NCBI GenBank assembly: GCA_965204375.1
Contig: OZ241986.1
Coordinates: forward strand, 6,240,001-6,304,000
DNA from: Candidatus Latescibacterota bacterium
Lineage (GTDB): Bacteria > Latescibacterota > UBA2968
DNA: 64,000 bases
Direction of reading: 5' to 3'
The notes under the pieces are model-generated. The model was not told the DNA's origin. It was given only the letters and a program-made list of their open reading frames with translations, and searched no databases. Below, one piece after another: positions 1-64,000 of the stretch. Numbering within the stretch: position 1 is the first letter of the stretch; the number at the start of each line of letters is the position of its first letter. The translations under genes and the position numbers were made by a program.

Positions 1-48
1 CTACCCCCTGTGTTCATCCGTGTTAATCGGGGGTTGCATTTTGGGGTA

Positions 49-129
49 GGGCGGGGTTCGTCTATTCGTTGATGAACTGGCCTGAGAGGCGGCCAGTTGT
101 ACACCGTTCCGTTGATTCGTTGATTCGCT
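49..129. repeat. Small intergenic repeat element (GTTGATTC/GTCTATTC octamers plus AACTG..CAGTT hairpin)
   Basis: TTCGTTGATGAACTG-loop-CAGTTGTAC.CCGTTCCGTTGATTCG recurs at 55386-55431; GGCGGGGTTCGTCTATTCG recurs inverted near 55333-55352. Confidence 0.75.
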
Positions 130-143
130 TTTCGGAGGATGGC

Positions 144-1148
144 ATGAAACGGGAAACGCATATTTTGCTTTGTCTGATCGGGTTTGCCGGTCTGGGTGTG
201 CTTTTGTATCAGCTCAGCACTCCAGAGGTGTGGCAGCATGTTTTGATGATGGGCTGGGGCTATGTACCGGTGATCGGCCTGTCGCTGGTGGTATTTGTTC
301 ATCATGCGTGGATATGGCGGGCGTGCTTTGATCGCGGGTCGGAAAGGCCGCGTTTGAGACAGTTGCTGTGGGTGCAGTTGGCTGGCGAGGCAGTGGGCAA
401 TGTGGCGCCAGCATCGCAGGTTGGTAAGGAGGTCGGCAAGGCGATTGTGCTGAGAGACAAGATGTGCGTTTCCCGCGGGGTGTCATCGCTGGTGGTCAAT
501 AAGACGGGTGAGATGATTGGTGGGGTGATTTTTGTGATCGGTGGCGTTGTGCTGGGTTTGCAGCGGTTTTCGTGGCCGGCTGAGGTGCGAGGCGCTCTGA
601 TCGCTGTTCTGGCGTTGTCTGTTCTGGGGGTTGTTTGGACTGTTTTCAGGCAACGCCGGAGTCCCTTTGCCCGGTTTTTGAATTTGATGCTGTGGTTGCG
701 GCTCAGGTTTTTGGAGCGGTTCCGCGATCGCGCAGTGGAGATTGACGAGAATTTGGCTCAGTTTTATCGGCTGAATAGGTGGCGTTTGGTGGGTTTGCTG
801 ATGCTCCATGTGTTGGGCTGGTTTCTGGGTACGCTGGAGATCTATGTGATTCTTCATGTGCTCGGCGAACCGATGCCGTTTGTTTGGGTATATCTGTTCC
901 ACGCGCTGATGGTCGTGATTAATGCGGCGTTCTTTTTTGTTCCGCTCGGGATGGGCGTTTTTGAAGGCGGGCATGTGTTTCTGTTTCATTTGATGGGTTT
1001 GGATCCAAAGATGGGGTTGGCTGTGGGTATTATTCGGCGGGTTCGGAGGCTTTTCTGGATGCAGGTGGGTCTAACTTTGCTGCTGATCGGATCGCGAGGC
1101 AAGCAGGCTGATGCGGTCCAGAAAAATGATCGCCTTCAGCAGGTGTAG
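144..1148 (+). CDS. Lysylphosphatidylglycerol synthase TM / flippase-like (UPF0104) membrane protein
   Basis: About 8 TM segments with GEAVGNVAPASQVGKE and FFVPLGMGVFEGG motifs; ATG at 144 follows GGAGG. Confidence 0.75.
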   Translation: MKRETHILLCLIGFAGLGVLLYQLSTPEVWQHVLMMGWGYVPVIGLSLVVFVHHAWIWRACFDRGSERPRLRQLLWVQLAGEAVGNVAPASQVGKEVGKAIVLRDKMCVSRGVSSLVVNKTGEMIGGVIFVIGGVVLGLQRFSWPAEVRGALIAVLALSVLGVVWTVFRQRRSPFARFLNLMLWLRLRFLERFRDRAVEIDENLAQFYRLNRWRLVGLLMLHVLGWFLGTLEIYVILHVLGEPMPFVWVYLFHALMVVINAAFFFVPLGMGVFEGGHVFLFHLMGLDPKMGLAVGIIRRVRRLFWMQVGLTLLLIGSRGKQADAVQKNDRLQQV

Positions 1149-1208
1149 ATGTAGTGCATCATGCATGACAGACGTTCGTCAACGAATAATTAAAAAAAGG
1201 AGAAAATA

Positions 1209-1733
1209 ATGACACGCTCGATTTCTTGCCTGATCTGTATCCTTTTGAGTGTAACCTTCAGTTTTCCGGTTCAGGCAAAAAAGACTGACCTCACCAAGAG
1301 TTATGGTATTGGACTTCAGGGGGCTACACCCACATTTGGTGGCATTAGTTTTCGCTATAACAGACTGGCACCGGTATATCTTCAAACCGTTGGACGTTTC
1401 ATTCTCAATGGTCAGGATAGCGACCATATGTTAGGCGCTGGCGTTTCGTATGCCATATTCGAGCATCAAAGCCGGTGGAATATATCCCGACTTCATTTCA
1501 CTCTCGAAGGTGGCTGGCAACAGAAAGAGGAGGGTCTCCGCGAGGAGACTGTCAAAACCACGACGCTGGCAACTGGACTTGCCTTTGGAGGCGAGCTTGT
1601 GTTTTCACTTGGGGGGATTCCTCTCGGTTTGAACGTGGAGATCGGTCAAGGGTTTGGTAGGGAAAAAATAAGCTCTCAATCTAAGGGTCTCGCTGGCGTT
1701 TATGCAGGAGGAGGCATCCATGCCTATTTTTAG
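1209..1733 (+). CDS. Small exported outer-membrane beta-barrel-like protein
   Basis: Signal peptide (PVQA/KK), amphipathic strands, C-terminus GGIHAYF; AAGGAG RBS. Confidence 0.6.
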   Translation: MTRSISCLICILLSVTFSFPVQAKKTDLTKSYGIGLQGATPTFGGISFRYNRLAPVYLQTVGRFILNGQDSDHMLGAGVSYAIFEHQSRWNISRLHFTLEGGWQQKEEGLREETVKTTTLATGLAFGGELVFSLGGIPLGLNVEIGQGFGREKISSQSKGLAGVYAGGGIHAYF

Positions 1734-2550
1734 GTCTCTTTCTATTGTTATGGTTGCGGCAATCCTGCTCAATGCGATGGCCCCTACGCTCGCACATGCG
1801 GCCAAATACTTGCAAGATTCAGAGGTCAATTCCAATACGCTGGTTCGGGATGCTTATGTGCAAGTCACTTATTACGATAGCAATGGAGAACAGAAATTGG
1901 CAAAGGGATGGATTGATGCGATTGACGAGACCACATTTGAGATTCGAAGCAGAGCAATTTTCGGCAAGACGACCATTGCCTATGACAAAGTCGTGTCAAT
2001 GATCATGAGCGCAGAAACGGATAATCGAACGCAACAAATGAGGGAAGTGGAACAGTTTATTCGAGAAGAACAAAAAAGAAAGATAGAGCAGGCAATATCA
2101 GAGCGGACAGAGAACAGACCCAGACGGATTCTCGGCAAGTTGGGCGTTGGCCTTCTTGGAGGTCTTCTTGGAGGGAGTGTGGGGGGCGCAATAGGGGCGA
2201 ATATCAATGAAAATATCTGCGAAGATTCAAGTGATATTTGTATAGATGATGAAGTCGCACTGGGCCTGGCGGGTGGCTATTTGATCGGCGTGGCCTTGAG
2301 TGTGAGTTGGGCAGATTCTAACGATCGGTTTATCGGTGCATTGGGAGGCACCCTGATAGGGGTCGCAACGGGGATTGCACTGACTAACACCACAGAGGAT
2401 CTCTGGCCGTCTATTCTTATCTGCCCGATTATCGGGGCTACGATTATGTCCGAGCTTACGCGGAAGCCTCCTGAATCCCACCGTTTCTCTGTGGGTTTGG
2501 CACCTAATTCCGATGGGAAATTATCAGCGATTGCAACGCTTCGATTTTAA
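1720..2550 (+). CDS. Array paralog 1: signal peptide, one beta module, Gly-zipper hydrophobic region, C-terminal strand
   Basis: N-terminus MAPTLAHAAKYLQDSEVNSNTL..AYVQVTYYDS shared with paralogs; ends SAIATLRF; GGAGGAGG precedes ATG 1720. Confidence 0.8.
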   Translation: MPIFRSLSIVMVAAILLNAMAPTLAHAAKYLQDSEVNSNTLVRDAYVQVTYYDSNGEQKLAKGWIDAIDETTFEIRSRAIFGKTTIAYDKVVSMIMSAETDNRTQQMREVEQFIREEQKRKIEQAISERTENRPRRILGKLGVGLLGGLLGGSVGGAIGANINENICEDSSDICIDDEVALGLAGGYLIGVALSVSWADSNDRFIGALGGTLIGVATGIALTNTTEDLWPSILICPIIGATIMSELTRKPPESHRFSVGLAPNSDGKLSAIATLRF

Positions 2551-2587
2551 GTACCTGCCAGTGCATTCGTCTCAAAAGGAGAAACAC

Positions 2588-3679
2588 ATGAAAAAATTAA
2601 CTGCTGTCTTTGTAATCGCAGTCATCCTGCTCACCGCGATGGCTCCTACCCTCGCGTATGCAGCCACATACCTGCAAGGCGCACAGGTCAATGCCAATAC
2701 GCTGACGCAAAATGCCTATGTTGCAGTCACATATTACGATAGCAAAGGCAAACAGAAATTGGAGAAGGGGTGGATTGATGCTATTGGTGAGACCACATTT
2801 CGGATTCGAAGCGGAGCACTTTTTGGGAAGAAGGCCATCGCTTACGACAAAGTAGTGTCGGTGATCATGAGCGAGGAAGTAACCTCACGAGAAAAGCAAA
2901 TCAATGAGGTGGACCGGTTTATACGAGAGATGGAAAAACAAGAGGCGAGAGTGTTAGAGATAGAGCAGGCCATCCAGAAATTCAATCAGACCATCACGGT
3001 CATGGACCGCGGGCAACTCGACTTGTCAAAAATCCCAAAAGGATGGTATATCCACATCGTCTATACATCAAAAGGTGTAAAAGGAACTGCAACCGTACGT
3101 AGTGTAGAGATAGATTCAAGTCATATCTCGATCAAAGAAGGATTGCTGAAGACCAGAAAAATAGCATACAACGATATTGATACGCTCCTTATTGCCAAAA
3201 GTTGGCGCGACATAGAACGCTATAAAAAGATCGGTGCAACATACGATGTCAAGGTGCGTGTGCAGGCTCCTCCAATCTCAAAAAAGCGGATGGATGGCAG
3301 GCTCATTAAAATGACACAAGACACACTCGTTATCCAGCGAGGCCGTAGATTTTATCAGGTGCCCCTTTCTTCAATCTCGAATTTGGAAGTACCCATCAAA
3401 GGTTCGAGAAATACAGGCAAAGGAATGTTAATAGGACTGGGGCTGGGACTTGCTATTTTTTTGCCTTTCTACATACCAGCCGAATCCGGCTCTTGGGATG
3501 AGTTCGGAGCGTTATTGATTGGAATGGGCATATCTATCCCTGTTTGTGCTCTCTCCACGCTGATTGGCGCGATGACCAAATCCGACAAATGGGTTGAGGT
3601 GCCGCCGCATCGCCTCAACCTGAGCCTTGCGCCCACAGCCACAAAAGGGCTTCGCGCTGCGCTCACGTTTAATTTTTGA
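2588..3679 (+). CDS. Array paralog 2: exported modular protein with three beta modules, hydrophobic hairpin and LTFNF tail
   Basis: AAGGAG RBS then ATG 2588; conserved N block and KSDKWVEVPP..GLRAALTFNF C block. Confidence 0.85.
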   Translation: MKKLTAVFVIAVILLTAMAPTLAYAATYLQGAQVNANTLTQNAYVAVTYYDSKGKQKLEKGWIDAIGETTFRIRSGALFGKKAIAYDKVVSVIMSEEVTSREKQINEVDRFIREMEKQEARVLEIEQAIQKFNQTITVMDRGQLDLSKIPKGWYIHIVYTSKGVKGTATVRSVEIDSSHISIKEGLLKTRKIAYNDIDTLLIAKSWRDIERYKKIGATYDVKVRVQAPPISKKRMDGRLIKMTQDTLVIQRGRRFYQVPLSSISNLEVPIKGSRNTGKGMLIGLGLGLAIFLPFYIPAESGSWDEFGALLIGMGISIPVCALSTLIGAMTKSDKWVEVPPHRLNLSLAPTATKGLRAALTFNF

Positions 3680-3710
3680 TATGCAATAGCACCTTTAAGA
3701 GGATAATCCC

Positions 3711-3857
3711 ATGCACCCAGAGCACAATATCCGTCAAGCCGTTGCGATCTTTGTCACCGCGACCTTTCTACTCAACACAATGGCTCCGACGCTTGCACAC
3801 GTAGCTATAGACCTGCAAGGCGCACAGGTCAATGCCAATACGCGCTATCTGCGATAA
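3711..3857 (+). pseudogene. Truncated array paralog (48-aa N-terminal stump)
   Basis: Translates MHPEHNIRQAVAIFVTATFLLNTMAPTLAHVAIDLQGAQVNANTRYLR*, nearly colinear with the N-terminus of 13081..14163. Confidence 0.85.
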
Positions 3858-3952
3858 AACAAAAAATCCTCTCAATATTATATTCTCTCTTATAGCAAAA
3901 TTGCGGCCTGATTCTGTTCAAATTATTGAATATAAATTACATAAAAAAATAT

Positions 3953-4182
3953 TTGAAAACCCGCGGGAATGATATATTTTATTTTTGTCAACAGTCAAGC
4001 AGGTCCCGTTATGTCGGGTATCTGCTGAATACAATAGCCGAGTATAGACATGGACTGATCCCCCATGTCTCGGTAAATAGGTAGGACATTCCCGCATTTC
4101 TATTCCTGCGTGACTGTTGACAATGCCCGACACCCCTTTTTTGGGGTGTCGCAACACGCAGTTGTCAACCAGTCACACTGCG
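3953..4182 (+). promoter_or_regulatory. Structured leader with mutually exclusive pairings (C4-antisense/attenuator-like), after a promoter-like TTGAAA..TATATT/TATTTT
   Basis: 3985-4003 is complementary to 4105-4123 (18/19); 4110-4123 is also complementary to 4162-4176; hairpins at 4046-4070 and 4128-4151. Confidence 0.5.
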
Positions 4183-4247
4183 CCTTGCGTAGATGAGGAA
4201 CGAAATGCGATTTTTTTTGTACGGCAGCAAATGAAAAGGAGAAATCC

Positions 4248-5777
4248 ATGCAGGTCGAATACAACGCGAGTAGAGCCATCGCCATCCTGGTCACTACAGC
4301 CCTCTTGTTCAATGCGATGATGCCAACACTCGCACACGCAGCCACATATCTACAAGGCGCAGAGGTCAATGCCAATACGCTCATTCGAGATGCTTATGTG
4401 CAAGTCACCTATTACGATAGCAATGCAGAACAGAAATTGGCGAAGGGATGGATTGATACTATTGGTAAAACTTCGTTCACAATCCGAGAAGGAGGATTCA
4501 GAGACAAGAAGACCATTGCCTACGACAAAGTGCTGTCAGTGATCATGAGCGACGAATCAACTGTGCCAGCGAAGCAGATGAATGAGGTGAATCGGTTTAT
4601 TCGAGAGATGAGAAAAAGAGAGATAGAGCAAAATAAAAAAGAGAAAGAAGCAAAAGAAGCGCAGACTGTCATCATGTCACAGGGGCAGATTGATCTTTCA
4701 AAGATTATGAAGGGATGGTATGCCCATGTGGTCTATACATCAGAAGGTGTGCAAGAAACTACAACCGGAAAAATTATCAGGCAAGATTCTGTGCATATTG
4801 TGATCAGAGTGCAAGAGGAGCGCGCATTGAGAATTTTGAAAACAATAGCATATAAGGACATCGATACCCTCGTTATCGCCCAACACGCGCAGAGTATTGA
4901 AGCATGGAAAAATGCAAAACAGATCCAAAGATACCTTGAAAATGGATACAATATCCAAGTGCTTGTCCAGGCCTCTTCAATCTGGGAGAATCGGGTGGTT
5001 GGCAGACTCGTCAAAATGACACCGGACACACTCGTTATCTCAGGAGGAGGCACATTTTTTCAAGTACCTGTGTCTTCGATCTCCAATTTTGAAGTGAACA
5101 TTGGACAGCATAGAAACACGGGAAAAGGCACAGATTATATCTTAATTAGAGTTGAGGATAAAGCATTGAAATCTTGGAAAACAATAGCATACCGTGACGT
5201 GGATACCCTCGTTATTACCCAACACACACGAGATATTGAAGGATGGGGAAATGTACGACAGACCCAAGGACACAGGGAACAATCTACGCAACAACTCTCT
5301 GAAGGAGAACCCAGAGTGCGTGTTTATGCGCCTTCAATTCGGAAGGGATGGATGGTCGGCAAGTTGGTTAAAAAGACGCAAGATACACTCGTTGTCCGTG
5401 GAGAACTTACACTTTATGGACGTAGATTTTATCAGGTGCCTCTTTCTTCAATCTCCTATCTCGAGGTCAGTGCTGGAAAGTATAGAAATACATTCAATGG
5501 CATGAAAATCGGACTGTACATTAGTCTCGGAGTTGCTGCAATATTGGCTGTGTCTGCTGTAACTTCGGAATCCGAAGCAGCCCTTATACTCTCAGATGTG
5601 GAGACTACGAGTCTTTTTCTATTTTTCGTGTCGCTACCTATTACTACCGTTGCGACTATAATTGGTACGCTGATCAAATCTGACAAATGGGTCGGGGTAT
5701 CTCCTGATCGCCTCAACCTGAGCGTTGCACCCACATCCACAAAAGGGCTTCGCGCCGCGCTCACGTTTAATTTTTAA
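4248..5777 (+). CDS. Array paralog 3 (509 aa, internally duplicated or chimeric)
   Basis: Same N and C blocks as other paralogs; the KTIAY..DTLVI..QVP.SSIS segment occurs twice. Confidence 0.85.
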   Translation: MQVEYNASRAIAILVTTALLFNAMMPTLAHAATYLQGAEVNANTLIRDAYVQVTYYDSNAEQKLAKGWIDTIGKTSFTIREGGFRDKKTIAYDKVLSVIMSDESTVPAKQMNEVNRFIREMRKREIEQNKKEKEAKEAQTVIMSQGQIDLSKIMKGWYAHVVYTSEGVQETTTGKIIRQDSVHIVIRVQEERALRILKTIAYKDIDTLVIAQHAQSIEAWKNAKQIQRYLENGYNIQVLVQASSIWENRVVGRLVKMTPDTLVISGGGTFFQVPVSSISNFEVNIGQHRNTGKGTDYILIRVEDKALKSWKTIAYRDVDTLVITQHTRDIEGWGNVRQTQGHREQSTQQLSEGEPRVRVYAPSIRKGWMVGKLVKKTQDTLVVRGELTLYGRRFYQVPLSSISYLEVSAGKYRNTFNGMKIGLYISLGVAAILAVSAVTSESEAALILSDVETTSLFLFFVSLPITTVATIIGTLIKSDKWVGVSPDRLNLSVAPTSTKGLRAALTFNF

Positions 5778-5821
5778 TGACCGCTCTTTTGACAAATACC
5801 AATTGTGCAAGGTGAACGATT

Positions 5822-6865
5822 ATGAAGCGATATACGCTAATTGGGCTATGCACATTGTGTATATGGCTCATGGCGGGTGAAGGGTTTGCCCAGCCGATCA
5901 GATCACTCGTTTTAGTTTTTCCCAACAATGGCCGCATAGCAGCCTTGGGGGAGGCTGGTGTGGGGTTGATCGGGAGCGGGCAGGCCATTTTTTACAATCC
6001 CGCAGGGCTGGCTTTTATGGAGGGTCGAGAAGCGTATTTTACGTATGTAAATTGGTTTAGTGGTATCAAGAACTATGTGGCTGGTGTTTCAGCAAATGTA
6101 CCGCGTATAGGGACATTTGGGTTTTCTGCTGTGAATTTCGATAACACGAATGATAATGAGAGCGAATATGCCATTTCTGGGGCTTATGCGTTCAATATTA
6201 CCCGCCGGATTGCAGCAGGAGCCACTGTCAAGCTGGCGCATCACGACTATTCCAGAGCAAGCATGCTATATCGCGAAAATGATATTTTTCATGAATTTCA
6301 AGATGGTCGTTTTCATGAATATCCAGACTCAACTCAGAAATATGTTCACAATTTTTTTCTTTTTGATGTGGGTGCGTATTCCGTGGGGTTCCAAAATTTG
6401 GTGCTGTCGCTGAGCGTGCATAATTTGAGCGCGAGGGGATTAGGCAAGCCAGAGGCATTGGAGCTATCGGAGATTATCCGCCTGGGATTGCTCATCGATT
6501 TGATGTCACTGATGGATATGAGGTCCTTGCCGCATGCGCTGGACCTGGTCATGGGTGTGAATACACGGACCAATTTCGATGGGCCTGTTGAACTGAACAT
6601 GGGCGTCGAATATACGTATTTGTACCGGGCTGCGGACCACTCTTTCGGCGTCTCGCTGCGGGCAGGACGAAGGTCCCAAAGATACTGGCGAGCGACAAAT
6701 CCCACCGTCTGGGGAGGTGGCTTGCAGTTTAAGACCAACGGAGGTTGGGCACTAAAGATGGATTACGCACGTAAGTCCTTCTATTATCGTAGCGAAGTTC
6801 CTGGAAGATTTATTTACACGGTTAATTCTAAAGTACATATTCTCAGCCTTGCTTTTAATTTTTAG
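5822..6865 (+). CDS. PorV/PorQ (FadL-like, UPF0164) outer-membrane beta-barrel
   Basis: Signal peptide; AALGEAGVGLIGSGQAIFYNPAGLA motif; ends LSLAFNF. Confidence 0.7.
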   Translation: MKRYTLIGLCTLCIWLMAGEGFAQPIRSLVLVFPNNGRIAALGEAGVGLIGSGQAIFYNPAGLAFMEGREAYFTYVNWFSGIKNYVAGVSANVPRIGTFGFSAVNFDNTNDNESEYAISGAYAFNITRRIAAGATVKLAHHDYSRASMLYRENDIFHEFQDGRFHEYPDSTQKYVHNFFLFDVGAYSVGFQNLVLSLSVHNLSARGLGKPEALELSEIIRLGLLIDLMSLMDMRSLPHALDLVMGVNTRTNFDGPVELNMGVEYTYLYRAADHSFGVSLRAGRRSQRYWRATNPTVWGGGLQFKTNGGWALKMDYARKSFYYRSEVPGRFIYTVNSKVHILSLAFNF

Positions 6866-6897
6866 AGTGATGTTCACTGATCCGAAAAGGGGAACTT

Positions 6898-7974
6898 ATG
6901 GTACGAATAGCAGCAATCGTTTGGATGTTAAGCTTCTGTATGCCAGAAACCGTACTGGCAGGAGCGGTCTTTGAGGCTGGTGAGATTGATAGCAGCACGG
7001 TTAAACCCGGTGCCTATGTCGAGATTATCTATGGGAGTGGGGAGCGAGATCCAGTGTCAGGAGCGTGGGAGAGACTGGATACTGCAAGGGGGTATATTCA
7101 AGCTATTGATGCAGAGCGGTTGGTCCTTGGTGAGCGGTTTTGGAAGAAGGAAATAGAGTTAGAATGCATCCAAAAGTTGACGATTCCAGACACTGATGGC
7201 GAAATGGGTGACATTAGTGGGATCGGCTCGCCTTTTGGATCACGGACATTGCAGGCGGAGATCGTTTTAGAAGCCGGTGAGATTGATAGCAGTGCGGTTG
7301 AAGTCGGTGATTTTGTCGAGGTTATCTATGGGAAGGGAGAGCGAGATCCAGTGTCAGGAGCGTGGGAGAGACTGGATACTGCGAAAGGATATGTCAAAGC
7401 TGTTGATGCGGAGTATATGATCATTGGCGAGCGATTTTTGGAGGATCAGATCGCATTGGAGCGCATTCAAAAGCTGATTATTTCAGACTTCGCTCGCGAG
7501 TTGGATAGGTCGGGGGATGAGATTGGCGGCACTGTTGCGACAGCGTATCGAAACGTTTGGCCCTTTTTGGGTATTGCGCCTGGTACGGTCATTTTGGTTG
7601 GGGAAAATTTTAGTATTAGTTTTGTTCACGTTTTTACCGGGTTTGAGCTTGGAACTGGGCAATTTAGCGCGAGTATAGAGGCAGGGTATGGCTCACCAAT
7701 TGAAGCATTGCAGTGGGGCGTTGGTGTTTTTTCGGTGAATGGAAATTTTCATCTTGTTAAAAAACATCGTCTGAATACTGGCGTTCCTTTTTTGTCAGTT
7801 GGCTATACGGCTTTGGTGAGGGAGGGAAGCACGAGTTTATTCAATGTCGGGGCGGGTATAACCTGGTGGTCTCATAAAGGCAGAAGTCTGCGTCTGGAAG
7901 TGCGAGATCATATTACCTGGTCAGGTGGAGAAGGCGCACATGCTCTGGAATTCAGGATCAGTGCTGTTCGGTAA
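6898..7974 (+). CDS. Exported protein: two tandem beta modules plus C-terminal OMP beta-barrel
   Basis: 99-aa tandem repeat with an identical 44-bp core (7042-7085 = 7339-7382); C-terminal amphipathic strands PFLSVGY..FNVGAGI..LRLEVRD. Confidence 0.7.
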   Translation: MVRIAAIVWMLSFCMPETVLAGAVFEAGEIDSSTVKPGAYVEIIYGSGERDPVSGAWERLDTARGYIQAIDAERLVLGERFWKKEIELECIQKLTIPDTDGEMGDISGIGSPFGSRTLQAEIVLEAGEIDSSAVEVGDFVEVIYGKGERDPVSGAWERLDTAKGYVKAVDAEYMIIGERFLEDQIALERIQKLIISDFARELDRSGDEIGGTVATAYRNVWPFLGIAPGTVILVGENFSISFVHVFTGFELGTGQFSASIEAGYGSPIEALQWGVGVFSVNGNFHLVKKHRLNTGVPFLSVGYTALVREGSTSLFNVGAGITWWSHKGRSLRLEVRDHITWSGGEGAHALEFRISAVR

Positions 7975-8002
7975 TCATCTGATATATGGAAAGGTAATGA
8001 CC

Positions 8003-8887
8003 ATGAGAAGATATGCGCTAATTGGGTTATGCATACTCATTGGGTTGATGGCGGATGAAGGGTTTGCCCAGGGGCTGAATGCCCGAAAAACAGCTTTGGC
8101 TGGTGCGGGCATAGGCTTGATTGGGAGCGGGCAGGCCATTCAGTACAATCCAGCAGGATTGGCCTTTATGGATGGTTGGGAGGCATATTTCATGTTTATG
8201 GATAGAAATACAAGTTATAGCGGGTATGATGGTGAAAGGGCATACAAAGCTGGTATTGCTGGAAACACAGGCATAGGGACTTTTGGACTTTCCGCCACTT
8301 CGGGTCGTATTAGGGCTGATGATGTGAACGAATATTCCATTTCAGGTGGCTATGGGTACAAGATTAACAACCGGCTTGCTGTGGGGGCCACCCTCCGTCT
8401 CTTCCATTCTGAATGGCTCGAGACCAACGACTTAGACCTTGATCTGGGTGCATATTTCGTGACCGGGCTGCGGAATACAGTTGTTGCAGCAGGTGTGGAG
8501 AATTTGAAGACTGGGATAGGTAATTCAAATCGTGTTAGGCTCCGTGCTGGGTTGTTCCTTGACATGATGTCGCTACTGGATTTGGAGTCTTTGTTACACT
8601 ATTTGGACCTTTCTGTAGATGTGAACGATTATATCAATGTTGACGGAGATCCTTGGGCGAATCTGGGCATTGAATATCAGCACAGATACTTGCTATCAGG
8701 CTATGCGTTAGAAATCGCATTGTGTGGAGGAATGCAATCGATATATGGCCGTGGCTCGGCTAAGACAACCTGGGGCGGTGGACTGAAGTTTGAGACAGAA
8801 GGTGGCCGTGGCATCAAGGTAGATTACGCGTCTTTTGGTTCCGAAATTTACCCTGGCCACATTGTCAGCATGGCATTCATATTTTAG
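8003..8887 (+). CDS. Second PorV/PorQ-like beta-barrel (paralog of 5822..6865)
   Basis: MRRYALIGLC..EGFAQ signal nearly identical to 5822; ALAGAGIGLIGSGQAIQYNPAGLA; ends MAFIF. Confidence 0.7.
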   Translation: MRRYALIGLCILIGLMADEGFAQGLNARKTALAGAGIGLIGSGQAIQYNPAGLAFMDGWEAYFMFMDRNTSYSGYDGERAYKAGIAGNTGIGTFGLSATSGRIRADDVNEYSISGGYGYKINNRLAVGATLRLFHSEWLETNDLDLDLGAYFVTGLRNTVVAAGVENLKTGIGNSNRVRLRAGLFLDMMSLLDLESLLHYLDLSVDVNDYINVDGDPWANLGIEYQHRYLLSGYALEIALCGGMQSIYGRGSAKTTWGGGLKFETEGGRGIKVDYASFGSEIYPGHIVSMAFIF

Positions 8888-8979
8888 GTCAAAATTCCAA
8901 GCTCAGCCGCCCTTGGAAAGGTCCTTTGACAAGCTCGGGCAATGGTTCGGTTATATACCTGCACACCAAGGAGAGATCG

Positions 8980-10173
8980 ATGCAAATAGTCACTATGGTT
9001 ATGATAATGGCAATTCTGTTCAGCGCGGTGGCTCCCACGCTCGCATACGCAGCCATATACTTGCAAGGCACAGAGGTCAATGCCAATACGTTGGTCCAAG
9101 ATGCTTATGTGCGAGTCACTTATTACGATAGCAATGCAGAACAGAAATTGGCGAAGGGATGGATTGATACTATTGGTGAAACTTCGTTCACAATCCGAGA
9201 AGGAGGATTCAGGGGTAAGAAGACCATTGCCTACGACCAAGTTGTGTCAGTGATCATGAGTGACGAATCAACAGCACCTGTAAAGCAGATGAATGAGGTG
9301 AATCGGTTTATTCGAGAGATGAAGAATAGAGAGATAGAGCAGACGAAAAAAGAGAAAGAAGCAAAGGAAGAGCAGATAAAAAGAGAGGCTGAACAGGCTG
9401 CCATTCAACGGCTCAAACAGCGTCTAAAAGACAAGGTCGTTATGATTGGGCAATTCGACTTATCGAAGAGGGAATGGTATGCCCATGTGGTCTATACTTC
9501 TAAAGAAGGATATAAAAGAACAGCAATCGGACAGATTATCAAGCAAGACACGGATCATATCGTGATCAGAGTGCAGGAGAGAGGAGGATTGAAAATTAAG
9601 AAAACAATAGCATACACTGACATCGATACGCTCGTTGTCGCCAAACAGTGGTCAGATATCGAGAGGTATCGAGAAAGCGGTGTGCAATACAATGCCAAAG
9701 TGCGTTTCAAAGCCCCTTTAGTTTCAGAAAGGCGGATGACTGGCAGGCTTATAGCAGTTAAGCAAGATACTCTCGTTATTGAGGGTCCCTTGCGACCTTT
9801 TATACCTGGACGCCGACAACGACTGGTCAAAATGACGCATTACGTCCCTCTTTCATCAATCTCGAATCTCGAAGTTAGCATCGGACAGCAGAGAGAAGTC
9901 ACTAAAGGTCTGTTAATGGGGGTCGGACTTGGAATTGTTGTCTATGTAACTCAATCTCCTGAACCCTGCCCTGATCCTCCCGACTGTACTTTCGCAGGCT
10001 TAGAAGAATTAGGTGCATGGATCCTTGCAGGAGGAACTTGTATGATTTTTACTCTGATTGGTGCTCAAATAAAATCTGAAAAATGGGTTGAGGTTCCACC
10101 GCAACATCTCAACTTGAGTTTTGCGCCTACATCTTCAAAAGGGCTTCGCGCTGCACTCACGTTTAACTTCTAA
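8980..10173 (+). CDS. Array paralog 4
   Basis: AAGGAG RBS, ATG 8980; conserved N block; KSEKWVEVPP..GLRAALTFNF. Confidence 0.85.
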   Translation: MQIVTMVMIMAILFSAVAPTLAYAAIYLQGTEVNANTLVQDAYVRVTYYDSNAEQKLAKGWIDTIGETSFTIREGGFRGKKTIAYDQVVSVIMSDESTAPVKQMNEVNRFIREMKNREIEQTKKEKEAKEEQIKREAEQAAIQRLKQRLKDKVVMIGQFDLSKREWYAHVVYTSKEGYKRTAIGQIIKQDTDHIVIRVQERGGLKIKKTIAYTDIDTLVVAKQWSDIERYRESGVQYNAKVRFKAPLVSERRMTGRLIAVKQDTLVIEGPLRPFIPGRRQRLVKMTHYVPLSSISNLEVSIGQQREVTKGLLMGVGLGIVVYVTQSPEPCPDPPDCTFAGLEELGAWILAGGTCMIFTLIGAQIKSEKWVEVPPQHLNLSFAPTSSKGLRAALTFNF

Positions 10174-10302
10174 TGTCAGGGTCTGTTCTACAGAATATGC
10201 GGTTGGGGATGCTCATTGATGTGATTGCGCTCGGTCACACATGTAAGACCGCGCTTGTATGTGGCGTTTTCGAAATGGTCGGAGAAAGGATGAGGTGATG
10301 TC

Positions 10303-13065
10303 ATGAGAATAGAATGCAGGATACTCAGGATAAGCGCGTGTTTGTTTGCCTTGCTTTGTCTATCGTCTGTTGGAGATGCTTCGCCGCCATCTGCTGGGGA
10401 CAATGTGCATTTTTGCCGCGTTCTCGATTACGAAGACATGCGGGAGCGCGATAGCATTTATGCTGCTACGAAGCACGCGCCTAATCTGAACGTTGGCGAA
10501 CCCCGCACGGTGCGAATGATTTACTTTTTGCCGAATGACCGTCCCTTTCGCCAGGAAGTGGTGGATTCGATGAAAGTGACGATTCGCCAGATTCAGACGT
10601 TTTATGCGGAACAGATGCAGGCGCATGGACATGGGAACAAGACCTTTCGCTTTGAAACCGATGCTCAGGACGAACCAATAGTTCATCGCGTGGATGGACA
10701 AAATCCTACTAATCATTATTCCAATCATACGCCTGTTTTGAGGTACGAGGTTGCACAGAAATTTGATCTCTCAGCGAACATTTACTTCCTTGTCATTGAC
10801 AATGGTACAAATACAGTTGATTTATTAGGCTTTCAAGTGGGAGGGATAGCAATCACACACGGGAATAGTAGAGTTGCGTTGATTCCTGGCGATTTTTTTT
10901 GGACAACAGCAGCACATGAACTTGGACATACCTTCGGATTGGGTCATGACTTCAACGATGATGCATACATCATGTCGTACGGTCCAGGACAAGATCGGTT
11001 ATCTGAGTGTAGTGCTGGGTTTTTAGCAGTGCATCCCTACTTTAATCCGGATGTTGAAACGATAGATACACAGCCGACAATAATCAAACTCATTTCATCG
11101 CAGGACTATCCAGCAGACTCAAAGAGTGTCTTGATCCAACTCAAAGTCAGCGATTCAGATGGGATTCATCAAGTGTTCCTATTTCTTGAAGACGAAGTGA
11201 AGGCGTGTCGTAGATTGCATGGAGAAAAAGATGCTGTCGTTGAATTCGATTATGACGGCGTTTTTCCCTCTGATAACAGCACGAGTCTTTCCGATCCTAA
11301 TATACATCCGATTGATGTGAAGGTTGTTGATACTTTTGGGAATGAGAACTCTCTTCATTTTCTGTTGCGGAACATTTCGGCACCGGGTAAGATCATCGCC
11401 AAGTTTGATGCACATACGAATAATCATGTTACTTCAGTATCATTTTCGCCCGATAGCAAAATACTTATATCAGGGTCATTCGATGGTACGATTAAACTGT
11501 GGGACGTTGCGATACGACGACCTATCACCACTCTACGTACCGGTTCTGTCTTCTCTTTAGCATTGTCGCCTGATGGCACGATGATCGCTATTGGGTCTAA
11601 TCATAGGGTTGACCTATGGGATATTGCGACAGAAAAAAATATTACCCCTCTTGAGTGGTCTATACTTCACTACGTCCATTCTGTAGCGTTTTCACCTGAT
11701 GGCACGATGGTCGCTGCGGGGGCGGGACATGACTCGGGAGGAGGGGGCACAGTTAGACTGTGGGATGTTGCAACAGGAGAAAATATCGCCAATCTTGAGG
11801 GGGATATGAGTTATGTCTGGTCTGTGACATTTTCGCCAGATGGTACCACACTCGCTATCGGGTCAGAGCAGGGAATTATACTGTGGGACATTTCGACGAA
11901 AAATTTTGACACTCTTACGGGATATACAAGAAGGGTCAATTCTGTAAAGTATTCACCCGATGGCACTATCCTCGCGTTAGGGACAGGGGGTGACTACGAG
12001 ACCGCAGCATCTTTTTTGGGGGGCAGAATCTATGTGTGGGAGGTTCCGTCTTGGAGCACTATTGCCACTCTTGAGGGACATTTCGCAGGTGCCTTGTCTG
12101 TAGCATTTTCGCCAGACGGAATGATTCTTGCCTCGGGAGCATTAGATCACACGGTCAGATTGTGGGACGTTGCTACGGGAATAAATATCGCTACCTTTGA
12201 AGCGCATACGGAGGTGGTCCGTTCTGTGGCATTTTCTCCCGATGGGACGATCCTCGCTTCTGGTGCAGGGGATGGCAAGGTCATGCTTTGGGATATGTCA
12301 GATTATGTCACGCCTGTGGTCTATATGCCCGATGCCAACCTGCATGCGGTGATCCGAGATGCGCTGGGCAAATCGCGTTTTGCGCCTATTACCACGACGG
12401 ATATGGCGAGTTTGACTACTCTGGATGCGAGCAACCGCAATATCCGCGATTTGACCGGGCTTGAGTTTGCAACCAATCTGACCGAATTGAATCTTGTGGA
12501 TAATTGGCTGAGTTCGTTGTCTATTAACACGCATATTCCAGCCTTGCAAGAGAGAGGTGTTGAGGTCTTGTTTGACAAGCCTACGACGCTGGTGAATATC
12601 TCAGATAGTGAACAGGAAGGCGTGCCCGGTGCCGTGTTGGGGATGCCTCTGGTCGTTGAAGTGCGAGATCAGGGGGGGGATGTGCTTGCAGGTTCGCCGG
12701 TCACTTTTGTTGTCACGGAAGGAGATGGGGCGCTCAGTGTAGAAACCACTGTGACCGATTCGAGTGGTCGGGCATCGAGCGTGCTGACGCTTGGTAACAG
12801 TTTGGAGCCAATCACTGTTTCGGTTATGGTTGCGGGAATTGAGCAACCGGTGATCTTTTTGATAGAAGCTATGGCTACACCCGATTTCGATAGGGATGGT
12901 GCTGTTGGTTTTGCCGATTTTTTGCTATTTGTAGCACAGTTCGGGTTCAGTGAGGATGATGAGGGTTATGACGTGTGGTTTGACTTGGATGGTGATGGCA
13001 CGATTGGATTTGGGGATTTTCTGATTTTTGCCAATGCCTTTGGCAAAGCCGTATCGTCGAATTAA
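10303..13065 (+). CDS. Secreted multidomain protein: metzincin-like Zn site, WD40 propeller, LRR, Ig-like, dockerin/EF-hand
   Basis: HELGHTFGLGH..IMSY; about 7 SVAFSPDG..LWD repeats; IRDLTGLEFATNLTELNL; TDSSGRA Ig motif; DFDRDGAVGFADF / DLDGDGTIGFGDF. Confidence 0.85.
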   Translation: MRIECRILRISACLFALLCLSSVGDASPPSAGDNVHFCRVLDYEDMRERDSIYAATKHAPNLNVGEPRTVRMIYFLPNDRPFRQEVVDSMKVTIRQIQTFYAEQMQAHGHGNKTFRFETDAQDEPIVHRVDGQNPTNHYSNHTPVLRYEVAQKFDLSANIYFLVIDNGTNTVDLLGFQVGGIAITHGNSRVALIPGDFFWTTAAHELGHTFGLGHDFNDDAYIMSYGPGQDRLSECSAGFLAVHPYFNPDVETIDTQPTIIKLISSQDYPADSKSVLIQLKVSDSDGIHQVFLFLEDEVKACRRLHGEKDAVVEFDYDGVFPSDNSTSLSDPNIHPIDVKVVDTFGNENSLHFLLRNISAPGKIIAKFDAHTNNHVTSVSFSPDSKILISGSFDGTIKLWDVAIRRPITTLRTGSVFSLALSPDGTMIAIGSNHRVDLWDIATEKNITPLEWSILHYVHSVAFSPDGTMVAAGAGHDSGGGGTVRLWDVATGENIANLEGDMSYVWSVTFSPDGTTLAIGSEQGIILWDISTKNFDTLTGYTRRVNSVKYSPDGTILALGTGGDYETAASFLGGRIYVWEVPSWSTIATLEGHFAGALSVAFSPDGMILASGALDHTVRLWDVATGINIATFEAHTEVVRSVAFSPDGTILASGAGDGKVMLWDMSDYVTPVVYMPDANLHAVIRDALGKSRFAPITTTDMASLTTLDASNRNIRDLTGLEFATNLTELNLVDNWLSSLSINTHIPALQERGVEVLFDKPTTLVNISDSEQEGVPGAVLGMPLVVEVRDQGGDVLAGSPVTFVVTEGDGALSVETTVTDSSGRASSVLTLGNSLEPITVSVMVAGIEQPVIFLIEAMATPDFDRDGAVGFADFLLFVAQFGFSEDDEGYDVWFDLDGDGTIGFGDFLIFANAFGKAVSSN

Positions 13066-13080
13066 CAGGAGGAGAACGCC

Positions 13081-14163
13081 ATGCACACCGGACACAACAT
13101 CCGTCAAGCCATTGCCATATTTGTAACCACAACGCTCCTGCTAAACGCGATGACTCCAACGCTTGCACACGCAGCCACATATCTGCAAGGTGCAGAGGTC
13201 AATGCCAATACGTTGGTCCAAGATGCCTACGTTGCAGTCACATATTACGATAGCAAAGGCAAACAGAAATTGGAGAAGGGATGGATTGACGCGGTTGGTG
13301 AAACTTCGTTCACAATTCGCAGTGGACATTGGACCAAGAAGACGATTGCTTACAACAAAGTTCTGTCAGTGATCATGAGCGAAGAATCAGCCATACTAAA
13401 GCAGATGAATGACGTGAATCAGTTGATTCGGGATATGGAATTGCCGGAGGTTGTCATCATGTCACGCGAACAGATTGATGCTTCAAAGATTACGAAAGGA
13501 TGGTATGCCCACATTGCCTATACATCAGATAAGAAGAAAAAAAATGCAACTGGAAAGATTACCGATAGAGACTCAGACCGTATTGTAATTCAAAAGAGGG
13601 AAGAATTCTGGAAAAATTGGAAAATAGCATATAATGAGATGGATACACTCGCTGTTGCGAAACATCAACGGGATATTGAAGGATGGATGTTTATGCGATT
13701 GCTCCAGGAGGGAAATGCCAAAGTGCGTGTCCGTGTCCCTTCGATTAAAAAGAAATGGATGGTTGGCAAGGTCGTAAAAATGACGCAAGACACACTCGTT
13801 ATCCTACGAGGTCGTAGCTTTTATCAGGTGTCCCGTTCTTCAATCTCCAACCTTGAAGTCAACATTGGACAGTATAGAAACACAGAAAAAGGAGCGGCAA
13901 TTGGACTTGGAATTGGAGTTGGCATTCTTGCCCTATCTGCTTGGGATGTACATAAAGCCGACGACGAAAGTAGAGGGTGGGCTGAACTTGAACTTATTTT
14001 GGTCGCTGTACCTGCTGCTGTTCTCACCACTTTAACTGGTACGATAATTGGCGCAATGGACAAATCCGACAAATGGGTCAAGGTGTCGCCTCAGAGTCTC
14101 AACCTGAGCGTTGCACCCACATCGGGTAACGGGCTTCGCGCCGCGCTCACGTTTAATTTTTGA
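13081..14163 (+). CDS. Array paralog 5
   Basis: AGGAGGAG RBS; conserved N block; KSDKWVKVSP..GLRAALTFNF. Confidence 0.85.
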   Translation: MHTGHNIRQAIAIFVTTTLLLNAMTPTLAHAATYLQGAEVNANTLVQDAYVAVTYYDSKGKQKLEKGWIDAVGETSFTIRSGHWTKKTIAYNKVLSVIMSEESAILKQMNDVNQLIRDMELPEVVIMSREQIDASKITKGWYAHIAYTSDKKKKNATGKITDRDSDRIVIQKREEFWKNWKIAYNEMDTLAVAKHQRDIEGWMFMRLLQEGNAKVRVRVPSIKKKWMVGKVVKMTQDTLVILRGRSFYQVSRSSISNLEVNIGQYRNTEKGAAIGLGIGVGILALSAWDVHKADDESRGWAELELILVAVPAAVLTTLTGTIIGAMDKSDKWVKVSPQSLNLSVAPTSGNGLRAALTFNF

Positions 14164-14944
14164 CGTCAGCGTTTTTTTTCGATCCCAAAGCCAATACTCG
14201 AAATCCATATCGCTGAAAGACCGCAGCCGCTGTGTCTGATTGAAAGAAGTGCATGGCGGCTTCTGCTGTTGGTGTGTGTCGTTCTTTTACGATGGCGATT
14301 GGATAGACAATGGGCGTGTGCAATAGGGAATCGGGCAGTGTGGCGATTACTTCGATGCCATTGCTGATTGTCGCGTCTGTGGTATAGACAATGCCGGCTG
14401 CACATTCTCCGCGGGCGACCAGCGCGAGTGCGCCGCGCACGTCCATTGTCGGGGCGATGCGGTTTTTGAGCAATGCCCACCAGCCCAATTTTTTCAGGAC
14501 TTCTACGGCGTAGGTGCCCGCAGGTACATGAGACGGGTCGCCCAGGGCCAATTGTCCATTGAATGCGCTGGAGAAGTCAAAGTCAGCGTGGGGTTCGATT
14601 TCGAATTTTTCATTTTTGGGGGAGATAATTACGAGGGCGTTGCCCAGCAGGTTGATTCGGGTATTGGGTTCGAGCAATTTTTCCGTTGCCAAAAAATCCA
14701 TCCATTTTACATTAGCGGAGAAATATATATCCGCAGGCGCACCCAGGGCTATCTGTTTGGCGAGGATCGAAGAACCGGCAAAAGACATTCGCAAGGATAT
14801 GCCCTGTTTTTCTGCGGTTTTGGAGAGGTCTTGCAGAGCACTCGTCAAGCTGGCTGCAGCATATACGGTTACGGGTTCGGCAAGGGCTATTCCGCGCGTT
14901 GAGAGGCAGGTTGTGATGAAGATGTAGATGAATAGTTTTTTCAT
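14153..14944 (-). CDS. modA: Molybdate ABC transporter periplasmic binding protein
   Basis: Signal peptide MKKLFIY; VYAAASL, FAGSSILAKQI, GDPSHVPAGTYA, GIVYTTDA motifs. Confidence 0.9.
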   Translation of the reverse strand: MKKLFIYIFITTCLSTRGIALAEPVTVYAAASLTSALQDLSKTAEKQGISLRMSFAGSSILAKQIALGAPADIYFSANVKWMDFLATEKLLEPNTRINLLGNALVIISPKNEKFEIEPHADFDFSSAFNGQLALGDPSHVPAGTYAVEVLKKLGWWALLKNRIAPTMDVRGALALVARGECAAGIVYTTDATISNGIEVIATLPDSLLHTPIVYPIAIVKERHTPTAEAAMHFFQSDTAAAVFQRYGFRVLALGSKKNADVKN

Positions 14945-14962
14945 GGGATGGAGGAGAATAGT

Positions 14963-15616
14963 ATGAGCGATTTTTGGGTTCAAGATGGCGAGACGATGTT
15001 GTTGATTGGCGATAGTATTACGGATTGTGGCCGGCGGGCGGCTGAGGCACCGCTGGGCAATGGGTATGTGCGGGCGTTTACAGAGATTGTGACGGCGCAG
15101 TTTCCCGAGCGAAATATTACTTATATCAATAAGGGGATTGGCGGCAATCGCGTGACGCATTTGCACGAGCGCTGGCGAGAAGATGTGATTGATCACGCGC
15201 CGGATAAGTTGTCGATTAAGATCGGGATTAATGATTTGCACAGCCTTTTGCGACAGGCGGAGGATGCGGTTCCGCCCGCGCGATTTGAAGCGTTGTACGA
15301 TGCGATTTTGGATACGACACAACGGGAGATTGGATGTCCTGTTGTGCTGATTACGCCGTTTTATATTTCGACGGATACATCCGGACAGACGTTTCAGAGC
15401 GAGGTTATGGCGTTGATTCCAGAGTATATCGGCATTGTAGAGAAGATGAGTAAAAAATATGGGACAAAGCTGTTGCGTTTGCACGATCTTTTCCAGGCGC
15501 ATTTGAAATATAGAGGTTCAGAAACTTTTTGTCCAGAGCCTGTGCATCCCAATCGGACAGGGCACTTTATTATTGCAGATGCGTTGTTTAAGATGCTGTG
15601 TGAAAGACAAGTGTGA
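14963..15616 (+). CDS. SGNH/GDSL hydrolase
   Basis: IGDSIT, KGIGG, IGIND, EPVHP blocks. Confidence 0.9.
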   Translation: MSDFWVQDGETMLLIGDSITDCGRRAAEAPLGNGYVRAFTEIVTAQFPERNITYINKGIGGNRVTHLHERWREDVIDHAPDKLSIKIGINDLHSLLRQAEDAVPPARFEALYDAILDTTQREIGCPVVLITPFYISTDTSGQTFQSEVMALIPEYIGIVEKMSKKYGTKLLRLHDLFQAHLKYRGSETFCPEPVHPNRTGHFIIADALFKMLCERQV

Positions 15617-15686
15617 AGTGAGAAGTAAGAAGTGAGAAATGAAAGGCATCCCCTCTCTCCTCTTACGTCTTACCTTTTACCTTTTC
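15608..15686. repeat. Inverted heptamer (AAGTGAG / CTTAC..) microrepeat hairpin
   Basis: GTGAAGTGAGAAGTAAGAAGTGAGAAATGA followed by TCTTACGTCTTACCTTTTACCTTTTCA; related to 35318-35410. Confidence 0.6.
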
Positions 15687-15712
15687 AGCTTTCTTCAATT
15701 GGAGGCATATCA

Positions 15713-16798
15713 ATGGACAAGCTCAAAATTGCACATATCGGCACGGGGAATCGTGGGACAAATGTGTACCTTCCGCTCATTGCCAAGTTGAAGGACGATC
15801 TCGAATTGGTCGCTGTTTGCGATGTAAGCGAAGATTCTGTCAAGGCGCAGGGCGCAAAGTATAACGTTGCTGCATATACAGATACCGCTGAGATGCTGGA
15901 AAAAGAGAAGCCAGATATTTGTTCTATCGTTATTACCCCGAGCAATAATCATATTCCGGGGCTGTTGTGCTCTGAACATGGTGTGAGTTACTGCACCGAG
16001 ACGCCGATCGACACAGACCTCGGCTGGGCGGACGAGATGATCGAGTCCGCAAAGCAGCACGGGACAAAGATTGAGGTCAACGAAAACTATTATCGCGTGC
16101 CATCGGAACGGATTAAACGCGAGATGATTCTGGCGGGTGTATTCGGCAAGATCAACGTTGCTTACAACGAATTTCGCGGGCACGGTTATCACGGGATCGG
16201 CTTGATTCGCAGTTACGTCGGTTTTGATAACGAACCCCTTCGCGTGTTCGGTTTGCGAAAGAGTTTCACCGTGCAGGAACACGTTTGGCGGCAAGGTCAG
16301 CCGACGCGCGACTCAGAGGATTGGCAGCAAGGCGTCATCGAATTTGCCGATGGCGCGGTCGGGATATTCAATTTCAGCAGTTTGTCTTACGGTTCGCCAC
16401 TTCGCGGTTTCAACGGCACGAAGTTCTACGGCGAACGTGGGATGTGCTTCCGCGATGATGCGGTTATTCTGAACGATACCGCCGATGAGCAGCGCAAAAT
16501 CACGGTTGTCCGCAAGACCAACGATGTCGATGGGTTTGAGACCCTGGCCGCACTCGTGGCGGATACAACGCCGGAGGTGGTGTGGAAAAATCCATTGCAA
16601 AATTATCCGCTCAGTGATGGCGAAATTACCGTCGCGTCAGAACTGATGAGTATCGCAAATGCCGTTCGCGACGATACTGAGCCAGAATATGGGGCTTACA
16701 ATGGTCGTAAGGACCGGGAGATTGACGTGGCGATGGCGAGGTCGTGGGCAAACGATGGTGAACCTGTGACGTTCCCATTTGAATACGAGCGGCGATGA
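15713..16798 (+). CDS. Gfo/Idh/MocA family oxidoreductase
   Basis: IGTGNRG Rossmann motif, LVAVCD, TETP (EKP variant); GGAGG RBS. Confidence 0.85.
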   Translation: MDKLKIAHIGTGNRGTNVYLPLIAKLKDDLELVAVCDVSEDSVKAQGAKYNVAAYTDTAEMLEKEKPDICSIVITPSNNHIPGLLCSEHGVSYCTETPIDTDLGWADEMIESAKQHGTKIEVNENYYRVPSERIKREMILAGVFGKINVAYNEFRGHGYHGIGLIRSYVGFDNEPLRVFGLRKSFTVQEHVWRQGQPTRDSEDWQQGVIEFADGAVGIFNFSSLSYGSPLRGFNGTKFYGERGMCFRDDAVILNDTADEQRKITVVRKTNDVDGFETLAALVADTTPEVVWKNPLQNYPLSDGEITVASELMSIANAVRDDTEPEYGAYNGRKDREIDVAMARSWANDGEPVTFPFEYERR

Positions 16799-16799
16799 A

Positions 16800-18080
16800 T
16801 TACGTCTTTAACTTTTTTAGCCATTCTGCTGCTTCGCTCAGGCTATCGAGGGTGCGGCAGAAGGCAAATCGCAAGTATCGGTCGCCGTCGTTGCCCGTTG
16901 CGTAGAAGTTGTCGCCGGGTACGGGGGTGACGCCGATTTCCCGGGTCATGTACAGAGCGGCATCGGTTGCGTTCATGTCGCATAGGGTGGGGACGGAGCG
17001 GTAATCGGCAAAGAGGTAGTAGGAGCCATCGGGTGGGGTGATTTTGAATCCGGTGGATTGGAGGGCGTTGAGGAGCAGGTTGCGTTTTTGTAAGAATGGT
17101 TTGTGAATATTTTTGAAGATGGCGTCGGGCAATTGCAACAGGTGCTCGGCGCCTTTTTGCAATGGGGTGGGAGCTTGCACGACGAGGGTGTCGTGAACAG
17201 CGCGAATCCGCGGGGTGTGTTGTTCGGGCGATATGACCCAGCCGACGCGCCAGCCGCTGGCGTTGGCGGTTTTGGTGATGGCGTTGACGACGATGGTGCG
17301 CTCGGCCATGCCAGCGAGTGTTGCGGGGCAGATGTGAACGCAATCGCCGTAGAGGATGTGTTCGTAGATTTCGTCGGTGATTAGATATAGATCGCGTTTG
17401 CAACAGAGGTTTGCAATGAAGGCGAGTTCTGCTTCGGAGAATACTTTGCCCGTGGGGTTGTGTGGCGTGTTGAGGATGAGTGCGCGCGCGCGTTTTGCCG
17501 CGGTGGCCCATTCGTCTTTGTCGATTGCCCAGCCATCGCTTTTTTCGCGGAGGGTGACATATTCGCAGCGCAGCCCGAAAAGGCTGGCTTGATTGGGATA
17601 CATTTCGTGAAAGGGTTGTAAGACGATAACGCTGTCGTCGGGATTGCACAGGGCGCGAAGTGTTGAGGATAGTCCTTCGGTCGCGCCTGCGGTGACGGTG
17701 ATTTGCGTTTCGGGATTGGGGCGAAAGGCGTAGAACCGCTGGGTGTAGTCTGCGATGGCTTCCCGAAGTTCGGGCAATCCGTAGGGAAAGGAGTACTGGT
17801 TGTAGCGGTCGTGTTCGGGTTGGAGGATGGCGCAGAGGTCTTTGAGAGAGCGGTTGTGGTGGGCATTGCCCGCGTTGCGCGAGAGGAGGTCGCGGAGGGC
17901 GAGCGCGTGCAATTGCTCGGCGCCTTCATCTGAGCCACCCAGTATGGCGGCGATGCCCGCCCAGGCGAGGTCGTAGAGTACGGGTTCGTCTGTGATCCCT
18001 TGAGAGAGGTTTATGGCATTGTGCTCAAGGGATAGGCGGGTCATGCGCCGAATAACGGATTCTTGTGGGGCAGAGAACAT
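16800..18080 (-). CDS. PLP-dependent aminotransferase class I/II
   Basis: NLSQG, NTPHNPTG, TDEIY, TKT..SGWRVG. Confidence 0.9.
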   Translation of the reverse strand: MFSAPQESVIRRMTRLSLEHNAINLSQGITDEPVLYDLAWAGIAAILGGSDEGAEQLHALALRDLLSRNAGNAHHNRSLKDLCAILQPEHDRYNQYSFPYGLPELREAIADYTQRFYAFRPNPETQITVTAGATEGLSSTLRALCNPDDSVIVLQPFHEMYPNQASLFGLRCEYVTLREKSDGWAIDKDEWATAAKRARALILNTPHNPTGKVFSEAELAFIANLCCKRDLYLITDEIYEHILYGDCVHICPATLAGMAERTIVVNAITKTANASGWRVGWVISPEQHTPRIRAVHDTLVVQAPTPLQKGAEHLLQLPDAIFKNIHKPFLQKRNLLLNALQSTGFKITPPDGSYYLFADYRSVPTLCDMNATDAALYMTREIGVTPVPGDNFYATGNDGDRYLRFAFCRTLDSLSEAAEWLKKLKT

Positions 18081-18243
18081 AAGCAACCACTGTCAGAATC
18101 AGGATATTCAGGATAAAAGGATGAGCAGGATGAAAAGGCGCGAGGCACAAGAGGCGAGGCAACCTGCCTTCAGCCCCAGATTTTCGCCTTTTATCTGCGT
18201 AAAACGCTCAAATTACTCGCGTTTTTTCTGCGTCATCTGCGGA

Positions 18244-19605
18244 TCAGCCCAGCAATTTCTGTTCCCAGGCTTTTATGTATTCTTCGGGCGTTAGTTGGCT
18301 GTCCGGTGCGCTCCGATGTTTGTCGTACATGTCTTCTGCTTGTGCTGCGATGACCTCTGGTTCTTCGGGGATTTCGCCCTGGTCGCCGTAGGTTTCGATC
18401 CAGTTGTCGAGGCGTGCGCGAAGGTCGTTGAGCGCGTTCTGGTGATCTGGCGATTCTGCGAGGTTTTCGACTTCGTGGGGATCGGCTCGCAGGTCGTAGA
18501 GTTCTTCGTAAGGGCGATAGGGGGCGAGGAATTTTGCCTGTGCTTCGGTGAGTTTGCCTTCTCTTTCGAGCAGGGGCAGGAGTGTCCAGAGGGGGTATTG
18601 CTGGTATTTGTAGCGGTTGAATTGCATGTAGGGTCGGTCGGGGTGATAGTTGCGTATGTATTTGTAGTTTTTGGTGCGTACGCAACGGATGCGATCTACT
18701 GTGCCGTCACATCGGTCGCGTGCTGAGTAGATTTCGCTGCGGGATTTCGCATCGGGACCGAGGAAGATGTTGCCTTCCATTTCCGGGGGGACTTCTAAAC
18801 CCGCGAGCGAGAGGGCGGTGGGGGCAAGGTCTATGCCGCTGACGAGTTCGTCGCTTACGACGCCTGCGTCGATGTGTCCGGGCCAGCGGACAATGCAGGG
18901 TATGCGAATGCCGCCGTCGTACAGGAATTGTTTGTCGCGGATGTGCGCGCGTCCGTGGTCTGCGATGAGGAAGACGATGGTGTTGTCGGCTACGCCTTCG
19001 TCTTCGAGGCGCTGGAGCACCTCACCGACTTTGTGGTCGAAGACCTGAACGCTTTCGAGATACATGGCCCAGTCTTTTCTGATGAGGGGATGATCGGGAT
19101 AATATGGCGGAATTTCTACGGCGTCGGGATCGACGGGGTTTTGCGGGTCGGGTGTGAAGTTGCGATGGGTGTCTGTGATGTTGTTCTGGGCGTAAAAGGG
19201 CTGGCCCTCTGCGCGTTGGGTCCAGTCTATGCCGTCAAAGACGCCATTGCGCTGGAAGTTGAAGTCGGTTTTACCGGATTTGTCAAAGGGCGGTCCCGGG
19301 CTGTTGCAGGTGTAATATCCCGCATCGCGGAAGTAGTCGGTGATGAGGCGAATGTGTTCGGGCAATGGGGTGTCGCGCTTGCTGCGGTGGTTGTGCGCGC
19401 CAAAGCTGGTTTGATAACGGCCGGTGATGATGGCCGATCTGCTCGGAGAACACACTGGGCAGGTGACAAACGCATTTGTAAATAGCGTGCCTTCCGAAGC
19501 GAGTTTGTCGATGTTGGGGGTTTGCACGGCTGGTGTGCCATAGCAGGCGAGGTTGGGATAGAGGTCTTCGCCGTAGATCCAGAGGATGTTGGGTTTATTG
19601 GGCAT
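18244..19605 (-). CDS. Formylglycine-dependent sulfatase
   Basis: KPNIL, CSPSRSAIITG (CxPxR), ADHG, ELYDL.ADP.E..NLA. Confidence 0.92.
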   Translation of the reverse strand: MPNKPNILWIYGEDLYPNLACYGTPAVQTPNIDKLASEGTLFTNAFVTCPVCSPSRSAIITGRYQTSFGAHNHRSKRDTPLPEHIRLITDYFRDAGYYTCNSPGPPFDKSGKTDFNFQRNGVFDGIDWTQRAEGQPFYAQNNITDTHRNFTPDPQNPVDPDAVEIPPYYPDHPLIRKDWAMYLESVQVFDHKVGEVLQRLEDEGVADNTIVFLIADHGRAHIRDKQFLYDGGIRIPCIVRWPGHIDAGVVSDELVSGIDLAPTALSLAGLEVPPEMEGNIFLGPDAKSRSEIYSARDRCDGTVDRIRCVRTKNYKYIRNYHPDRPYMQFNRYKYQQYPLWTLLPLLEREGKLTEAQAKFLAPYRPYEELYDLRADPHEVENLAESPDHQNALNDLRARLDNWIETYGDQGEIPEEPEVIAAQAEDMYDKHRSAPDSQLTPEEYIKAWEQKLLG

Positions 19606-19657
19606 GGTAAAAAATCCATTCGTAAGTGTGGTTCAGATGGTCGGGTAAAGGACAATT

Positions 19658-19683
19658 GTAGGGGCAGGCCCCTGTGTCTGCCC
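19658..19683 (+). repeat. GTAG-family REP-like palindrome
   Basis: GTAGGGGCAGGCCCCTGTGTCTGCCC, followed by octamer repeats at 19697-19722. Confidence 0.65.
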
Positions 19684-19724
19684 GTTGGGTGGTTGGTCTG
19701 ATTCGTCTATTCGTTGATTCGTCT

Positions 19725-20528
19725 TTATCGCGCGCCGCACGCTTGCAAGGATGCCTGCATGTGTCCGCGGGTTTCCGCGCCGATGATGCAACATTGTTCC
19801 AGGCTGTGTCCTTGTGCTTTTGTGCCGATGACTTCGAGGTTGACGGGTCCGTCATAACCGTTTTCGTGCAGGACTCGGATATAGCCGACGAGGTCGATGT
19901 CGCCGCGGCCATTGGCCTGGTTTTCGGGGTCGCCTGGTCCGCGTTCGCGGCCTTTGCAGTCGCGGATGTGGACGTGTTTGACGCGCGAGACGACGGCTGC
20001 GATGGCTTCGACTGGATTTTCATTTGCGCGGTGGATGTGCGAGGGGTCCATGTCAATGCCAAAGGCGGGGGATGAGATGGCTTCCATCACGCGCAGGGTG
20101 GTTGGGGTGTTGTAGATGGCTGCGCCCACATGGGCTTTGACGCAGAGAGTTACGCCGTATTTTTCGGCCATGTTGGCGAGGCTGCCGAGGGAGTCGATGC
20201 TTTGCTGGAGGGTTTCTTCGTCGTCTGATTTTCCACCTGGACCGCAATTGACGACGGGGATGCCAGCTTCGTTTGCAGCACAAAATGCTTTTTCCATCAT
20301 TTCGGGGTCTTGTCTGGGTTGTTCCATGGCGAGGAGTTCGAGGCCGTATTCACGTCCCAGACGTCTGGCTTCCCGGGCTGTTTCGCGCCAGTTGTCGAGG
20401 ACGAGGTGCTGGCTCATGCCACCTATTGCCGCGACTTCTATGCCGTCGTATCCGGCCATGGCGGTGTATTTAAAAGCGGTTTCCATGTCCCACGCGCCAA
20501 AAAGAACTGAGTTGAGTCCGAGTTTCAT
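19725..20528 (-). CDS. Sugar phosphate isomerase/epimerase (xylose isomerase-like TIM barrel)
   Basis: GYDGIE, DPSH, HVHIRD, GYDGPVNLE. Confidence 0.85.
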   Translation of the reverse strand: MKLGLNSVLFGAWDMETAFKYTAMAGYDGIEVAAIGGMSQHLVLDNWRETAREARRLGREYGLELLAMEQPRQDPEMMEKAFCAANEAGIPVVNCGPGGKSDDEETLQQSIDSLGSLANMAEKYGVTLCVKAHVGAAIYNTPTTLRVMEAISSPAFGIDMDPSHIHRANENPVEAIAAVVSRVKHVHIRDCKGRERGPGDPENQANGRGDIDLVGYIRVLHENGYDGPVNLEVIGTKAQGHSLEQCCIIGAETRGHMQASLQACGAR

Positions 20529-20554
20529 GTTTCCTCCTGTAAGGGGTTTATTGA

Positions 20555-21610
20555 TTATTGTGATTGCATCGACGGTAAATCCGTGCGTGACCCGCGCACG
20601 TCTATCGCTTCTCTAGAGAGCCGAGCCTGGGGTGCTTCGCCTTTTAATATTCGCTCAAAATCATCGCCGATTACTTCGGCGACTTGCAAGTTCGCATCTC
20701 GCGTGCGTCCGGCAATGTGAGGGGTGTGGACGACATTGACACGGTTCCGCAATAGGTCGTCTGTTGGCACTGGCTCGTTGTCATATACGTCAAATGCACC
20801 AGCGAGTTCGTTGGCGATAATGCGTTCCCGCAATGCGTCCATATCGACGGCGTGTGCGCGCGTGGTTATTACGACCAGGCTGCCTTTGCGCAACCGATGA
20901 ATGCGTTCTCGCGATAGAATTTTTCTGGCAGATGGCGTTGGCGGTATGGTGACGACCACTATCTCGCATTCATCTACGAGGGTGTCCATTTCCACGCCTT
21001 CTACGCCGAGTTCATCCAACTGCGATTTTGGAATAAATGGATCGTAGCCCAGTACGCGCGCGCCGAGCGCATTGGACCACATTGCCATCCGCCCGCCGAT
21101 TTGTCCCAGTCCCATGACGCCGACGGTTTTGGTTCCCAATGTGCCGTTGACGAAATCCGGGTTGTCGCAAAATTGCGCGTATTCAAAATTCCACAGGCGT
21201 TCGCCCGATGCCATGCGTTTGTGCCATTGTGGTATCATGCGCAGGGCGTTTAATGTCAGGGCGAGTGTAATTTCTGCGACAGATGCCGCCCATGCGCGCG
21301 TGCCGTCAATGATGGGGATATCGCGTTCGAACATGCCATCGACTGGAAGAGCGCGATGGCCCCAATTATCCAGCACGCCTCCCACGGCTTTTAATTCGGG
21401 TGCGCGTGCCAAACACGCTTCTGTCAACTGTCCGCCGAATAGTGCGATGGCCGATACATGCGACAAATCCGTCAATTCCGAAAGTGGTGCGCCGCGTTCT
21501 ATCTGTACGACGCGCACTTCATCCAATTCATTTAGCCGCGCCATCAGTGCCTCTGGCACAAACGGCCACGATCGTTCCAAATTTTCTGTCCGGGCAAACA
21601 GAATCGCCAT
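20555..21610 (-). CDS. D-isomer-specific 2-hydroxyacid dehydrogenase
   Basis: VGVMGLGQIG, DVYDNEP, TPHIAG. Confidence 0.88.
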   Translation of the reverse strand: MAILFARTENLERSWPFVPEALMARLNELDEVRVVQIERGAPLSELTDLSHVSAIALFGGQLTEACLARAPELKAVGGVLDNWGHRALPVDGMFERDIPIIDGTRAWAASVAEITLALTLNALRMIPQWHKRMASGERLWNFEYAQFCDNPDFVNGTLGTKTVGVMGLGQIGGRMAMWSNALGARVLGYDPFIPKSQLDELGVEGVEMDTLVDECEIVVVTIPPTPSARKILSRERIHRLRKGSLVVITTRAHAVDMDALRERIIANELAGAFDVYDNEPVPTDDLLRNRVNVVHTPHIAGRTRDANLQVAEVIGDDFERILKGEAPQARLSREAIDVRGSRTDLPSMQSQ

Positions 21611-21751
21611 TGTCCATCCTTTCTATTGATTATAAAAAAAATAACATATATGAACAGCAAAATAATGCGTCTTGCCTGGACAAACAAGAACCAAAAAATG
21701 CGGATGTATTGTGAGGAAGGGTAGGTATTGAAGAGAAGGGGGTGAGGTGGG

Positions 21752-21791
21752 ACCGCAATCGGGTTCGCCCGGTGCTGGGCGAACCCGCGGT
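21752..21791. terminator. Strong hairpin downstream of the YWTD gene
   Basis: CGGGTTCGCCC-ggtgct-GGGCGAACCCG with outer ACCGC/GCGGT. Confidence 0.5.
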
Positions 21792-21800
21792 TTTCATAGC

Positions 21801-23009
21801 CTATGGTGTGAGCATCAGGGCGATGCCCTGTGGATTGACCAATCCAGAGGTGACGAGGGCTTCGGGACTGGATCCGTCGAGGTTGGCGCGCCAGATTTTA
21901 CCGTCATTGACGTTGGCTGTGCCAGCATCTACCCAGTACATCTTTGGGGGATCGCTCGTCAGGTCCAGGGCGACGTCGCGCGGCCCAGTGGCCGGACCGC
22001 CGAGTGATTGCCCGCCGATTGTTCTGGTATTGACCACATCTTCTGGTTCAGTGCCATCGAGATTGGCACGCCGGATTCTATCCCTGGTGGGATCCACCCA
22101 GTACATCTTGCCCCCGGGCACATCCAGAGCAATACCCCTTGAAAAGCGCAACAGATTTTCGAAGGTGAGGAGGGTTTCCACATTGGATCCGTCGAGGTTG
22201 GCGCGCTGGATTTTATCGTTCGGAAGTGGGTTGGGGGATCCCGTGCCGGAGTCCGTCCAGTACATCTTGCCCCCTGCCACATCCAGCGCGATGCTCTGCG
22301 CATTAATCAATCCAGTGTTGAAGAGGACTTCGGGACTGGATCCATCGAGATTGGCACGCCAGATTTTACCGTCATTGACGTTGTTTGTGCCAGCATCTAT
22401 CCAGTATATCTTTGGAGGATCACTTGTCAAGTCCAGGGCAACGTCACGCGGAATGGTGGCCGGACCGCTGAGTGACTGCCCGTCGACCGTTCTCGTGTTG
22501 ATGATATCTTCTACGCCAGAGCCATCGAGGTTGGCGCGCCGAATTCTATCCCTGGTGGGGTCCGTCCAGTACATCTTGCCCCCGGCCACATCCAGAGCAA
22601 TTCCAAATGGAAGCCGCAAGAAGTTTTCGAAGGTGAGGAGGGTTTCCACATTGGAGCCATCGAGGTCGGCGCGCTGGATTTTATCATCCTGCATAGGAGT
22701 GGGATTACCCGTGCCAGAGTCTGTCCAGTATATCTTGCCCATAGCCTTGGGCACTGTTTTGCCAAATTGTCCGGCGAATATCAAAAAATCGCCAAATCCG
22801 ACCTCGCCGTCGCCATCCAGGTCGAATCGGGCTTCATACCTATCATCGTCCTGACGTGCCCCGAACTTGCCGGCAAAGAGCAAGAAGTCGGTAAAATCGA
22901 CCTCGCCACTCGCATCAAAGTCCGGATTACCCGATTGTGACCCAACTCTGGCCTGAAGCGGTTGAGCCAAAAGACCTGCGAAAACGATTGCAAATAGTAA
23001 TAAACGCAT
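21801..23009 (-). CDS. Secreted dockerin/EF-hand plus six-bladed YWTD (LDL-receptor class B) propeller protein
   Basis: Signal peptide; DFDASGEVDFTDF / DLDGDGEVGFGDF; six YWTD/YWVD/YWID..RANLDGS repeats. Confidence 0.9.
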   Translation of the reverse strand: MRLLLFAIVFAGLLAQPLQARVGSQSGNPDFDASGEVDFTDFLLFAGKFGARQDDDRYEARFDLDGDGEVGFGDFLIFAGQFGKTVPKAMGKIYWTDSGTGNPTPMQDDKIQRADLDGSNVETLLTFENFLRLPFGIALDVAGGKMYWTDPTRDRIRRANLDGSGVEDIINTRTVDGQSLSGPATIPRDVALDLTSDPPKIYWIDAGTNNVNDGKIWRANLDGSSPEVLFNTGLINAQSIALDVAGGKMYWTDSGTGSPNPLPNDKIQRANLDGSNVETLLTFENLLRFSRGIALDVPGGKMYWVDPTRDRIRRANLDGTEPEDVVNTRTIGGQSLGGPATGPRDVALDLTSDPPKMYWVDAGTANVNDGKIWRANLDGSSPEALVTSGLVNPQGIALMLTP

Positions 23010-23166
23010 GACTTCCTCCCTCTTGTTGGAGTTTAAGCATTACTGCTTGTTTGCATAAGACATGATAACATGAAAGTAATGGATCTGCCAACAAAAAAAT
23101 AGTCAGGGTGCGCGAACATGAGGAATGGTGCTAAAATCCTCGTGCGTTTGGCTGTATATAAATTTT

Positions 23167-23194
23167 TTGACTTATGCGTTTTGCATATTATCAT
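23167..23194 (+). promoter_or_regulatory. Putative sigma70 promoter for the SDR gene
   Basis: TTGACT-16 bp-TATCAT. Confidence 0.4.
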
Positions 23195-23233
23195 GCATCA
23201 GATATAAACCACAACCCATCAGGAGATTTGACT

Positions 23234-23986
23234 ATGAGTAGCAAAGTTGCAATCATCACTGGCGCGGGCAGCGGGATTGGCAAACACACCACGCTTGCCT
23301 TTTTGGATGCGGGTTATTCAGTTGCTCTGGCAGGACGTCGCGAAGAAACTTTGAATGCCACGGTGAGTGAAGCGGGTGTAGATGATTCAAAGACGCTTGT
23401 TGTGCCGACAGATGTTGGCGATCCAGCGTCTGTGGAAAATCTTTTTGCACGGACAAAAGAGAAGTTTGGACGTCTGGATGTGCTTTTTAACAATGCGGGT
23501 GTGGGCGCGCCCGGTGTCAATCTTGAGGATTTGACTTTTGAGCAATGGCAAACGGTCGTCAATACCAATTTAACGGGTGTCTTTCTGTGTATTCAAGAGG
23601 CGTTTAAAATTATGAAAGATCAGACGCCCCGGGGCGGGAGGATCATCAATAATGGGTCGATTTCGGCGCATGTTCCCCGTCCAAATTCTGCGCCTTATAC
23701 GGCGACCAAACACGCAGTGTCCGGTCTGACCAAATCCACTTCGCTCGATGGGCGCAAATACGATATCGCCTGCGGGCAAATCGATATTGGCAATGCAGCG
23801 ACCGATATGACCGAGCGCATGAAAAATGGCGTTCCACAAGCCAATGGATCCACTCTGGTAGAGCCTACGATGGATGTCAGGGGCGTCGCACAAGCCGTGC
23901 TCAATATGGCGAGCCTTCCATTAGATGCGAATGTTCAATTTATGACGATTATGGCGACCAAGATGCCTTATATCGGTCGCGGGTAA
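23234..23986 (+). CDS. Short-chain dehydrogenase/reductase
   Basis: [17 protein letters not shown]. Confidence 0.92.
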
Positions 23987-24017
23987 AAAAAGACCGGACG
24001 CTTTGTCCGGTCTTTTT
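23985..24017. terminator. Bidirectional rho-independent terminator
   Basis: AAAAAAAGACCGGAC-gcttt-GTCCGGTCTTTTT between convergent genes. Confidence 0.85.
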
Positions 24018-24039
24018 AGTTGATACTATGGGAGAGGGG

Positions 24040-26526
24040 TTACATCCCCAGCATGTATGAGACTTTTATGAGAACAGCCCGGTTCCTTTCATTCCATTCT
24101 CGCAAGACATCCCGGTCATCCAGATTATGGTCGTAAGTCACATCAAAGCCCTGATCATAGACAAAGTAAATATCACTGCCGGGGCGGAAGCGGTAATTCA
24201 GCAATACGTTTACACTGGCCTGTTCGCGGTCATTATTCCACTGGGCGAATAGTTTGACATAAAAGTCCGTGGAAAATGAATAGATCAAGCGGTTGCTCAA
24301 TACCTGAATATTGAAGTTGCCCTGGGGTAAGCGCAGCCAGTTGACTTCATAGTCGGTCTCAATCGAAAGTTTTCCAGAAGGCATGAAGGTATTTTCGAGT
24401 GAAAGTTTATATCGCCTTCCCGTGTAATAGTTGCCGATCTCAATGTCGAACTCGGGGCGGACTTTCCGCGAGCGGCTCGGATAGGGACCGGTTCCGAATT
24501 TTGTAAAATTGTATGTGCCGTGTGGGATAATTATATCTGGTCGCTTTTTCGATGGCTTGAATGTGCGCTCGACCACGTCGTGCGTTCGCGTGAATTCGAC
24601 TCGGTACCAGTCTCCGGCATTGAATCGCGTGTAAGTCGCGACCTGCAAGTCCCAGAATTTGACTTTGTTCAGGGGGTCACTGGGATCTGTAATGAGCCGA
24701 AATCTCGGTCCTGTGGAAACATAGCGAATGAGATTCGTGTTGGCGGGTATTCGCGCTCTGACTCGCGCCTCGTATCGCCGAAGTCTCTTCAATCCAGCGC
24801 GGCGGTTGACAAACCCGGCTTTGGGTAGAAAATGCTCTCCAATATCGACGTATTTTAGCGTGCTGGAATAAATACCCCCCGAATAGGTGGCCTGTAAAAA
24901 TCCCGCAGCTCCTGTCTGCGCGTCTTCAGCAGAATCCCAGGTTTTTGCGTAAAATCCCTGAAAATTGAGGGCATTGGATGGTGAAAAACTGAAATCAAGC
25001 CCGGCAGCGCGGTTGTACTGGTCCCAACCCGCACCCGGAATAGGGGTTTGTTTGTTCACGACAATCGCACCGATATTTGACCGCGCTATCACGTCGTGTT
25101 TCAGGCGCAAGACCGAAAAATTGCTGCGCTGGACAAATGTATCGTCCTGAAGCGTTTTGGAATCCGTCAATACATTCAATGCGCCAATGCTCGTTTTGCC
25201 AGCTTTGCCCGCCAGTTTGCTGCCCAGAAGAATGGGTACGGGTTCCCCCGATTCCAGGCCGATTCGGCGGCTGTAGAACAAAATCGTGGGCGGGCGGCTG
25301 TCCCCGCCGCGTCTCGTGGCGGCTTCGCCAAAATCAAAGAGACTGGATCCCTCCAGGAAGAATTCGCGTTTTTCGGGGAAGAATTGCGAGAATTGCGTCA
25401 GGTTTACTTCCTCTTGATCCCCTTCAACCTGGGCAAAATCTGTATTATAAGACAGATCCAGTATCATATTGGGTGTGAGGCCATACCGCACATCTACACC
25501 CGATTCAAAAGTACTTTGTGTAGATGGATCTTCTGCCTGCAAATCTTTCACTGCGCCGGGCAATACATAAGGTTTGATCTGAAATACGCGGCGGGTTTTT
25601 AAGGATTTTATTCCTCTGAGTTCTGCGAGGTCTGTTGTGCGATAGCGCTGCGTTGGTGATGTCGATCTTTGCCCGATCATCAGTGCTGTCGATTCGGTCT
25701 TGCGGGCAATAAAGCGCGCGAGGTTAATGCCCCATACCGCATCCTCTTCGTCCTTAAATCGCAGTTGATCGAATGGAATTGCCACCTCAACCGACCATCC
25801 TTTGTCGTGCCGGTGTCCTTTGGCTTCCCAGATGCAATCCCAATCTTCGTTGTAGGTGCGGCCTTCCCGCGATAGGATCAGATCGCGTTTTGCACCCAGA
25901 GAGTTGACGAAGAAGAATGCGCCGGTTTGGCGGTCGTTATAAGTATCCAGAAGTATTTGCACATTGTCATCGCCCCACAATTGCGAATCGCGCCGCATAT
26001 TATTTGCCACGATTTTATGTGGTTCAGAATCAAAACATTCAAATCCGAAATAGATTTTTCTCTGGTCGTAAACAATACGGGCTGTTGTGCGTTCGGTGCT
26101 CGGCACCCAGTAGCCCGGGTCGCGCTGTACAAATCCTTCGATGGGTTTTGCATTTTGCCAAGCAGGGTCGTCCAAATGCCCGTCCATTTTGGGACCGTTA
26201 TCTACGCGGGTGGCGTAAACAGCGCGCGGTGCATCGTCAGAAGTCTGTGTGGTGACAACGCGAATGCGATCCGATACCTTTACGGGTGAACCGTTTTCCT
26301 CGACTACTCGTGCCACGAGCACGTCGTCGTCGAGTTTTTTGATGACTTGAAGCGTTGACCCATTGTCCATCTGCAATTGGCTTCCCAGGGATGCCGCCCC
26401 ATTGAGTCCAGATACATAAGCGAGATCGCCCGTGATTTCTTTGATTATACCGGCTGTGTCATCACTTTCAGTCGGATGCGCGCAAATCGCTATACAGATA
26501 AGCCCAAGCAAGCACGCTCTGATCAT
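24040..26526 (-). CDS. CBM9-like / DUF5916 outer-membrane protein
   Basis: PKMDGHLDDPAW, GWSVEVAIPF, NTDFAQVE.D, FFPEKREFFLEG, LFYSRRIG. Confidence 0.8.
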   Translation of the reverse strand: MIRACLLGLICIAICAHPTESDDTAGIIKEITGDLAYVSGLNGAASLGSQLQMDNGSTLQVIKKLDDDVLVARVVEENGSPVKVSDRIRVVTTQTSDDAPRAVYATRVDNGPKMDGHLDDPAWQNAKPIEGFVQRDPGYWVPSTERTTARIVYDQRKIYFGFECFDSEPHKIVANNMRRDSQLWGDDNVQILLDTYNDRQTGAFFFVNSLGAKRDLILSREGRTYNEDWDCIWEAKGHRHDKGWSVEVAIPFDQLRFKDEEDAVWGINLARFIARKTESTALMIGQRSTSPTQRYRTTDLAELRGIKSLKTRRVFQIKPYVLPGAVKDLQAEDPSTQSTFESGVDVRYGLTPNMILDLSYNTDFAQVEGDQEEVNLTQFSQFFPEKREFFLEGSSLFDFGEAATRRGGDSRPPTILFYSRRIGLESGEPVPILLGSKLAGKAGKTSIGALNVLTDSKTLQDDTFVQRSNFSVLRLKHDVIARSNIGAIVVNKQTPIPGAGWDQYNRAAGLDFSFSPSNALNFQGFYAKTWDSAEDAQTGAAGFLQATYSGGIYSSTLKYVDIGEHFLPKAGFVNRRAGLKRLRRYEARVRARIPANTNLIRYVSTGPRFRLITDPSDPLNKVKFWDLQVATYTRFNAGDWYRVEFTRTHDVVERTFKPSKKRPDIIIPHGTYNFTKFGTGPYPSRSRKVRPEFDIEIGNYYTGRRYKLSLENTFMPSGKLSIETDYEVNWLRLPQGNFNIQVLSNRLIYSFSTDFYVKLFAQWNNDREQASVNVLLNYRFRPGSDIYFVYDQGFDVTYDHNLDDRDVLREWNERNRAVLIKVSYMLGM

Positions 26527-26648
26527 ATTTTTGCTCCTGGATAGTGTGGGAAGCCGGTGGATAGTGGCTTCAAGTAAGAACTTACTTACTTAATGTAACA
26601 AAAAATAAAAATTTCGCATTATTTTTTGGAGGAGAGTAGATGGGGAGA

Positions 26649-28091
26649 TCAGTACATATTGTCTTTTGTCGTGATCGGACACCAGCGAGAATTGAATAGG
26701 GTGTGGAATAATATATCTCGTGCAGCAGGTGTGCCGATTTGTTTCAGCAGATATGCAGCGTAAAATCGATTGTAGCGGTTTTCGTCTTCGAGCATTGTCG
26801 CCAGTGCTTCAACTGCAATATTACCCGATTCTCCGAATTTTGCGAGGGTGAGGGCTGCGTTGCGGCGCACGCGATAGTCTTCATCGCCGAGTGCCTGCGT
26901 CAGATCAGAGCGTAGCTCCGGAGAAAGATCACCGATTGCGCCCAGTGCTTCGATCGCATTGCGGCGTACCCACCAGTGATTGTCTTTCATCGCGTTTTTC
27001 AAAGCGGGTGCAGATGCAATGGCGTTTGATCCGATATGTCCCAATACATTGGCTGCAACCGCTCGTATCCACCAGTGATTGTCTGATAATGTTTCTGTGA
27101 GGGCGGCTACTGCGGGTTCTCCTATGAATGAGAGGGATAGTGCCGCGCATCCACTCGTGGGATTTGTTCCATGGGCATTGTCCGGTGTTTTGGCTTCTGT
27201 TTCCTCTATTGTCGCGAGTGTTTCCTCTCGCATGGCGGCGATGAGTTCGGGTACGGCTGCCGCGCCAAATTCAGCGAGTTTATACGTTGCGTCCAATCGT
27301 TCACATTCCGATCCATTCTTCAGGACGCGAATCAAATTTTTTAGATTGCTCTCTGGTGTTTCGCGTTCTTTTTGTGCGTTTCCGCACATCCAGTTCCATA
27401 CGTCTTTTGATATGGCTGGATGCCGATCTTCAATGCCCGGAGACCACGCGCGGCTCTGGTGATTCCATGTGGGTTTTTGCGGTTCTTGTGTGCGCGCAAA
27501 TTGGAATTTCAGCATGTACCGATTTTTAGTGCTTATATTTTCGGTTGCGCGGTGCCAGGAGTCGAAGTGGATTAGAGCTATGGTGCCCGCAGGTCCGCAA
27601 AATGCGCGTTCTTTTTCTTTCGTTTGTGCGGGATCTACATCGCTGATGGTTTTGTATATTTGCATGCCGGGCAATACGCCCGAAGGTCCCATGTCCTCAG
27701 TTGTGTCCTGTGGAAAATAAAAAGCGAGCAACCAGTAGAATCTCGGGTGCCGCAAATTGTGATCATATACATAACAGTCTTTGTGCCATCGCTGTCCGTT
27801 TCGCCCCGGGGGATTCAAATGACAGTGTCGATGGGGATTCAAAATGTATCCCGGTCCGAGTAAGCTGGTGAGTGCCCCTTTTACGTTGGGGTGTTCAAAC
27901 ACCTGCCCGATTTGCGGTATTCGGGGCAAGATGTTATTGCCGGGGTTGCCCTCCTTTTCAAAGACTGTCTCTATCTGGTCGTAGATATTCGCGTGGAATG
28001 AGGGCGGATAATCCGCGTGAACTGTCATGCATCCATCTACGATAAATCTCTGTACCTCTTCATCGGTTAATAACCGCATTGGGTCAGCCAT
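26649..28091 (-). CDS. Phytanoyl-CoA dioxygenase-like domain fused to HEAT/PBS repeats
   Basis: WHKD..SWH facial triad; repeats WWIRAVAA..LG, WWVRRNA..ALG, YRVRRNAA..L; AAGGAGG before ATG 28091. Confidence 0.8.
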   Translation of the reverse strand: MADPMRLLTDEEVQRFIVDGCMTVHADYPPSFHANIYDQIETVFEKEGNPGNNILPRIPQIGQVFEHPNVKGALTSLLGPGYILNPHRHCHLNPPGRNGQRWHKDCYVYDHNLRHPRFYWLLAFYFPQDTTEDMGPSGVLPGMQIYKTISDVDPAQTKEKERAFCGPAGTIALIHFDSWHRATENISTKNRYMLKFQFARTQEPQKPTWNHQSRAWSPGIEDRHPAISKDVWNWMCGNAQKERETPESNLKNLIRVLKNGSECERLDATYKLAEFGAAAVPELIAAMREETLATIEETEAKTPDNAHGTNPTSGCAALSLSFIGEPAVAALTETLSDNHWWIRAVAANVLGHIGSNAIASAPALKNAMKDNHWWVRRNAIEALGAIGDLSPELRSDLTQALGDEDYRVRRNAALTLAKFGESGNIAVEALATMLEDENRYNRFYAAYLLKQIGTPAARDILFHTLFNSRWCPITTKDNMY

Positions 28092-28101
28092 GGGGTCCTC
28101 C

Positions 28102-28962
28102 TTAACCAAAAATTTCCACAAATTTCGCAACGCTCGCCCTGAACCCGTCTTCAAATGTACCGCCTTCGGGGCGATAGACGCTTTCGTAAGAGATTGCGCC
28201 CGCATATCCATCGCGTTTGAGCGCGTTTGCTATGGGTTCCAGGTATGGTCCCACAGCGCCTTCGCCCAGGGGATAGAATCCAACGGTCGCACGCGCTATA
28301 TCGGCTTTTGCGTCTTTGATGTGAATATGGCCGATATAATCGCGAATTTCATTGTAGGCATCGGGAAAGGGGATATCCGTACAGTACATTGTGTTGGGAA
28401 TATCCCATAGCAGTTTGAGGTGGGAGCTACCCAATTCGTCGATCAACTTTCTCGCCAGAAATCCCGATGTTATCATGGCATTATTGCCCGTTTCAACGAC
28501 GAGTGTTATGCCTTCTTCTTCGGCTATTTGAACGGGTACAGCCATTAGCTTCACCAGTTTATCCCACGCACCAGCCGTTACAATCCAATCTTCCGCGCCG
28601 TTGTACCCAAATAGTATCATTTCTTTTTTGCAACTCATAATTCTGACAATATTTGTTCCGAGGGTTTTTGCAAGGTCAATGCACCGCCGCAATCCCAATA
28701 CGTGATCCTCAAATACAGCATCTCCTATTTCGGTTTGCAATACGGGCAAGCCGCCAAAGTTGTGCCGCGAGATGCATGAGACTTCCATGTCGTGCTGATT
28801 GAGTAGTGTCTTTATACGCGCCACTTGCCCGGCGTCGTGATCCCCTACTTCCCGATCCCATACAAACTGGAGTTCTGGATATCTCAGATCGTATTCCGCC
28901 ATGACATTCAACGCGTGTTCAAAATCCCTGCTGATTCCATCTGTAATTACACCGAGTTTCAC
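28102..28962 (-). CDS. Sugar phosphate isomerase/epimerase
   Basis: LVVET, WDIPN, HIHIKD, GYAGAISYE. Confidence 0.85.
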   Translation of the reverse strand: MKLGVITDGISRDFEHALNVMAEYDLRYPELQFVWDREVGDHDAGQVARIKTLLNQHDMEVSCISRHNFGGLPVLQTEIGDAVFEDHVLGLRRCIDLAKTLGTNIVRIMSCKKEMILFGYNGAEDWIVTAGAWDKLVKLMAVPVQIAEEEGITLVVETGNNAMITSGFLARKLIDELGSSHLKLLWDIPNTMYCTDIPFPDAYNEIRDYIGHIHIKDAKADIARATVGFYPLGEGAVGPYLEPIANALKRDGYAGAISYESVYRPEGGTFEDGFRASVAKFVEIFG

Positions 28963-29065
28963 AAATAAGCTCCAAAGTTAGCGGTCAGCGATCAGCCCAC
29001 CCCGCTCTCAACCGTCAGTTAGTCCCCACTCCCCATCTCATCTTTGTTTTACCTTACCGATAGGC

Positions 29066-29091
29066 GGGCGACCACAGGGGGGCGTCCCTAC
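29066..29091 (-). repeat. GTAG-family REP-like palindrome
   Basis: GTAGGGACGCCCCCCTGTGGTCGCCC on the minus strand. Confidence 0.6.
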
Positions 29092-29113
29092 GGAAGATTA
29101 TCCTTCATACTTC

Positions 29114-30001
29114 TCACTTCACACTTCTGACTTCAATCCCCAGCATGTTTTCAAAAATTTTGATGATGGCCCAGTTCGCTTCTTCGGGGTTTACGCTGAT
29201 GCCCGCTTGAAACCATTCCGCAGCCGATGAGAGTGTGAACAGTGGTACGCCACATTCGCGTCCCAGTGTTTTTGCGATTCCGAGGTCTTTGTACATTGTG
29301 CCAATACGGCTTTGTCCTACAAAATTTCGTTCCATGATGTTTTGCGTTGTGTCTCGAAACAAAAAGCTGCCGACCACACTCGTGTTGATGACTTCGTAGA
29401 GGGTTTCGGGTTTTACGCCGGCTTTTACGCCCAGTGATAGGGTTTCGAAGATGCCCGCATAGGTTACGCCTGTCAAGACGGCCAGACACGCTTTCACGGT
29501 TTGTCCGGCTCCGATTTCTTCACCGACGTGGTAGATATTTTCTCCGACTGCGTTGAGAACTTCTGTGGCGTCTTCAAAAACATCCCGCTGTGCCGCTACC
29601 ATCATGGTCAGTGTGCCAGCCGCTGCGCCGGGTGCGCCACCGCTTACCGGGGCGTCTATGACGCGAATCTCTCTCTCTTTTAAGGATTGCGCGATTTCGA
29701 CCAATTCCGACCGCAATATGGTTGCTGTGCAGATAAATGTCGATCCCGGTTTCATGCTGTTCAACAAGCCATTGTTTAAGATCGCCTTAATTTGATCGCC
29801 GTTCATGACCATGACGAACACGAAGTCTGCGTGTTCGCCTACTTCACCAACATTTTTGGCTGCATAAGCGCCCCGCTCGACATAAGGTTCCAATTGTTCA
29901 GGGCGCAAATCATACACGACAAGCTCATGGCCATTCTTCAAGATGTTCGCAGCCATCCCACTGCCCATATCTCCGACACCGATCAACCCAACACGCGCCA
30001 T
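29114..30001 (-). CDS. Beta-hydroxyacid dehydrogenase (3-hydroxyisobutyrate/tartronate semialdehyde reductase family)
   Basis: GLIGVGDMG, DAPVSGG, GAGQTVK, KDL. Confidence 0.88.
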   Translation of the reverse strand: MARVGLIGVGDMGSGMAANILKNGHELVVYDLRPEQLEPYVERGAYAAKNVGEVGEHADFVFVMVMNGDQIKAILNNGLLNSMKPGSTFICTATILRSELVEIAQSLKEREIRVIDAPVSGGAPGAAAGTLTMMVAAQRDVFEDATEVLNAVGENIYHVGEEIGAGQTVKACLAVLTGVTYAGIFETLSLGVKAGVKPETLYEVINTSVVGSFLFRDTTQNIMERNFVGQSRIGTMYKDLGIAKTLGRECGVPLFTLSSAAEWFQAGISVNPEEANWAIIKIFENMLGIEVRSVK

Positions 30002-30092
30002 GTTTTTTTCCTTTCGCATCTAAATTTAGTTTGCTAATTAACAATAAACTACTAAACTTCATTGGTCAAACTTACACTTCGGGAGGCTTACA

Positions 30093-30971
30093 ATGGACAA
30101 TATACATCTGAGGTGGTGGGGGTGTGGTGCTTTCGACATTCTCTCGGGAGATGTCAATATCGCCATTGATCCGTATCTTTTCGGTGATAATCTAAAAGAG
30201 GCTGAACCTATTTACGACTATATTTTTATTAGCCACGAGCATTTTGATCACTGTCATCCCAAAACCCTGACGAAATTGTGTCGGGGGGATCGCTTCAAGA
30301 AACTCTTTGTCAATATCGGTTGTATGACGCCAAACGAACCTGTTGACGAAAATTATGGCGATGCGGCTTTTTCTCGGGATCTGCCCATTAGCAAGCATAT
30401 ACCCGAGGAAAAAATTCAGGTGCTCTACCCCAAATATCGCACCGATGACGTGCGCACTTTCCCCGGTCCTTTTTCGTGCGATCTGGGCGCTGTGCAGGTA
30501 GAAGCTGTTGAAAGTGGTGAAAATGCGCGGCCCGATTTACCCACCTGTGGTTATTTAATCACATATATCGAGAAAGATATTTCGTTCTACCATACCGGCG
30601 ATCTTCACGCGACCTATCCCGCACTCGGCAATATAGAGGGCCGCGTGGATTATCTCATTCATATGAAAACGGGGCTGAAGAACTGGCCTGTTTTTTCAAG
30701 TCTTCTCGATCTCGTGCAGCCCCGATTTTTGATTCCAACCCATTATCGAACGGATCGCAAAACTGATCCTGTTCCCGAAGGACATTGGCCTCCCGATGTT
30801 ACGGATGTGAATGCTTTTATCGAGAGTATCCGTGAGCACGCCGGCGACCGAACCCAAATTTTGCCCTTCACTGCTGGCGTCCAGTACGAGATTGAATTGC
30901 CCGAGAAAAAAGTTGTGTGGGCGTGGGATTGGCACAATACATGGACTGTGCCCCCGTGGCGAGAGGGATAG
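30093..30971 (+). CDS. Metallo-beta-lactamase fold hydrolase (UlaG-like)
   Basis: IDPY, SHEHFDH, YHTGD, IPTHY. Confidence 0.85.
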   Translation: MDNIHLRWWGCGAFDILSGDVNIAIDPYLFGDNLKEAEPIYDYIFISHEHFDHCHPKTLTKLCRGDRFKKLFVNIGCMTPNEPVDENYGDAAFSRDLPISKHIPEEKIQVLYPKYRTDDVRTFPGPFSCDLGAVQVEAVESGENARPDLPTCGYLITYIEKDISFYHTGDLHATYPALGNIEGRVDYLIHMKTGLKNWPVFSSLLDLVQPRFLIPTHYRTDRKTDPVPEGHWPPDVTDVNAFIESIREHAGDRTQILPFTAGVQYEIELPEKKVVWAWDWHNTWTVPPWREG

Positions 30972-30981
30972 ATATCTGGTT

Positions 30982-31746
30982 TTACACGCGATCTTTCAAC
31001 TGATATGCGATCGCGTAAAATGCCATTGAGTTGCCCGTGCGATTTGGCTCGCTGCGATGCCAGGTGTAATTTGTGAAGAAGAGGCCGTCGCCCGTTTTCA
31101 TTTCGACCAGGACTTCATCGGAGTAATCAATCTGACCCAGGGGGATGCGGTGGCGCTTAAAAGGTTCATGGGTTTCGTCGCCATTCTCACGGGATTTTCT
31201 GAACATCGGCGGGTCGTCGTAATAAGATTCGTGTGGTACGAGTTCCCAGCCGATATGGCTGCGCGGCATGACCGATAATGCGATGGCGTTCTTTCCGACT
31301 TCTTGCATCGGGATCCAGCAGTTGCAACCCAATTCGGGATCGATTTTCCAGTACCATGAATCCTGATGAAAATAACTGCATCCACCTTGCTCAGTGTCAA
31401 TCCAGCCGTGTTTAACCCCTATCTGATCTGTGAAGAGTTCTACGTCGCCGCCCAAAACTCCCGCCATCGCATTTGCCATATTGCCGTGTTCTGCGATCTT
31501 GGCAAATACTGCTTCTTCCAGGCCCGGACGTTGAATGCCCTTGGGCACTGGTTCGCCTGAAGAGGCGCGGTATATTTCGGGATTGAGGACTTGAAATCTG
31601 CCCTTTTTCCAATCGGGTGGATGATCTACTATTTCCCGTACTCGCGCCCAGGCGTCTGCCATGAGTTCGGCGGGGATCAATCCCTCCACATGGCAGTATC
31701 CTTCTTCTCGATACTGTTGGATATGTTGTTCGGTGACTGTGCTCAT
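30982..31746 (-). CDS. Phytanoyl-CoA dioxygenase family protein
   Basis: HQD..YW, PRSH, WHRS.PN. Confidence 0.85.
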   Translation of the reverse strand: MSTVTEQHIQQYREEGYCHVEGLIPAELMADAWARVREIVDHPPDWKKGRFQVLNPEIYRASSGEPVPKGIQRPGLEEAVFAKIAEHGNMANAMAGVLGGDVELFTDQIGVKHGWIDTEQGGCSYFHQDSWYWKIDPELGCNCWIPMQEVGKNAIALSVMPRSHIGWELVPHESYYDDPPMFRKSRENGDETHEPFKRHRIPLGQIDYSDEVLVEMKTGDGLFFTNYTWHRSEPNRTGNSMAFYAIAYQLKDRV

Positions 31747-31757
31747 TCTTTTCCCTT

Positions 31758-32558
31758 TCAGTCGCTTATCCAGTGTCGGAACAGGGGTTTCACGTTTTCT
31801 GGCAATTCCTCGTAAACACGGCGGGGTACAGGTTCTTGATCGTTGTCGGTCAATCCGGTTTCATCCACCATCATTTTGCGTTCTTCAGATCCCGGCATCA
31901 ATACGCGCGTGTTCAACCACCAGGGGGCATAGCGAACGACAACTGATACCCGGTCCTTTTGAGATTGATTGGGGGCGGTTGCGTGCCATATCCGGCTGTC
32001 CAGCACGAGGACGCTTCCCGCTGGACCCGTTGCATTCAGCTCGGTTGAATAAGGCGCGAGCGGATCCACATCTATATTTCCGGTTGGATTATTCGACCAT
32101 CGGTGGCTGCCCGGCACGATCAATGTGCCGCCATTCTCATGGGTAAAAGGAGATAACATCCACAGGGTTGTGAGATGCATTACCGCATCTGGATAAGGTG
32201 CAAGCACATGTGAGGCGTTGATCTGATTAAACGGCCAGTCTGCATGCCACCTGCCCCGTGGATTGCCCCGGCGGTTGATGGTCGCTGAGACATAAGACAC
32301 TTTGACAAAGGAGCCCAAAAGTGCTTCGAAGATAGCCATCAATCTTTCGTCTGCGAGATAGGGCGCGAGGGTCTGGTCATAGCGTATAAACCCCGGCACG
32401 TGTCCGATGCCCTCTTTTGCGGCCTTTGGTCTGCCGTGTATCCCGGTCGAATGCAATACGTGATCGCGTATGGCATCTACCTCATTTTCCGGGATTACAT
32501 CTTCTATTACGGTCCAGCCATCTCTGCGGATTCGGTTTAGATCGGTATTTAGACCCAT
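31758..32558 (-). CDS. Phytanoyl-CoA dioxygenase family protein
   Basis: WHAD, NGGT.IVPGSH, RIWH. Confidence 0.88.
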   Translation of the reverse strand: MGLNTDLNRIRRDGWTVIEDVIPENEVDAIRDHVLHSTGIHGRPKAAKEGIGHVPGFIRYDQTLAPYLADERLMAIFEALLGSFVKVSYVSATINRRGNPRGRWHADWPFNQINASHVLAPYPDAVMHLTTLWMLSPFTHENGGTLIVPGSHRWSNNPTGNIDVDPLAPYSTELNATGPAGSVLVLDSRIWHATAPNQSQKDRVSVVVRYAPWWLNTRVLMPGSEERKMMVDETGLTDNDQEPVPRRVYEELPENVKPLFRHWISD

Positions 32559-32573
32559 AGCACATCCATTTGT

Positions 32574-33665
32574 TTATATGTCAAATATGATGATCTGCCG
32601 CGCGACTTCGCCTGCGAGCAGGGCATTGAACGCATTGTCGATGTCATCTAAAGATATATTGTGTGAAATCATTTCGTCGAGTTTGAGATTGCCCATGAGA
32701 TACATATCCACATACCGCGGCATATCTACGCGAAAGCGATTGGATCCCATGCTCGATCCCTGAATTTTGCGCTCGCGCAAAAAGTTGTGCCCTGTAAGCT
32801 CAATTTTAACGCCTTGGGGAATCATGCCAATTATCGTGGCGGTGCCGCCTTCTTCGAGCATATAAAAACACTGTTCCGCAGTCTGTTTCAATCCCACGGC
32901 TTCAAAAGAGTACGCCACGCCTTTTCCGCCAGTCAGATCCATTATTTGTTCAACGGGATCGCCATCATTGGCATTGACCAGGTCTGTTGCACCCAATTCT
33001 CGGGCCAGTTGCAGTTTGGATGAGACGGTATCTACTGCAATAATACGCCCTGCGCCGCCTATTCGCGCACCCTGTACAGCACTCAGGCCAATACCACCGC
33101 ATCCGACAACGGCTACTGTGCTGCCCGCCTCTACTTTGGCGGTGTTGAGCGCGGCACCTACGCCGGTTGTTACGCCACATCCGATCAGGGCTGCTTTGTC
33201 CAGTGGCATGTCTTCGCGCACACTGCATACTGCATTTTCGTGTACCAGCAACTGTTCTGCATAAGAGGCGAGGTTTGCAAACTGAAAGAACGCTTGACCA
33301 TCCTGGGACAGGCGCGGTTTATCTGTCTCTTTGCGCTGTGTCGATTCTCTATCTTCACACAGATTTGGACGCCCGGTGGTGCAGTAGCGACAATGTCCGC
33401 AAAAGACCGATAGACAGGTGATTACGTGGTCGCCGGGTTTCACATAGGTCACGTCTGGCCCGACTGCCTCTACAATACCCGCTGATTCGTGGCCGAGCAC
33501 GGCAGGTAGCTCGCAGGTATAAAGTCCTTGCTGATAATGAACATCGCTGTGACAGACTCCCGCGGCGGCGGTGCGAATCAATACTTCGCGCCCGATTGGA
33601 TCGGCAATTTCAACATCTTCTACACTTATTGGCTGATGTGCTTCGCGCAAAACAGCGGCTTTCAT
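32574..33665 (-). CDS. Zn-dependent alcohol dehydrogenase
   Basis: GVCHSD, GHESAG, CGHCRYC..C, GCGGIG. Confidence 0.92.
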   Translation of the reverse strand: MKAAVLREAHQPISVEDVEIADPIGREVLIRTAAAGVCHSDVHYQQGLYTCELPAVLGHESAGIVEAVGPDVTYVKPGDHVITCLSVFCGHCRYCTTGRPNLCEDRESTQRKETDKPRLSQDGQAFFQFANLASYAEQLLVHENAVCSVREDMPLDKAALIGCGVTTGVGAALNTAKVEAGSTVAVVGCGGIGLSAVQGARIGGAGRIIAVDTVSSKLQLARELGATDLVNANDGDPVEQIMDLTGGKGVAYSFEAVGLKQTAEQCFYMLEEGGTATIIGMIPQGVKIELTGHNFLRERKIQGSSMGSNRFRVDMPRYVDMYLMGNLKLDEMISHNISLDDIDNAFNALLAGEVARQIIIFDI

Positions 33666-33682
33666 GGTGGACCTCCTGTTGT

Positions 33683-35203
33683 TTATCGACCTTCTTCTTC
33701 CCAGCGGCGAATCACAATTTTTGGGTCAAAATAGGTGTTGTTTGGATAAAAATCGGGCAGCGATGTGCGATCTCCCTGTCTCGCACCTTCCAGATGCAAT
33801 AGTGCGAGGGGTAGCGCGGTATCGATATTTGTTTCGCCTTCTCGGCTATCTGAGACAATCAGGCCATTCACCTGATATTGCCGCAGCAATTGTTCTCCAA
33901 GAGAGGTGGCGGACTGCAATAGCGCATTATCGCCTGTTGCCGAGTGGAGTTCCAATAAACCGAATAACGCGCAGGCATCGTTCTGTCCTTTGTTTACCCA
34001 CGCTTCATTACTTGCAGGCGAACCGCCAGATCCAAAATCCACGGGCGTACTTAAATCGCCCCAGCCCATTCCTTTGGCGAGGGAGAAAGCCATTTTTCGA
34101 AAACGCGCAATATCGGTCAGGTGATATGCCCGCGCATAAGATAAGAACATGAGTCCATTTGCAGGGACTTTTCTCAGTTTTGTGGGCGGACAATAGCCGA
34201 TCCCTTCATTGCTATTTTCGGGATAGAGACGGGTGCCGTCATTGATTGCGGGATAAAAGCTGTGATCGTCGATATTATAGCAGTGATTTGCCAGGGCTTC
34301 TAAATCCGCGGTTACCACATCGAGAAATGCTTTGCCTTTTTCACTGCCCAGGACTTCTGCGGCATTGAGAAAGGTGACGGCGGCGCGTCCGTATCGAACT
34401 TGAATCACGTTATTGGTGATAATCGTTACTTCGTTGATATCTGTTCGTTCGCTAAACGGCGGTTTGAACGACTCTCGCACCCGACAGGGATCGCGGTGAT
34501 TAAACTGATATCCCGCCAATCCCGCCTGGGGATGCCGGATTTGATCGTATCGGGAAAGCAGATGTTTTGCCCATCTCAAAGGCGTTTTATCACCCGAAAG
34601 CGCGTGTAGTATTGCCCCGCTCAGGATTAAATCGCTTCCCGTGTTGACGAAGGAGAGCGCGGTGTTTTCCACAATTGGCAATGGTCCTCCTTCAAATTCT
34701 GCATCCCACTTTTCTTGCCACGCTTCGTAGATTCCGTGTCGGTTAAAGAGCAAGGTGGGCCAATCCCAGATATGCGCGTGCCAGACGGCTTTGACAAAGC
34801 GGCGCATGCGTTCGGGTTGAACTTTATAGAGGTACGCATAATGCGGATAGACGCATTTCATTTCGTGATTGCCCAGTACTGGCGCATCTGTCAATAGATC
34901 GTAGCTCGTATGGCCACCCCAGTAGAACAGGTCGGATTCTATGTCGTGAATTTTATCCAGTGCACAACTGATCCATTCGTCTGCCTGATTATGGTATTTG
35001 TCGTTCCCTGTTAGTGTTCCCAATGCATCCAGTGTCCGCAAAAAATTTTGCTGACACGCGAGGTTGGAAAGCATATTTCCTTCCCAAATCAGCGGCTGTG
35101 CGGTCGTCAGGTCGAGACCGTCTGCCAGCAACGTCCCTTCTTTGTGTGTACAGCGTGCAAATATTTCCTGTACGTGTTTATCTACTGCATCGATAAATCC
35201 CAT
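33683..35203 (-). CDS. Polysaccharide lyase family 2 (PelW/PelY-like pectate lyase), no signal peptide
   Basis: LLADG, SNLACQQNFLR, LFYWGGH, HEMK..P.Y, W.AH..DW..L...RHG, LSFVNTGSDLI. Confidence 0.75.
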   Translation of the reverse strand: MGFIDAVDKHVQEIFARCTHKEGTLLADGLDLTTAQPLIWEGNMLSNLACQQNFLRTLDALGTLTGNDKYHNQADEWISCALDKIHDIESDLFYWGGHTSYDLLTDAPVLGNHEMKCVYPHYAYLYKVQPERMRRFVKAVWHAHIWDWPTLLFNRHGIYEAWQEKWDAEFEGGPLPIVENTALSFVNTGSDLILSGAILHALSGDKTPLRWAKHLLSRYDQIRHPQAGLAGYQFNHRDPCRVRESFKPPFSERTDINEVTIITNNVIQVRYGRAAVTFLNAAEVLGSEKGKAFLDVVTADLEALANHCYNIDDHSFYPAINDGTRLYPENSNEGIGYCPPTKLRKVPANGLMFLSYARAYHLTDIARFRKMAFSLAKGMGWGDLSTPVDFGSGGSPASNEAWVNKGQNDACALFGLLELHSATGDNALLQSATSLGEQLLRQYQVNGLIVSDSREGETNIDTALPLALLHLEGARQGDRTSLPDFYPNNTYFDPKIVIRRWEEEGR

Positions 35204-35317
35204 GATTGCCCTCCTTGTTTTGATCTAAACAATTATAGCTCCAATAGACGAAATATCAAAGTGCTCGTACATCCGCTCAATAATCGACTTGACATTGTTT
35301 ATTACAGCAAGCATAAA

Positions 35318-35410
35318 TGAGAAGGGTGAAGTGTGAAGGAGGAAGGGTGAAACGCGGGTGGTGTTGGGTGGTTTTCTCACTTCTCACTTCTCACTTCTTA
35401 CTTCTCACTT
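35318..35410. repeat. Inverted heptamer microrepeat hairpin
   Basis: GAAGGGT/GAAGTGT runs followed by five TTCTCAC-type units. Confidence 0.7.
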
Positions 35411-35426
35411 TTTTCGGAGGAATCAC

Positions 35427-36377
35427 ATGTTAAAAGCCGGATTTATCGGAGCTGGGGGACGCAGTCAAGGCGCGCATTATCCAAATGTTCATCGCCTGGA
35501 GCGTGATGTCGAGATGTCCGCGGTTTGCGAACTGGATGAAGAACGCCTAAATCAGGTTGCGAAAAAATACGAGTTTCCGCAAGTATATACAGATCACAAG
35601 AAGATGCTCGACGAAGCCGACCTCGATGTCATCTATTGCGTTATGAATGAGAAATGGATTTTACAGACGGCTATTGATTGTATGAATGCGGGCAAACACA
35701 TTTTTATTGAAAAGCCTCCCGGCGCCAATCTCGAAGAGACCGAGCAATTGCTCGAGGCGGCAGTGTCTAATAATGTGTTCGCTATGGTTGGGTTTCAGCG
35801 CCGCTATACAGCGATTACGCGCGAAGCGATGCGTCTCGTGGCAGAGAAAGGTCCCGTTTCATCCATTGTCACGACGTTCAACAAACAAATGCTCGGTGGC
35901 GATGGCAAAGAATTTACTTCTACACTGTGGAATGACGTTTGCCATATTGTCGATCTCACGCGCTATATGGCGGGGAGTGAATCTGTGGAAGTGACCGCCT
36001 ATCAGGATAAATTTGGCGGGGAGAGCTATAATAATTATACGGCTCTCATACGTTTTGAGAATGACGCGGTCGGCACCATCCATGGCAACCGCGCTTCTGG
36101 TGGGCGCGTGTTGCGCTCTGAACTGCACGGTGTGGGTATTGGGTGTTATATGAAAATTCCCCAGGAGATCGAGATTCACGAAGACAATCAGGTGCGTACT
36201 CTGGGGGGATGGGAAATCGATGGTGTGGAAGAGGATGATGTCGCCAGTTACGAGGGTGTCTTGACGATGCACCAGCATTTTGTCGATTGTATCAATAAAA
36301 ACGAGGTGCCTCACAACGATCTCCGAGATGTTATCCATTCCATCCGTCTGGTGGATCAACTCGAAGCCAAAGCGTAA
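35427..36377 (+). CDS. Gfo/Idh/MocA family oxidoreductase
   Basis: GFIGAGG, GKHIFIEKP, VGFQRRY, HIVD; GGAGG RBS. Confidence 0.9.
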   Translation: MLKAGFIGAGGRSQGAHYPNVHRLERDVEMSAVCELDEERLNQVAKKYEFPQVYTDHKKMLDEADLDVIYCVMNEKWILQTAIDCMNAGKHIFIEKPPGANLEETEQLLEAAVSNNVFAMVGFQRRYTAITREAMRLVAEKGPVSSIVTTFNKQMLGGDGKEFTSTLWNDVCHIVDLTRYMAGSESVEVTAYQDKFGGESYNNYTALIRFENDAVGTIHGNRASGGRVLRSELHGVGIGCYMKIPQEIEIHEDNQVRTLGGWEIDGVEEDDVASYEGVLTMHQHFVDCINKNEVPHNDLRDVIHSIRLVDQLEAKA

Positions 36378-36437
36378 ATGAGGTCAAGGGGAGTGAAACG
36401 CCTGGGGACACGCTCCTGATGAACAAAATTGAAAGAT

Positions 36438-36791
36438 TCAGGCGAGCAACATGTGCATCGGCTCCAGAGTGCGCTTAAACGGGTTCAGCACCAGACCGAG
36501 AATTTCCAGCGTAACGGCCCCCAACAGAGCCTGATCACCTGGTTCTCCCAGGATAACGGGTGTGTGCCCCTCGCGCTGGGCAATTTCGATATGGCATTCC
36601 GATATCTGGCGTTCGATTGCTGTTCCATCGGCTAAAGAAAAAGTCATTGACCGCTTCGGTGCCAGCCCAATCGCCTGCCAGTCGTCATACGGCAGTAGCG
36701 AGTAGGTCGTACCGCTATCTACCAGAAAGCGCACCGTTACTCGCTGGTCATCTATCCCCGAGGCCACCCCTTCGATATAGGTCATTCCCAT
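36438..36791 (-). CDS. Retropepsin-like clan AA aspartic protease
   Basis: FLVDSG, LADG, ALLGAVTLE.LG. Confidence 0.85.
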   Translation of the reverse strand: MGMTYIEGVASGIDDQRVTVRFLVDSGTTYSLLPYDDWQAIGLAPKRSMTFSLADGTAIERQISECHIEIAQREGHTPVILGEPGDQALLGAVTLEILGLVLNPFKRTLEPMHMLLA

Positions 36792-36881
36792 CGGCTATTC
36801 CTCCATTTTAATGTACCCAATAGTATTGTCCGAAGTATTGGTACCCAAACATCAAAGATAGAGCGCGAAAAGTCAAGGGTT

Positions 36882-37853
36882 CTAATGAATAAAGTTTGCC
36901 GCAGTCTTTAATATATCGACACCCGCATTCTTTTTGTACGCGTTTTCGCTGATATATCGCCGCCAGGTTTTTGCACCCGGAATGCCGGCAAATAGGCCTA
37001 TGAGATGTCGCGCTATATGGTGCAATCGCGTACCGCGCTCGAGTTGGTCGGAGATATAAGGCAAATACGCGTGCAAAATTTCGTGTCGAGATGGTATTGG
37101 GCGAGTCTCACCGAAAAATCGATGGTCGGCATCGGATAGAAAATAGGGGTTTGAGTAGGCTTCCCGCCCGACCATCACGCCATCGACATGCGCCAAATGT
37201 CCGGCGACTTCGTCGAGCGATGTAATTCCTCCGTTGATTACGATGTCCAGATCTGGAAAGTCGCGTTTGATGCGATAGACTATGTCGTAAGACAATGGTG
37301 GGATTTCTCTGTTTTCTTTGGGACTCAGACCCTGAAGCCATGCTTTGCGGGCGTGAAACGCAAAGATACGGCATCCCGATTCGGCAACGGTCTGGACAAA
37401 ATGTACCAGTTCTTCGTAAGAATCGCGATTGTCAACGCCAATTCGCGTTTTCACAGTTACGGGAATATTCACTGCGTCGCGCATTGCGCTTACACCATCG
37501 CGCACCCGTTCGGGTTCTTTCATCAAACACGCCCCAAAAAGCCCTGATTGTACGCGGTCGCTCGGGCATCCCACATTCAGATTGATCTCATCATATCCCC
37601 AGTTTTCACCTACTTTGGCGCACAGTGCGAGATCGGCGGGGTCGCTTCCGCCCAGTTGTAGTGCTATGGGATGTTCAATCGGATCAAATCCCAATAAAAG
37701 CGCGCGGTCACCGTGTATGATTGCGCCAGTGGCAACCATTTCGGTATATAGCAAAACCCGTTTGGAGATCAGGCGCAGAAAATACCGCTCGTGCCGGTCT
37801 GTACAATCCATCATGGGTGCGATTGAAAATCGCCTGCTGTTTCCAATAGGCAT
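36882..37853 (-). CDS. dusA: tRNA-dihydrouridine(20/20a) synthase
   Basis: FSIAPMMDCTDRH, NLNVGCPSDRVQ, HARKAWLQGLSPKENREIPPL. Confidence 0.92.
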   Translation of the reverse strand: MPIGNSRRFSIAPMMDCTDRHERYFLRLISKRVLLYTEMVATGAIIHGDRALLLGFDPIEHPIALQLGGSDPADLALCAKVGENWGYDEINLNVGCPSDRVQSGLFGACLMKEPERVRDGVSAMRDAVNIPVTVKTRIGVDNRDSYEELVHFVQTVAESGCRIFAFHARKAWLQGLSPKENREIPPLSYDIVYRIKRDFPDLDIVINGGITSLDEVAGHLAHVDGVMVGREAYSNPYFLSDADHRFFGETRPIPSRHEILHAYLPYISDQLERGTRLHHIARHLIGLFAGIPGAKTWRRYISENAYKKNAGVDILKTAANFIH

Positions 37854-37866
37854 ATAAAAATCCAAT

Positions 37867-37906
37867 AAAAAAACGAGTCGATCACATGGGCAACCGACTC
37901 GTTTTT
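37867..37906. terminator. Rho-independent terminator of the HPR gene
   Basis: AAAAAAACGAGTCG..CGACTCGTTTTT. Confidence 0.75.
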
Positions 37907-37924
37907 AATTTTCACCTGTGTTTG

Positions 37925-39070
37925 TCATGCATAAGCGGGAAGCCCGACTTCACTTGCATTGACAATACTGGGGGCTGCCTGTGGGGGATTGTCGCCGAGG
38001 AAGGGCAAGACATCGTCCGGGTCTTGCCAGGCGCCATAGCCATTCAGAACACCAGCCACATTTGAAGCCGCCAAAGTGGCCATTCCCGAACGGGTCCATA
38101 TTGTCGCCGATGCAATATGCGGTACAATGACCACATTGGGCAACTCTTTAAGCCCGGGTTTCATCAGGGGTTCGTCTTCAAATACGTCGAGGCCGACTTT
38201 GAAATCCGGATGGGTTTGGCAGTGTGCGACCAGTGCGACTTCGTCGATGACCGGACCGCGGCTGGCGTTGATGAGAATCGCATTGTCCTTCATCAGCGCA
38301 AGACGCTCGGTATTCATCAGGTGGAAGGTGGTGTCATCCAATAGCGGATGTAAGCTCACCACGTCGGCAGTTCTCAATACGTCTTCGACCGAGTCCAAAC
38401 GCCGACAGGTGATGGGTTCGTCGCCTTGAGCTTTTAAGAATTCGCCATAAGCCGCGATATAATTTTCCATGTATTCATTGGGATACGGGTCAAAATAAAC
38501 CACGTTCATTTTGAACCCTTCGGACATCATTTTGGCATAAGCACAGCCGATGCGACCGGCGCCAATTACGCCGACTGTTTTCCCGGTCATCAATTCGCCC
38601 AGATAAAGCGTGGGCAACCAGCCGTGATATTTTTCAGCGCGCATAAAAGCATCGGCTTCGATTACCCGACGCGCGGCTGAAAAGGTGAGGGAGACGGCCA
38701 TTTCAGCGGTGGTCTCGGTCAAGACGCCCGGCGTATTGCCTACCGGTATGCCGTATTTTGTCGCTACGCCAACATCCACATTATTGTATCCCACGGCATA
38801 GTTGGAATACGCTTTGCCTCCCGCATTCTTGAGGACGGTGAACAGTTCTTCACCCCATTTTTCCGTCAATTGTCCGATTACGCCATCGCATTGATCGCCG
38901 ATTTTGTCTCTGATTTCTTCGACACTCAAAATTTCCGTCGATGTGCCAATCTCTACGCGGCAATCAGCAGCGGTGAGAATTTCAAGCCAGCGGTCGCCGG
39001 GCAATTCTTTGGTTACGACGACGCGCTTGCTGCCCGATTCGTTGTGTGTTCTCCAGTCATTGGTGCTCAA
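37925..39070 (-). CDS. Glycerate dehydrogenase / hydroxypyruvate reductase (plant HPR1-like)
   Basis: CDGVIGQLTEKWG, AVGYNNVDV, GNTPGVLTETTAE, GAGRIG, VPHIASA..WTR.GMATLAA. Confidence 0.9.
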   Translation of the reverse strand: MSTNDWRTHNESGSKRVVVTKELPGDRWLEILTAADCRVEIGTSTEILSVEEIRDKIGDQCDGVIGQLTEKWGEELFTVLKNAGGKAYSNYAVGYNNVDVGVATKYGIPVGNTPGVLTETTAEMAVSLTFSAARRVIEADAFMRAEKYHGWLPTLYLGELMTGKTVGVIGAGRIGCAYAKMMSEGFKMNVVYFDPYPNEYMENYIAAYGEFLKAQGDEPITCRRLDSVEDVLRTADVVSLHPLLDDTTFHLMNTERLALMKDNAILINASRGPVIDEVALVAHCQTHPDFKVGLDVFEDEPLMKPGLKELPNVVIVPHIASATIWTRSGMATLAASNVAGVLNGYGAWQDPDDVLPFLGDNPPQAAPSIVNASEVGLPAYA

Positions 39071-39231
39071 AATACATCCTCCTTATAAGTATGCGTTCTG
39101 TTCAGAAAATTGCGAGTGTGGAATATAACCAACCAGAGTGTTTGTTTCAAGTAATTCTCACTGTACACAAAAACGCGCCCGAACGTGAGGGCGCGAAATA
39201 AATTATTTACAGAAGCAGTCAGGGATGCATG

Positions 39232-39465
39232 CTACTTGGGGAGATTCAACAAAATAGTGACTGTGGCACCGAAAATAGTGAGCAAGATCGTGAAGAGAAG
39301 GCCAATAACCCACTTGAAAAGGCTAAGCATGCGGTTTTCCAGGTTGATCATACGATTGGATATATCACGCTGGCCTTCGTTCAGGCTGGCAAGCTGTTGG
39401 GTGATCTGCTCAACAATCCCTTCAAGTCTTGCAGTGCGAGCTTCAAGGGTGGGTAACTGTGCCAT
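39232..39465 (-). CDS. Small coiled-coil protein with C-terminal TM helix
   Basis: LEARTARLEG heptads then FKWVIGLLFTILL; AAAGGA RBS. Confidence 0.65.
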   Translation of the reverse strand: MAQLPTLEARTARLEGIVEQITQQLASLNEGQRDISNRMINLENRMLSLFKWVIGLLFTILLTIFGATVTILLNLPK

Positions 39466-39497
39466 TGGGTGTCCTTTTTGTGTTGTGGTGCCGCAAA

Positions 39498-42400
39498 TCA
39501 ATATGATTGGGTTTCAGCATTTTCAATCACGGGCGCGATATCGAGGACTTCGCGGTCGAGTTTGGGGGGCGTTCCTTTGCCATTGAGCCAGTAGTTCGCC
39601 ATTTTTTTGGCGGCGGCCATTTTGGGCCAGATCACTTCGCGGTAGCCCCGCACATCGTCGGGGAGGCGCAGTGCTTTTACATAAGTATCATATCGCTCTG
39701 TACTGTCAAAATCAAAATCATCTACCAGATCGATATACCAGTCTCGATAGTTTTTTTCCTCGCGGTGCCAGGCTGGTAGCCTGCGTAAAAAGCGCGTGCG
39801 TTTCATGATATTGAGCATCCAGTCGCGGGTTTGAATATCGAATCTGATGTCCAGTCCCAGGACGGTGAAATGCGGACGGGTTAAATGCCTGTAAGAAATC
39901 CGATCGCCGCGACTGGGATCGACATCGTAACGCACACGGTCGCGGCGATACTTTTCCTCGCTTGTCAATAGATGAGCCACGTAGATTTCATCTTTATAGG
40001 TCATCACGCGGGCGAGAAAGCGCACCACAGCATCGGTTGCGCGATACTGATATTGGACATTATCGCGGTCGTAAATCCTTTTTACGCGATCGATATAAGA
40101 CTGTGCGTATTCGACGCCTCCCCATTGGATGAGGTCGTAAACACCCAAAGCAAATTGCAATTTTGTCGCGTCCGAAAGAGACCAGTCGGCGATTGTCTCT
40201 GAGAGGGTGCGATAGGTTTCGGCCAAGTTGTCGCCCCGCGTTTTGGTCAGAATTTCCGTTTTATCGCCAATGAGGCCTCTGTATGTGGTTACGAGTTTGG
40301 GCTTGAAAAATGCATCGGGATCCAACGCGGCTTTGCGCCCCATCTCAAATGCTTTGAGATTGGCTTCGAGTTCATTCGATTTGATATTTTGCTTCATCGC
40401 CCACCGGATATTCTCCAGTGTTAGGGGCAATGCGCCCCGTTGAAATGCCGCGCCCAGCAAGATGCTATTGGCATAGATTTTGTTGCCCAGGTATCGTTCG
40501 GAGATTTCGCCGAGGTCCATCCCAAAATACGTGTCGGAATTGGTATAACGCCGCAACATATCCTCCAGATGATCTGTATCAAAATCGTCTCGGCCAATCA
40601 TCGACAAAATGGTTTCGCGTTTGCCGGTTTCCACGACGGCTGTGGTGCGCTGAGGGCTGCCTACGCGACCGGTTCCATTCGGATCTAACCCGCGCACGGC
40701 CTCCAGAATGTCCAATCCCAACAGCAAGTCTGCATGCCCGTAGGGCGTCAATTGCGAAATCACCCGCTCGTCTTTGGTAAAACTGACGTGGGAATACACG
40801 CCGCCGTTGCGAATAGCCAGTCCCTTTTTGTTGGTGAAGCGAACGGTATATCCCTGCTTTGCGCCTGCAACGGCGATAATCGCAGAAATGGTGTTGATGC
40901 CCATGCCGCCTACGCCGGCTACATACGCGTACCACGCCGTATCAAAGTCGCGGCATTCGGGTTCGGGAATATCCGATAGATCTATCGATTCGGTTTGCAC
41001 CTCGGGCGCGTGCGATCGGTGAACTGTCATGCGTTCAAAAGAGGGACACGTTTTATCGCCATTGGCAACTTCGACCTTTGTACACGCCCCGTCTGCAACG
41101 CACAAAGATAGATCGGTCGCGACTTTTGGACCGTGAAGCGATTCTTCTACGGTCAAGCCGCTACACCCGGTTGCCTGCGTGCATTCCAGACAATATTCAC
41201 AGACTTCTGGCGTGATGTTGATGTGGGTTTCTTCCGACAGAAATCCCTTTTCCCGAACGGTCTGAATCTGCTCTGCGCGCACGCGACGGTGATATGTGAT
41301 GCCACATTCTTTGTCGGCAATGACAATTTTGACGCCGTCTTTTAGAAGTGCTTGTTCCAGGACATCGCGATACGCCTCCCGATTTGCCGGGTTCATGCGG
41401 GCGACCATCACCGGACCATTTGTGCCGCCACCCAAACCGCGCACGACCTGTTCGATATCCTGAGCAAAGGTCGGGCGTCCCATCAGGTCAATATCTACCC
41501 CCGGCGTGGGCTGGTGCCCCGTCATTGCCGTGGTTTTATTATCTAAAATGATATAGGTAATATCTTGCCCGTGTTTAATCGAATCGGAAATCGCCGCCAT
41601 TCCGCTGTGGAAAAATGTCGAATCGCCCATGAACACGAGTTGTTTGTTGTCGATAAAAGGATCGATACCCGCACCCGTGCCACCACCGAGTCCCATTCCC
41701 GACAAATTGTGCATCAGCCGGTTAAATGGCTCGTATTTCAATAGGGAATAACATCCGATATCTCCGTGAAAAATCAGATCCGTCGGATCTGTGCCGTGCT
41801 TGCGCCGCATATAATCGCCATCTTGCAAATCATCGATCATCTTGTCCAGCACGCTGGCTGAATCTCGGTGCGGGCAGCCCGGGCAAAACGAGGGCGTGCG
41901 AACCGTTGCGCTCAGGTCATAAGTTTCTGTCTGAGCCATCAAGGCGACAACAGCATCAATGCGCTCGGCATCTACGGGCACTGTGGGGTCGTCGAGCGAT
42001 TTCAACACTGGGGCCAATACATTGAGTGTGATGCTCGGATTGAGGCCACAACTGTCGGGGAAACCGGATCCATGGGGAAAGCGTTTGCCCCATATCCGAA
42101 ATGCCTTTGTTTTGCCGGCTTGATACAGGTTTTGCAAGGCAGTGGCAATTTGTTCTTCCAGAAAACCGCGTTTTTCTTCCACTACATAAATTTCATCGAC
42201 CATATTTGTAAATTCGCGCAAAATTTCCGAATCAATCGGATAGGTAATCCCATATTTCAAAATGGGAATGCTGCCCCCCAACCCAACCATATTGAGCGCG
42301 TGTTCCAAATAACAATAGGCCAAACTGCTGGTGACAAAGCCGATCCGCTTTTTGCCAGAGTCTGGCCGATATAAAATTCGATTCAACCCGTATGCTTTTG

Positions 42401-43118
42401 CGAGGGTGAGCAGCTTGGGAAAACGCTGCTCGAGGACCTCCTTTTCTTTTATCACAGTATGTGGGGGGATAATCACGCGATCATCTGGGGAAATCGTCTG
42501 TGGATCCAGGCGGATGGGATGGTTAAATGTTTTTTCGGGAAACTGGTTTGCGTGTACTTCGACCGTGCCCCCGCCATCTGCCTGGTTGGATGTCACGAGG
42601 TAGGCGATATAAAGCCGGGTTTTTTCCGACAACTCAAAGGCGACTTTGATCCAGTCTTTCATTTCCTGAAAGGTGCTGGGTTCAAATATGGGCATATACA
42701 GGTGTTTGGCAATAAAGCGAGAATCAGCAGGCACTTGTGTGCCCTCAGACCACGTATCATCGCCGAATACGGCAACCGCAGCAGCACCTTCACCTGTTCC
42801 GGCCATATTGCCCAGTGCCAGCGCGTCTGAAGCGACGTGCGCGCCCACGCTTTTCATGACTGCGATGGCGCGAATGGATTCCATCTGTGCCCCATTGAGA
42901 CGCGCTGCTCCCAGGGCTTCGTTGTTGGCAATTTGCACCATCACGCCTTTTTCTACCAACAACTCGCGGATGCGCTCTGCTGCATCAAATACTTCTGCCA
43001 CGGGTGATCCGGGATATCCCGTCATCAACCCCATGCCGCCTTCGAGGCTACCCTTGACAATCAATTCATTGCCCGTAAAAATACCCGTGCCCTTTTCAAA
43101 TGTAAATCGAGGATCCAT
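39498..43118 (-). CDS. Single-chain indolepyruvate:ferredoxin oxidoreductase family protein (alpha+beta fused)
   Basis: GYPGSP, FCPGCPH, GDSTFFHSG..DN..TAMTG, Cys ferredoxin motifs, AGVGGMG, TYKDEIYVA. Confidence 0.88.
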   Translation of the reverse strand: MDPRFTFEKGTGIFTGNELIVKGSLEGGMGLMTGYPGSPVAEVFDAAERIRELLVEKGVMVQIANNEALGAARLNGAQMESIRAIAVMKSVGAHVASDALALGNMAGTGEGAAAVAVFGDDTWSEGTQVPADSRFIAKHLYMPIFEPSTFQEMKDWIKVAFELSEKTRLYIAYLVTSNQADGGGTVEVHANQFPEKTFNHPIRLDPQTISPDDRVIIPPHTVIKEKEVLEQRFPKLLTLAKAYGLNRILYRPDSGKKRIGFVTSSLAYCYLEHALNMVGLGGSIPILKYGITYPIDSEILREFTNMVDEIYVVEEKRGFLEEQIATALQNLYQAGKTKAFRIWGKRFPHGSGFPDSCGLNPSITLNVLAPVLKSLDDPTVPVDAERIDAVVALMAQTETYDLSATVRTPSFCPGCPHRDSASVLDKMIDDLQDGDYMRRKHGTDPTDLIFHGDIGCYSLLKYEPFNRLMHNLSGMGLGGGTGAGIDPFIDNKQLVFMGDSTFFHSGMAAISDSIKHGQDITYIILDNKTTAMTGHQPTPGVDIDLMGRPTFAQDIEQVVRGLGGGTNGPVMVARMNPANREAYRDVLEQALLKDGVKIVIADKECGITYHRRVRAEQIQTVREKGFLSEETHINITPEVCEYCLECTQATGCSGLTVEESLHGPKVATDLSLCVADGACTKVEVANGDKTCPSFERMTVHRSHAPEVQTESIDLSDIPEPECRDFDTAWYAYVAGVGGMGINTISAIIAVAGAKQGYTVRFTNKKGLAIRNGGVYSHVSFTKDERVISQLTPYGHADLLLGLDILEAVRGLDPNGTGRVGSPQRTTAVVETGKRETILSMIGRDDFDTDHLEDMLRRYTNSDTYFGMDLGEISERYLGNKIYANSILLGAAFQRGALPLTLENIRWAMKQNIKSNELEANLKAFEMGRKAALDPDAFFKPKLVTTYRGLIGDKTEILTKTRGDNLAETYRTLSETIADWSLSDATKLQFALGVYDLIQWGGVEYAQSYIDRVKRIYDRDNVQYQYRATDAVVRFLARVMTYKDEIYVAHLLTSEEKYRRDRVRYDVDPSRGDRISYRHLTRPHFTVLGLDIRFDIQTRDWMLNIMKRTRFLRRLPAWHREEKNYRDWYIDLVDDFDFDSTERYDTYVKALRLPDDVRGYREVIWPKMAAAKKMANYWLNGKGTPPKLDREVLDIAPVIENAETQSY

Positions 43119-43127
43119 CAATATCCT

Positions 43128-44501
43128 TTAGAATGCTGTGCTTTGCCAATTGGGATTGTAGAGTTCACCCGACATGGTCGAATGCACCAGTTCGTAAACG
43201 CCGGTTCCTCGGCGATCAAAAAATACAAAAATATATCGTCCCGACTTTTCGTAAGTCCAGGTATCTATGGCTTTTCCTATCGCAGCCGATGTGGTATAAT
43301 CGCGCTCGCTGGGCGGCCCGTATTTGATATAAACACGTCCTTTGTCTGTGTCTGATCCCCGCTTCCCCGGTTGTGCCGTAAACGTATCATCGGAGTATTT
43401 CATGCGATTTATATGGTCTCGAAGCCGTTCATTTAAGGGCGTCTTTGGGGTCGGATCCAGTTTTTTCCAAAATGTCCGGAGGAATTTCATTTTCGAATCC
43501 CGTGTTGGCAAAGATTCGTAAAGACCGAGATCTTTTTCAGACGCAATGTGATGAATGGTTTGAAAATATCGCAATTGTTCCTGTTGTGCCTCCGTCAATT
43601 GTGGATTTTCATTTTCATCTGAAATGAGAAAGACTTTGCGTTTGTGCCGCACATGTTCGCGCGTGCTGCGGTCAAATAACTCGATTTGCAAATCGTACGC
43701 GCCGCCAGATAGTCCTTCTGTTTCCAGGGTTTCTGTTTTTACTACGCTTTCGCCGGGCTTGATCAGTCGCTTTGCCGGATACGATTTGACAACGACACCG
43801 GCGGTGTCGAGCAAACTGTATCCCAAAACAAATGAATCATTGGGATTGTCGGGCATGACCTTGAAGTTGTAAACCTCAAAGTAGGTCTGTATTGGTTTCC
43901 CCACGCGGAAGAACCGCGTTGTATTGGGGACGACGTGCCATCCATTTTTGACAAAGCGCCCGGCAGATTCGGCTTTTTTTAGTTCCGAAGCGAATACCAC
44001 ATCGCTTACGACCAACTCAGTACCCTCAAAACGACGCACGCGCATATTCCCTTCACAGGCACCTGAAATATCTCCGTAAATATCTTCGGCTGTCAGTGTC
44101 ATTTTGTAAGGACCCGGCGCAATATCAACGGCGATGATATCGCGCACCAGCGCGCCATTTTGTTTCAATTCTCGGATATTTACTACCGAAACATTTCGCG
44201 TCCACAACTCTTGCACTGTAGGATTTCCCGCGGAGTCTTGCAGAGAAAGCTCAAAGTCAATTTGGGATACGTATTTACCATCTTCGGGTACAAACTGCAA
44301 TTGTCGCGCATCGATTAATGTATAGACTTCCAGGCGCGTGAGGTTTTGAGGTCCCCGAAATGCAGCGGTTTCGGCAAAAACGCGCAATTCGCCCTTTGAG
44401 CGCAAAGGCATATCCCGATATACTGGTGCATCCTCTTGCCCATATGCCGTTGTCCAGAAACAGGCGGCGACTATCGCAACATACCATTTTATGATACGCA
44501 T
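43128..44501 (-). CDS. GWxTD-domain-type exported protein
   Basis: Signal peptide; FWKKLDPTP.T..NE, GSDTDKGRVYIKYGPP, W.Y. Confidence 0.8.
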   Translation of the reverse strand: MRIIKWYVAIVAACFWTTAYGQEDAPVYRDMPLRSKGELRVFAETAAFRGPQNLTRLEVYTLIDARQLQFVPEDGKYVSQIDFELSLQDSAGNPTVQELWTRNVSVVNIRELKQNGALVRDIIAVDIAPGPYKMTLTAEDIYGDISGACEGNMRVRRFEGTELVVSDVVFASELKKAESAGRFVKNGWHVVPNTTRFFRVGKPIQTYFEVYNFKVMPDNPNDSFVLGYSLLDTAGVVVKSYPAKRLIKPGESVVKTETLETEGLSGGAYDLQIELFDRSTREHVRHKRKVFLISDENENPQLTEAQQEQLRYFQTIHHIASEKDLGLYESLPTRDSKMKFLRTFWKKLDPTPKTPLNERLRDHINRMKYSDDTFTAQPGKRGSDTDKGRVYIKYGPPSERDYTTSAAIGKAIDTWTYEKSGRYIFVFFDRRGTGVYELVHSTMSGELYNPNWQSTAF

Positions 44502-44589
44502 GACGATCCTCCAGGTGTTATATACCACAATTCCCCGGCTGGTATTGTAAGAACAGTATAAAAAGTTGAGAAAATGGAATCAAGCGTTA

Positions 44590-45474
44590 TCAAGCCACTT
44601 GATCTGCAGCGTGGTAGGAACTGCGCACCAGTGGGCCGGATTCGACATGCCGAAAACCCAGTGTGAGCGCGAATTGTTTGAGCTCCAAAAATTCATCGGG
44701 ATGGTAAAAGCGCGCCACAGGAACGTGTTGGGCAGACGGTTGCAGATATTGGCCTATTGTGAGAATATCTGTTTTGCAATCTGCGATATCTCGTGTCGTC
44801 TGGCGCACTTCGGCCGGGGTTTCGCCCGCGCCGACCATAATACCCGATTTTGTGGGCATACCGCGCCCCATTGCTTTGGCCCGTTTCAAAAGTGCCAGCG
44901 ACCTGGCGTATTTTGCCTGGGGACGCATGGTTTTATACAGGCGCGGCACGGTTTCGACATTGTGGTTTAAGATATCGGGTGCTGCTTCTATGACCATGCG
45001 CAATGCCCGCCAATTGCCCTGAAAATCCGGGATTAAGACTTCGACCTTTGTATGTCTGCACAACCGCCGAATCGCATATATCGTTTCGGCAAAAATGCGT
45101 GCTCCCCCGTCTGGGAGTTCATCGCGATTTACCGACGTGACCACTGCATGCCGCAATCCCATTGTCTGTACGGCTTTGGCAACCCGTTCGGGTTCTTCGG
45201 TATCAAGGCCCTCGGGACGACCGGTTTTTACCGCGCAAAATCCACAACTCCGCGTACACACATCTCCCAAAATCATAAATGTCGCCGTGCCAGAGTTCCA
45301 GCATTCGCCGATGTTGGGACAGCGCGCACTTTCGCACACTGTGTGGAGATTTAACCCGCGCATCAAGTTTTTCAACGCGCGGTATCCCTCACTGCCCGGG
45401 GCTGGTACGCGAAACCATTCGGGTAGTCGCCTTCGGCGCACGGGAGGTGCTTCAATGTCCATCAGGCCATTCAT
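44590..45474 (-). CDS. lipA: Lipoyl synthase
   Basis: [29 protein letters not shown]. Confidence 0.95.
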
Positions 45475-46844
45475 TGCACCCTCCGTCCGGTCAGTGTGCG
45501 CAGGGTCGTTTGGGTAATCTCGACATCGGCTATCGCGTTGTCTGCGATGCCCTCTCGGGGAAATACGACCGTCTTGAAACCATCGGATTTGCCCACGGCG
45601 AAACCCTCGCCTTTGCGGGCATCTCCTTGTACCAAAACCTCAAGGGTGCGACCGATATAAGTCGCATTGATTTCTTCAGAAATGCGATTTTGTTGTGCTA
45701 TAATAGTTTCGAGTCTTTGTACCTTTTCTTCTTCTGGTACCGTATCGGGCATCTCGCGGAAAGCGACCGTGCCTTTTCGAGCAGAGTACTTAAACATAAA
45801 TGCGGAATCATAACGCACCTGCGCCATCAATGCCAGCGTAGCTTCAAAGTCGGTTTGGGTTTCACCGGAAAAACCGGCGATAATATCTGTACTCAAACAC
45901 AGATCTGGCATTGCGCTGCGCAAATCATCGACCAGGGCGAGATAGTCTTCGACCGTATAGCTGCGCTTCATCGCTTTTAGAACGCGGTTTGACCCCGACT
46001 GCACGGGCAAATGAATAAAGCGACAAATTTTCTTTTCACGCGCCATTATTTCAATGAATTTTTCAGAGAAATCACTCGGATGGGGCGAGGTAAAGCGAAT
46101 GCGGTCAATGCCGTCTATGCGTGCAATCATCGAAAGTAAATCGGCAAAATCGCAGGTGCCATCGCGATAAGAATTGACGGTTTGGCCCAACAGGGTAACT
46201 TCTCGAAAACCCGCATCGGCGGCAGCACGAGCCTGTCTGACAATTTCGCGCGCTGGCACACTGCGCTCTCTGCCGCGCACGTAGGGCACGATGCAGAATG
46301 TGCAAAATTTATCGCATCCGCGCATAATGGTGATCCAGGCATTGCTGCCCTCTTCGCGCAAGGGATCGATATCCATATAATATTCGCCGCGGTCCAGTCG
46401 CACATCCAGAGCTGAATCACCGCGTGCTTCGGCGATGAGTTCGGGTAGGCGCCGATACGAATCTGGTCCTACGACGAGATCGACGTAGGGCGCGTCGTTC
46501 ATCAGGGACTCCGAAACGTGCTTGGCCATGCACCCCGATACCCCCATAATCAGGTCTGGACGCCGATACTTCAGCCTGCGCAATTGTCCCAATCTGCCTC
46601 TTATTCGCTCTTCGGCGTGTTCGCGTATCGCGCAGGTGTTCAGCACAATGACATCGGCATCTTCTGGACGATGGGCAGAGGTATAACCCGATTGCTCCAA
46701 AATGCCCAGCATCAGTTCCGTATCCGATACATTCATCTGGCAACCGTACGTCTCGATAAAAACCTTTTGCCCGGATACGGGCGCGACAGGTATCTCGGTT
46801 TGCACAGCGCGACCGTCTAATTCAATATCGAGCAATGCGCTCAC
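45471..46844 (-). CDS. miaB: tRNA-2-methylthio-N6-dimethylallyladenosine synthase
   Basis: [27 protein letters not shown]-terminal TRAM domain. Confidence 0.93.
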
Positions 46845-47968
46845 GTTCGTTTCCTTGTTATTTTGTTTCTTGCCAAACGCATCTCTTCAATTACTTCTGC
46901 ATCGCGTTCACACAACAGTGCTTTATCAAGTGCCCGTCTCGCCCGCGCACCCCCAATTTTGCCCAGTGCCCAGGCCGCGTGTTGTCGCACGAGTGGCTCG
47001 TCGTCTTTCAGGGCATTTGTCAGGGCGGGAACTTCAGATCTGCTTCCCACATTGCCCAGTGCGACGGCAACGTTTCGCAATAATCCACGCCGTTTGGCGC
47101 GTTTGATCGGGCTGTTTTTGAATCGCTTTGAAAAAGCCTCTTGATCCATGTGGAGCAAGTCGGTTAGCGCGGGCGCATTCAAACCCTCGCGCGCTTGAAA
47201 AGCATGTTCAGAGGTTGGTTTTGCGTGTTTGAGATTCCAGGGGCATACTTCCTGGCAGATATCACATCCAAAGACCCAGTTGCCTATATCCGATCTCAAA
47301 TCTCGCGGAATAGCGCCTTTCATTTCAATGGTTAAATAGGAAATGCACCGCCTCGAATCCACGACATAAGGTTCTGGAATAGCATCTGTTGGACACGCAT
47401 CCAGGCACTGCGTACAGGTGCCGCAATGATCGGGTTGTGGACGATCGACTTTGAGTTCGAGATTCAGAATAATCTCGCCCAAAAAAAACCAGGAACCGCG
47501 GCCCTTGTCAATTAAGCAGGTGTGTTTCCCAAACCAGCCCAGCCCAGCTCGGGCGGCGAAATCGCGCTCCAGAACAGGTCCGGTATCGACATAGACCCGC
47601 CCCTCAGCAGAGGGTTCGATTTGCTGAATTTCAGATAGGAGTTGTAGCAAGCGGTCTTTCATGACGGTGTGATAATCATCGCCACGCGCATAGCGGGCAA
47701 TCTGCCCTTTGGGCTCACCGCCATTATCAGACCCATCGGAACGGGGCTGATAATTGAGACCCACGCACAGTACTGATTTGGCGTCTGGAAATATCTGGCG
47801 AATATCTGAACGCCGATCCAGATTGCGAGCCAAATACCCCATTTCCCCCGCGTAGCCCATTCCCAACCACTTTTGATAAAATGCCCAGTGTTGCGGGGGA
47901 TCTACGGATGCAATCCCCACGGGATCAAATCCCAAACGCCGCGCTGCGTTCTTAATCCGGTGGGTCAT
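46841..47968 (-). CDS. queG: tRNA epoxyqueuosine(34) reductase
   Basis: RYARGDDYH, VDTGPVLER, CGTCTQCLDACPT, GCDICQEVCPWN, HEAT tail. Confidence 0.93.
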   Translation of the reverse strand: MTHRIKNAARRLGFDPVGIASVDPPQHWAFYQKWLGMGYAGEMGYLARNLDRRSDIRQIFPDAKSVLCVGLNYQPRSDGSDNGGEPKGQIARYARGDDYHTVMKDRLLQLLSEIQQIEPSAEGRVYVDTGPVLERDFAARAGLGWFGKHTCLIDKGRGSWFFLGEIILNLELKVDRPQPDHCGTCTQCLDACPTDAIPEPYVVDSRRCISYLTIEMKGAIPRDLRSDIGNWVFGCDICQEVCPWNLKHAKPTSEHAFQAREGLNAPALTDLLHMDQEAFSKRFKNSPIKRAKRRGLLRNVAVALGNVGSRSEVPALTNALKDDEPLVRQHAAWALGKIGGARARRALDKALLCERDAEVIEEMRLARNKITRKRT

Positions 47969-48022
47969 GCAGGCACTCCAAAAATAGAGGGCAGGACACA
48001 ACAATGCCCTGCCCCGTGATTC

Positions 48023-48397
48023 TCAAGGCTGACGAGCCAGTTTGCCAAGTGCGTTGTGAACCGCATCTACCGCCAGATCAGCGGCGTGTTTTCGCGTGGG
48101 GGGCAAGCCGTCAAGCGCGGTCTCGATATCGGCACGAGCGATTTTGCACGCTTGAATGGGCGTTTTGCCAACCACCCATTCCGTGAGTACAGATCCCGAA
48201 GCAATGGTTGCAGCACATCCTTGTGCTTGGAAGCACGCGCGATCAATAACGCCGTCTTTGATGGCAAGATGCAGGGATAGGGTCGCCCCCGAAGCGGGAT
48301 TTTCTGCAAATCCAGTCGCATCGGGGGTGTCCAATGCGCCGACATTTCTGGGATGTTCAAAATGATTCCGTAAGATCGTGGAGTAACCGTCAGACAT
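48023..48397 (-). CDS. IscU/NifU-N-like scaffold protein with degenerate Cys ligands
   Basis: YS...HF..PRNVG, GCAATIAS.S, L.GLPP..KH; canonical CGD reads SGA and HC reads HA. Confidence 0.8.
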   Translation of the reverse strand: MSDGYSTILRNHFEHPRNVGALDTPDATGFAENPASGATLSLHLAIKDGVIDRACFQAQGCAATIASGSVLTEWVVGKTPIQACKIARADIETALDGLPPTRKHAADLAVDAVHNALGKLARQP

Positions 48398-48401
48398 GGA
48401 A

Positions 48402-50090
48402 TTACGCACCGGCCCGTGCAGAAGTTCCCGAGCGATAATTGCTATTGCGCCCGCGTCGTCCGTAGCGTCTTCCCCGGCTGCGCGGGATGCGTTTGCCAGA
48501 GCGACCAGCCCAATCTGTGGCGATTATTTGTCTAATCACCGTGATCTGAACCTCGCCTGGATAGGTCATTTCCTCGCGAATCCGCTCAGCAATTGCAAAG
48601 GACAGATCTTTGGCCTGTTCGTCGTTCACACGCCCGGCATTGACCAGTACGCGCACTTCGCGACCAGCATTGATGGCATATGCATCGCGCACGCCATCGA
48701 AAGATTGCGCCACCTCCTCTAAATCGCGCACTCGTTTGATATACCCTTCGGCATCGTCGCGCCGAGCGCCGGGCCGCGATGAAGAAATTGCATCGGCTGC
48801 TTTGACCAAAAACGAAAGCGGGGTAGAAGCCTCTGCCTCGCCGTGGTGATAAAAAATACCGTTGATAACCTCCTGGCCCTCGCCGTATTTGCCAGCCAGG
48901 TGCGCGCCAATGTCGGTGTGTTTGCCTTCGAGTTCTTGGTCCACGGCTTTGCCAATATCGTGCAGCAGCCCACATCGCCGCGCGAGTTTTTCATCCATGC
49001 CCAATTCTGCTGCCATTGCACCGGCCAGAAAAGCCACTTCTTTGGAATGCCCCAGAACGCTTTGTCCATAACTCGTGCGATATTTGAGCTTCCCGATCAG
49101 TTTGACCAGTTCGGGATGCACTGATTCAATGCCCAATTCGCGCACTGCCCGACGGCCTTCTTCAGAAATGAGCGAATAGATCTTTTTTTCGCAATTGGCA
49201 ACAACTGCTTCAACGCGACTTGGATTGATGCGACCATCGCGCACCAATTGCTCCATAGACAATCGCGCCACATCGCGCTTAACGGGATCAAAGCTGGATA
49301 AGACAACCGCCTCGGGTGTATCGTTTACAATGACTTTAACACCTGTGGCGGCTTCAAAAGCAATGATATTGCGCCCCTCTTTGCCGACAATCCGCCCCTT
49401 GATATGATCATCGGGCAATGTGACAACCGATATGGATGACTGAACGGTTTGATCGGTAGAACAGCGTTCTATTGCCTGTGCCAGAATTTTCTTGGCTTCG
49501 CGGTCGGCCCGTTCCCTGGCGTGATCGATAATTTCTCGGCCGATATTTGCAGCTGTCTGCCGCAGTGAATTTCGGATGTTTTCGAGTAGCATCTCGCGGG
49601 CGCGATCGGCATTCATGCCCGAAATACGCTCCAATTGCGCCCGTTGCTGATCGAGAGTATCGGTCAGTTCCAGTTCTCGTTTCTCCAAACGGACGGCTTT
49701 TTGATTTCCTTCTTGTTCCCGCCGGGTTAAGGTCTTTTCTCGCTGACTTGCAACTTCGGCCTGTTTTGCCAGGCGAGTCTCTTGTTCGTGCAATTCGTCA
49801 TTTCGACGATCTAAAGTACGCTGTTTTTGATCAAAAGACTTTTCAATTTCGGCCTTTTCTTCATACCAGCTATTTTTAATTTCTAAAAAAGCAGCCTTGC
49901 GATCTCGGTCTTCCTTTTTTGCGAGTTGGGTTGCGTGTTTCTCTGCCTGCTGTTCAATATCTCGCATCTTTCGATCTCTAATGCGGGTGCCAACAAACCA
50001 CCCGATTCCAAACGTAATAAGGGCAATGGCGACTGCCAGATAGATGATACTGTTAGCTGCCATTGAAGCTCCCTGAAGTAGCATGTCCAT
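48402..50090 (-). CDS. rny: Ribonuclease Y
   Basis: N-terminal TM, coiled coil, KH KGRIVGKEGRNI, RTSYGQ, LLHDIGKA, SRPGAR, YPG. Confidence 0.95.
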   Translation of the reverse strand: MDMLLQGASMAANSIIYLAVAIALITFGIGWFVGTRIRDRKMRDIEQQAEKHATQLAKKEDRDRKAAFLEIKNSWYEEKAEIEKSFDQKQRTLDRRNDELHEQETRLAKQAEVASQREKTLTRREQEGNQKAVRLEKRELELTDTLDQQRAQLERISGMNADRAREMLLENIRNSLRQTAANIGREIIDHARERADREAKKILAQAIERCSTDQTVQSSISVVTLPDDHIKGRIVGKEGRNIIAFEAATGVKVIVNDTPEAVVLSSFDPVKRDVARLSMEQLVRDGRINPSRVEAVVANCEKKIYSLISEEGRRAVRELGIESVHPELVKLIGKLKYRTSYGQSVLGHSKEVAFLAGAMAAELGMDEKLARRCGLLHDIGKAVDQELEGKHTDIGAHLAGKYGEGQEVINGIFYHHGEAEASTPLSFLVKAADAISSSRPGARRDDAEGYIKRVRDLEEVAQSFDGVRDAYAINAGREVRVLVNAGRVNDEQAKDLSFAIAERIREEMTYPGEVQITVIRQIIATDWAGRSGKRIPRSRGRRYGRRGRNSNYRSGTSARAGA

Positions 50091-50359
50091 TGGAGCCTCC
50101 TGTCAAAATTCAAATCCGGTTTTATATCCAGAACGCAGGTGCAGAAGATATCTTCAAGCTTCTGCACAAACTGCGCCGATGCGTATAACGCACCGCAAAA
50201 TATGTAAAAAATAGACGTCATGCGTTTTTGTTCCTCAGAAGCTGTCTTAAATCGATAGAGGGATTATGTAGTTAACCCAAATATTTTAAGGGACCCAAAA
50301 GGGAGGAATCGCGAGACGACCCCTCCCTTCTGCACACCGGCATTTCTACAAAGCGATGT

Positions 50360-50686
50360 TCAAACGCTGAACGATTCTCCACAGCCACACTGATTTTTGG
50401 CATTGGGATTGTTAAATCGAAATCCCGTTCCCATCAAGCCATCGTCGTAGTCCAGTTCCGTGCCTGTCAAAAAGAGCGCGCTTTTCATATCGATAAAAAC
50501 TCGAATGCCATAGGCTTCGATTACGCTGTCATCTGTGCGGGTTGTCTCATCGAAATCGAGCTGATATTGAAGGCCAGAACATCCGCCGCCGATCACTTTC
50601 AGGCGCAAACCATGATCTTCGGGACGTCCGTCTCGGTCCATGAGTTCTTTGATTTTGCCCGCTGCTGTTTCTGTGACGCGAACCAT
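50360..50686 (-). CDS. A-type Fe-S carrier (IscA/ErpA, HesB family)
   Basis: GGGCSG, NPNA..CGCGESF. Confidence 0.93.
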   Translation of the reverse strand: MVRVTETAAGKIKELMDRDGRPEDHGLRLKVIGGGCSGLQYQLDFDETTRTDDSVIEAYGIRVFIDMKSALFLTGTELDYDDGLMGTGFRFNNPNAKNQCGCGESFSV

Positions 50687-50697
50687 AACTGCCTCCA

Positions 50698-51177
50698 TTA
50701 ACTCAACGCTTGCAGACACGCTTTGATCGCATCAAAATCGGGCAACTCGGTTGGATCGTCGGACACAGAAACAAAGCGCACCACACCGCTTTTATCTACG
50801 ACAAAAGCAGAACGCTTTGCCACGCCCTTAAATCCAATCAGGTCTTCGAATTGCGATCCATAAGCCGCGCTGACTTCTTTGTTGAAATCGCTGAGCAGGG
50901 GAATGGTAATACCTTCTTTCTCTGCCCATGCTTCCTGGGCAAAAGGACTATCTACACTGATGCCCAAAACCTGTGCATCAAGTGCGTCGTAATCGGCCAA
51001 ACCACCGCTGACCGAACACATTTCATCGGTACAGACGCCGGTATAAGCGAGTGGAAAAAACAAAATCACGACATTTTTGCTATCTCTGTAATCGCTCAGA
51101 GAAATATCGTTCATATCGTCACCAGATTTTGATTTCAGCGTAAAATCTGGTGCCTGGTCACCTACAGTAATACCCAT
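50698..51177 (-). CDS. Peroxiredoxin (AhpE/BCP-like)
   Basis: GDQAPDF, FFPLAYTGVCTDEMC, GISVDS, LLSDFN. Confidence 0.9.
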   Translation of the reverse strand: MGITVGDQAPDFTLKSKSGDDMNDISLSDYRDSKNVVILFFPLAYTGVCTDEMCSVSGGLADYDALDAQVLGISVDSPFAQEAWAEKEGITIPLLSDFNKEVSAAYGSQFEDLIGFKGVAKRSAFVVDKSGVVRFVSVSDDPTELPDFDAIKACLQALS

Positions 51178-51199
51178 TTCTCATATCCTTTGGAAAAAC

Positions 51200-51808
51200 T
51201 TATAGCGCAGCTTCGTAACGGCGGTTGACTTCGTCCCAATTAATTGTATTGGTCCAGGCTTCAATATAATCGGGACGCAAATTCTGATACTTGAGATAAT
51301 AAGCGTGCTCCCACACATCGAGGCCGAGAATGGGCGTTCCGTCACCTGTCATGATCGGATTATCTTGATTGGCAGTGCTCAAAATATCGAGTTTGCCGTC
51401 TTTGACTACGAGCCAGGCCCACCCACTTCCAAAGCGCGTTGTTGCAGCGGTGACAAATGTTTCCTTTGCAGCTTCCACGCCGCCCAAATCGGCGGCAATG
51501 GCTTCGGCGACTGCGCCTGTTGGCCCACCACCATTGGGACTCATAATTGTCCAGAACAAACTGTGGTTGGCATGGCCGCCGCCGTTGTTTTGAACAGCTG
51601 TGCGGATATCTTCTGGCACGCTGTCCAGATTGGTGATCAAACTCTCGATAGACTGATTTGCCAGGTCATCGTGTCCTTCAAGTGCGGCATTGAGGTTGGT
51701 CACGTAGGCATTGTGGTGTTTGGAATGGTGAATTTCCATCGTCCGGGCGTCAATGTGTGGCTCGAGTGCATCATAAGCATAGGGTAAGTCGGGCAATTCG
51801 TATGCCAT
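51200..51808 (-). CDS. sodA: Mn/Fe superoxide dismutase
   Basis: [33 protein letters not shown]. Confidence 0.92.
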
Positions 51809-51858
51809 TTTGAAACTCCTTGTTTAGAGATGAATAGCGTTACTGAGTCGGAAGTCAA

Positions 51859-51887
51859 AATATAATGAACTCCCATAAGGGCGTCAA
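51859..51887 (-). promoter_or_regulatory. Sigma70 promoter of sod-prx-iscA
   Basis: TTGACG-17 bp-TATATT on the minus strand. Confidence 0.6.
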
Positions 51888-51956
51888 GTCCTTATACAAG
51901 TCGTTTATTTTATATAACACAAATACTTACAATAAGTTGATATATATCTGGAAAAA

Positions 51957-52811
51957 TCATTTGACGCGAACCAGCGCGTTGTCTATCAGACGTGCATTGC
52001 CAAAACGCACAGCCACGGCCAGCAAAATGGAATCTTTTAGCTCTGTAACGGGCGTGAGGTCTTTTGCATCTACGGCTTCGATATAGTCGATTTCTGCACA
52101 GTGCTGAGGTTCAATGACATCGCGCATAGCTTCAATGACCCTTTGGGCGCGCCTTTCGCCCTGAGCGATCATTTTTTGTCCTACCATCAATGCGCGGTAA
52201 AGCGCGGGGGCTTCGCGCCGTTCTTCAGCGCTCAAATAAGCATTTCTCGAACTCATCGCCAATCCGTCTGCTTCGCGCACTGTGGGAGCCATCAGTATCT
52301 CCACATCCAGGTTGAGATCGCGCACCAGGCGTTGAATAACTATTGTTTGCTGCGCGTCTTTTTGTCCAAAGACCGCCACATGAGGTTTTACTGCTGCAAG
52401 TAGTTTGGCGACGATTGTTGTCACACCTTCAAAATGTCCCGGACGACTTGCACCACAAAGTCCTTCGGTCAGCTTTGCCACGCGCACCGATGTCGCAAAA
52501 TCTCCGGGATATATTTCTTTTTCCTCGGGCAAGTATGCGAGATGCACGCCGTGCTGGTCGATCAGTTCCAGGTCCCGATCAATGTCTCTTGGATAGGCTG
52601 CGAGATCTTCGGCGGGACCAAATTGCAGTGGGTTGACAAAAATGCTCACCACAACCCGGTCTGTCACTTTTAATGCTTGGCGCACGAGGCTGAGATGGCC
52701 TTCGTGTAGATATCCCATTGTGGGTACAAGCCCGATGCGCAGACCGGCCTGTCGGATACGGTCCGCTGCGCGGTGCATCTCACGGACGGTTTTTATAATT
52801 TTTACGGCCAT
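51957..52811 (-). CDS. panC: Pantoate-beta-alanine ligase
   Basis: PTMGYLHEGH, SIFVNPLQF, FGQKD, GLAMSSRN, RLIDN. Confidence 0.95.
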   Translation of the reverse strand: MAVKIIKTVREMHRAADRIRQAGLRIGLVPTMGYLHEGHLSLVRQALKVTDRVVVSIFVNPLQFGPAEDLAAYPRDIDRDLELIDQHGVHLAYLPEEKEIYPGDFATSVRVAKLTEGLCGASRPGHFEGVTTIVAKLLAAVKPHVAVFGQKDAQQTIVIQRLVRDLNLDVEILMAPTVREADGLAMSSRNAYLSAEERREAPALYRALMVGQKMIAQGERRAQRVIEAMRDVIEPQHCAEIDYIEAVDAKDLTPVTELKDSILLAVAVRFGNARLIDNALVRVK

Positions 52812-52840
52812 CGCATGCTCTTGGCGAATCTGCGAAATAA

Positions 52841-52918
52841 TAGGGCGAAAATTTTTTCGCCCCTACACGCCCCTATACATCTGCGTTCATCTGCGTTCAT
52901 CTGTGGATTCGTCTATTC
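52841..52918. repeat. REP-like palindrome plus CATCTGCGTT decamer and octamer repeats
   Basis: TAGGGCGAAAATTTTTTCGCCCCTAC; CATCTGCGTT x2 then CATCTGTGG; ATTCGTCTATTCG. Confidence 0.7.
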
Positions 52919-53738
52919 GCGCTCTAAATCGGCGCAGTTCCGCGCTCTTGATTTTAAAACGGTGTCTGTCTTCTGGAAATCGACGCGACTTGATATCTGC
53001 GACATAGTCCGCAAATGCCTGATGCATCTCCCTTTTGAGATCGGTGTATGTTTTGACAAAACGATAATAACTTTTGTAAACACCCAGCATATCGTGTGCA
53101 ACCAGCACCTGTCCATCGCATACGCGTCCGGCGCCTATTCCAATGGTTGGCATGGACAACCGTTTGGTCACGACTTCGGCAATGCGCTCGGGCACGCATT
53201 CTAAAACCACGGCCAGCGCGCCGGCAGACGCCAGTGCATCGGCATCTTTCAGGACGTCGAGAGCTTCTTCGGCGCGGTCGCCAAACACAGGACGCTTACC
53301 CGTGCGCGTTTGAGGCGTGTAGCCAACATGCCCCACTACGGGGATACCCTCGGCGACGAGCGCCTCGACCTGGGGCGTTATATTGCGCCCTCCCTCGAGT
53401 TTAACCACTTCGGTGCCAGCGGAAACCAATTGTCGCGCATTTTCTATTGCTTGCTCCGGCGTTTCGTAAGCTCGATAGGGTAAATCCGCCATCAACAGAG
53501 CACTCACGACTCCGCGCCGCACTGCGCGCGTGTGGTGGAGCATATCATCCATTGTCACCTGCTGCGGGCTTTTATATCCCAACACATTGACGCCAACGGA
53601 GTCTCCCACAAAAATGACATCGACCCCGGCAGCATCCTGAAAAATAGCTGTGGGATGATCGTAACAGGTCAACATCGCAATGGGTTCGCCTCGTTGTTTC
53701 ATCAGCGCGAGGGTTTCTGGTTTTACGCGCGATCCCAT
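52887..53738 (-). CDS. panB: 3-methyl-2-oxobutanoate hydroxymethyltransferase
   Basis: MLTCYD, VGDS, VKLEGG, IGIGAG..CDGQVLV. Confidence 0.95.
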   Translation of the reverse strand: MGSRVKPETLALMKQRGEPIAMLTCYDHPTAIFQDAAGVDVIFVGDSVGVNVLGYKSPQQVTMDDMLHHTRAVRRGVVSALLMADLPYRAYETPEQAIENARQLVSAGTEVVKLEGGRNITPQVEALVAEGIPVVGHVGYTPQTRTGKRPVFGDRAEEALDVLKDADALASAGALAVVLECVPERIAEVVTKRLSMPTIGIGAGRVCDGQVLVAHDMLGVYKSYYRFVKTYTDLKREMHQAFADYVADIKSRRFPEDRHRFKIKSAELRRFRARIDESTDERR

Positions 53739-53741
53739 AGG

Positions 53742-54395
53742 TCAAGTCCGCCTCGTTTTGCCAGCTTCCATGTGCGCTGGTCGATAATAACGGGTTCCGG
53801 ACGGAGGCGATTTAATTTGTGCCAATAAATCCTCTAAGTGTTCCGGACGGTTTTCAAAATCGACCTCCGACACATTAACTGCGAGCAGCGGTGTTATCGA
53901 ATAATGAAAGAAAAAATGGTTATAAGCTTCCAATAACTTCGAGATGTATTCTTTTGTTATCTCTCTTTCATATCCACGCTCGTGGCGTCTTATACCCCGC
54001 ATCAGATGATTGACTGTGGTTTGTAAATAAATCACCAGGTCTGGACGGGGAAGTTTTTCGCTCAATGTCTCGGCCAGCCGCTCATAGAGCGCAAATTCCG
54101 TATCATTGAGTGTCACGTTGGCGTAGATGCGATCTTTTTCAAAAATAAAATTGCTGACCACGGCTTCTTCAAATAAATCCATCTGATGCAGTTCTTGTTG
54201 CTGTCGATAGCGGCTTAGCATAAAAAAGACCTGGGTTTGAAAGCCATATTGATCGGGAGCCTCGTAGAACAAAGGCAAAAAGGGATTTTCTTCGGGTTCT
54301 TCGAGCATCAGGCGGGCATTTAGACGACGTCCCAAAAGGCGAGCCAAACGCCTTTTGCCCACACCTGTTGCTCCTTCAATGGCTATATATCGCAA
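53742..54395 (-). CDS. Deoxynucleoside kinase
   Basis: IAIEGATGVGK, ENPFL..FY, PDLVIYL. Confidence 0.9.
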   Translation of the reverse strand: MRYIAIEGATGVGKRRLARLLGRRLNARLMLEEPEENPFLPLFYEAPDQYGFQTQVFFMLSRYRQQQELHQMDLFEEAVVSNFIFEKDRIYANVTLNDTEFALYERLAETLSEKLPRPDLVIYLQTTVNHLMRGIRRHERGYEREITKEYISKLLEAYNHFFFHYSITPLLAVNVSEVDFENRPEHLEDLLAQIKSPPSGTRYYRPAHMEAGKTRRT

Positions 54396-54412
54396 TGCTA
54401 AATCCCCTGGCC

Positions 54413-54916
54413 TTATTTTTTTATGATCAAATTGAATCCTTCAATTTTTCGCACGGGCAAATTCCTGCCCAAAGACTCAGTCAAAAATTGAATCGATTGA
54501 CCCAGGACGGGGTGTTTGAGGTCGGGTTTGAGGTCGCAAAGCGGCACCAGGACGAATGCGCGCTCGTGTAAGTGTGGGTGTGGCACCTGCAAGCCCGGCT
54601 GGTTGATGACGGCATCGCCATAGAGTAAAATATCGAGGTCCAGTGTGCGCGGGCCCCATCGCGTCTCGCGCAGACGACCAAATTTGCGCTCAATTGCCAA
54701 TAGACAATTCAATAAACTTCGCGCAGAGAGACTGGTATGGACTTGCAGAACTGCATTGAGAAAATACGGCTGGTCAACGACACCTATCGGAGCGGTTTCA
54801 TAGACAGCAGAGGCAGCGATAATGGCGATTTCGGGTTTTGCATTTAGGATACCCGTCGCGTCCTGGAGCGTTTTTTCTCGATCTCCCAAATTCGCGCCAA
54901 TGCCAATGTAGATCAC
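54413..54916 (-). CDS. folK: 2-amino-4-hydroxy-6-hydroxymethyldihydropteridine diphosphokinase
   Basis: GIGANLGD, WGPRTLDLDIL, VPHP..HERAFVL. Confidence 0.95.
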   Translation of the reverse strand: MIYIGIGANLGDREKTLQDATGILNAKPEIAIIAASAVYETAPIGVVDQPYFLNAVLQVHTSLSARSLLNCLLAIERKFGRLRETRWGPRTLDLDILLYGDAVINQPGLQVPHPHLHERAFVLVPLCDLKPDLKHPVLGQSIQFLTESLGRNLPVRKIEGFNLIIKK

Positions 54917-55272
54917 GTTTCACGTCTCACTTCAACTTCAACGCCATCGAAATTGACGGATACCGGTGGGTTGGGTTTGCGAACTCGCACGAGGAGTTTT
55001 GACAATCCCAATTTCGACTGCAAAACGTCAGCGATGCGGTCCGCCAGGGCTTCGACAAGGCCAAACCTTTCTCCTGTTACCACTTGCTCGACTATTTTAC
55101 AGACGCGCGGATAATCTACGGACTGAGGCGTATTGTTGTGTGCAAATCCCCTGAAATTGCCATAGATTTCTACGTCAACTTCAAATTTTTGACCGAGTTT
55201 GGCCTCTTCTTCAAATAGTCCATGGTAGCCGTAAAAAGCCATATTTTTTATTCTCAGCACGTCATTTGTCAT
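54913..55272 (-). CDS. folB: Dihydroneopterin aldolase
   Basis: FYGYHG..EE..LGQ.F, VDY, LVEALA, RKP. Confidence 0.92.
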   Translation of the reverse strand: MTNDVLRIKNMAFYGYHGLFEEEAKLGQKFEVDVEIYGNFRGFAHNNTPQSVDYPRVCKIVEQVVTGERFGLVEALADRIADVLQSKLGLSKLLVRVRKPNPPVSVNFDGVEVEVRRET

Positions 55273-55317
55273 GGTGCTAATATTTACAATTCCATGTGTT
55301 AAGTCAAGGAGTTACTG

Positions 55318-55433
55318 GAAATAGACGAATAGACGAATAGACGAACCCCGCCCAACTGCCCAACTGCTTTCGTTGATTCGTTGATTCGTTGATGAACTGC
55401 TGACGCAGTTGTACCCCGTTCCGTTGATTCGCT
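55318..55433. repeat. Octamer-repeat hairpin element (GAATAGAC x3 / GTTGATTC x3)
   Basis: Opposed octamer runs; shares its core with 49-129. Confidence 0.75.
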
Positions 55434-55439
55434 GCTTTT

Positions 55440-56414
55440 TCACACAAATGGCAAGTTGACCACTTCGGCCTCTGATCCGTCGTCCAGTAGCACGCGCTGT
55501 CCTGCTTCGTGATAGCCCCGGCGGATGATGGCAAGGGCGATCACGCGATTGAAGTGGAGCGATTTCACACATGTCGTTACCCGTCCGACAGTTTTATCGT
55601 TGACTGTGATATTGCCACAAACAGGCGTATTGCCGCTCAATGACAAGCCGGTTAGATAGCGGCGGGGGCGTCCCCGAAAGTGCATTTTGGCGATTACTTC
55701 TTGCCCAATGTAGCATCCTTTGTCAAAATCGACTGCGCGATTTAAACCAGCTTCGAGGGGCGCGACTGATTCATCGATCTCGGCGCCATAACGGGGAATA
55801 CCAGCTTCAACCCGCAATATTTCTCCCACTTGCCAGCCGATTGGCGTTCCTCCGGCTGCGACGAGTGCCCGCCGCAATAGATCGGTGTGGTCTTGTGCTA
55901 TGCGAAGATCACAGCCCGGTTCACCCGTGTATGATCGCGCTGTGACCCAGATTGGGGTACCTTCAAATTCGCGTATAATCGTATGGTGTTCGGGGAGATC
56001 AGCAGGTATGCGCCCAACAACTCGACCGGCCAGCTCAAGGGCTGTGGGACCCTGTACCCCTAATATGGCCCAGGCGTCGGATTCGTCCGATAGTGTGACA
56101 TCATCGGCGATCAGATATCGGTCCAGGGTTTCAATCAATTTTGTCGCAAGTCCCGGTTCTGTTTCCATATAGATACAATCTTGTAAGCGGTGGACCCAAA
56201 CATCTAATAGCGTTTGTCCCCGCGCCGATGTGACTGCGGCGTAATTGCCCTCATTTTCGGCGAGGGATTCAACGGTATTGGTCACCATGCCGTGCAAAAA
56301 TCTCAGACAATCCGCGCCTTCTGCTCGCACTTTACCCCGCTTGCTGCGGTTGAATATCCCCGCGTTTTCTCGAACGGCACGGTACTGTGTTTCCACATTT
56401 CGATGTGATGACAT
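55440..56414 (-). CDS. ygfZ: YgfZ/GcvT-like folate-binding protein
   Basis: KGCYIGQE signature; LRVEAGIP. Confidence 0.82.
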   Translation of the reverse strand: MSSHRNVETQYRAVRENAGIFNRSKRGKVRAEGADCLRFLHGMVTNTVESLAENEGNYAAVTSARGQTLLDVWVHRLQDCIYMETEPGLATKLIETLDRYLIADDVTLSDESDAWAILGVQGPTALELAGRVVGRIPADLPEHHTIIREFEGTPIWVTARSYTGEPGCDLRIAQDHTDLLRRALVAAGGTPIGWQVGEILRVEAGIPRYGAEIDESVAPLEAGLNRAVDFDKGCYIGQEVIAKMHFRGRPRRYLTGLSLSGNTPVCGNITVNDKTVGRVTTCVKSLHFNRVIALAIIRRGYHEAGQRVLLDDGSEAEVVNLPFV

Positions 56415-56513
56415 ATATCCTATCCTCCTATTGCCTAATTGTGGTAATATCTATATACTTTGAAAACGCCGTTTTTGTCAAAGGATTCTTATTTTCATCA
56501 AAAGGAGATTCAT

Positions 56514-57482
56514 GTGAAAGCTATTCGCATATCGCAATACGGTGGTGCAGAAGTTTTGAGTTTTGAAGATATTGATGTCGCAGATCCAGGCGAGGGACAG
56601 GTGCGGATTACCATAGAAGCAGCGGGTGTCAATTTTATCGATACCTATCATCGCACGGGCCTTTATCCTCTGAATTTGCCGTTGACGCTGGGCCTGGAAG
56701 GCGCCGGCATCGTGAATGCGGTGGGCGCAGGGGTTTCGACTTTGACTGAGGGCGACCGCGTGGCATGGAAAAGTGTGGAGGGGTCTTATGCCGAGCAAGT
56801 TGTCGCAGCCGCAGCCGAGGTGGTCAAAATTCCCTCAGATGTCGCTACTAAAACCGCAGCCGCGGTGATGTTGCAAGGGCTGACTTCGCATTATCTGGTC
56901 AATAGCACCTATCCGATTCGAGAAGGCGATACCTGCCTCGTCCACGCAGCCGCAGGAGGCGTTGGTCTTTTGCTCGTGCAGATGGCAAAAATGCGCGGGG
57001 CACGGGTTATTGGCACCACATCTACAGAAGAAAAAGCGGCTCTGGCACGGGGTGCTGGTGCCGATGATATTGTTCTTTATACCGAACGGGATTTTGAAGC
57101 CGAAGTTCTGCGCCTCACAGATAGTCAGGGCGTCGAAGTTGTTTACGATTCCGTTGCCCAGGCCACCTGGGAGAAAAGCATCAATTGCCTCAAGCCGCGC
57201 GGTTATATGGTCTTTTTTGGCAATGCCAGCGGGCCGGTTCCGCCGATTGATCCCCTGCTTTTGTCGCAAAAAGGATCTATTTATCTCACGCGCCCGACGC
57301 TCAATAGCTACACGCAGACCCGCGAAGAATATCTCCAGCGCACCAGCGAGGTTATGGGCTGGATTCAAGACGGCAGTCTGGATGTGCGTATTGGCGAAGA
57401 ACATCCTCTTGAAAATACGGCCGAAGCACATAAACGCCTCGAAGGTCGGCAGACTACGGGGAAAGTGCTGTTGATTCCATAG
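56514..57482 (+). CDS. qor: NADPH:quinone oxidoreductase (zeta-crystallin)
   Basis: GVNFID, GLEGAG, HAAAGGVG, YDSV, RPTL; GTG start after AAGGAG. Confidence 0.88.
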   Translation: MKAIRISQYGGAEVLSFEDIDVADPGEGQVRITIEAAGVNFIDTYHRTGLYPLNLPLTLGLEGAGIVNAVGAGVSTLTEGDRVAWKSVEGSYAEQVVAAAAEVVKIPSDVATKTAAAVMLQGLTSHYLVNSTYPIREGDTCLVHAAAGGVGLLLVQMAKMRGARVIGTTSTEEKAALARGAGADDIVLYTERDFEAEVLRLTDSQGVEVVYDSVAQATWEKSINCLKPRGYMVFFGNASGPVPPIDPLLLSQKGSIYLTRPTLNSYTQTREEYLQRTSEVMGWIQDGSLDVRIGEEHPLENTAEAHKRLEGRQTTGKVLLIP

Positions 57483-57486
57483 TTGC

Positions 57487-57969
57487 ATGTGTATCGAGAA
57501 TCACACTACGCTGATACTACTCGTGAGGGGCGATCCCATAACCCATGTTTTGCTCGGCTATAAAAAACGCGGGTTTGGCGCGGGGAAATACACGGGTATT
57601 GGCGGGAAAATTGAACCCGGAGAAACGGTGCGTGCAGCGGCTGTGCGCGAAATGCGTGAAGAAACAGGCGTTGTAGTGTCGCCCCATGACCTTGTGGATG
57701 CCGGGCATGTGACGTTTTATTTTCCCACCCGTCCCAAATGGAGTCTCACGACCCGTATTTTTATTGGGCGCAGGTGGCAGGGCGAGCCGACGGAAACAGG
57801 GGAAATACGCCCCGTGTGGTTTGAAATCGATCACCTGCCCTTTGATACGATGTGGGATGATGCTACCTATTGGTATCCCTATGTGTTGGAACATAAGCGC
57901 ATCAGAGCGATATTTACATTTTCGACCGACTGCAAAACCGTCGCGACCAGCGAGATTGAGATGTGGTAA
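57487..57969 (+). CDS. Nudix hydrolase (MTH1-like 8-oxo-dGTPase)
   Basis: KKRGFGAG..GGKIEPGE..AAVREMREETG, MWDD. Confidence 0.85.
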   Translation: MCIENHTTLILLVRGDPITHVLLGYKKRGFGAGKYTGIGGKIEPGETVRAAAVREMREETGVVVSPHDLVDAGHVTFYFPTRPKWSLTTRIFIGRRWQGEPTETGEIRPVWFEIDHLPFDTMWDDATYWYPYVLEHKRIRAIFTFSTDCKTVATSEIEMW

Positions 57970-58067
57970 GCTGTGTGTTTTTTACTTGACTCTTGTGGTA
58001 GAATGTCTATATATCAGGGCGTTTGATAAACGAAACTTAACAAACTCTTCACTTTCTCTTTGATGAG

Positions 58068-58928
58068 GTGATTATTTTGACTACATCGGCTAAAAGTTTT
58101 TCCAAAGATGCATTGCATCACTATCTCGAAGATGTGGCTTCGTCTCAACCTCTGTCTTCCGAAGAGGAAGTTGCGCTCGCTGTTCGCATTCACAAAGGCG
58201 ATCAAGAAGCGCGGGCAAAACTCATTGAAGCCAATCTGCGCTTTGTGATTACAGTTGCCTACGAATATCAAAATCAGGGCGTTCCGCTCGTGGATCTCAT
58301 CAGCGCGGGAAACGTCGGTTTGATCACAGCGGCAGAGCGTTTTGACGAGACGAGGGGGTTTAAGTTTATCTCTTATGCTGTTTGGTGGATTCGCCAATCT
58401 ATTTTGCAAACACTGGCGGAACACGCCAGAGTCGTGCGCCTTCCGCTCAATCGCGTGGAATTGCTCAGACGCATATCTCGCTGTAGAAGTAACCGACAGC
58501 AAGAGACTTCGACACGCACTGCGGAAGAAGAAATTGCCGAAGAATTGGATATTCCGGTAGAGCAGGTTACGGATATTCTCACCAGCGGGCAGCGCACTTT
58601 GTCCCTCGATACAGCTCTCGGCGATGGGGAAAATAGTCTTCTTGAAATGATGCCCGACGATTCTCAAGAGTCGCCCGACGCAATGGCATTGAGAAATACC
58701 CTCAAAGCTGAAATCTCAAGTGCTTTGAGCACCCTTGATGAGCGCGAGCAAAAAGTGATCCGACTCTATTTTGGATTGGGCGGCGGTGCGGAGATGACGC
58801 TCGAAGAAATTGGCAAGCAATTTCGCCTGACGCGCGAACGGATTCGTCAAATAAAAGAAAAAGCACTCCGAAAATTGCGCCACCCCACGCGAGGGCGAAA
58901 ATTGATGCCCTATGCCGAAGATACGTGA
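58068..58928 (+). CDS. RpoD/SigA-family sigma factor lacking region 1.1 (start may be TTG 58077)
   Basis: ANLRFV, DLISAGN.GL, GFKFISYAVWWIRQ, LTRERIRQI..KAL. Confidence 0.92.
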   Translation: MIILTTSAKSFSKDALHHYLEDVASSQPLSSEEEVALAVRIHKGDQEARAKLIEANLRFVITVAYEYQNQGVPLVDLISAGNVGLITAAERFDETRGFKFISYAVWWIRQSILQTLAEHARVVRLPLNRVELLRRISRCRSNRQQETSTRTAEEEIAEELDIPVEQVTDILTSGQRTLSLDTALGDGENSLLEMMPDDSQESPDAMALRNTLKAEISSALSTLDEREQKVIRLYFGLGGGAEMTLEEIGKQFRLTRERIRQIKEKALRKLRHPTRGRKLMPYAEDT

Positions 58929-58937
58929 ACGGAAACG

Positions 58938-60290
58938 CTAATTTTTCAATTTTTTCACCCATTCTCGAAATCGCTCTCCGCGCTCTTCAAAGTTGCGAAA
59001 TTGGTCGTAACTCGCCGATGCTGGCGATAGCAATACCACATCGCCAGATTGTGCGAGACCTGTCGCGCAATCCATCGCTTCTTCCAAATTTTCTACGCGG
59101 TGAATATTGGTTTTCCCTTTTGCCGTTGCCGCAATCGCGTCCCCTGTTTCGCCCATCACAATTAGATGTGCGACCTTTTCCGCTATCGCCATTCCCAAAT
59201 CGTCATACGCAATGCCTTTATCGTAGCCACCTGCGATCAGCACGATTGGTTTGTCATAAGCCATGAGTGCTGTCTGCGTGCGGTCGGGACTCGTGGCTAT
59301 TGAATCGTTCACATAGAGGACGCCGTTTACTTCTGCCACTTGCTCCAATCTGTGTGGTACCCCCTGAAATGTCTGCAAGACCTCGGCGATGTTTTCTTCA
59401 GATACGCCGCTTATGACCGCTGCACCCGTGGCTGCCAGTGCGTTGGCGAGGTTGTGCCGACCGCGCAAGGATATGGTATCGACAGAGCAGACGGTTCGCG
59501 TCTCACCTCCGATTGCGTGTTGAATTTTTCCGTCGTGGACAAATACATCCCCTTTTTCTCCAACGGCAAATACCACCCTCTGTCCCGCGCCCGCCCAACG
59601 AGACACTTCGTCATCTTCTCCGTTGACAATCGTCCAGTCGCCTTTTGTCTGGTGCATGACGATTTGTTGCTTGGCTTTTCGATACGCTTGTAGAGATCCG
59701 TGAACGTCGATGTGATTCGGCGCGAAGTTGGTTGTGACGGCGATGTGGGGACTCCACGGCAGATCTCCCAGTCGGTCGAGTTGGAAGCTCGATAATTCCA
59801 GTACGATGGGTACATCGGGGTGTAGCAGGTCCAATTCGTCCAGCAGGGATCCTCCGATATTGCCACCGATTCGTGTGCGTTTATCTTTTTGCTTGAGCAT
59901 TTCTCCTATGAGCGAAGTTGTCGTGGTTTTGCCACTGCTGCCCGTTATGCCGATTATGGGGGCGGGACAGCGTTCGACAAATAGGCAGATTTCCGATGTG
60001 ATGGGTACGCCCGCAGATTCTGCGATTTTCAAGTATCGCGATGACCGGGGTACCGCGGGGTTGGCGACGATTAAATCTGCTTTCCGAAAATCCGTTTCTT
60101 CATGCCGTCCCAGCACAAAGGCGATGGGTAATCCATTCAGGGCGCGTACCGAAGCGCGCAGGTCTTTTTCAGGGCGTAAGTCCGTCACTGTCACCACCGC
60201 GCCTTCGCGTACCAGAAAACGCACCGCTCCCACGCCCCCGCCAAATAATCCCAATCCCATTACTGTGACGCGCTGGCCTTTTAAGTTCAC
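58938..60290 (-). CDS. murD: UDP-N-acetylmuramoyl-L-alanine:D-glutamate ligase
   Basis: ITGSSGKTTT, GGNIG, ELSSFQL, HRLE, NDSIAT, LLSPASASYDQF. Confidence 0.95.
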   Translation of the reverse strand: MNLKGQRVTVMGLGLFGGGVGAVRFLVREGAVVTVTDLRPEKDLRASVRALNGLPIAFVLGRHEETDFRKADLIVANPAVPRSSRYLKIAESAGVPITSEICLFVERCPAPIIGITGSSGKTTTTSLIGEMLKQKDKRTRIGGNIGGSLLDELDLLHPDVPIVLELSSFQLDRLGDLPWSPHIAVTTNFAPNHIDVHGSLQAYRKAKQQIVMHQTKGDWTIVNGEDDEVSRWAGAGQRVVFAVGEKGDVFVHDGKIQHAIGGETRTVCSVDTISLRGRHNLANALAATGAAVISGVSEENIAEVLQTFQGVPHRLEQVAEVNGVLYVNDSIATSPDRTQTALMAYDKPIVLIAGGYDKGIAYDDLGMAIAEKVAHLIVMGETGDAIAATAKGKTNIHRVENLEEAMDCATGLAQSGDVVLLSPASASYDQFRNFEERGERFREWVKKLKN

Positions 60291-60316
60291 GGGAAGTCTC
60301 CAAGTGTCAGTTGTCG

Positions 60317-60345
60317 ATAGGTACGGGTTTGAAACCCGTACCTAT
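60317..60345. repeat. Perfect 29-bp palindrome (REP-like) overlapping the moxR stop
   Basis: ATAGGTACGGGTTT-G-AAACCCGTACCTAT. Confidence 0.75.
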
Positions 60346-61328
60346 TCTTTTAACAATTGATCGATGAGATCGACCGGGGTGATGCCTTCGGCTTCGGCGT
60401 TGAAATTTGTGACGAGGCGATGGCGCAAGACGGGTTTGGCGACAAAAGAGACGTCGTCAATAGATGGTGCATAGCGTCCGCTGAGTACGGCGCGCGCTTT
60501 GGCGCCCAGGATGAGGCATTGAGATGCGCGCGGGCCGGCGCCCCATCTGAGCATGTTGCCGATGGATGTGTCTGCATTTTGGGGGCGGGTTTTGCGGACG
60601 AGATCTACTGCGTGATCTACGATGTGATCGGCTACTGGAACTTTGCGGATGAGTTGCTGGAGGTTGCGAATTTGTTTGGCGTTAAGTACGGGCTGCACGT
60701 CGTGGGTTTGGGCACCTGTGGTGGCTTTGACAATGGCGCGTTCTTCTTCCTTGGTGGGATAATCGATCCACAGGTTAAATATGAAGCGGTCGAGTTGGGC
60801 TTCGGGCAGGGGATAGGTGCCTTCTTGTTCGATGGGATTTTGAGTGGCTAAGACAAAGAACGGTTCTTCGAGGCGAAAGGTTCCTCCCCCGGCGGTGACT
60901 TCGTGTTCTTGCATAGCCTGCAATAAGGCGGCCTGGGTTTTGGGCGGGGTGCGGTTGATTTCATCGGCCAGGATGATGTTGGCAAATAAGGGACCTTTGA
61001 CAAAGCGGAATGCTTTGTGTCCGGTGGTCTGGTCTTCTTCGAGGAGTTCTGTGCCCGTGATGTCCGAAGGCATGAGATCGGGGGTAAATTGGATGCGGCT
61101 AAAAGACAGGTCGAGGGCGCGTGCGAGGGTGCTGATGAGGAGTGTTTTGGCAAGGCCGGGCACGCCGACGAGCAAACAATGGCCCCCGCACAGGAGGGCA
61201 ATGAGTAGCTGATCGACGATTTCCCGCTGGCCAATAATCACTTTGCCTATTTCGGCGACGATCTGGTCATACGCGGTTTTTAATTGTTCAACGGCCTGGA
61301 GATCTTCGTGAGGTGATGCTTCGGGCAT
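60342..61328 (-). CDS. moxR: MoxR family AAA+ ATPase
   Basis: GVPGLAKT, RIQFTPDLMPSD, LADEINR.PPKTQ, ATQNPIEQEGTYPLPEAQLDRF; AAGGA before ATG 61328. Confidence 0.92.
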   Translation of the reverse strand: MPEASPHEDLQAVEQLKTAYDQIVAEIGKVIIGQREIVDQLLIALLCGGHCLLVGVPGLAKTLLISTLARALDLSFSRIQFTPDLMPSDITGTELLEEDQTTGHKAFRFVKGPLFANIILADEINRTPPKTQAALLQAMQEHEVTAGGGTFRLEEPFFVLATQNPIEQEGTYPLPEAQLDRFIFNLWIDYPTKEEERAIVKATTGAQTHDVQPVLNAKQIRNLQQLIRKVPVADHIVDHAVDLVRKTRPQNADTSIGNMLRWGAGPRASQCLILGAKARAVLSGRYAPSIDDVSFVAKPVLRHRLVTNFNAEAEGITPVDLIDQLLKE

Positions 61329-61341
61329 TTTGTTTCCTTTC

Positions 61342-62721
61342 TTATGTTTTGCGTTTTTCCTTTTTCGCCGCCGGGAAGAGAATATTGTTGAGGATGAGGC
61401 GATAGCCAGGCGAATTTTTGTGCAGTGCGAGTTGCGTGGGCGGGTCGTTGACAAAGTGCTGATAGTCTTCCGGGTCGTGTCCTGCATAAAATGTGAATGT
61501 GCCTTTGCCGATGTTGCCGTGGATGTATTTGACGTGGTCTGTGCCGGGTATGTCGCCCATGATGGTGACGGATTTTTTGATGCGGTTTTTGCGAAAGGCC
61601 GTGGTTTGGCCCAAAAAGCCGGGGACGATGGGTGTGTGGTTTTGCGTGAGCATGGTGGGTACGGGATCGTATTTTGCCGAGAATTCAAATAGTGAAAAGG
61701 CATCGATATCGGCATTTTTGACCTGGCTCATTTCAATGGGCGACAGGTCGATGTCGGCGTGTTCGTATTCGAGGGGGTCCATAACGAGGTTGAAGTTTTC
61801 AAAGGCTACTGTGCGCGAGAAATCGAGTTTTTGACGCGCCTGCGGGTCTGCGGGATCGCCGTCGTAAACGCTATCGACAATGTCGATTCCGCGGGCTGCA
61901 AGGGCAATGTCAAAGGTATCGGTGGCCGAGCACATGGCAAAGAGAAATCCGCCTTGTGCGACGTAGTTGTAAATGGCCTGTGCAACCGCGCCTTTGAGGT
62001 GGGAGACTTTGGAAAAACCCAATTTGCCAGCGAGGGCTTTGAATCCGGCCTGTTGTTGGCGGTACCAGAGGGTGTGACCGTGGCTGCGATAAAATTTGCC
62101 GTATTGTCCTGTGAAGTCTTCGTGATGCAGGTGCAGCCAGTCGAAATTTTCGAGTTTGCCCATGAGGACTTCTTCGTCCCACAAGGTGGTGTAGGGGATT
62201 TCCGCATACGTGAGCGCCAGTGTGACGGCGTCGTCCCAGGGCTGTTTGTTCGGGGGGGTATAGACCGCGATGCGGGGTGCTTTTTCAAGGCGCATGCGGT
62301 TCATGTTGCCGGATTCAATGTCGGCGTAGATGCGCGTGGCTTGCGCGGCTGAGATGGCTTGGAAGGCGACGGCGCGTATTCGGGCTTCGCGCGCGATGGT
62401 TTCGTGGTTGTCGATGAGGAAGGATCCACCGCGGTAGTTGAGCAACCACTCGACGGGATGGCCCTGTTGCAATGCCCAATACGCAATGCCGTAGGCTTTG
62501 AGATGATCTGTTTGCGATACGTCCATGGGAATGAGTATTTTGCCGACGTTCGCACTCCCACCACCAATCGCCGCTGGGGAGATGGATGGTGTTGTGAGAA
62601 TGAAGAGGGCGAGAAGTGATAGATAAATCGCCCGGGCCAATTTCTGTTCAGACGTAACGAAATCAGCCTGCCGGGTGGCAGGCTGATTCTCGGGATTCTG
62701 TCTTTTTTTTTCTCTTCTCAT
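61342..62721 (-). CDS. Conserved exported protein (often labelled 'asparagine synthetase B'; class I GATase-like fold); true start uncertain
   Basis: LIPMD..Q..HLKAYG, WLLNYRGGSF, WLHLHHEDFTGQYGKF, FAMCSATD, GHDPEDYQH, NSPGYRLILNN. Confidence 0.7.
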   Translation of the reverse strand: MRREKKRQNPENQPATRQADFVTSEQKLARAIYLSLLALFILTTPSISPAAIGGGSANVGKILIPMDVSQTDHLKAYGIAYWALQQGHPVEWLLNYRGGSFLIDNHETIAREARIRAVAFQAISAAQATRIYADIESGNMNRMRLEKAPRIAVYTPPNKQPWDDAVTLALTYAEIPYTTLWDEEVLMGKLENFDWLHLHHEDFTGQYGKFYRSHGHTLWYRQQQAGFKALAGKLGFSKVSHLKGAVAQAIYNYVAQGGFLFAMCSATDTFDIALAARGIDIVDSVYDGDPADPQARQKLDFSRTVAFENFNLVMDPLEYEHADIDLSPIEMSQVKNADIDAFSLFEFSAKYDPVPTMLTQNHTPIVPGFLGQTTAFRKNRIKKSVTIMGDIPGTDHVKYIHGNIGKGTFTFYAGHDPEDYQHFVNDPPTQLALHKNSPGYRLILNNILFPAAKKEKRKT

Positions 62722-62727
62722 TGGGTT

Positions 62728-62955
62728 TTACCTTGCTTGTGCCAAAGTGTCTGTCTCTTCTATCTCGAATTTTGTGACAGTGTTACGAAAGTCTTGACCA
62801 ATCATAGCCCAGTCCATCCAAATCGCTGTATTGTCCGTCTCTTGACCTGTTGGAGATGTATTGTACGTGTTCAAAGTGTTTCCGAAGTCCATAATACGCG
62901 CTATGCCCTCCAGAAATGATGGTCGCGCGCAAAGGAAGTGGGTATTTATCTCCAT
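62728..62955 (-). CDS. Small conserved hypothetical protein (ARPSFLEG..D..A...DW..G.D type)
   Basis: 75 aa, GAGGAAG RBS, consensus promoter upstream. Confidence 0.65.
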   Translation of the reverse strand: MEINTHFLCARPSFLEGIARIMDFGNTLNTYNTSPTGQETDNTAIWMDWAMIGQDFRNTVTKFEIEETDTLAQAR

Positions 62956-63006
62956 TTTTTACTTCCTCATAAAATTATCACATTATACTTATGTGCCTAA
63001 TGCATA

Positions 63007-63036
63007 ATTATATTGTAAACAATACTATATTGTCAA
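63007..63036 (-). promoter_or_regulatory. Consensus sigma70 promoter with an internal palindromic operator
   Basis: TTGACA-18 bp-TATAAT on the minus strand; TATTGT-aa-ACAATA at 63011-63024. Confidence 0.7.
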
Positions 63037-63038
63037 GG

Positions 63039-63998
63039 TTATAACGCATCTTTTAGTTTTCTTACCGCTTCCATTGCCTCAGAAATCTCTTTTTTCATAG
63101 TGTTGACAATGGTGGCATGGCTGAGCGGGTTCAGGATAATGCTTTTGTACAGTTCAATCTTGTTGATGAGAGACTCTTGTAAAAAAGGGTTACCACTCTT
63201 GTCTTCACCATTTTTTATTGACACCCAGAAATCTTCGCTTGTCAGACGCTTTGGGTTTTCGCGGTACTTAACCTTGAGATTCTTATTTTCACAGAATTTC
63301 TTGATTGCCACTTCAAAAGCGGTGCGAAGGTAAATCGCACAGGCTTTGTAGTCGTTGCCATCAAAATATTCCTTCGCCTTTTCAAGATACGCTCGATCTT
63401 CCACATAGACTGGAATCTCGTATTCGTCAGTTTTCGAGAAGTAGAATTCAGCGTATTTCCATTCGCTATCTTCCGTCCGTTGCCTGACAATTTCATACCA
63501 AGCACGGTCGTAGGTCATAAAAAAGATTTGATAATCTGAGAAGTATTCTTTTAGAATATTGATTACTGGCAGGCGGTTTGACATATCCAGGCCAATCAAT
63601 ACGTCATCCAGAGCGAGAATTTTCAGTTCGCTTTCTGGCTGAAGCAGGAAAGACGCGAAGGTGATGGCTATAGCGATTGCCGATAGTTTCGCCTCATTCA
63701 GAAAGCGGTGATGCACAGGGAGGTCTCTGTCGAAGAACTTGACCGTCAAGAGTATTTGCTGATTATCAAATGTCTTGTTAGTGCGATTGTATGTGATACC
63801 CTGAAAGTCAAAGTCGAGGGCAACATTGTATTTAAACTTGTCAAGTATTTCAGATGCCTGACTTTTTAATTCTTCTAATTTGCCGAATAGTCCATTGTTG
63901 AAATTCTGTATCCGTTCTTGCAGTGCCTCAACTTGTCTTTCTGTGGTTCGACGCGGAACAGCCTGTTTAATATCATTCCAATCATCGACAAAACTTCG
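63039..63998 (-). CDS. ABC/SMC-type ATPase, C-terminal part (5' end beyond the window), possible HEPN-like tail
   Basis: Frame open to the window edge; FLNEAK signature variant, LALDDVLIGLD Walker B/D-loop, MTYD H-loop variant, YLR.AFE..LNPLSH. Confidence 0.7.
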   Translation of the reverse strand, partial: RSFVDDWNDIKQAVPRRTTERQVEALQERIQNFNNGLFGKLEELKSQASEILDKFKYNVALDFDFQGITYNRTNKTFDNQQILLTVKFFDRDLPVHHRFLNEAKLSAIAIAITFASFLLQPESELKILALDDVLIGLDMSNRLPVINILKEYFSDYQIFFMTYDRAWYEIVRQRTEDSEWKYAEFYFSKTDEYEIPVYVEDRAYLEKAKEYFDGNDYKACAIYLRTAFEVAIKKFCENKNLKVKYRENPKRLTSEDFWVSIKNGEDKSGNPFLQESLINKIELYKSIILNPLSHATIVNTMKKEISEAMEAVRKLKDAL

Positions 63999-64000
63999 AT

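Follow-up and report, generated by a model that had tools for sequence, protein, structure and literature searches.

The window (the whole 64,000 nt stretch of DNA from a Candidatus Latescibacterota bacterium that was analyzed) contains an array of ten full-length genes and one stump at positions 1209–14163, all on the + strand. The open reading frame list agrees with the preliminary description in the number and positions of these genes. All of the encoded products display signal peptides, as had also been proposed; these were called by eye from the n-h-c regions and A-x-A sites. The array was however described as starting at position 1209, which is not correct as it continues upstream. Two further paralogs, a third PorV-like gene and a second metzincin-WD40-dockerin gene are found upstream of the window by 4–11 kb, and this extension is an old duplicate of the array (75%–85% at the nt level).

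The first gene (1209–1733) encodes a small outer-membrane-protein-like sequence of 174 aa with a signal peptide and the C-terminal end HAYF. It has no match in Pfam or NCBIfam. Orthologs in relatives are 86%–94% identical and are located directly 5′ of a family gene. Paralog A (1720–2550) consists of the conserved first module fused to a different anchor and ends in TLRF, and paralog B (2588–3679) has a signal peptide, modules, a glycine-zipper hairpin and a C-terminal block that runs to TFNF. The paralog stump at positions 3711–3857 has 48 codons, which encode a signal peptide and the beginning of module 1 and are followed by a stop codon. By similarity search and reading of the sequence it matches the paralogs at positions 3729–3842. 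A conserved non-coding leader (3891–4247, with a core structured RNA motif at 3980–4160) is found upstream of paralog C (4248–5777), which with 509 aa is the largest paralog and has about four modules, a glycine-zipper hairpin and the C-terminal block.

A divergent PorV/PorQ-family-like barrel of 347 aa (5822–6865, C-terminal end AFNF) is next in the array. It is followed by a family member at positions 6898–7974, where two tandem modules are joined to an all-beta C-terminal domain that replaces the hairpin anchor, and by a second divergent PorV/PorQ-family-like barrel (8003–8887, 294 aa, C-terminal end AFIF). Paralog D (8980–10173) has the shared start and the C-terminal block. The gene at positions 10303–13065 encodes a secreted 920 aa protein with a metzincin-like HExxH region, a WD40 propeller, LRR and Big_1 sequences and a C-terminal dockerin-like EF-hand pair. 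Paralog E (13081–14163), the paralog that was modeled with AlphaFold2, begins 16 nt downstream of this dockerin-tagged gene.

Scans of positions 900–14600 gave 24 promoter-like sites where 22.1 are expected and 13 terminator-like sites where 12.3 are expected, i.e. no signal in either case, and operon boundaries are thus not set. Contigs from two RNA libraries (X1 and X2) cover parts of the array at 90%–99% identity, which does not in itself demonstrate transcription. One contig of 1439 nt covers positions 6709–8147 with 26 differences, and joints between paralogs at 90% likeness may stem from other copies or strains.

Modules and anchor of the paralog family

Paralogs A–E have 39%–45% aa identity to the first of them in an alignment, and the five sequences begin alike, as the preliminary description noted. 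The near-invariant start consists of the signal peptide followed by YLQ.(AE)VN.NTL..AYV.VTYYDS. The cleavage site is conserved and is of the SPase I type, with ...PTLAHA before and A after the cut and no Cys. Paralogs B, C, D and E also have a C-terminal block of 33–34 aa in common, which is present at positions 3578–3679, 5676–5777, 10072–10173 and 14062–14163, where it had been reported. At codons with identical amino acids, synonymous differences amount to 30% in this block, while the value for the N-terminal module is 27%. Conservation of the block at the DNA level is thus that of ordinary purifying selection. Gene conversion was considered as its cause and rejected, since the synonymous divergence equals that of the N-terminal module.

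Eight of the ten full-length array proteins end in Phe, and here too the earlier count is correct. The background in the same genome is 239 of 4136 open reading frames of at least 250 aa, which gives a binomial P of ~5e-9; this value is overstated, as the paralogs are not independent, and three unrelated families contribute to the count. The terminal LTFNF is present in 57 of 69 family sequences and resembles the ends of the neighboring barrels, AFNF and AFIF.

The number of modules per protein varies from one to four, with charged helical linkers of varying length between them. The AlphaFold2 model of paralog E (mean pLDDT 72.9) displays three barrels at aa positions 32–100, 125–193 and 214–266, then two helices at positions 268–292 and 295–326 (pLDDT 80–85), and a terminal beta hairpin with a pLDDT below 50. 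This agrees with the earlier reading of the sequence, in which modules are followed by a helical hairpin and a pair of terminal strands. A Foldseek search with the whole model gave 19 matches at E <= 0.001 (best 1.4e-4). These were to tandem Tudor, KOW and spindlin folds only, i.e. SH3-fold repeats with TM values of 0.1–0.3, and the anchor had no match in this search. In Pfam, one module of paralog D matches the RimP C-terminal SH3 family (PF17384) with 32.5 bits, which is above the cut-off of 26.3. The modules are small beta barrels of the SH3/Tudor-like type.

As a family the paralogs have no relative in Pfam, NCBIfam or PDB, which bears out the earlier statement that they could not be assigned to a characterized family. 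PDB sequence searches gave no match with the family profile and three chance matches with the anchor profile. Searches of Pfam, NCBIfam and PDB sequences detected no autotransporter, secretin or CsgG match and no known barrel or translocator domain among the paralogs. SH3b, LysM, OmpA_C and other wall-binding families gave no match in Pfam and NCBIfam, and the cohesin domain is absent from all paralogs by Pfam.

The anchor was compared in 46 sequences. Helix 1 shows a zipper with the consensus GxxxGxxxG, in which the two Gly residues at positions 7 and 11 of the first alignment row are invariant and the first Gly, four residues after a Lys, is nearly so. Helix 2 has one invariant Gly. Paralog A has another type of anchor, consisting of four Gly-rich hydrophobic segments and then a terminal hairpin to TLRF; a distant copy with this anchor type is found at G000 5462865–5463776. 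Acidic residues predominate in the loop that joins the helices (74 K/R versus 217 D/E) and the flanks are basic, opposite to what the positive-inside rule predicts for a hairpin in the inner membrane. The helices are strongly hydrophobic, with median segment lengths of 21 and 27 residues and a maximum Kyte-Doolittle 15-residue mean of 2.35. They could be stop-transfer segments in the inner membrane.

With a profile of the anchor alone, 187 proteins were detected at E <= 1e-3 in a set of 1.84 billion representatives. Proteins of ~185 aa from public metagenomes, which have one module and the same anchor, make up the weaker matches. This minimal form is found outside of Latescibacterota, and its nearest clusters are labeled Acidobacteriota and Gemmatimonadota in Atlas. 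Ten of 20 scanned proteins of this size match Gly-zipper_YMGG, Gly-zipper_Omp or 2TM glycine zipper, all below the cut-offs (best score 27.9 bits, cut-off 28.9). The paralogs of the window have no match to a Gly-zipper family in Pfam even at E <= 1, and no family member reaches any of the curated cut-offs (PF05433, PF13488, PF13441).

Of 168 Latescibacterota genomes, 48 have the family, and nearly all of these belong to one order; the relatives with named records are metagenome-assembled genomes. By genome family the counts are 23 of 30 (f1), 20 of 22 (f2) and 2 of 76 (f4), so that f4 lacks the paralogs with the exception of these two genomes. The paralogs represent an uncharacterized, lineage-specific envelope family of one order of Candidatus Latescibacterota. 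The genome analyzed here has a single family member outside of the arrays. It is preceded by genes for an ECF sigma factor, an anti-sigma factor and two Spy/CpxP-like proteins, i.e. it is found in an envelope-stress setting.

Neighboring genes and the leader RNA

The preliminary description termed the products of 5822 and 8003 PorV-like barrels. In support of this, residues 32–346 (of 347) of 5822 align with positions 8–325 of the 326-position model NF033709 (PorV_fam). The score is however 54.1 bits, and 8003 matches with its first half only (aa positions 26–158, 33.8 bits); neither sequence reaches the curated cut-off of 90 bits, which 20 other loci in the genome pass. PorV-like is thus a weak call for the two sequences, which are divergent outliers among the more than 20 PorV-family genes of the genome. 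Elements of the type 9 secretion system (T9SS) are found elsewhere in the genome, i.e. SprA_N (96.6 bits) and 11 Por_Secre_tail matches. By Pfam and NCBIfam no array protein has a T9SS C-terminal domain, and a role of the two outlying barrels as shuttles of T9SS cargo is thus conjectural.

The 6898 sequence is related to the paralog family by hhalign (probability 99.6%, E = 1.8e-23). It has an internal DNA repeat (6967–7191 and 7264–7488, 77.8%). Its AlphaFold2 model has a pLDDT of 65–85 in the modules and below 50 in the C-terminal strands, and a barrel anchor is thus not established. A weak Pfam match to OMP_b-brl was detected in only one of 35 relatives of 6898.

Linkage was counted for 107 family genes from 32 related loci; several of these arrays are orthologous and the counts are not independent. 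The upstream neighbor of a family gene is dockerin-ended in 27 cases, PorV-like in 12 and the small OMP in 10, so that the linkage to PorV-like genes proposed earlier does recur in relatives. The gene after each of the six barrel-type members is PorV-like. Viewed from the other gene, a family gene is located directly 3′ of 27 of the 40 dockerin-ended genes. This strongest linkage, as well as the conserved RNA leader, had been missed in the preliminary description.

The 10303 tail itself shows only EF-hand matches below the cut-off. Its C-terminal domain is however homologous to tails in relatives that pass Pfam Dockerin_1 (PF00404); it is 36%–84% identical to the tails in relatives and keeps both DxDxDG loops. 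Among scanned neighbors from relatives, 14 of 21 are above the Dockerin_1 cut-off of 22.9 bits, and dockerin-tagged neighbors include Ig-repeat adhesin-like proteins. Units that consist of the 3′ ~750 nt of a dockerin gene together with a family gene are tandemly duplicated with 77%–96% nt identity. Many short dockerin open reading frames in relatives have no signal peptide and may be debris.

A function of the paralogs in holding dockerin-tagged proteins is counted against by the wide distribution of dockerin-like domains, which are present in 152 of 168 genomes, including all 76 of f4. The genome analyzed has 71 dockerin-like open reading frames versus 8 family genes. Canonical cohesins are found elsewhere in this genome on giant open reading frames that also carry T9SS tails, and thus the paralog family is not a general dockerin receptor. 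Comparison by eye of the dockerin subtype (ending SSN, SSA or RFF, and loop variants) with the type of the downstream family gene gave no pattern. A literature search for Latescibacteria with dockerin returned only unrelated papers.

The leader is 89%–94% identical upstream of family genes in nine loci. Its fold has a z-score of -6.43, and covariation supports the structure of the ~180 nt RNA. The covariance model R1 matches positions 3980–4160 at 174.7 bits. A U8 run is located near positions 4210–4219, and a downstream sequence mimics the 5′ strand of P1. Of 151 genomes from the phylum, 62 contain the motif. It is found several times per genome, mostly 5′ of genes for secreted proteins and lipoproteins. 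No match was found in window positions 1–15000 with 4227 Rfam families (cmscan, E <= 0.1), and no promoter was located for the leader. The leader is a previously undescribed structured RNA that is absent from Rfam, and it is a well-supported candidate for a new class of cis-regulatory RNA, independently of how the paralogs are interpreted.

Possible function of the paralogs

The interpretation that we tentatively favor, at somewhat less than even odds, is that the paralogs are outer-membrane glycine-zipper anchors comparable to SlyB or YfgH, with modules that tether co-encoded proteins. The order of parts is a Sec signal peptide, then one to four SH3/Tudor-like modules with charged helical spacers, then a predicted membrane anchor made of the glycine-zipper helical hairpin and a short beta hairpin with LTFNF, an OMP-type motif, at its end. 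The anchor is probably located in the outer membrane and the modules would be in the periplasm. This location is suggested by the terminal LTFNF, the reversed charge pattern and the homologous 6898 sequence with its all-beta C-terminal domain. As in the case of SlyB and YfgH, the anchors would pack around barrels and lipids, and partners would be the PorV-like barrels and the co-encoded small OMP; an association with barrels may exist, but we consider it the less likely outcome. The modules would hold the co-encoded secreted proteins that have a type I dockerin tail, i.e. the metzincin-WD40 protein in the window and Ig-repeat adhesin-like proteins in relatives. That the modules bind dockerins is a prediction and is rather doubtful. 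Arrays grow and are shuffled by tandem duplication of units consisting of the dockerin-coding 3′ end and an anchor gene, and at least some arrays may be transcribed downstream of the conserved structured leader RNA. Against this reading are the lack of a sequence match to SlyB or to any solved structure, the SPase I-type signal peptides without lipoboxes, the hydrophobicity of the helices, and the pLDDT below 50 of both the terminal hairpin and the 6898 beta domain.

Several of the same observations are also compatible with general outer-membrane stabilizers, in which anchor oligomers would surround barrels or patches of lipid. The modules would then serve as spacers or sensors, and dockerin genes would have been carried along when the arrays were duplicated and would not encode partners. 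The glycine-zipper hairpin, the ~185 aa form outside of Latescibacterota, the lone non-array member in its envelope-stress setting, the frequency of dockerins without the paralog family and the SlyB and YfgH literature (bioRxiv 10.64898/2025.12.22.696046) are in favor. We consider this explanation unlikely, as it does not account for the near-invariant lineage-specific first module, the variable number of modules or the family gene directly after 27 of 40 dockerin-ended genes, and as there is no lipobox and no family-level match. The length and hydrophobicity of the helices, which are confidently modeled, point to another location, since segments with these medians and Kyte-Doolittle values normally stop transfer at the Sec translocon. 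The helices would then cross the cytoplasmic membrane as an ordinary transmembrane hairpin and hold a periplasmic scaffold, the C-terminal tail being on the periplasmic side as are the modules. However the charge pattern of the loop is opposite to the positive-inside rule, the C-terminal Phe motif, which is strictly conserved, resembles the ends of the barrels next to it, the neighboring genes encode outer-membrane barrels, and one homolog has an all-beta anchor domain instead. An inner-membrane scaffold is improbable for these reasons.

The preliminary description placed the emphasis on the terminal strands, which from many copies would assemble into a pore or an oligomeric beta-barrel, or supply missing strands to a neighboring barrel, and display a variable surface repertoire. 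The two amphipathic strands do end in Phe, their low confidence in the monomer model is as for a strand that requires a partner, and the 8003-type PorV-like barrel is short with 294 aa. The proposal is nevertheless unsupported, as the hairpin is of the glycine-zipper type, a helical pair like the anchors of SlyB and YfgH, and the paralogs have no autotransporter, secretin or CsgG family match in Pfam or NCBIfam. The parts that vary precede the anchor and, with both ends of the anchor in the periplasm, would be periplasmic as well; a surface repertoire is thus unlikely if the anchor acts like other outer-membrane anchors. In addition the first module and C-terminal block show ordinary synonymous divergence and no sign of diversifying exchange. 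We give an oligomeric barrel little chance. Equally little is given to tethers between outer membrane and cell wall or periplasmic spacers, where SH3-like modules would attach to peptidoglycan over a distance that depends on how many modules and spacer helices there are. The SH3 fold, the charged helical linkers of varying length and the one to four modules per protein are as this requires, but no SH3b, LysM, OmpA_C or other wall-binding match was found in Pfam or NCBIfam, the nearest folds are Tudor and KOW and not SH3b, and the dockerin and PorV-like linkage is left unexplained.

Latescibacterota are uncultured, and papers on the phylum (PMC12993501) stress eukaryote-like repeat proteins in sponge-associated members. 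If the favored interpretation is correct, a family in which a glycine-zipper anchor of a new kind is linked to dockerin-tagged WD40 and Ig-repeat proteins would provide a testable handle on envelope attachment of such proteins, and the SlyB/YfgH principle would extend beyond lipoproteins of Proteobacteria. A more far-reaching version has a low probability. It would be a previously undescribed envelope display and tethering system in which the zipper anchors are non-cohesin receptors for type I dockerins, cassettes of a dockerin end and an anchor are exchanged, the anchors assemble around dedicated PorV-like barrels, and a new riboswitch-like leader switches the array and also controls other envelope genes phylum-wide.

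In its layout only, the array is similar to orphan cdiA-CT/cdiI or rhs-CT/immunity arrays. A full-length gene heads such arrays, and a 5′-truncated C-terminal piece with a small partner gene then repeats; here too the full-length gene is first and units of a 5′-truncated C-terminal piece and a small partner gene follow. In contrast to those systems, where this piece is a variable toxin, it is the conserved part here; a toxin domain is absent and nothing points to immunity. Cohesin-dockerin systems (PF00963/PF00404) are comparable in that a membrane-anchored modular protein is encoded beside secreted modular proteins, which end in a type I dockerin. However the anchored protein has SH3/Tudor-like modules and not cohesins, and true cohesins lie elsewhere. 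The array barrels are like PorV/PorQ (NF033709) in the alignment of 5822 to the full model and the aromatic beta-signal at the ends of 5822 and 8003; SprA and T9SS C-terminal-domain proteins are encoded elsewhere in the genome. They differ in scores that are far below 90 bits and in that the array itself has no T9SS C-terminal domain.

A further close comparison is with SlyB and YfgH, which according to a preprint form rings around OMPs and lipids (bioRxiv 10.64898/2025.12.22.696046). The paralogs differ from these in having no lipobox and a reversed order of parts, with the beta modules before the hairpin. They also carry an additional beta hairpin at the terminus, which ends in Phe as OMPs do, have up to four modules, occur in tandem gene arrays and show no significant sequence match. 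On the other hand SlyB/YfgH proteins (PF05433, PF13488, PF13441) and the paralogs both have a GxxxG-zipper helical hairpin and a small beta-rich periplasmic part, and the minimal relatives of the paralogs score just below these Pfam cut-offs. A family member is also found in an envelope-stress operon, and the neighbors of the paralogs are outer-membrane barrels, which in the same preprint are the clients of SlyB and YfgH.

Genes of the array

The array at window positions 1209–14163 has ten plus-strand genes in the ORF list together with a stump, as the preliminary description proposed. Five are paralogs with a near-invariant start, all on the plus strand: A (1720–2550), B (2588–3679), C (4248–5777), D (8980–10173) and E (13081–14163). 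A C-terminal end of 33–34 residues is common to B, C, D and E. The stump (3711–3857, plus strand) has 48 codons, in which the signal peptide of the paralogs and the beginning of their first module recur. Eight of the ten array proteins end in Phe; genome-wide this holds for 239 of 4136 long ORFs. The C-terminal block is indeed conserved at the DNA level, but in an ordinary manner: 30% of its identical codons differ synonymously, vs 27% in the first module. Given ordinary synonymous divergence in both blocks, the conservation reflects purifying selection and not fresh gene conversion. The signal-peptide region (1720–1810, 2588–2680, 4248–4340, 8980–9070 and 13081–13170) displays a near-invariant LLNAM.PTLA.AA in 69 family members that are otherwise 50–60% identical, which is unusual for a signal peptide.

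The window (G000:C1:6240001–6304000) is on a single 6.34-Mb contig and the array runs on upstream of it as locus L013. This locus contains paralog F (9545–10681), a PorV-like gene (10776–11639), paralog G (11715–13187) and a second metzincin-WD40-dockerin gene (13244–15682). An internally deleted paralog remnant (15698–15845), consisting of the first ~77 nt and last ~23 codons, is 3′ of this dockerin gene. It is followed by a regulator-like gene on the minus strand and an IS4-like transposase (15985–18848), which part the array into its two halves. L013 positions 9197–15774 are collinear with pieces of window 3891–13157 at 75–85% nucleotide identity; they represent an old segmental duplication. 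A dispersed 60–85-nt repeat at window 57–128 has ~49 more matches across the genome (82–97% identity) and overlaps the start regions of unrelated ORFs.

The preliminary description also placed PorV-like barrels in the array. The 5822 protein aligns with PorV_fam over its full length (54.1 bits), the 8003 protein over half its length (33.8 bits), and both fall below the cut-off of 90. The genome has 20 genes above this cut-off, an SprA homolog and 11 T9SS-tail matches; 5822 and 8003 are therefore divergent offshoots. No T9SS tail was found on the array proteins.

The paralog family

The paralogs gave nothing besides weak SH3-like matches in Pfam and NCBIfam, with the RimP C-terminal SH3 domain (PF17384) above cut-off once, on paralog D, and a sequence search of solved structures found no relative of the family. 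This agrees with the earlier statement that they could not be assigned to a characterised family. All 344 relatives among 5.8 billion proteins are unnamed or “hypothetical”, and all 32 related loci from species genomes carry the title Candidatus Latescibacterota or Latescibacteria. The family is present in 48 of 168 genomes of the phylum surveyed, where its genes are multi-copy and clustered. It is almost wholly confined to two taxonomic families of one order (23 of 30 and 20 of 22 genomes), with 2 of 76 genomes in the largest other family. The paralog family is thus uncharacterised and restricted to the lineage.

An AlphaFold2 model of paralog E (pLDDT 72.9) displays three small beta barrels and two long helices that form a hairpin (pLDDT 80–85); the terminal hairpin is poorly modelled. 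Foldseek, proposed earlier for each module, was run with this whole model and matched tandem Tudor, KOW and spindlin repeats only. The 6898–7974 sequence is also a family member across its signal peptide and two modules (hhalign 99.6%, E-value 1.8e-23). It has an all-beta C-terminal domain, of low model confidence and with no protein-family support found, where the hairpin would be. Its two modules arise from an internal tandem duplication (window 6967–7191 and 7264–7488, 77.8% nt identity). A third type of anchor, in which four segments are Gly-rich, is present in paralog A. The sole member of this genome outside the arrays, a 303-aa protein within G000:C1:5460369–5463776, has an anchor of this type and is preceded by genes for an ECF sigma factor, an anti-sigma factor and two Spy/CpxP-like periplasmic proteins. 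Such a setting hints that the ancestral form is controlled by envelope stress.

A structured leader RNA

A 357-nt leader (3891–4247, plus strand) located 5′ of paralog C shares 92% identity with the sequence 5′ of paralog F and 89–94% with that directly 5′ of family genes in eight more loci. The genes downstream of its copies are far less conserved. Ten genomes of the genus have 12 near-full-length copies, 10 of which lie 21–25 nt before a family gene. The leader contains a structured RNA of ~180 nt (core 3980–4160) with covariation support; an Rfam search gave no match. The fold of 3990–4250 has a z of −6.43. Weaker copies elsewhere made possible an alignment of 22 sequences, from which RNAalifold gave a structure of 34 pairs. 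Pairing cells are 94.2% (83.6 ± 0.8 in shuffles) and both partners vary in 17 pairs (9.3 ± 1.2 in shuffles), neither value being reached in 500 shuffles; slid controls give 34–48% pairing. These counts carry the caveat that the same alignment yielded the structure. By eye, each divergent copy of this genome has, further downstream, a sequence that mimics the 5′ strand of its P1, which suggests a possible alternative pairing.

With a covariance model, eight copies are found in this genome, of which three had not been represented in the model. Those outside the window are at 6229283, 4304212, 660389(−), 662479(−), 2990650, 1318028(−) and 1318512(−); the two near 1318 kb are in tandem. Full-length matches occur in 62 of 151 phylum genomes (1–14 each), including lineages without the protein family. 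Same-strand ORFs 80–300 nt 3′ of the RNA are mostly signal-peptide or lipoprotein genes. In another genome (G072:C1, near 305, 631, 2368 and 2611 kb; loci L066–L069), four copies of the RNA lie in a 2.77-kb repeat with identity of at least 99.9%. The repeat also contains an IS1-like transposase and the gene of a 210-aa secreted protein, which means that leader and gene can be mobilised. The RNA leader is a well-supported additional novelty.

Dockerin neighbors and the membrane anchor

The 32 related loci were annotated with profiles made from window proteins. Of the 107 family genes, 35 have another family gene as upstream neighbor and 27 have a gene whose product ends in a dockerin-like tail. 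A PorV-like gene is in this position for 12 and the small OMP gene for 10; for 23 nothing is annotated there. The recurrent linkage to PorV-like genes anticipated earlier is therefore seen in relatives, and all six barrel-type members have such a gene next downstream. A family gene directly follows 27 of 40 dockerin-ended genes. These encode Ig-repeat (He_PIG, PKD, fn3) or WD40 proteins, with Pfam Dockerin_1 above cut-off in 14 of 21 scanned. The 10303 protein has the same C-terminal domain, and paralog E starts 16 nt 3′ of its gene.

Arrays in relatives (L019 82–14656, L030 12–12848, L020 49–15173) have one full-length Ig-repeat dockerin gene, then a repeated unit of a signal-less 3′ fragment and a family gene. 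The short dockerin ORFs correspond to 3′ pieces of the complete gene at the array head, and the unit is tandemly duplicated at 77–96% identity. This layout resembles that of orphan toxin-immunity modules, although these arrays contain nothing toxin-like.

A candidate functional link of the family to dockerin-tagged proteins and PorV-like barrels can be inferred on good grounds. That the family itself binds dockerins is rather unlikely. The composite reading, in which outer-membrane anchors hold co-encoded dockerin-tailed proteins by periplasmic modules, is possible but falls somewhat short of an even chance. These estimates, and that for membrane location, take the following limits into account. 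Dockerin-like domains occur in 152 of the 168 genomes, among them genomes of lineages that lack the family; cohesins are encoded elsewhere, this genome having 71 dockerin-like ORFs and four true cohesin matches; and no covariation of dockerin subtype with anchor type was seen. Two cohesin-bearing ORFs of this genome also have T9SS tails. Giant ORFs of 1258 and 2363 aa at G000:C1:4198849–4211952 (minus strand), with cohesin, dockerin-like domain and T9SS C-terminal tail, resemble canonical scaffoldin-like proteins that would leave the cell through the T9SS.

Among 46 anchors, helix 1 displays GxxxGxxxG with two invariant Gly and the first nearly so, helix 2 has one invariant Gly, and the tail KSDKWV.V.P..LNLS.AP....GLRAALTFNF is near-invariant. 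LTFNF ends 57 of 69 sequences. An outer membrane location is favored by the terminal Phe motif, an acidic loop between the two helices together with flanks that are basic, the barrel neighbors and the beta-anchored homolog. The strong hydrophobicity of the anchor helices speaks against it, but the paralogs are probably located there. An anchor-only profile matched 187 proteins at E ≤ 1e-3 among 1.84 billion representatives. In the weaker matches, proteins of ~185 aa, a signal peptide is followed by a single module, the same hairpin and a Phe-ended tail; 10 of 20 scanned matched Gly-zipper PF13441, PF13488 or PF05433 just below cut-offs. A protein atlas places clusters of this type in Acidobacteriota and Gemmatimonadota, as leads only.

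SlyB and YfgH are anchored in the outer membrane by glycine-zipper 2TM hairpins and form rings round barrels and lipid (10.64898/2025.12.22.696046). The family shares the glycine-zipper hairpin, however it has no lipobox and no direct sequence match to SlyB was found; it is therefore described as working like SlyB/YfgH and not as a member. The earlier reading as pores and a surface repertoire is unsupported, and the anchor is best regarded as a novel variation on the glycine-zipper outer-membrane anchor.
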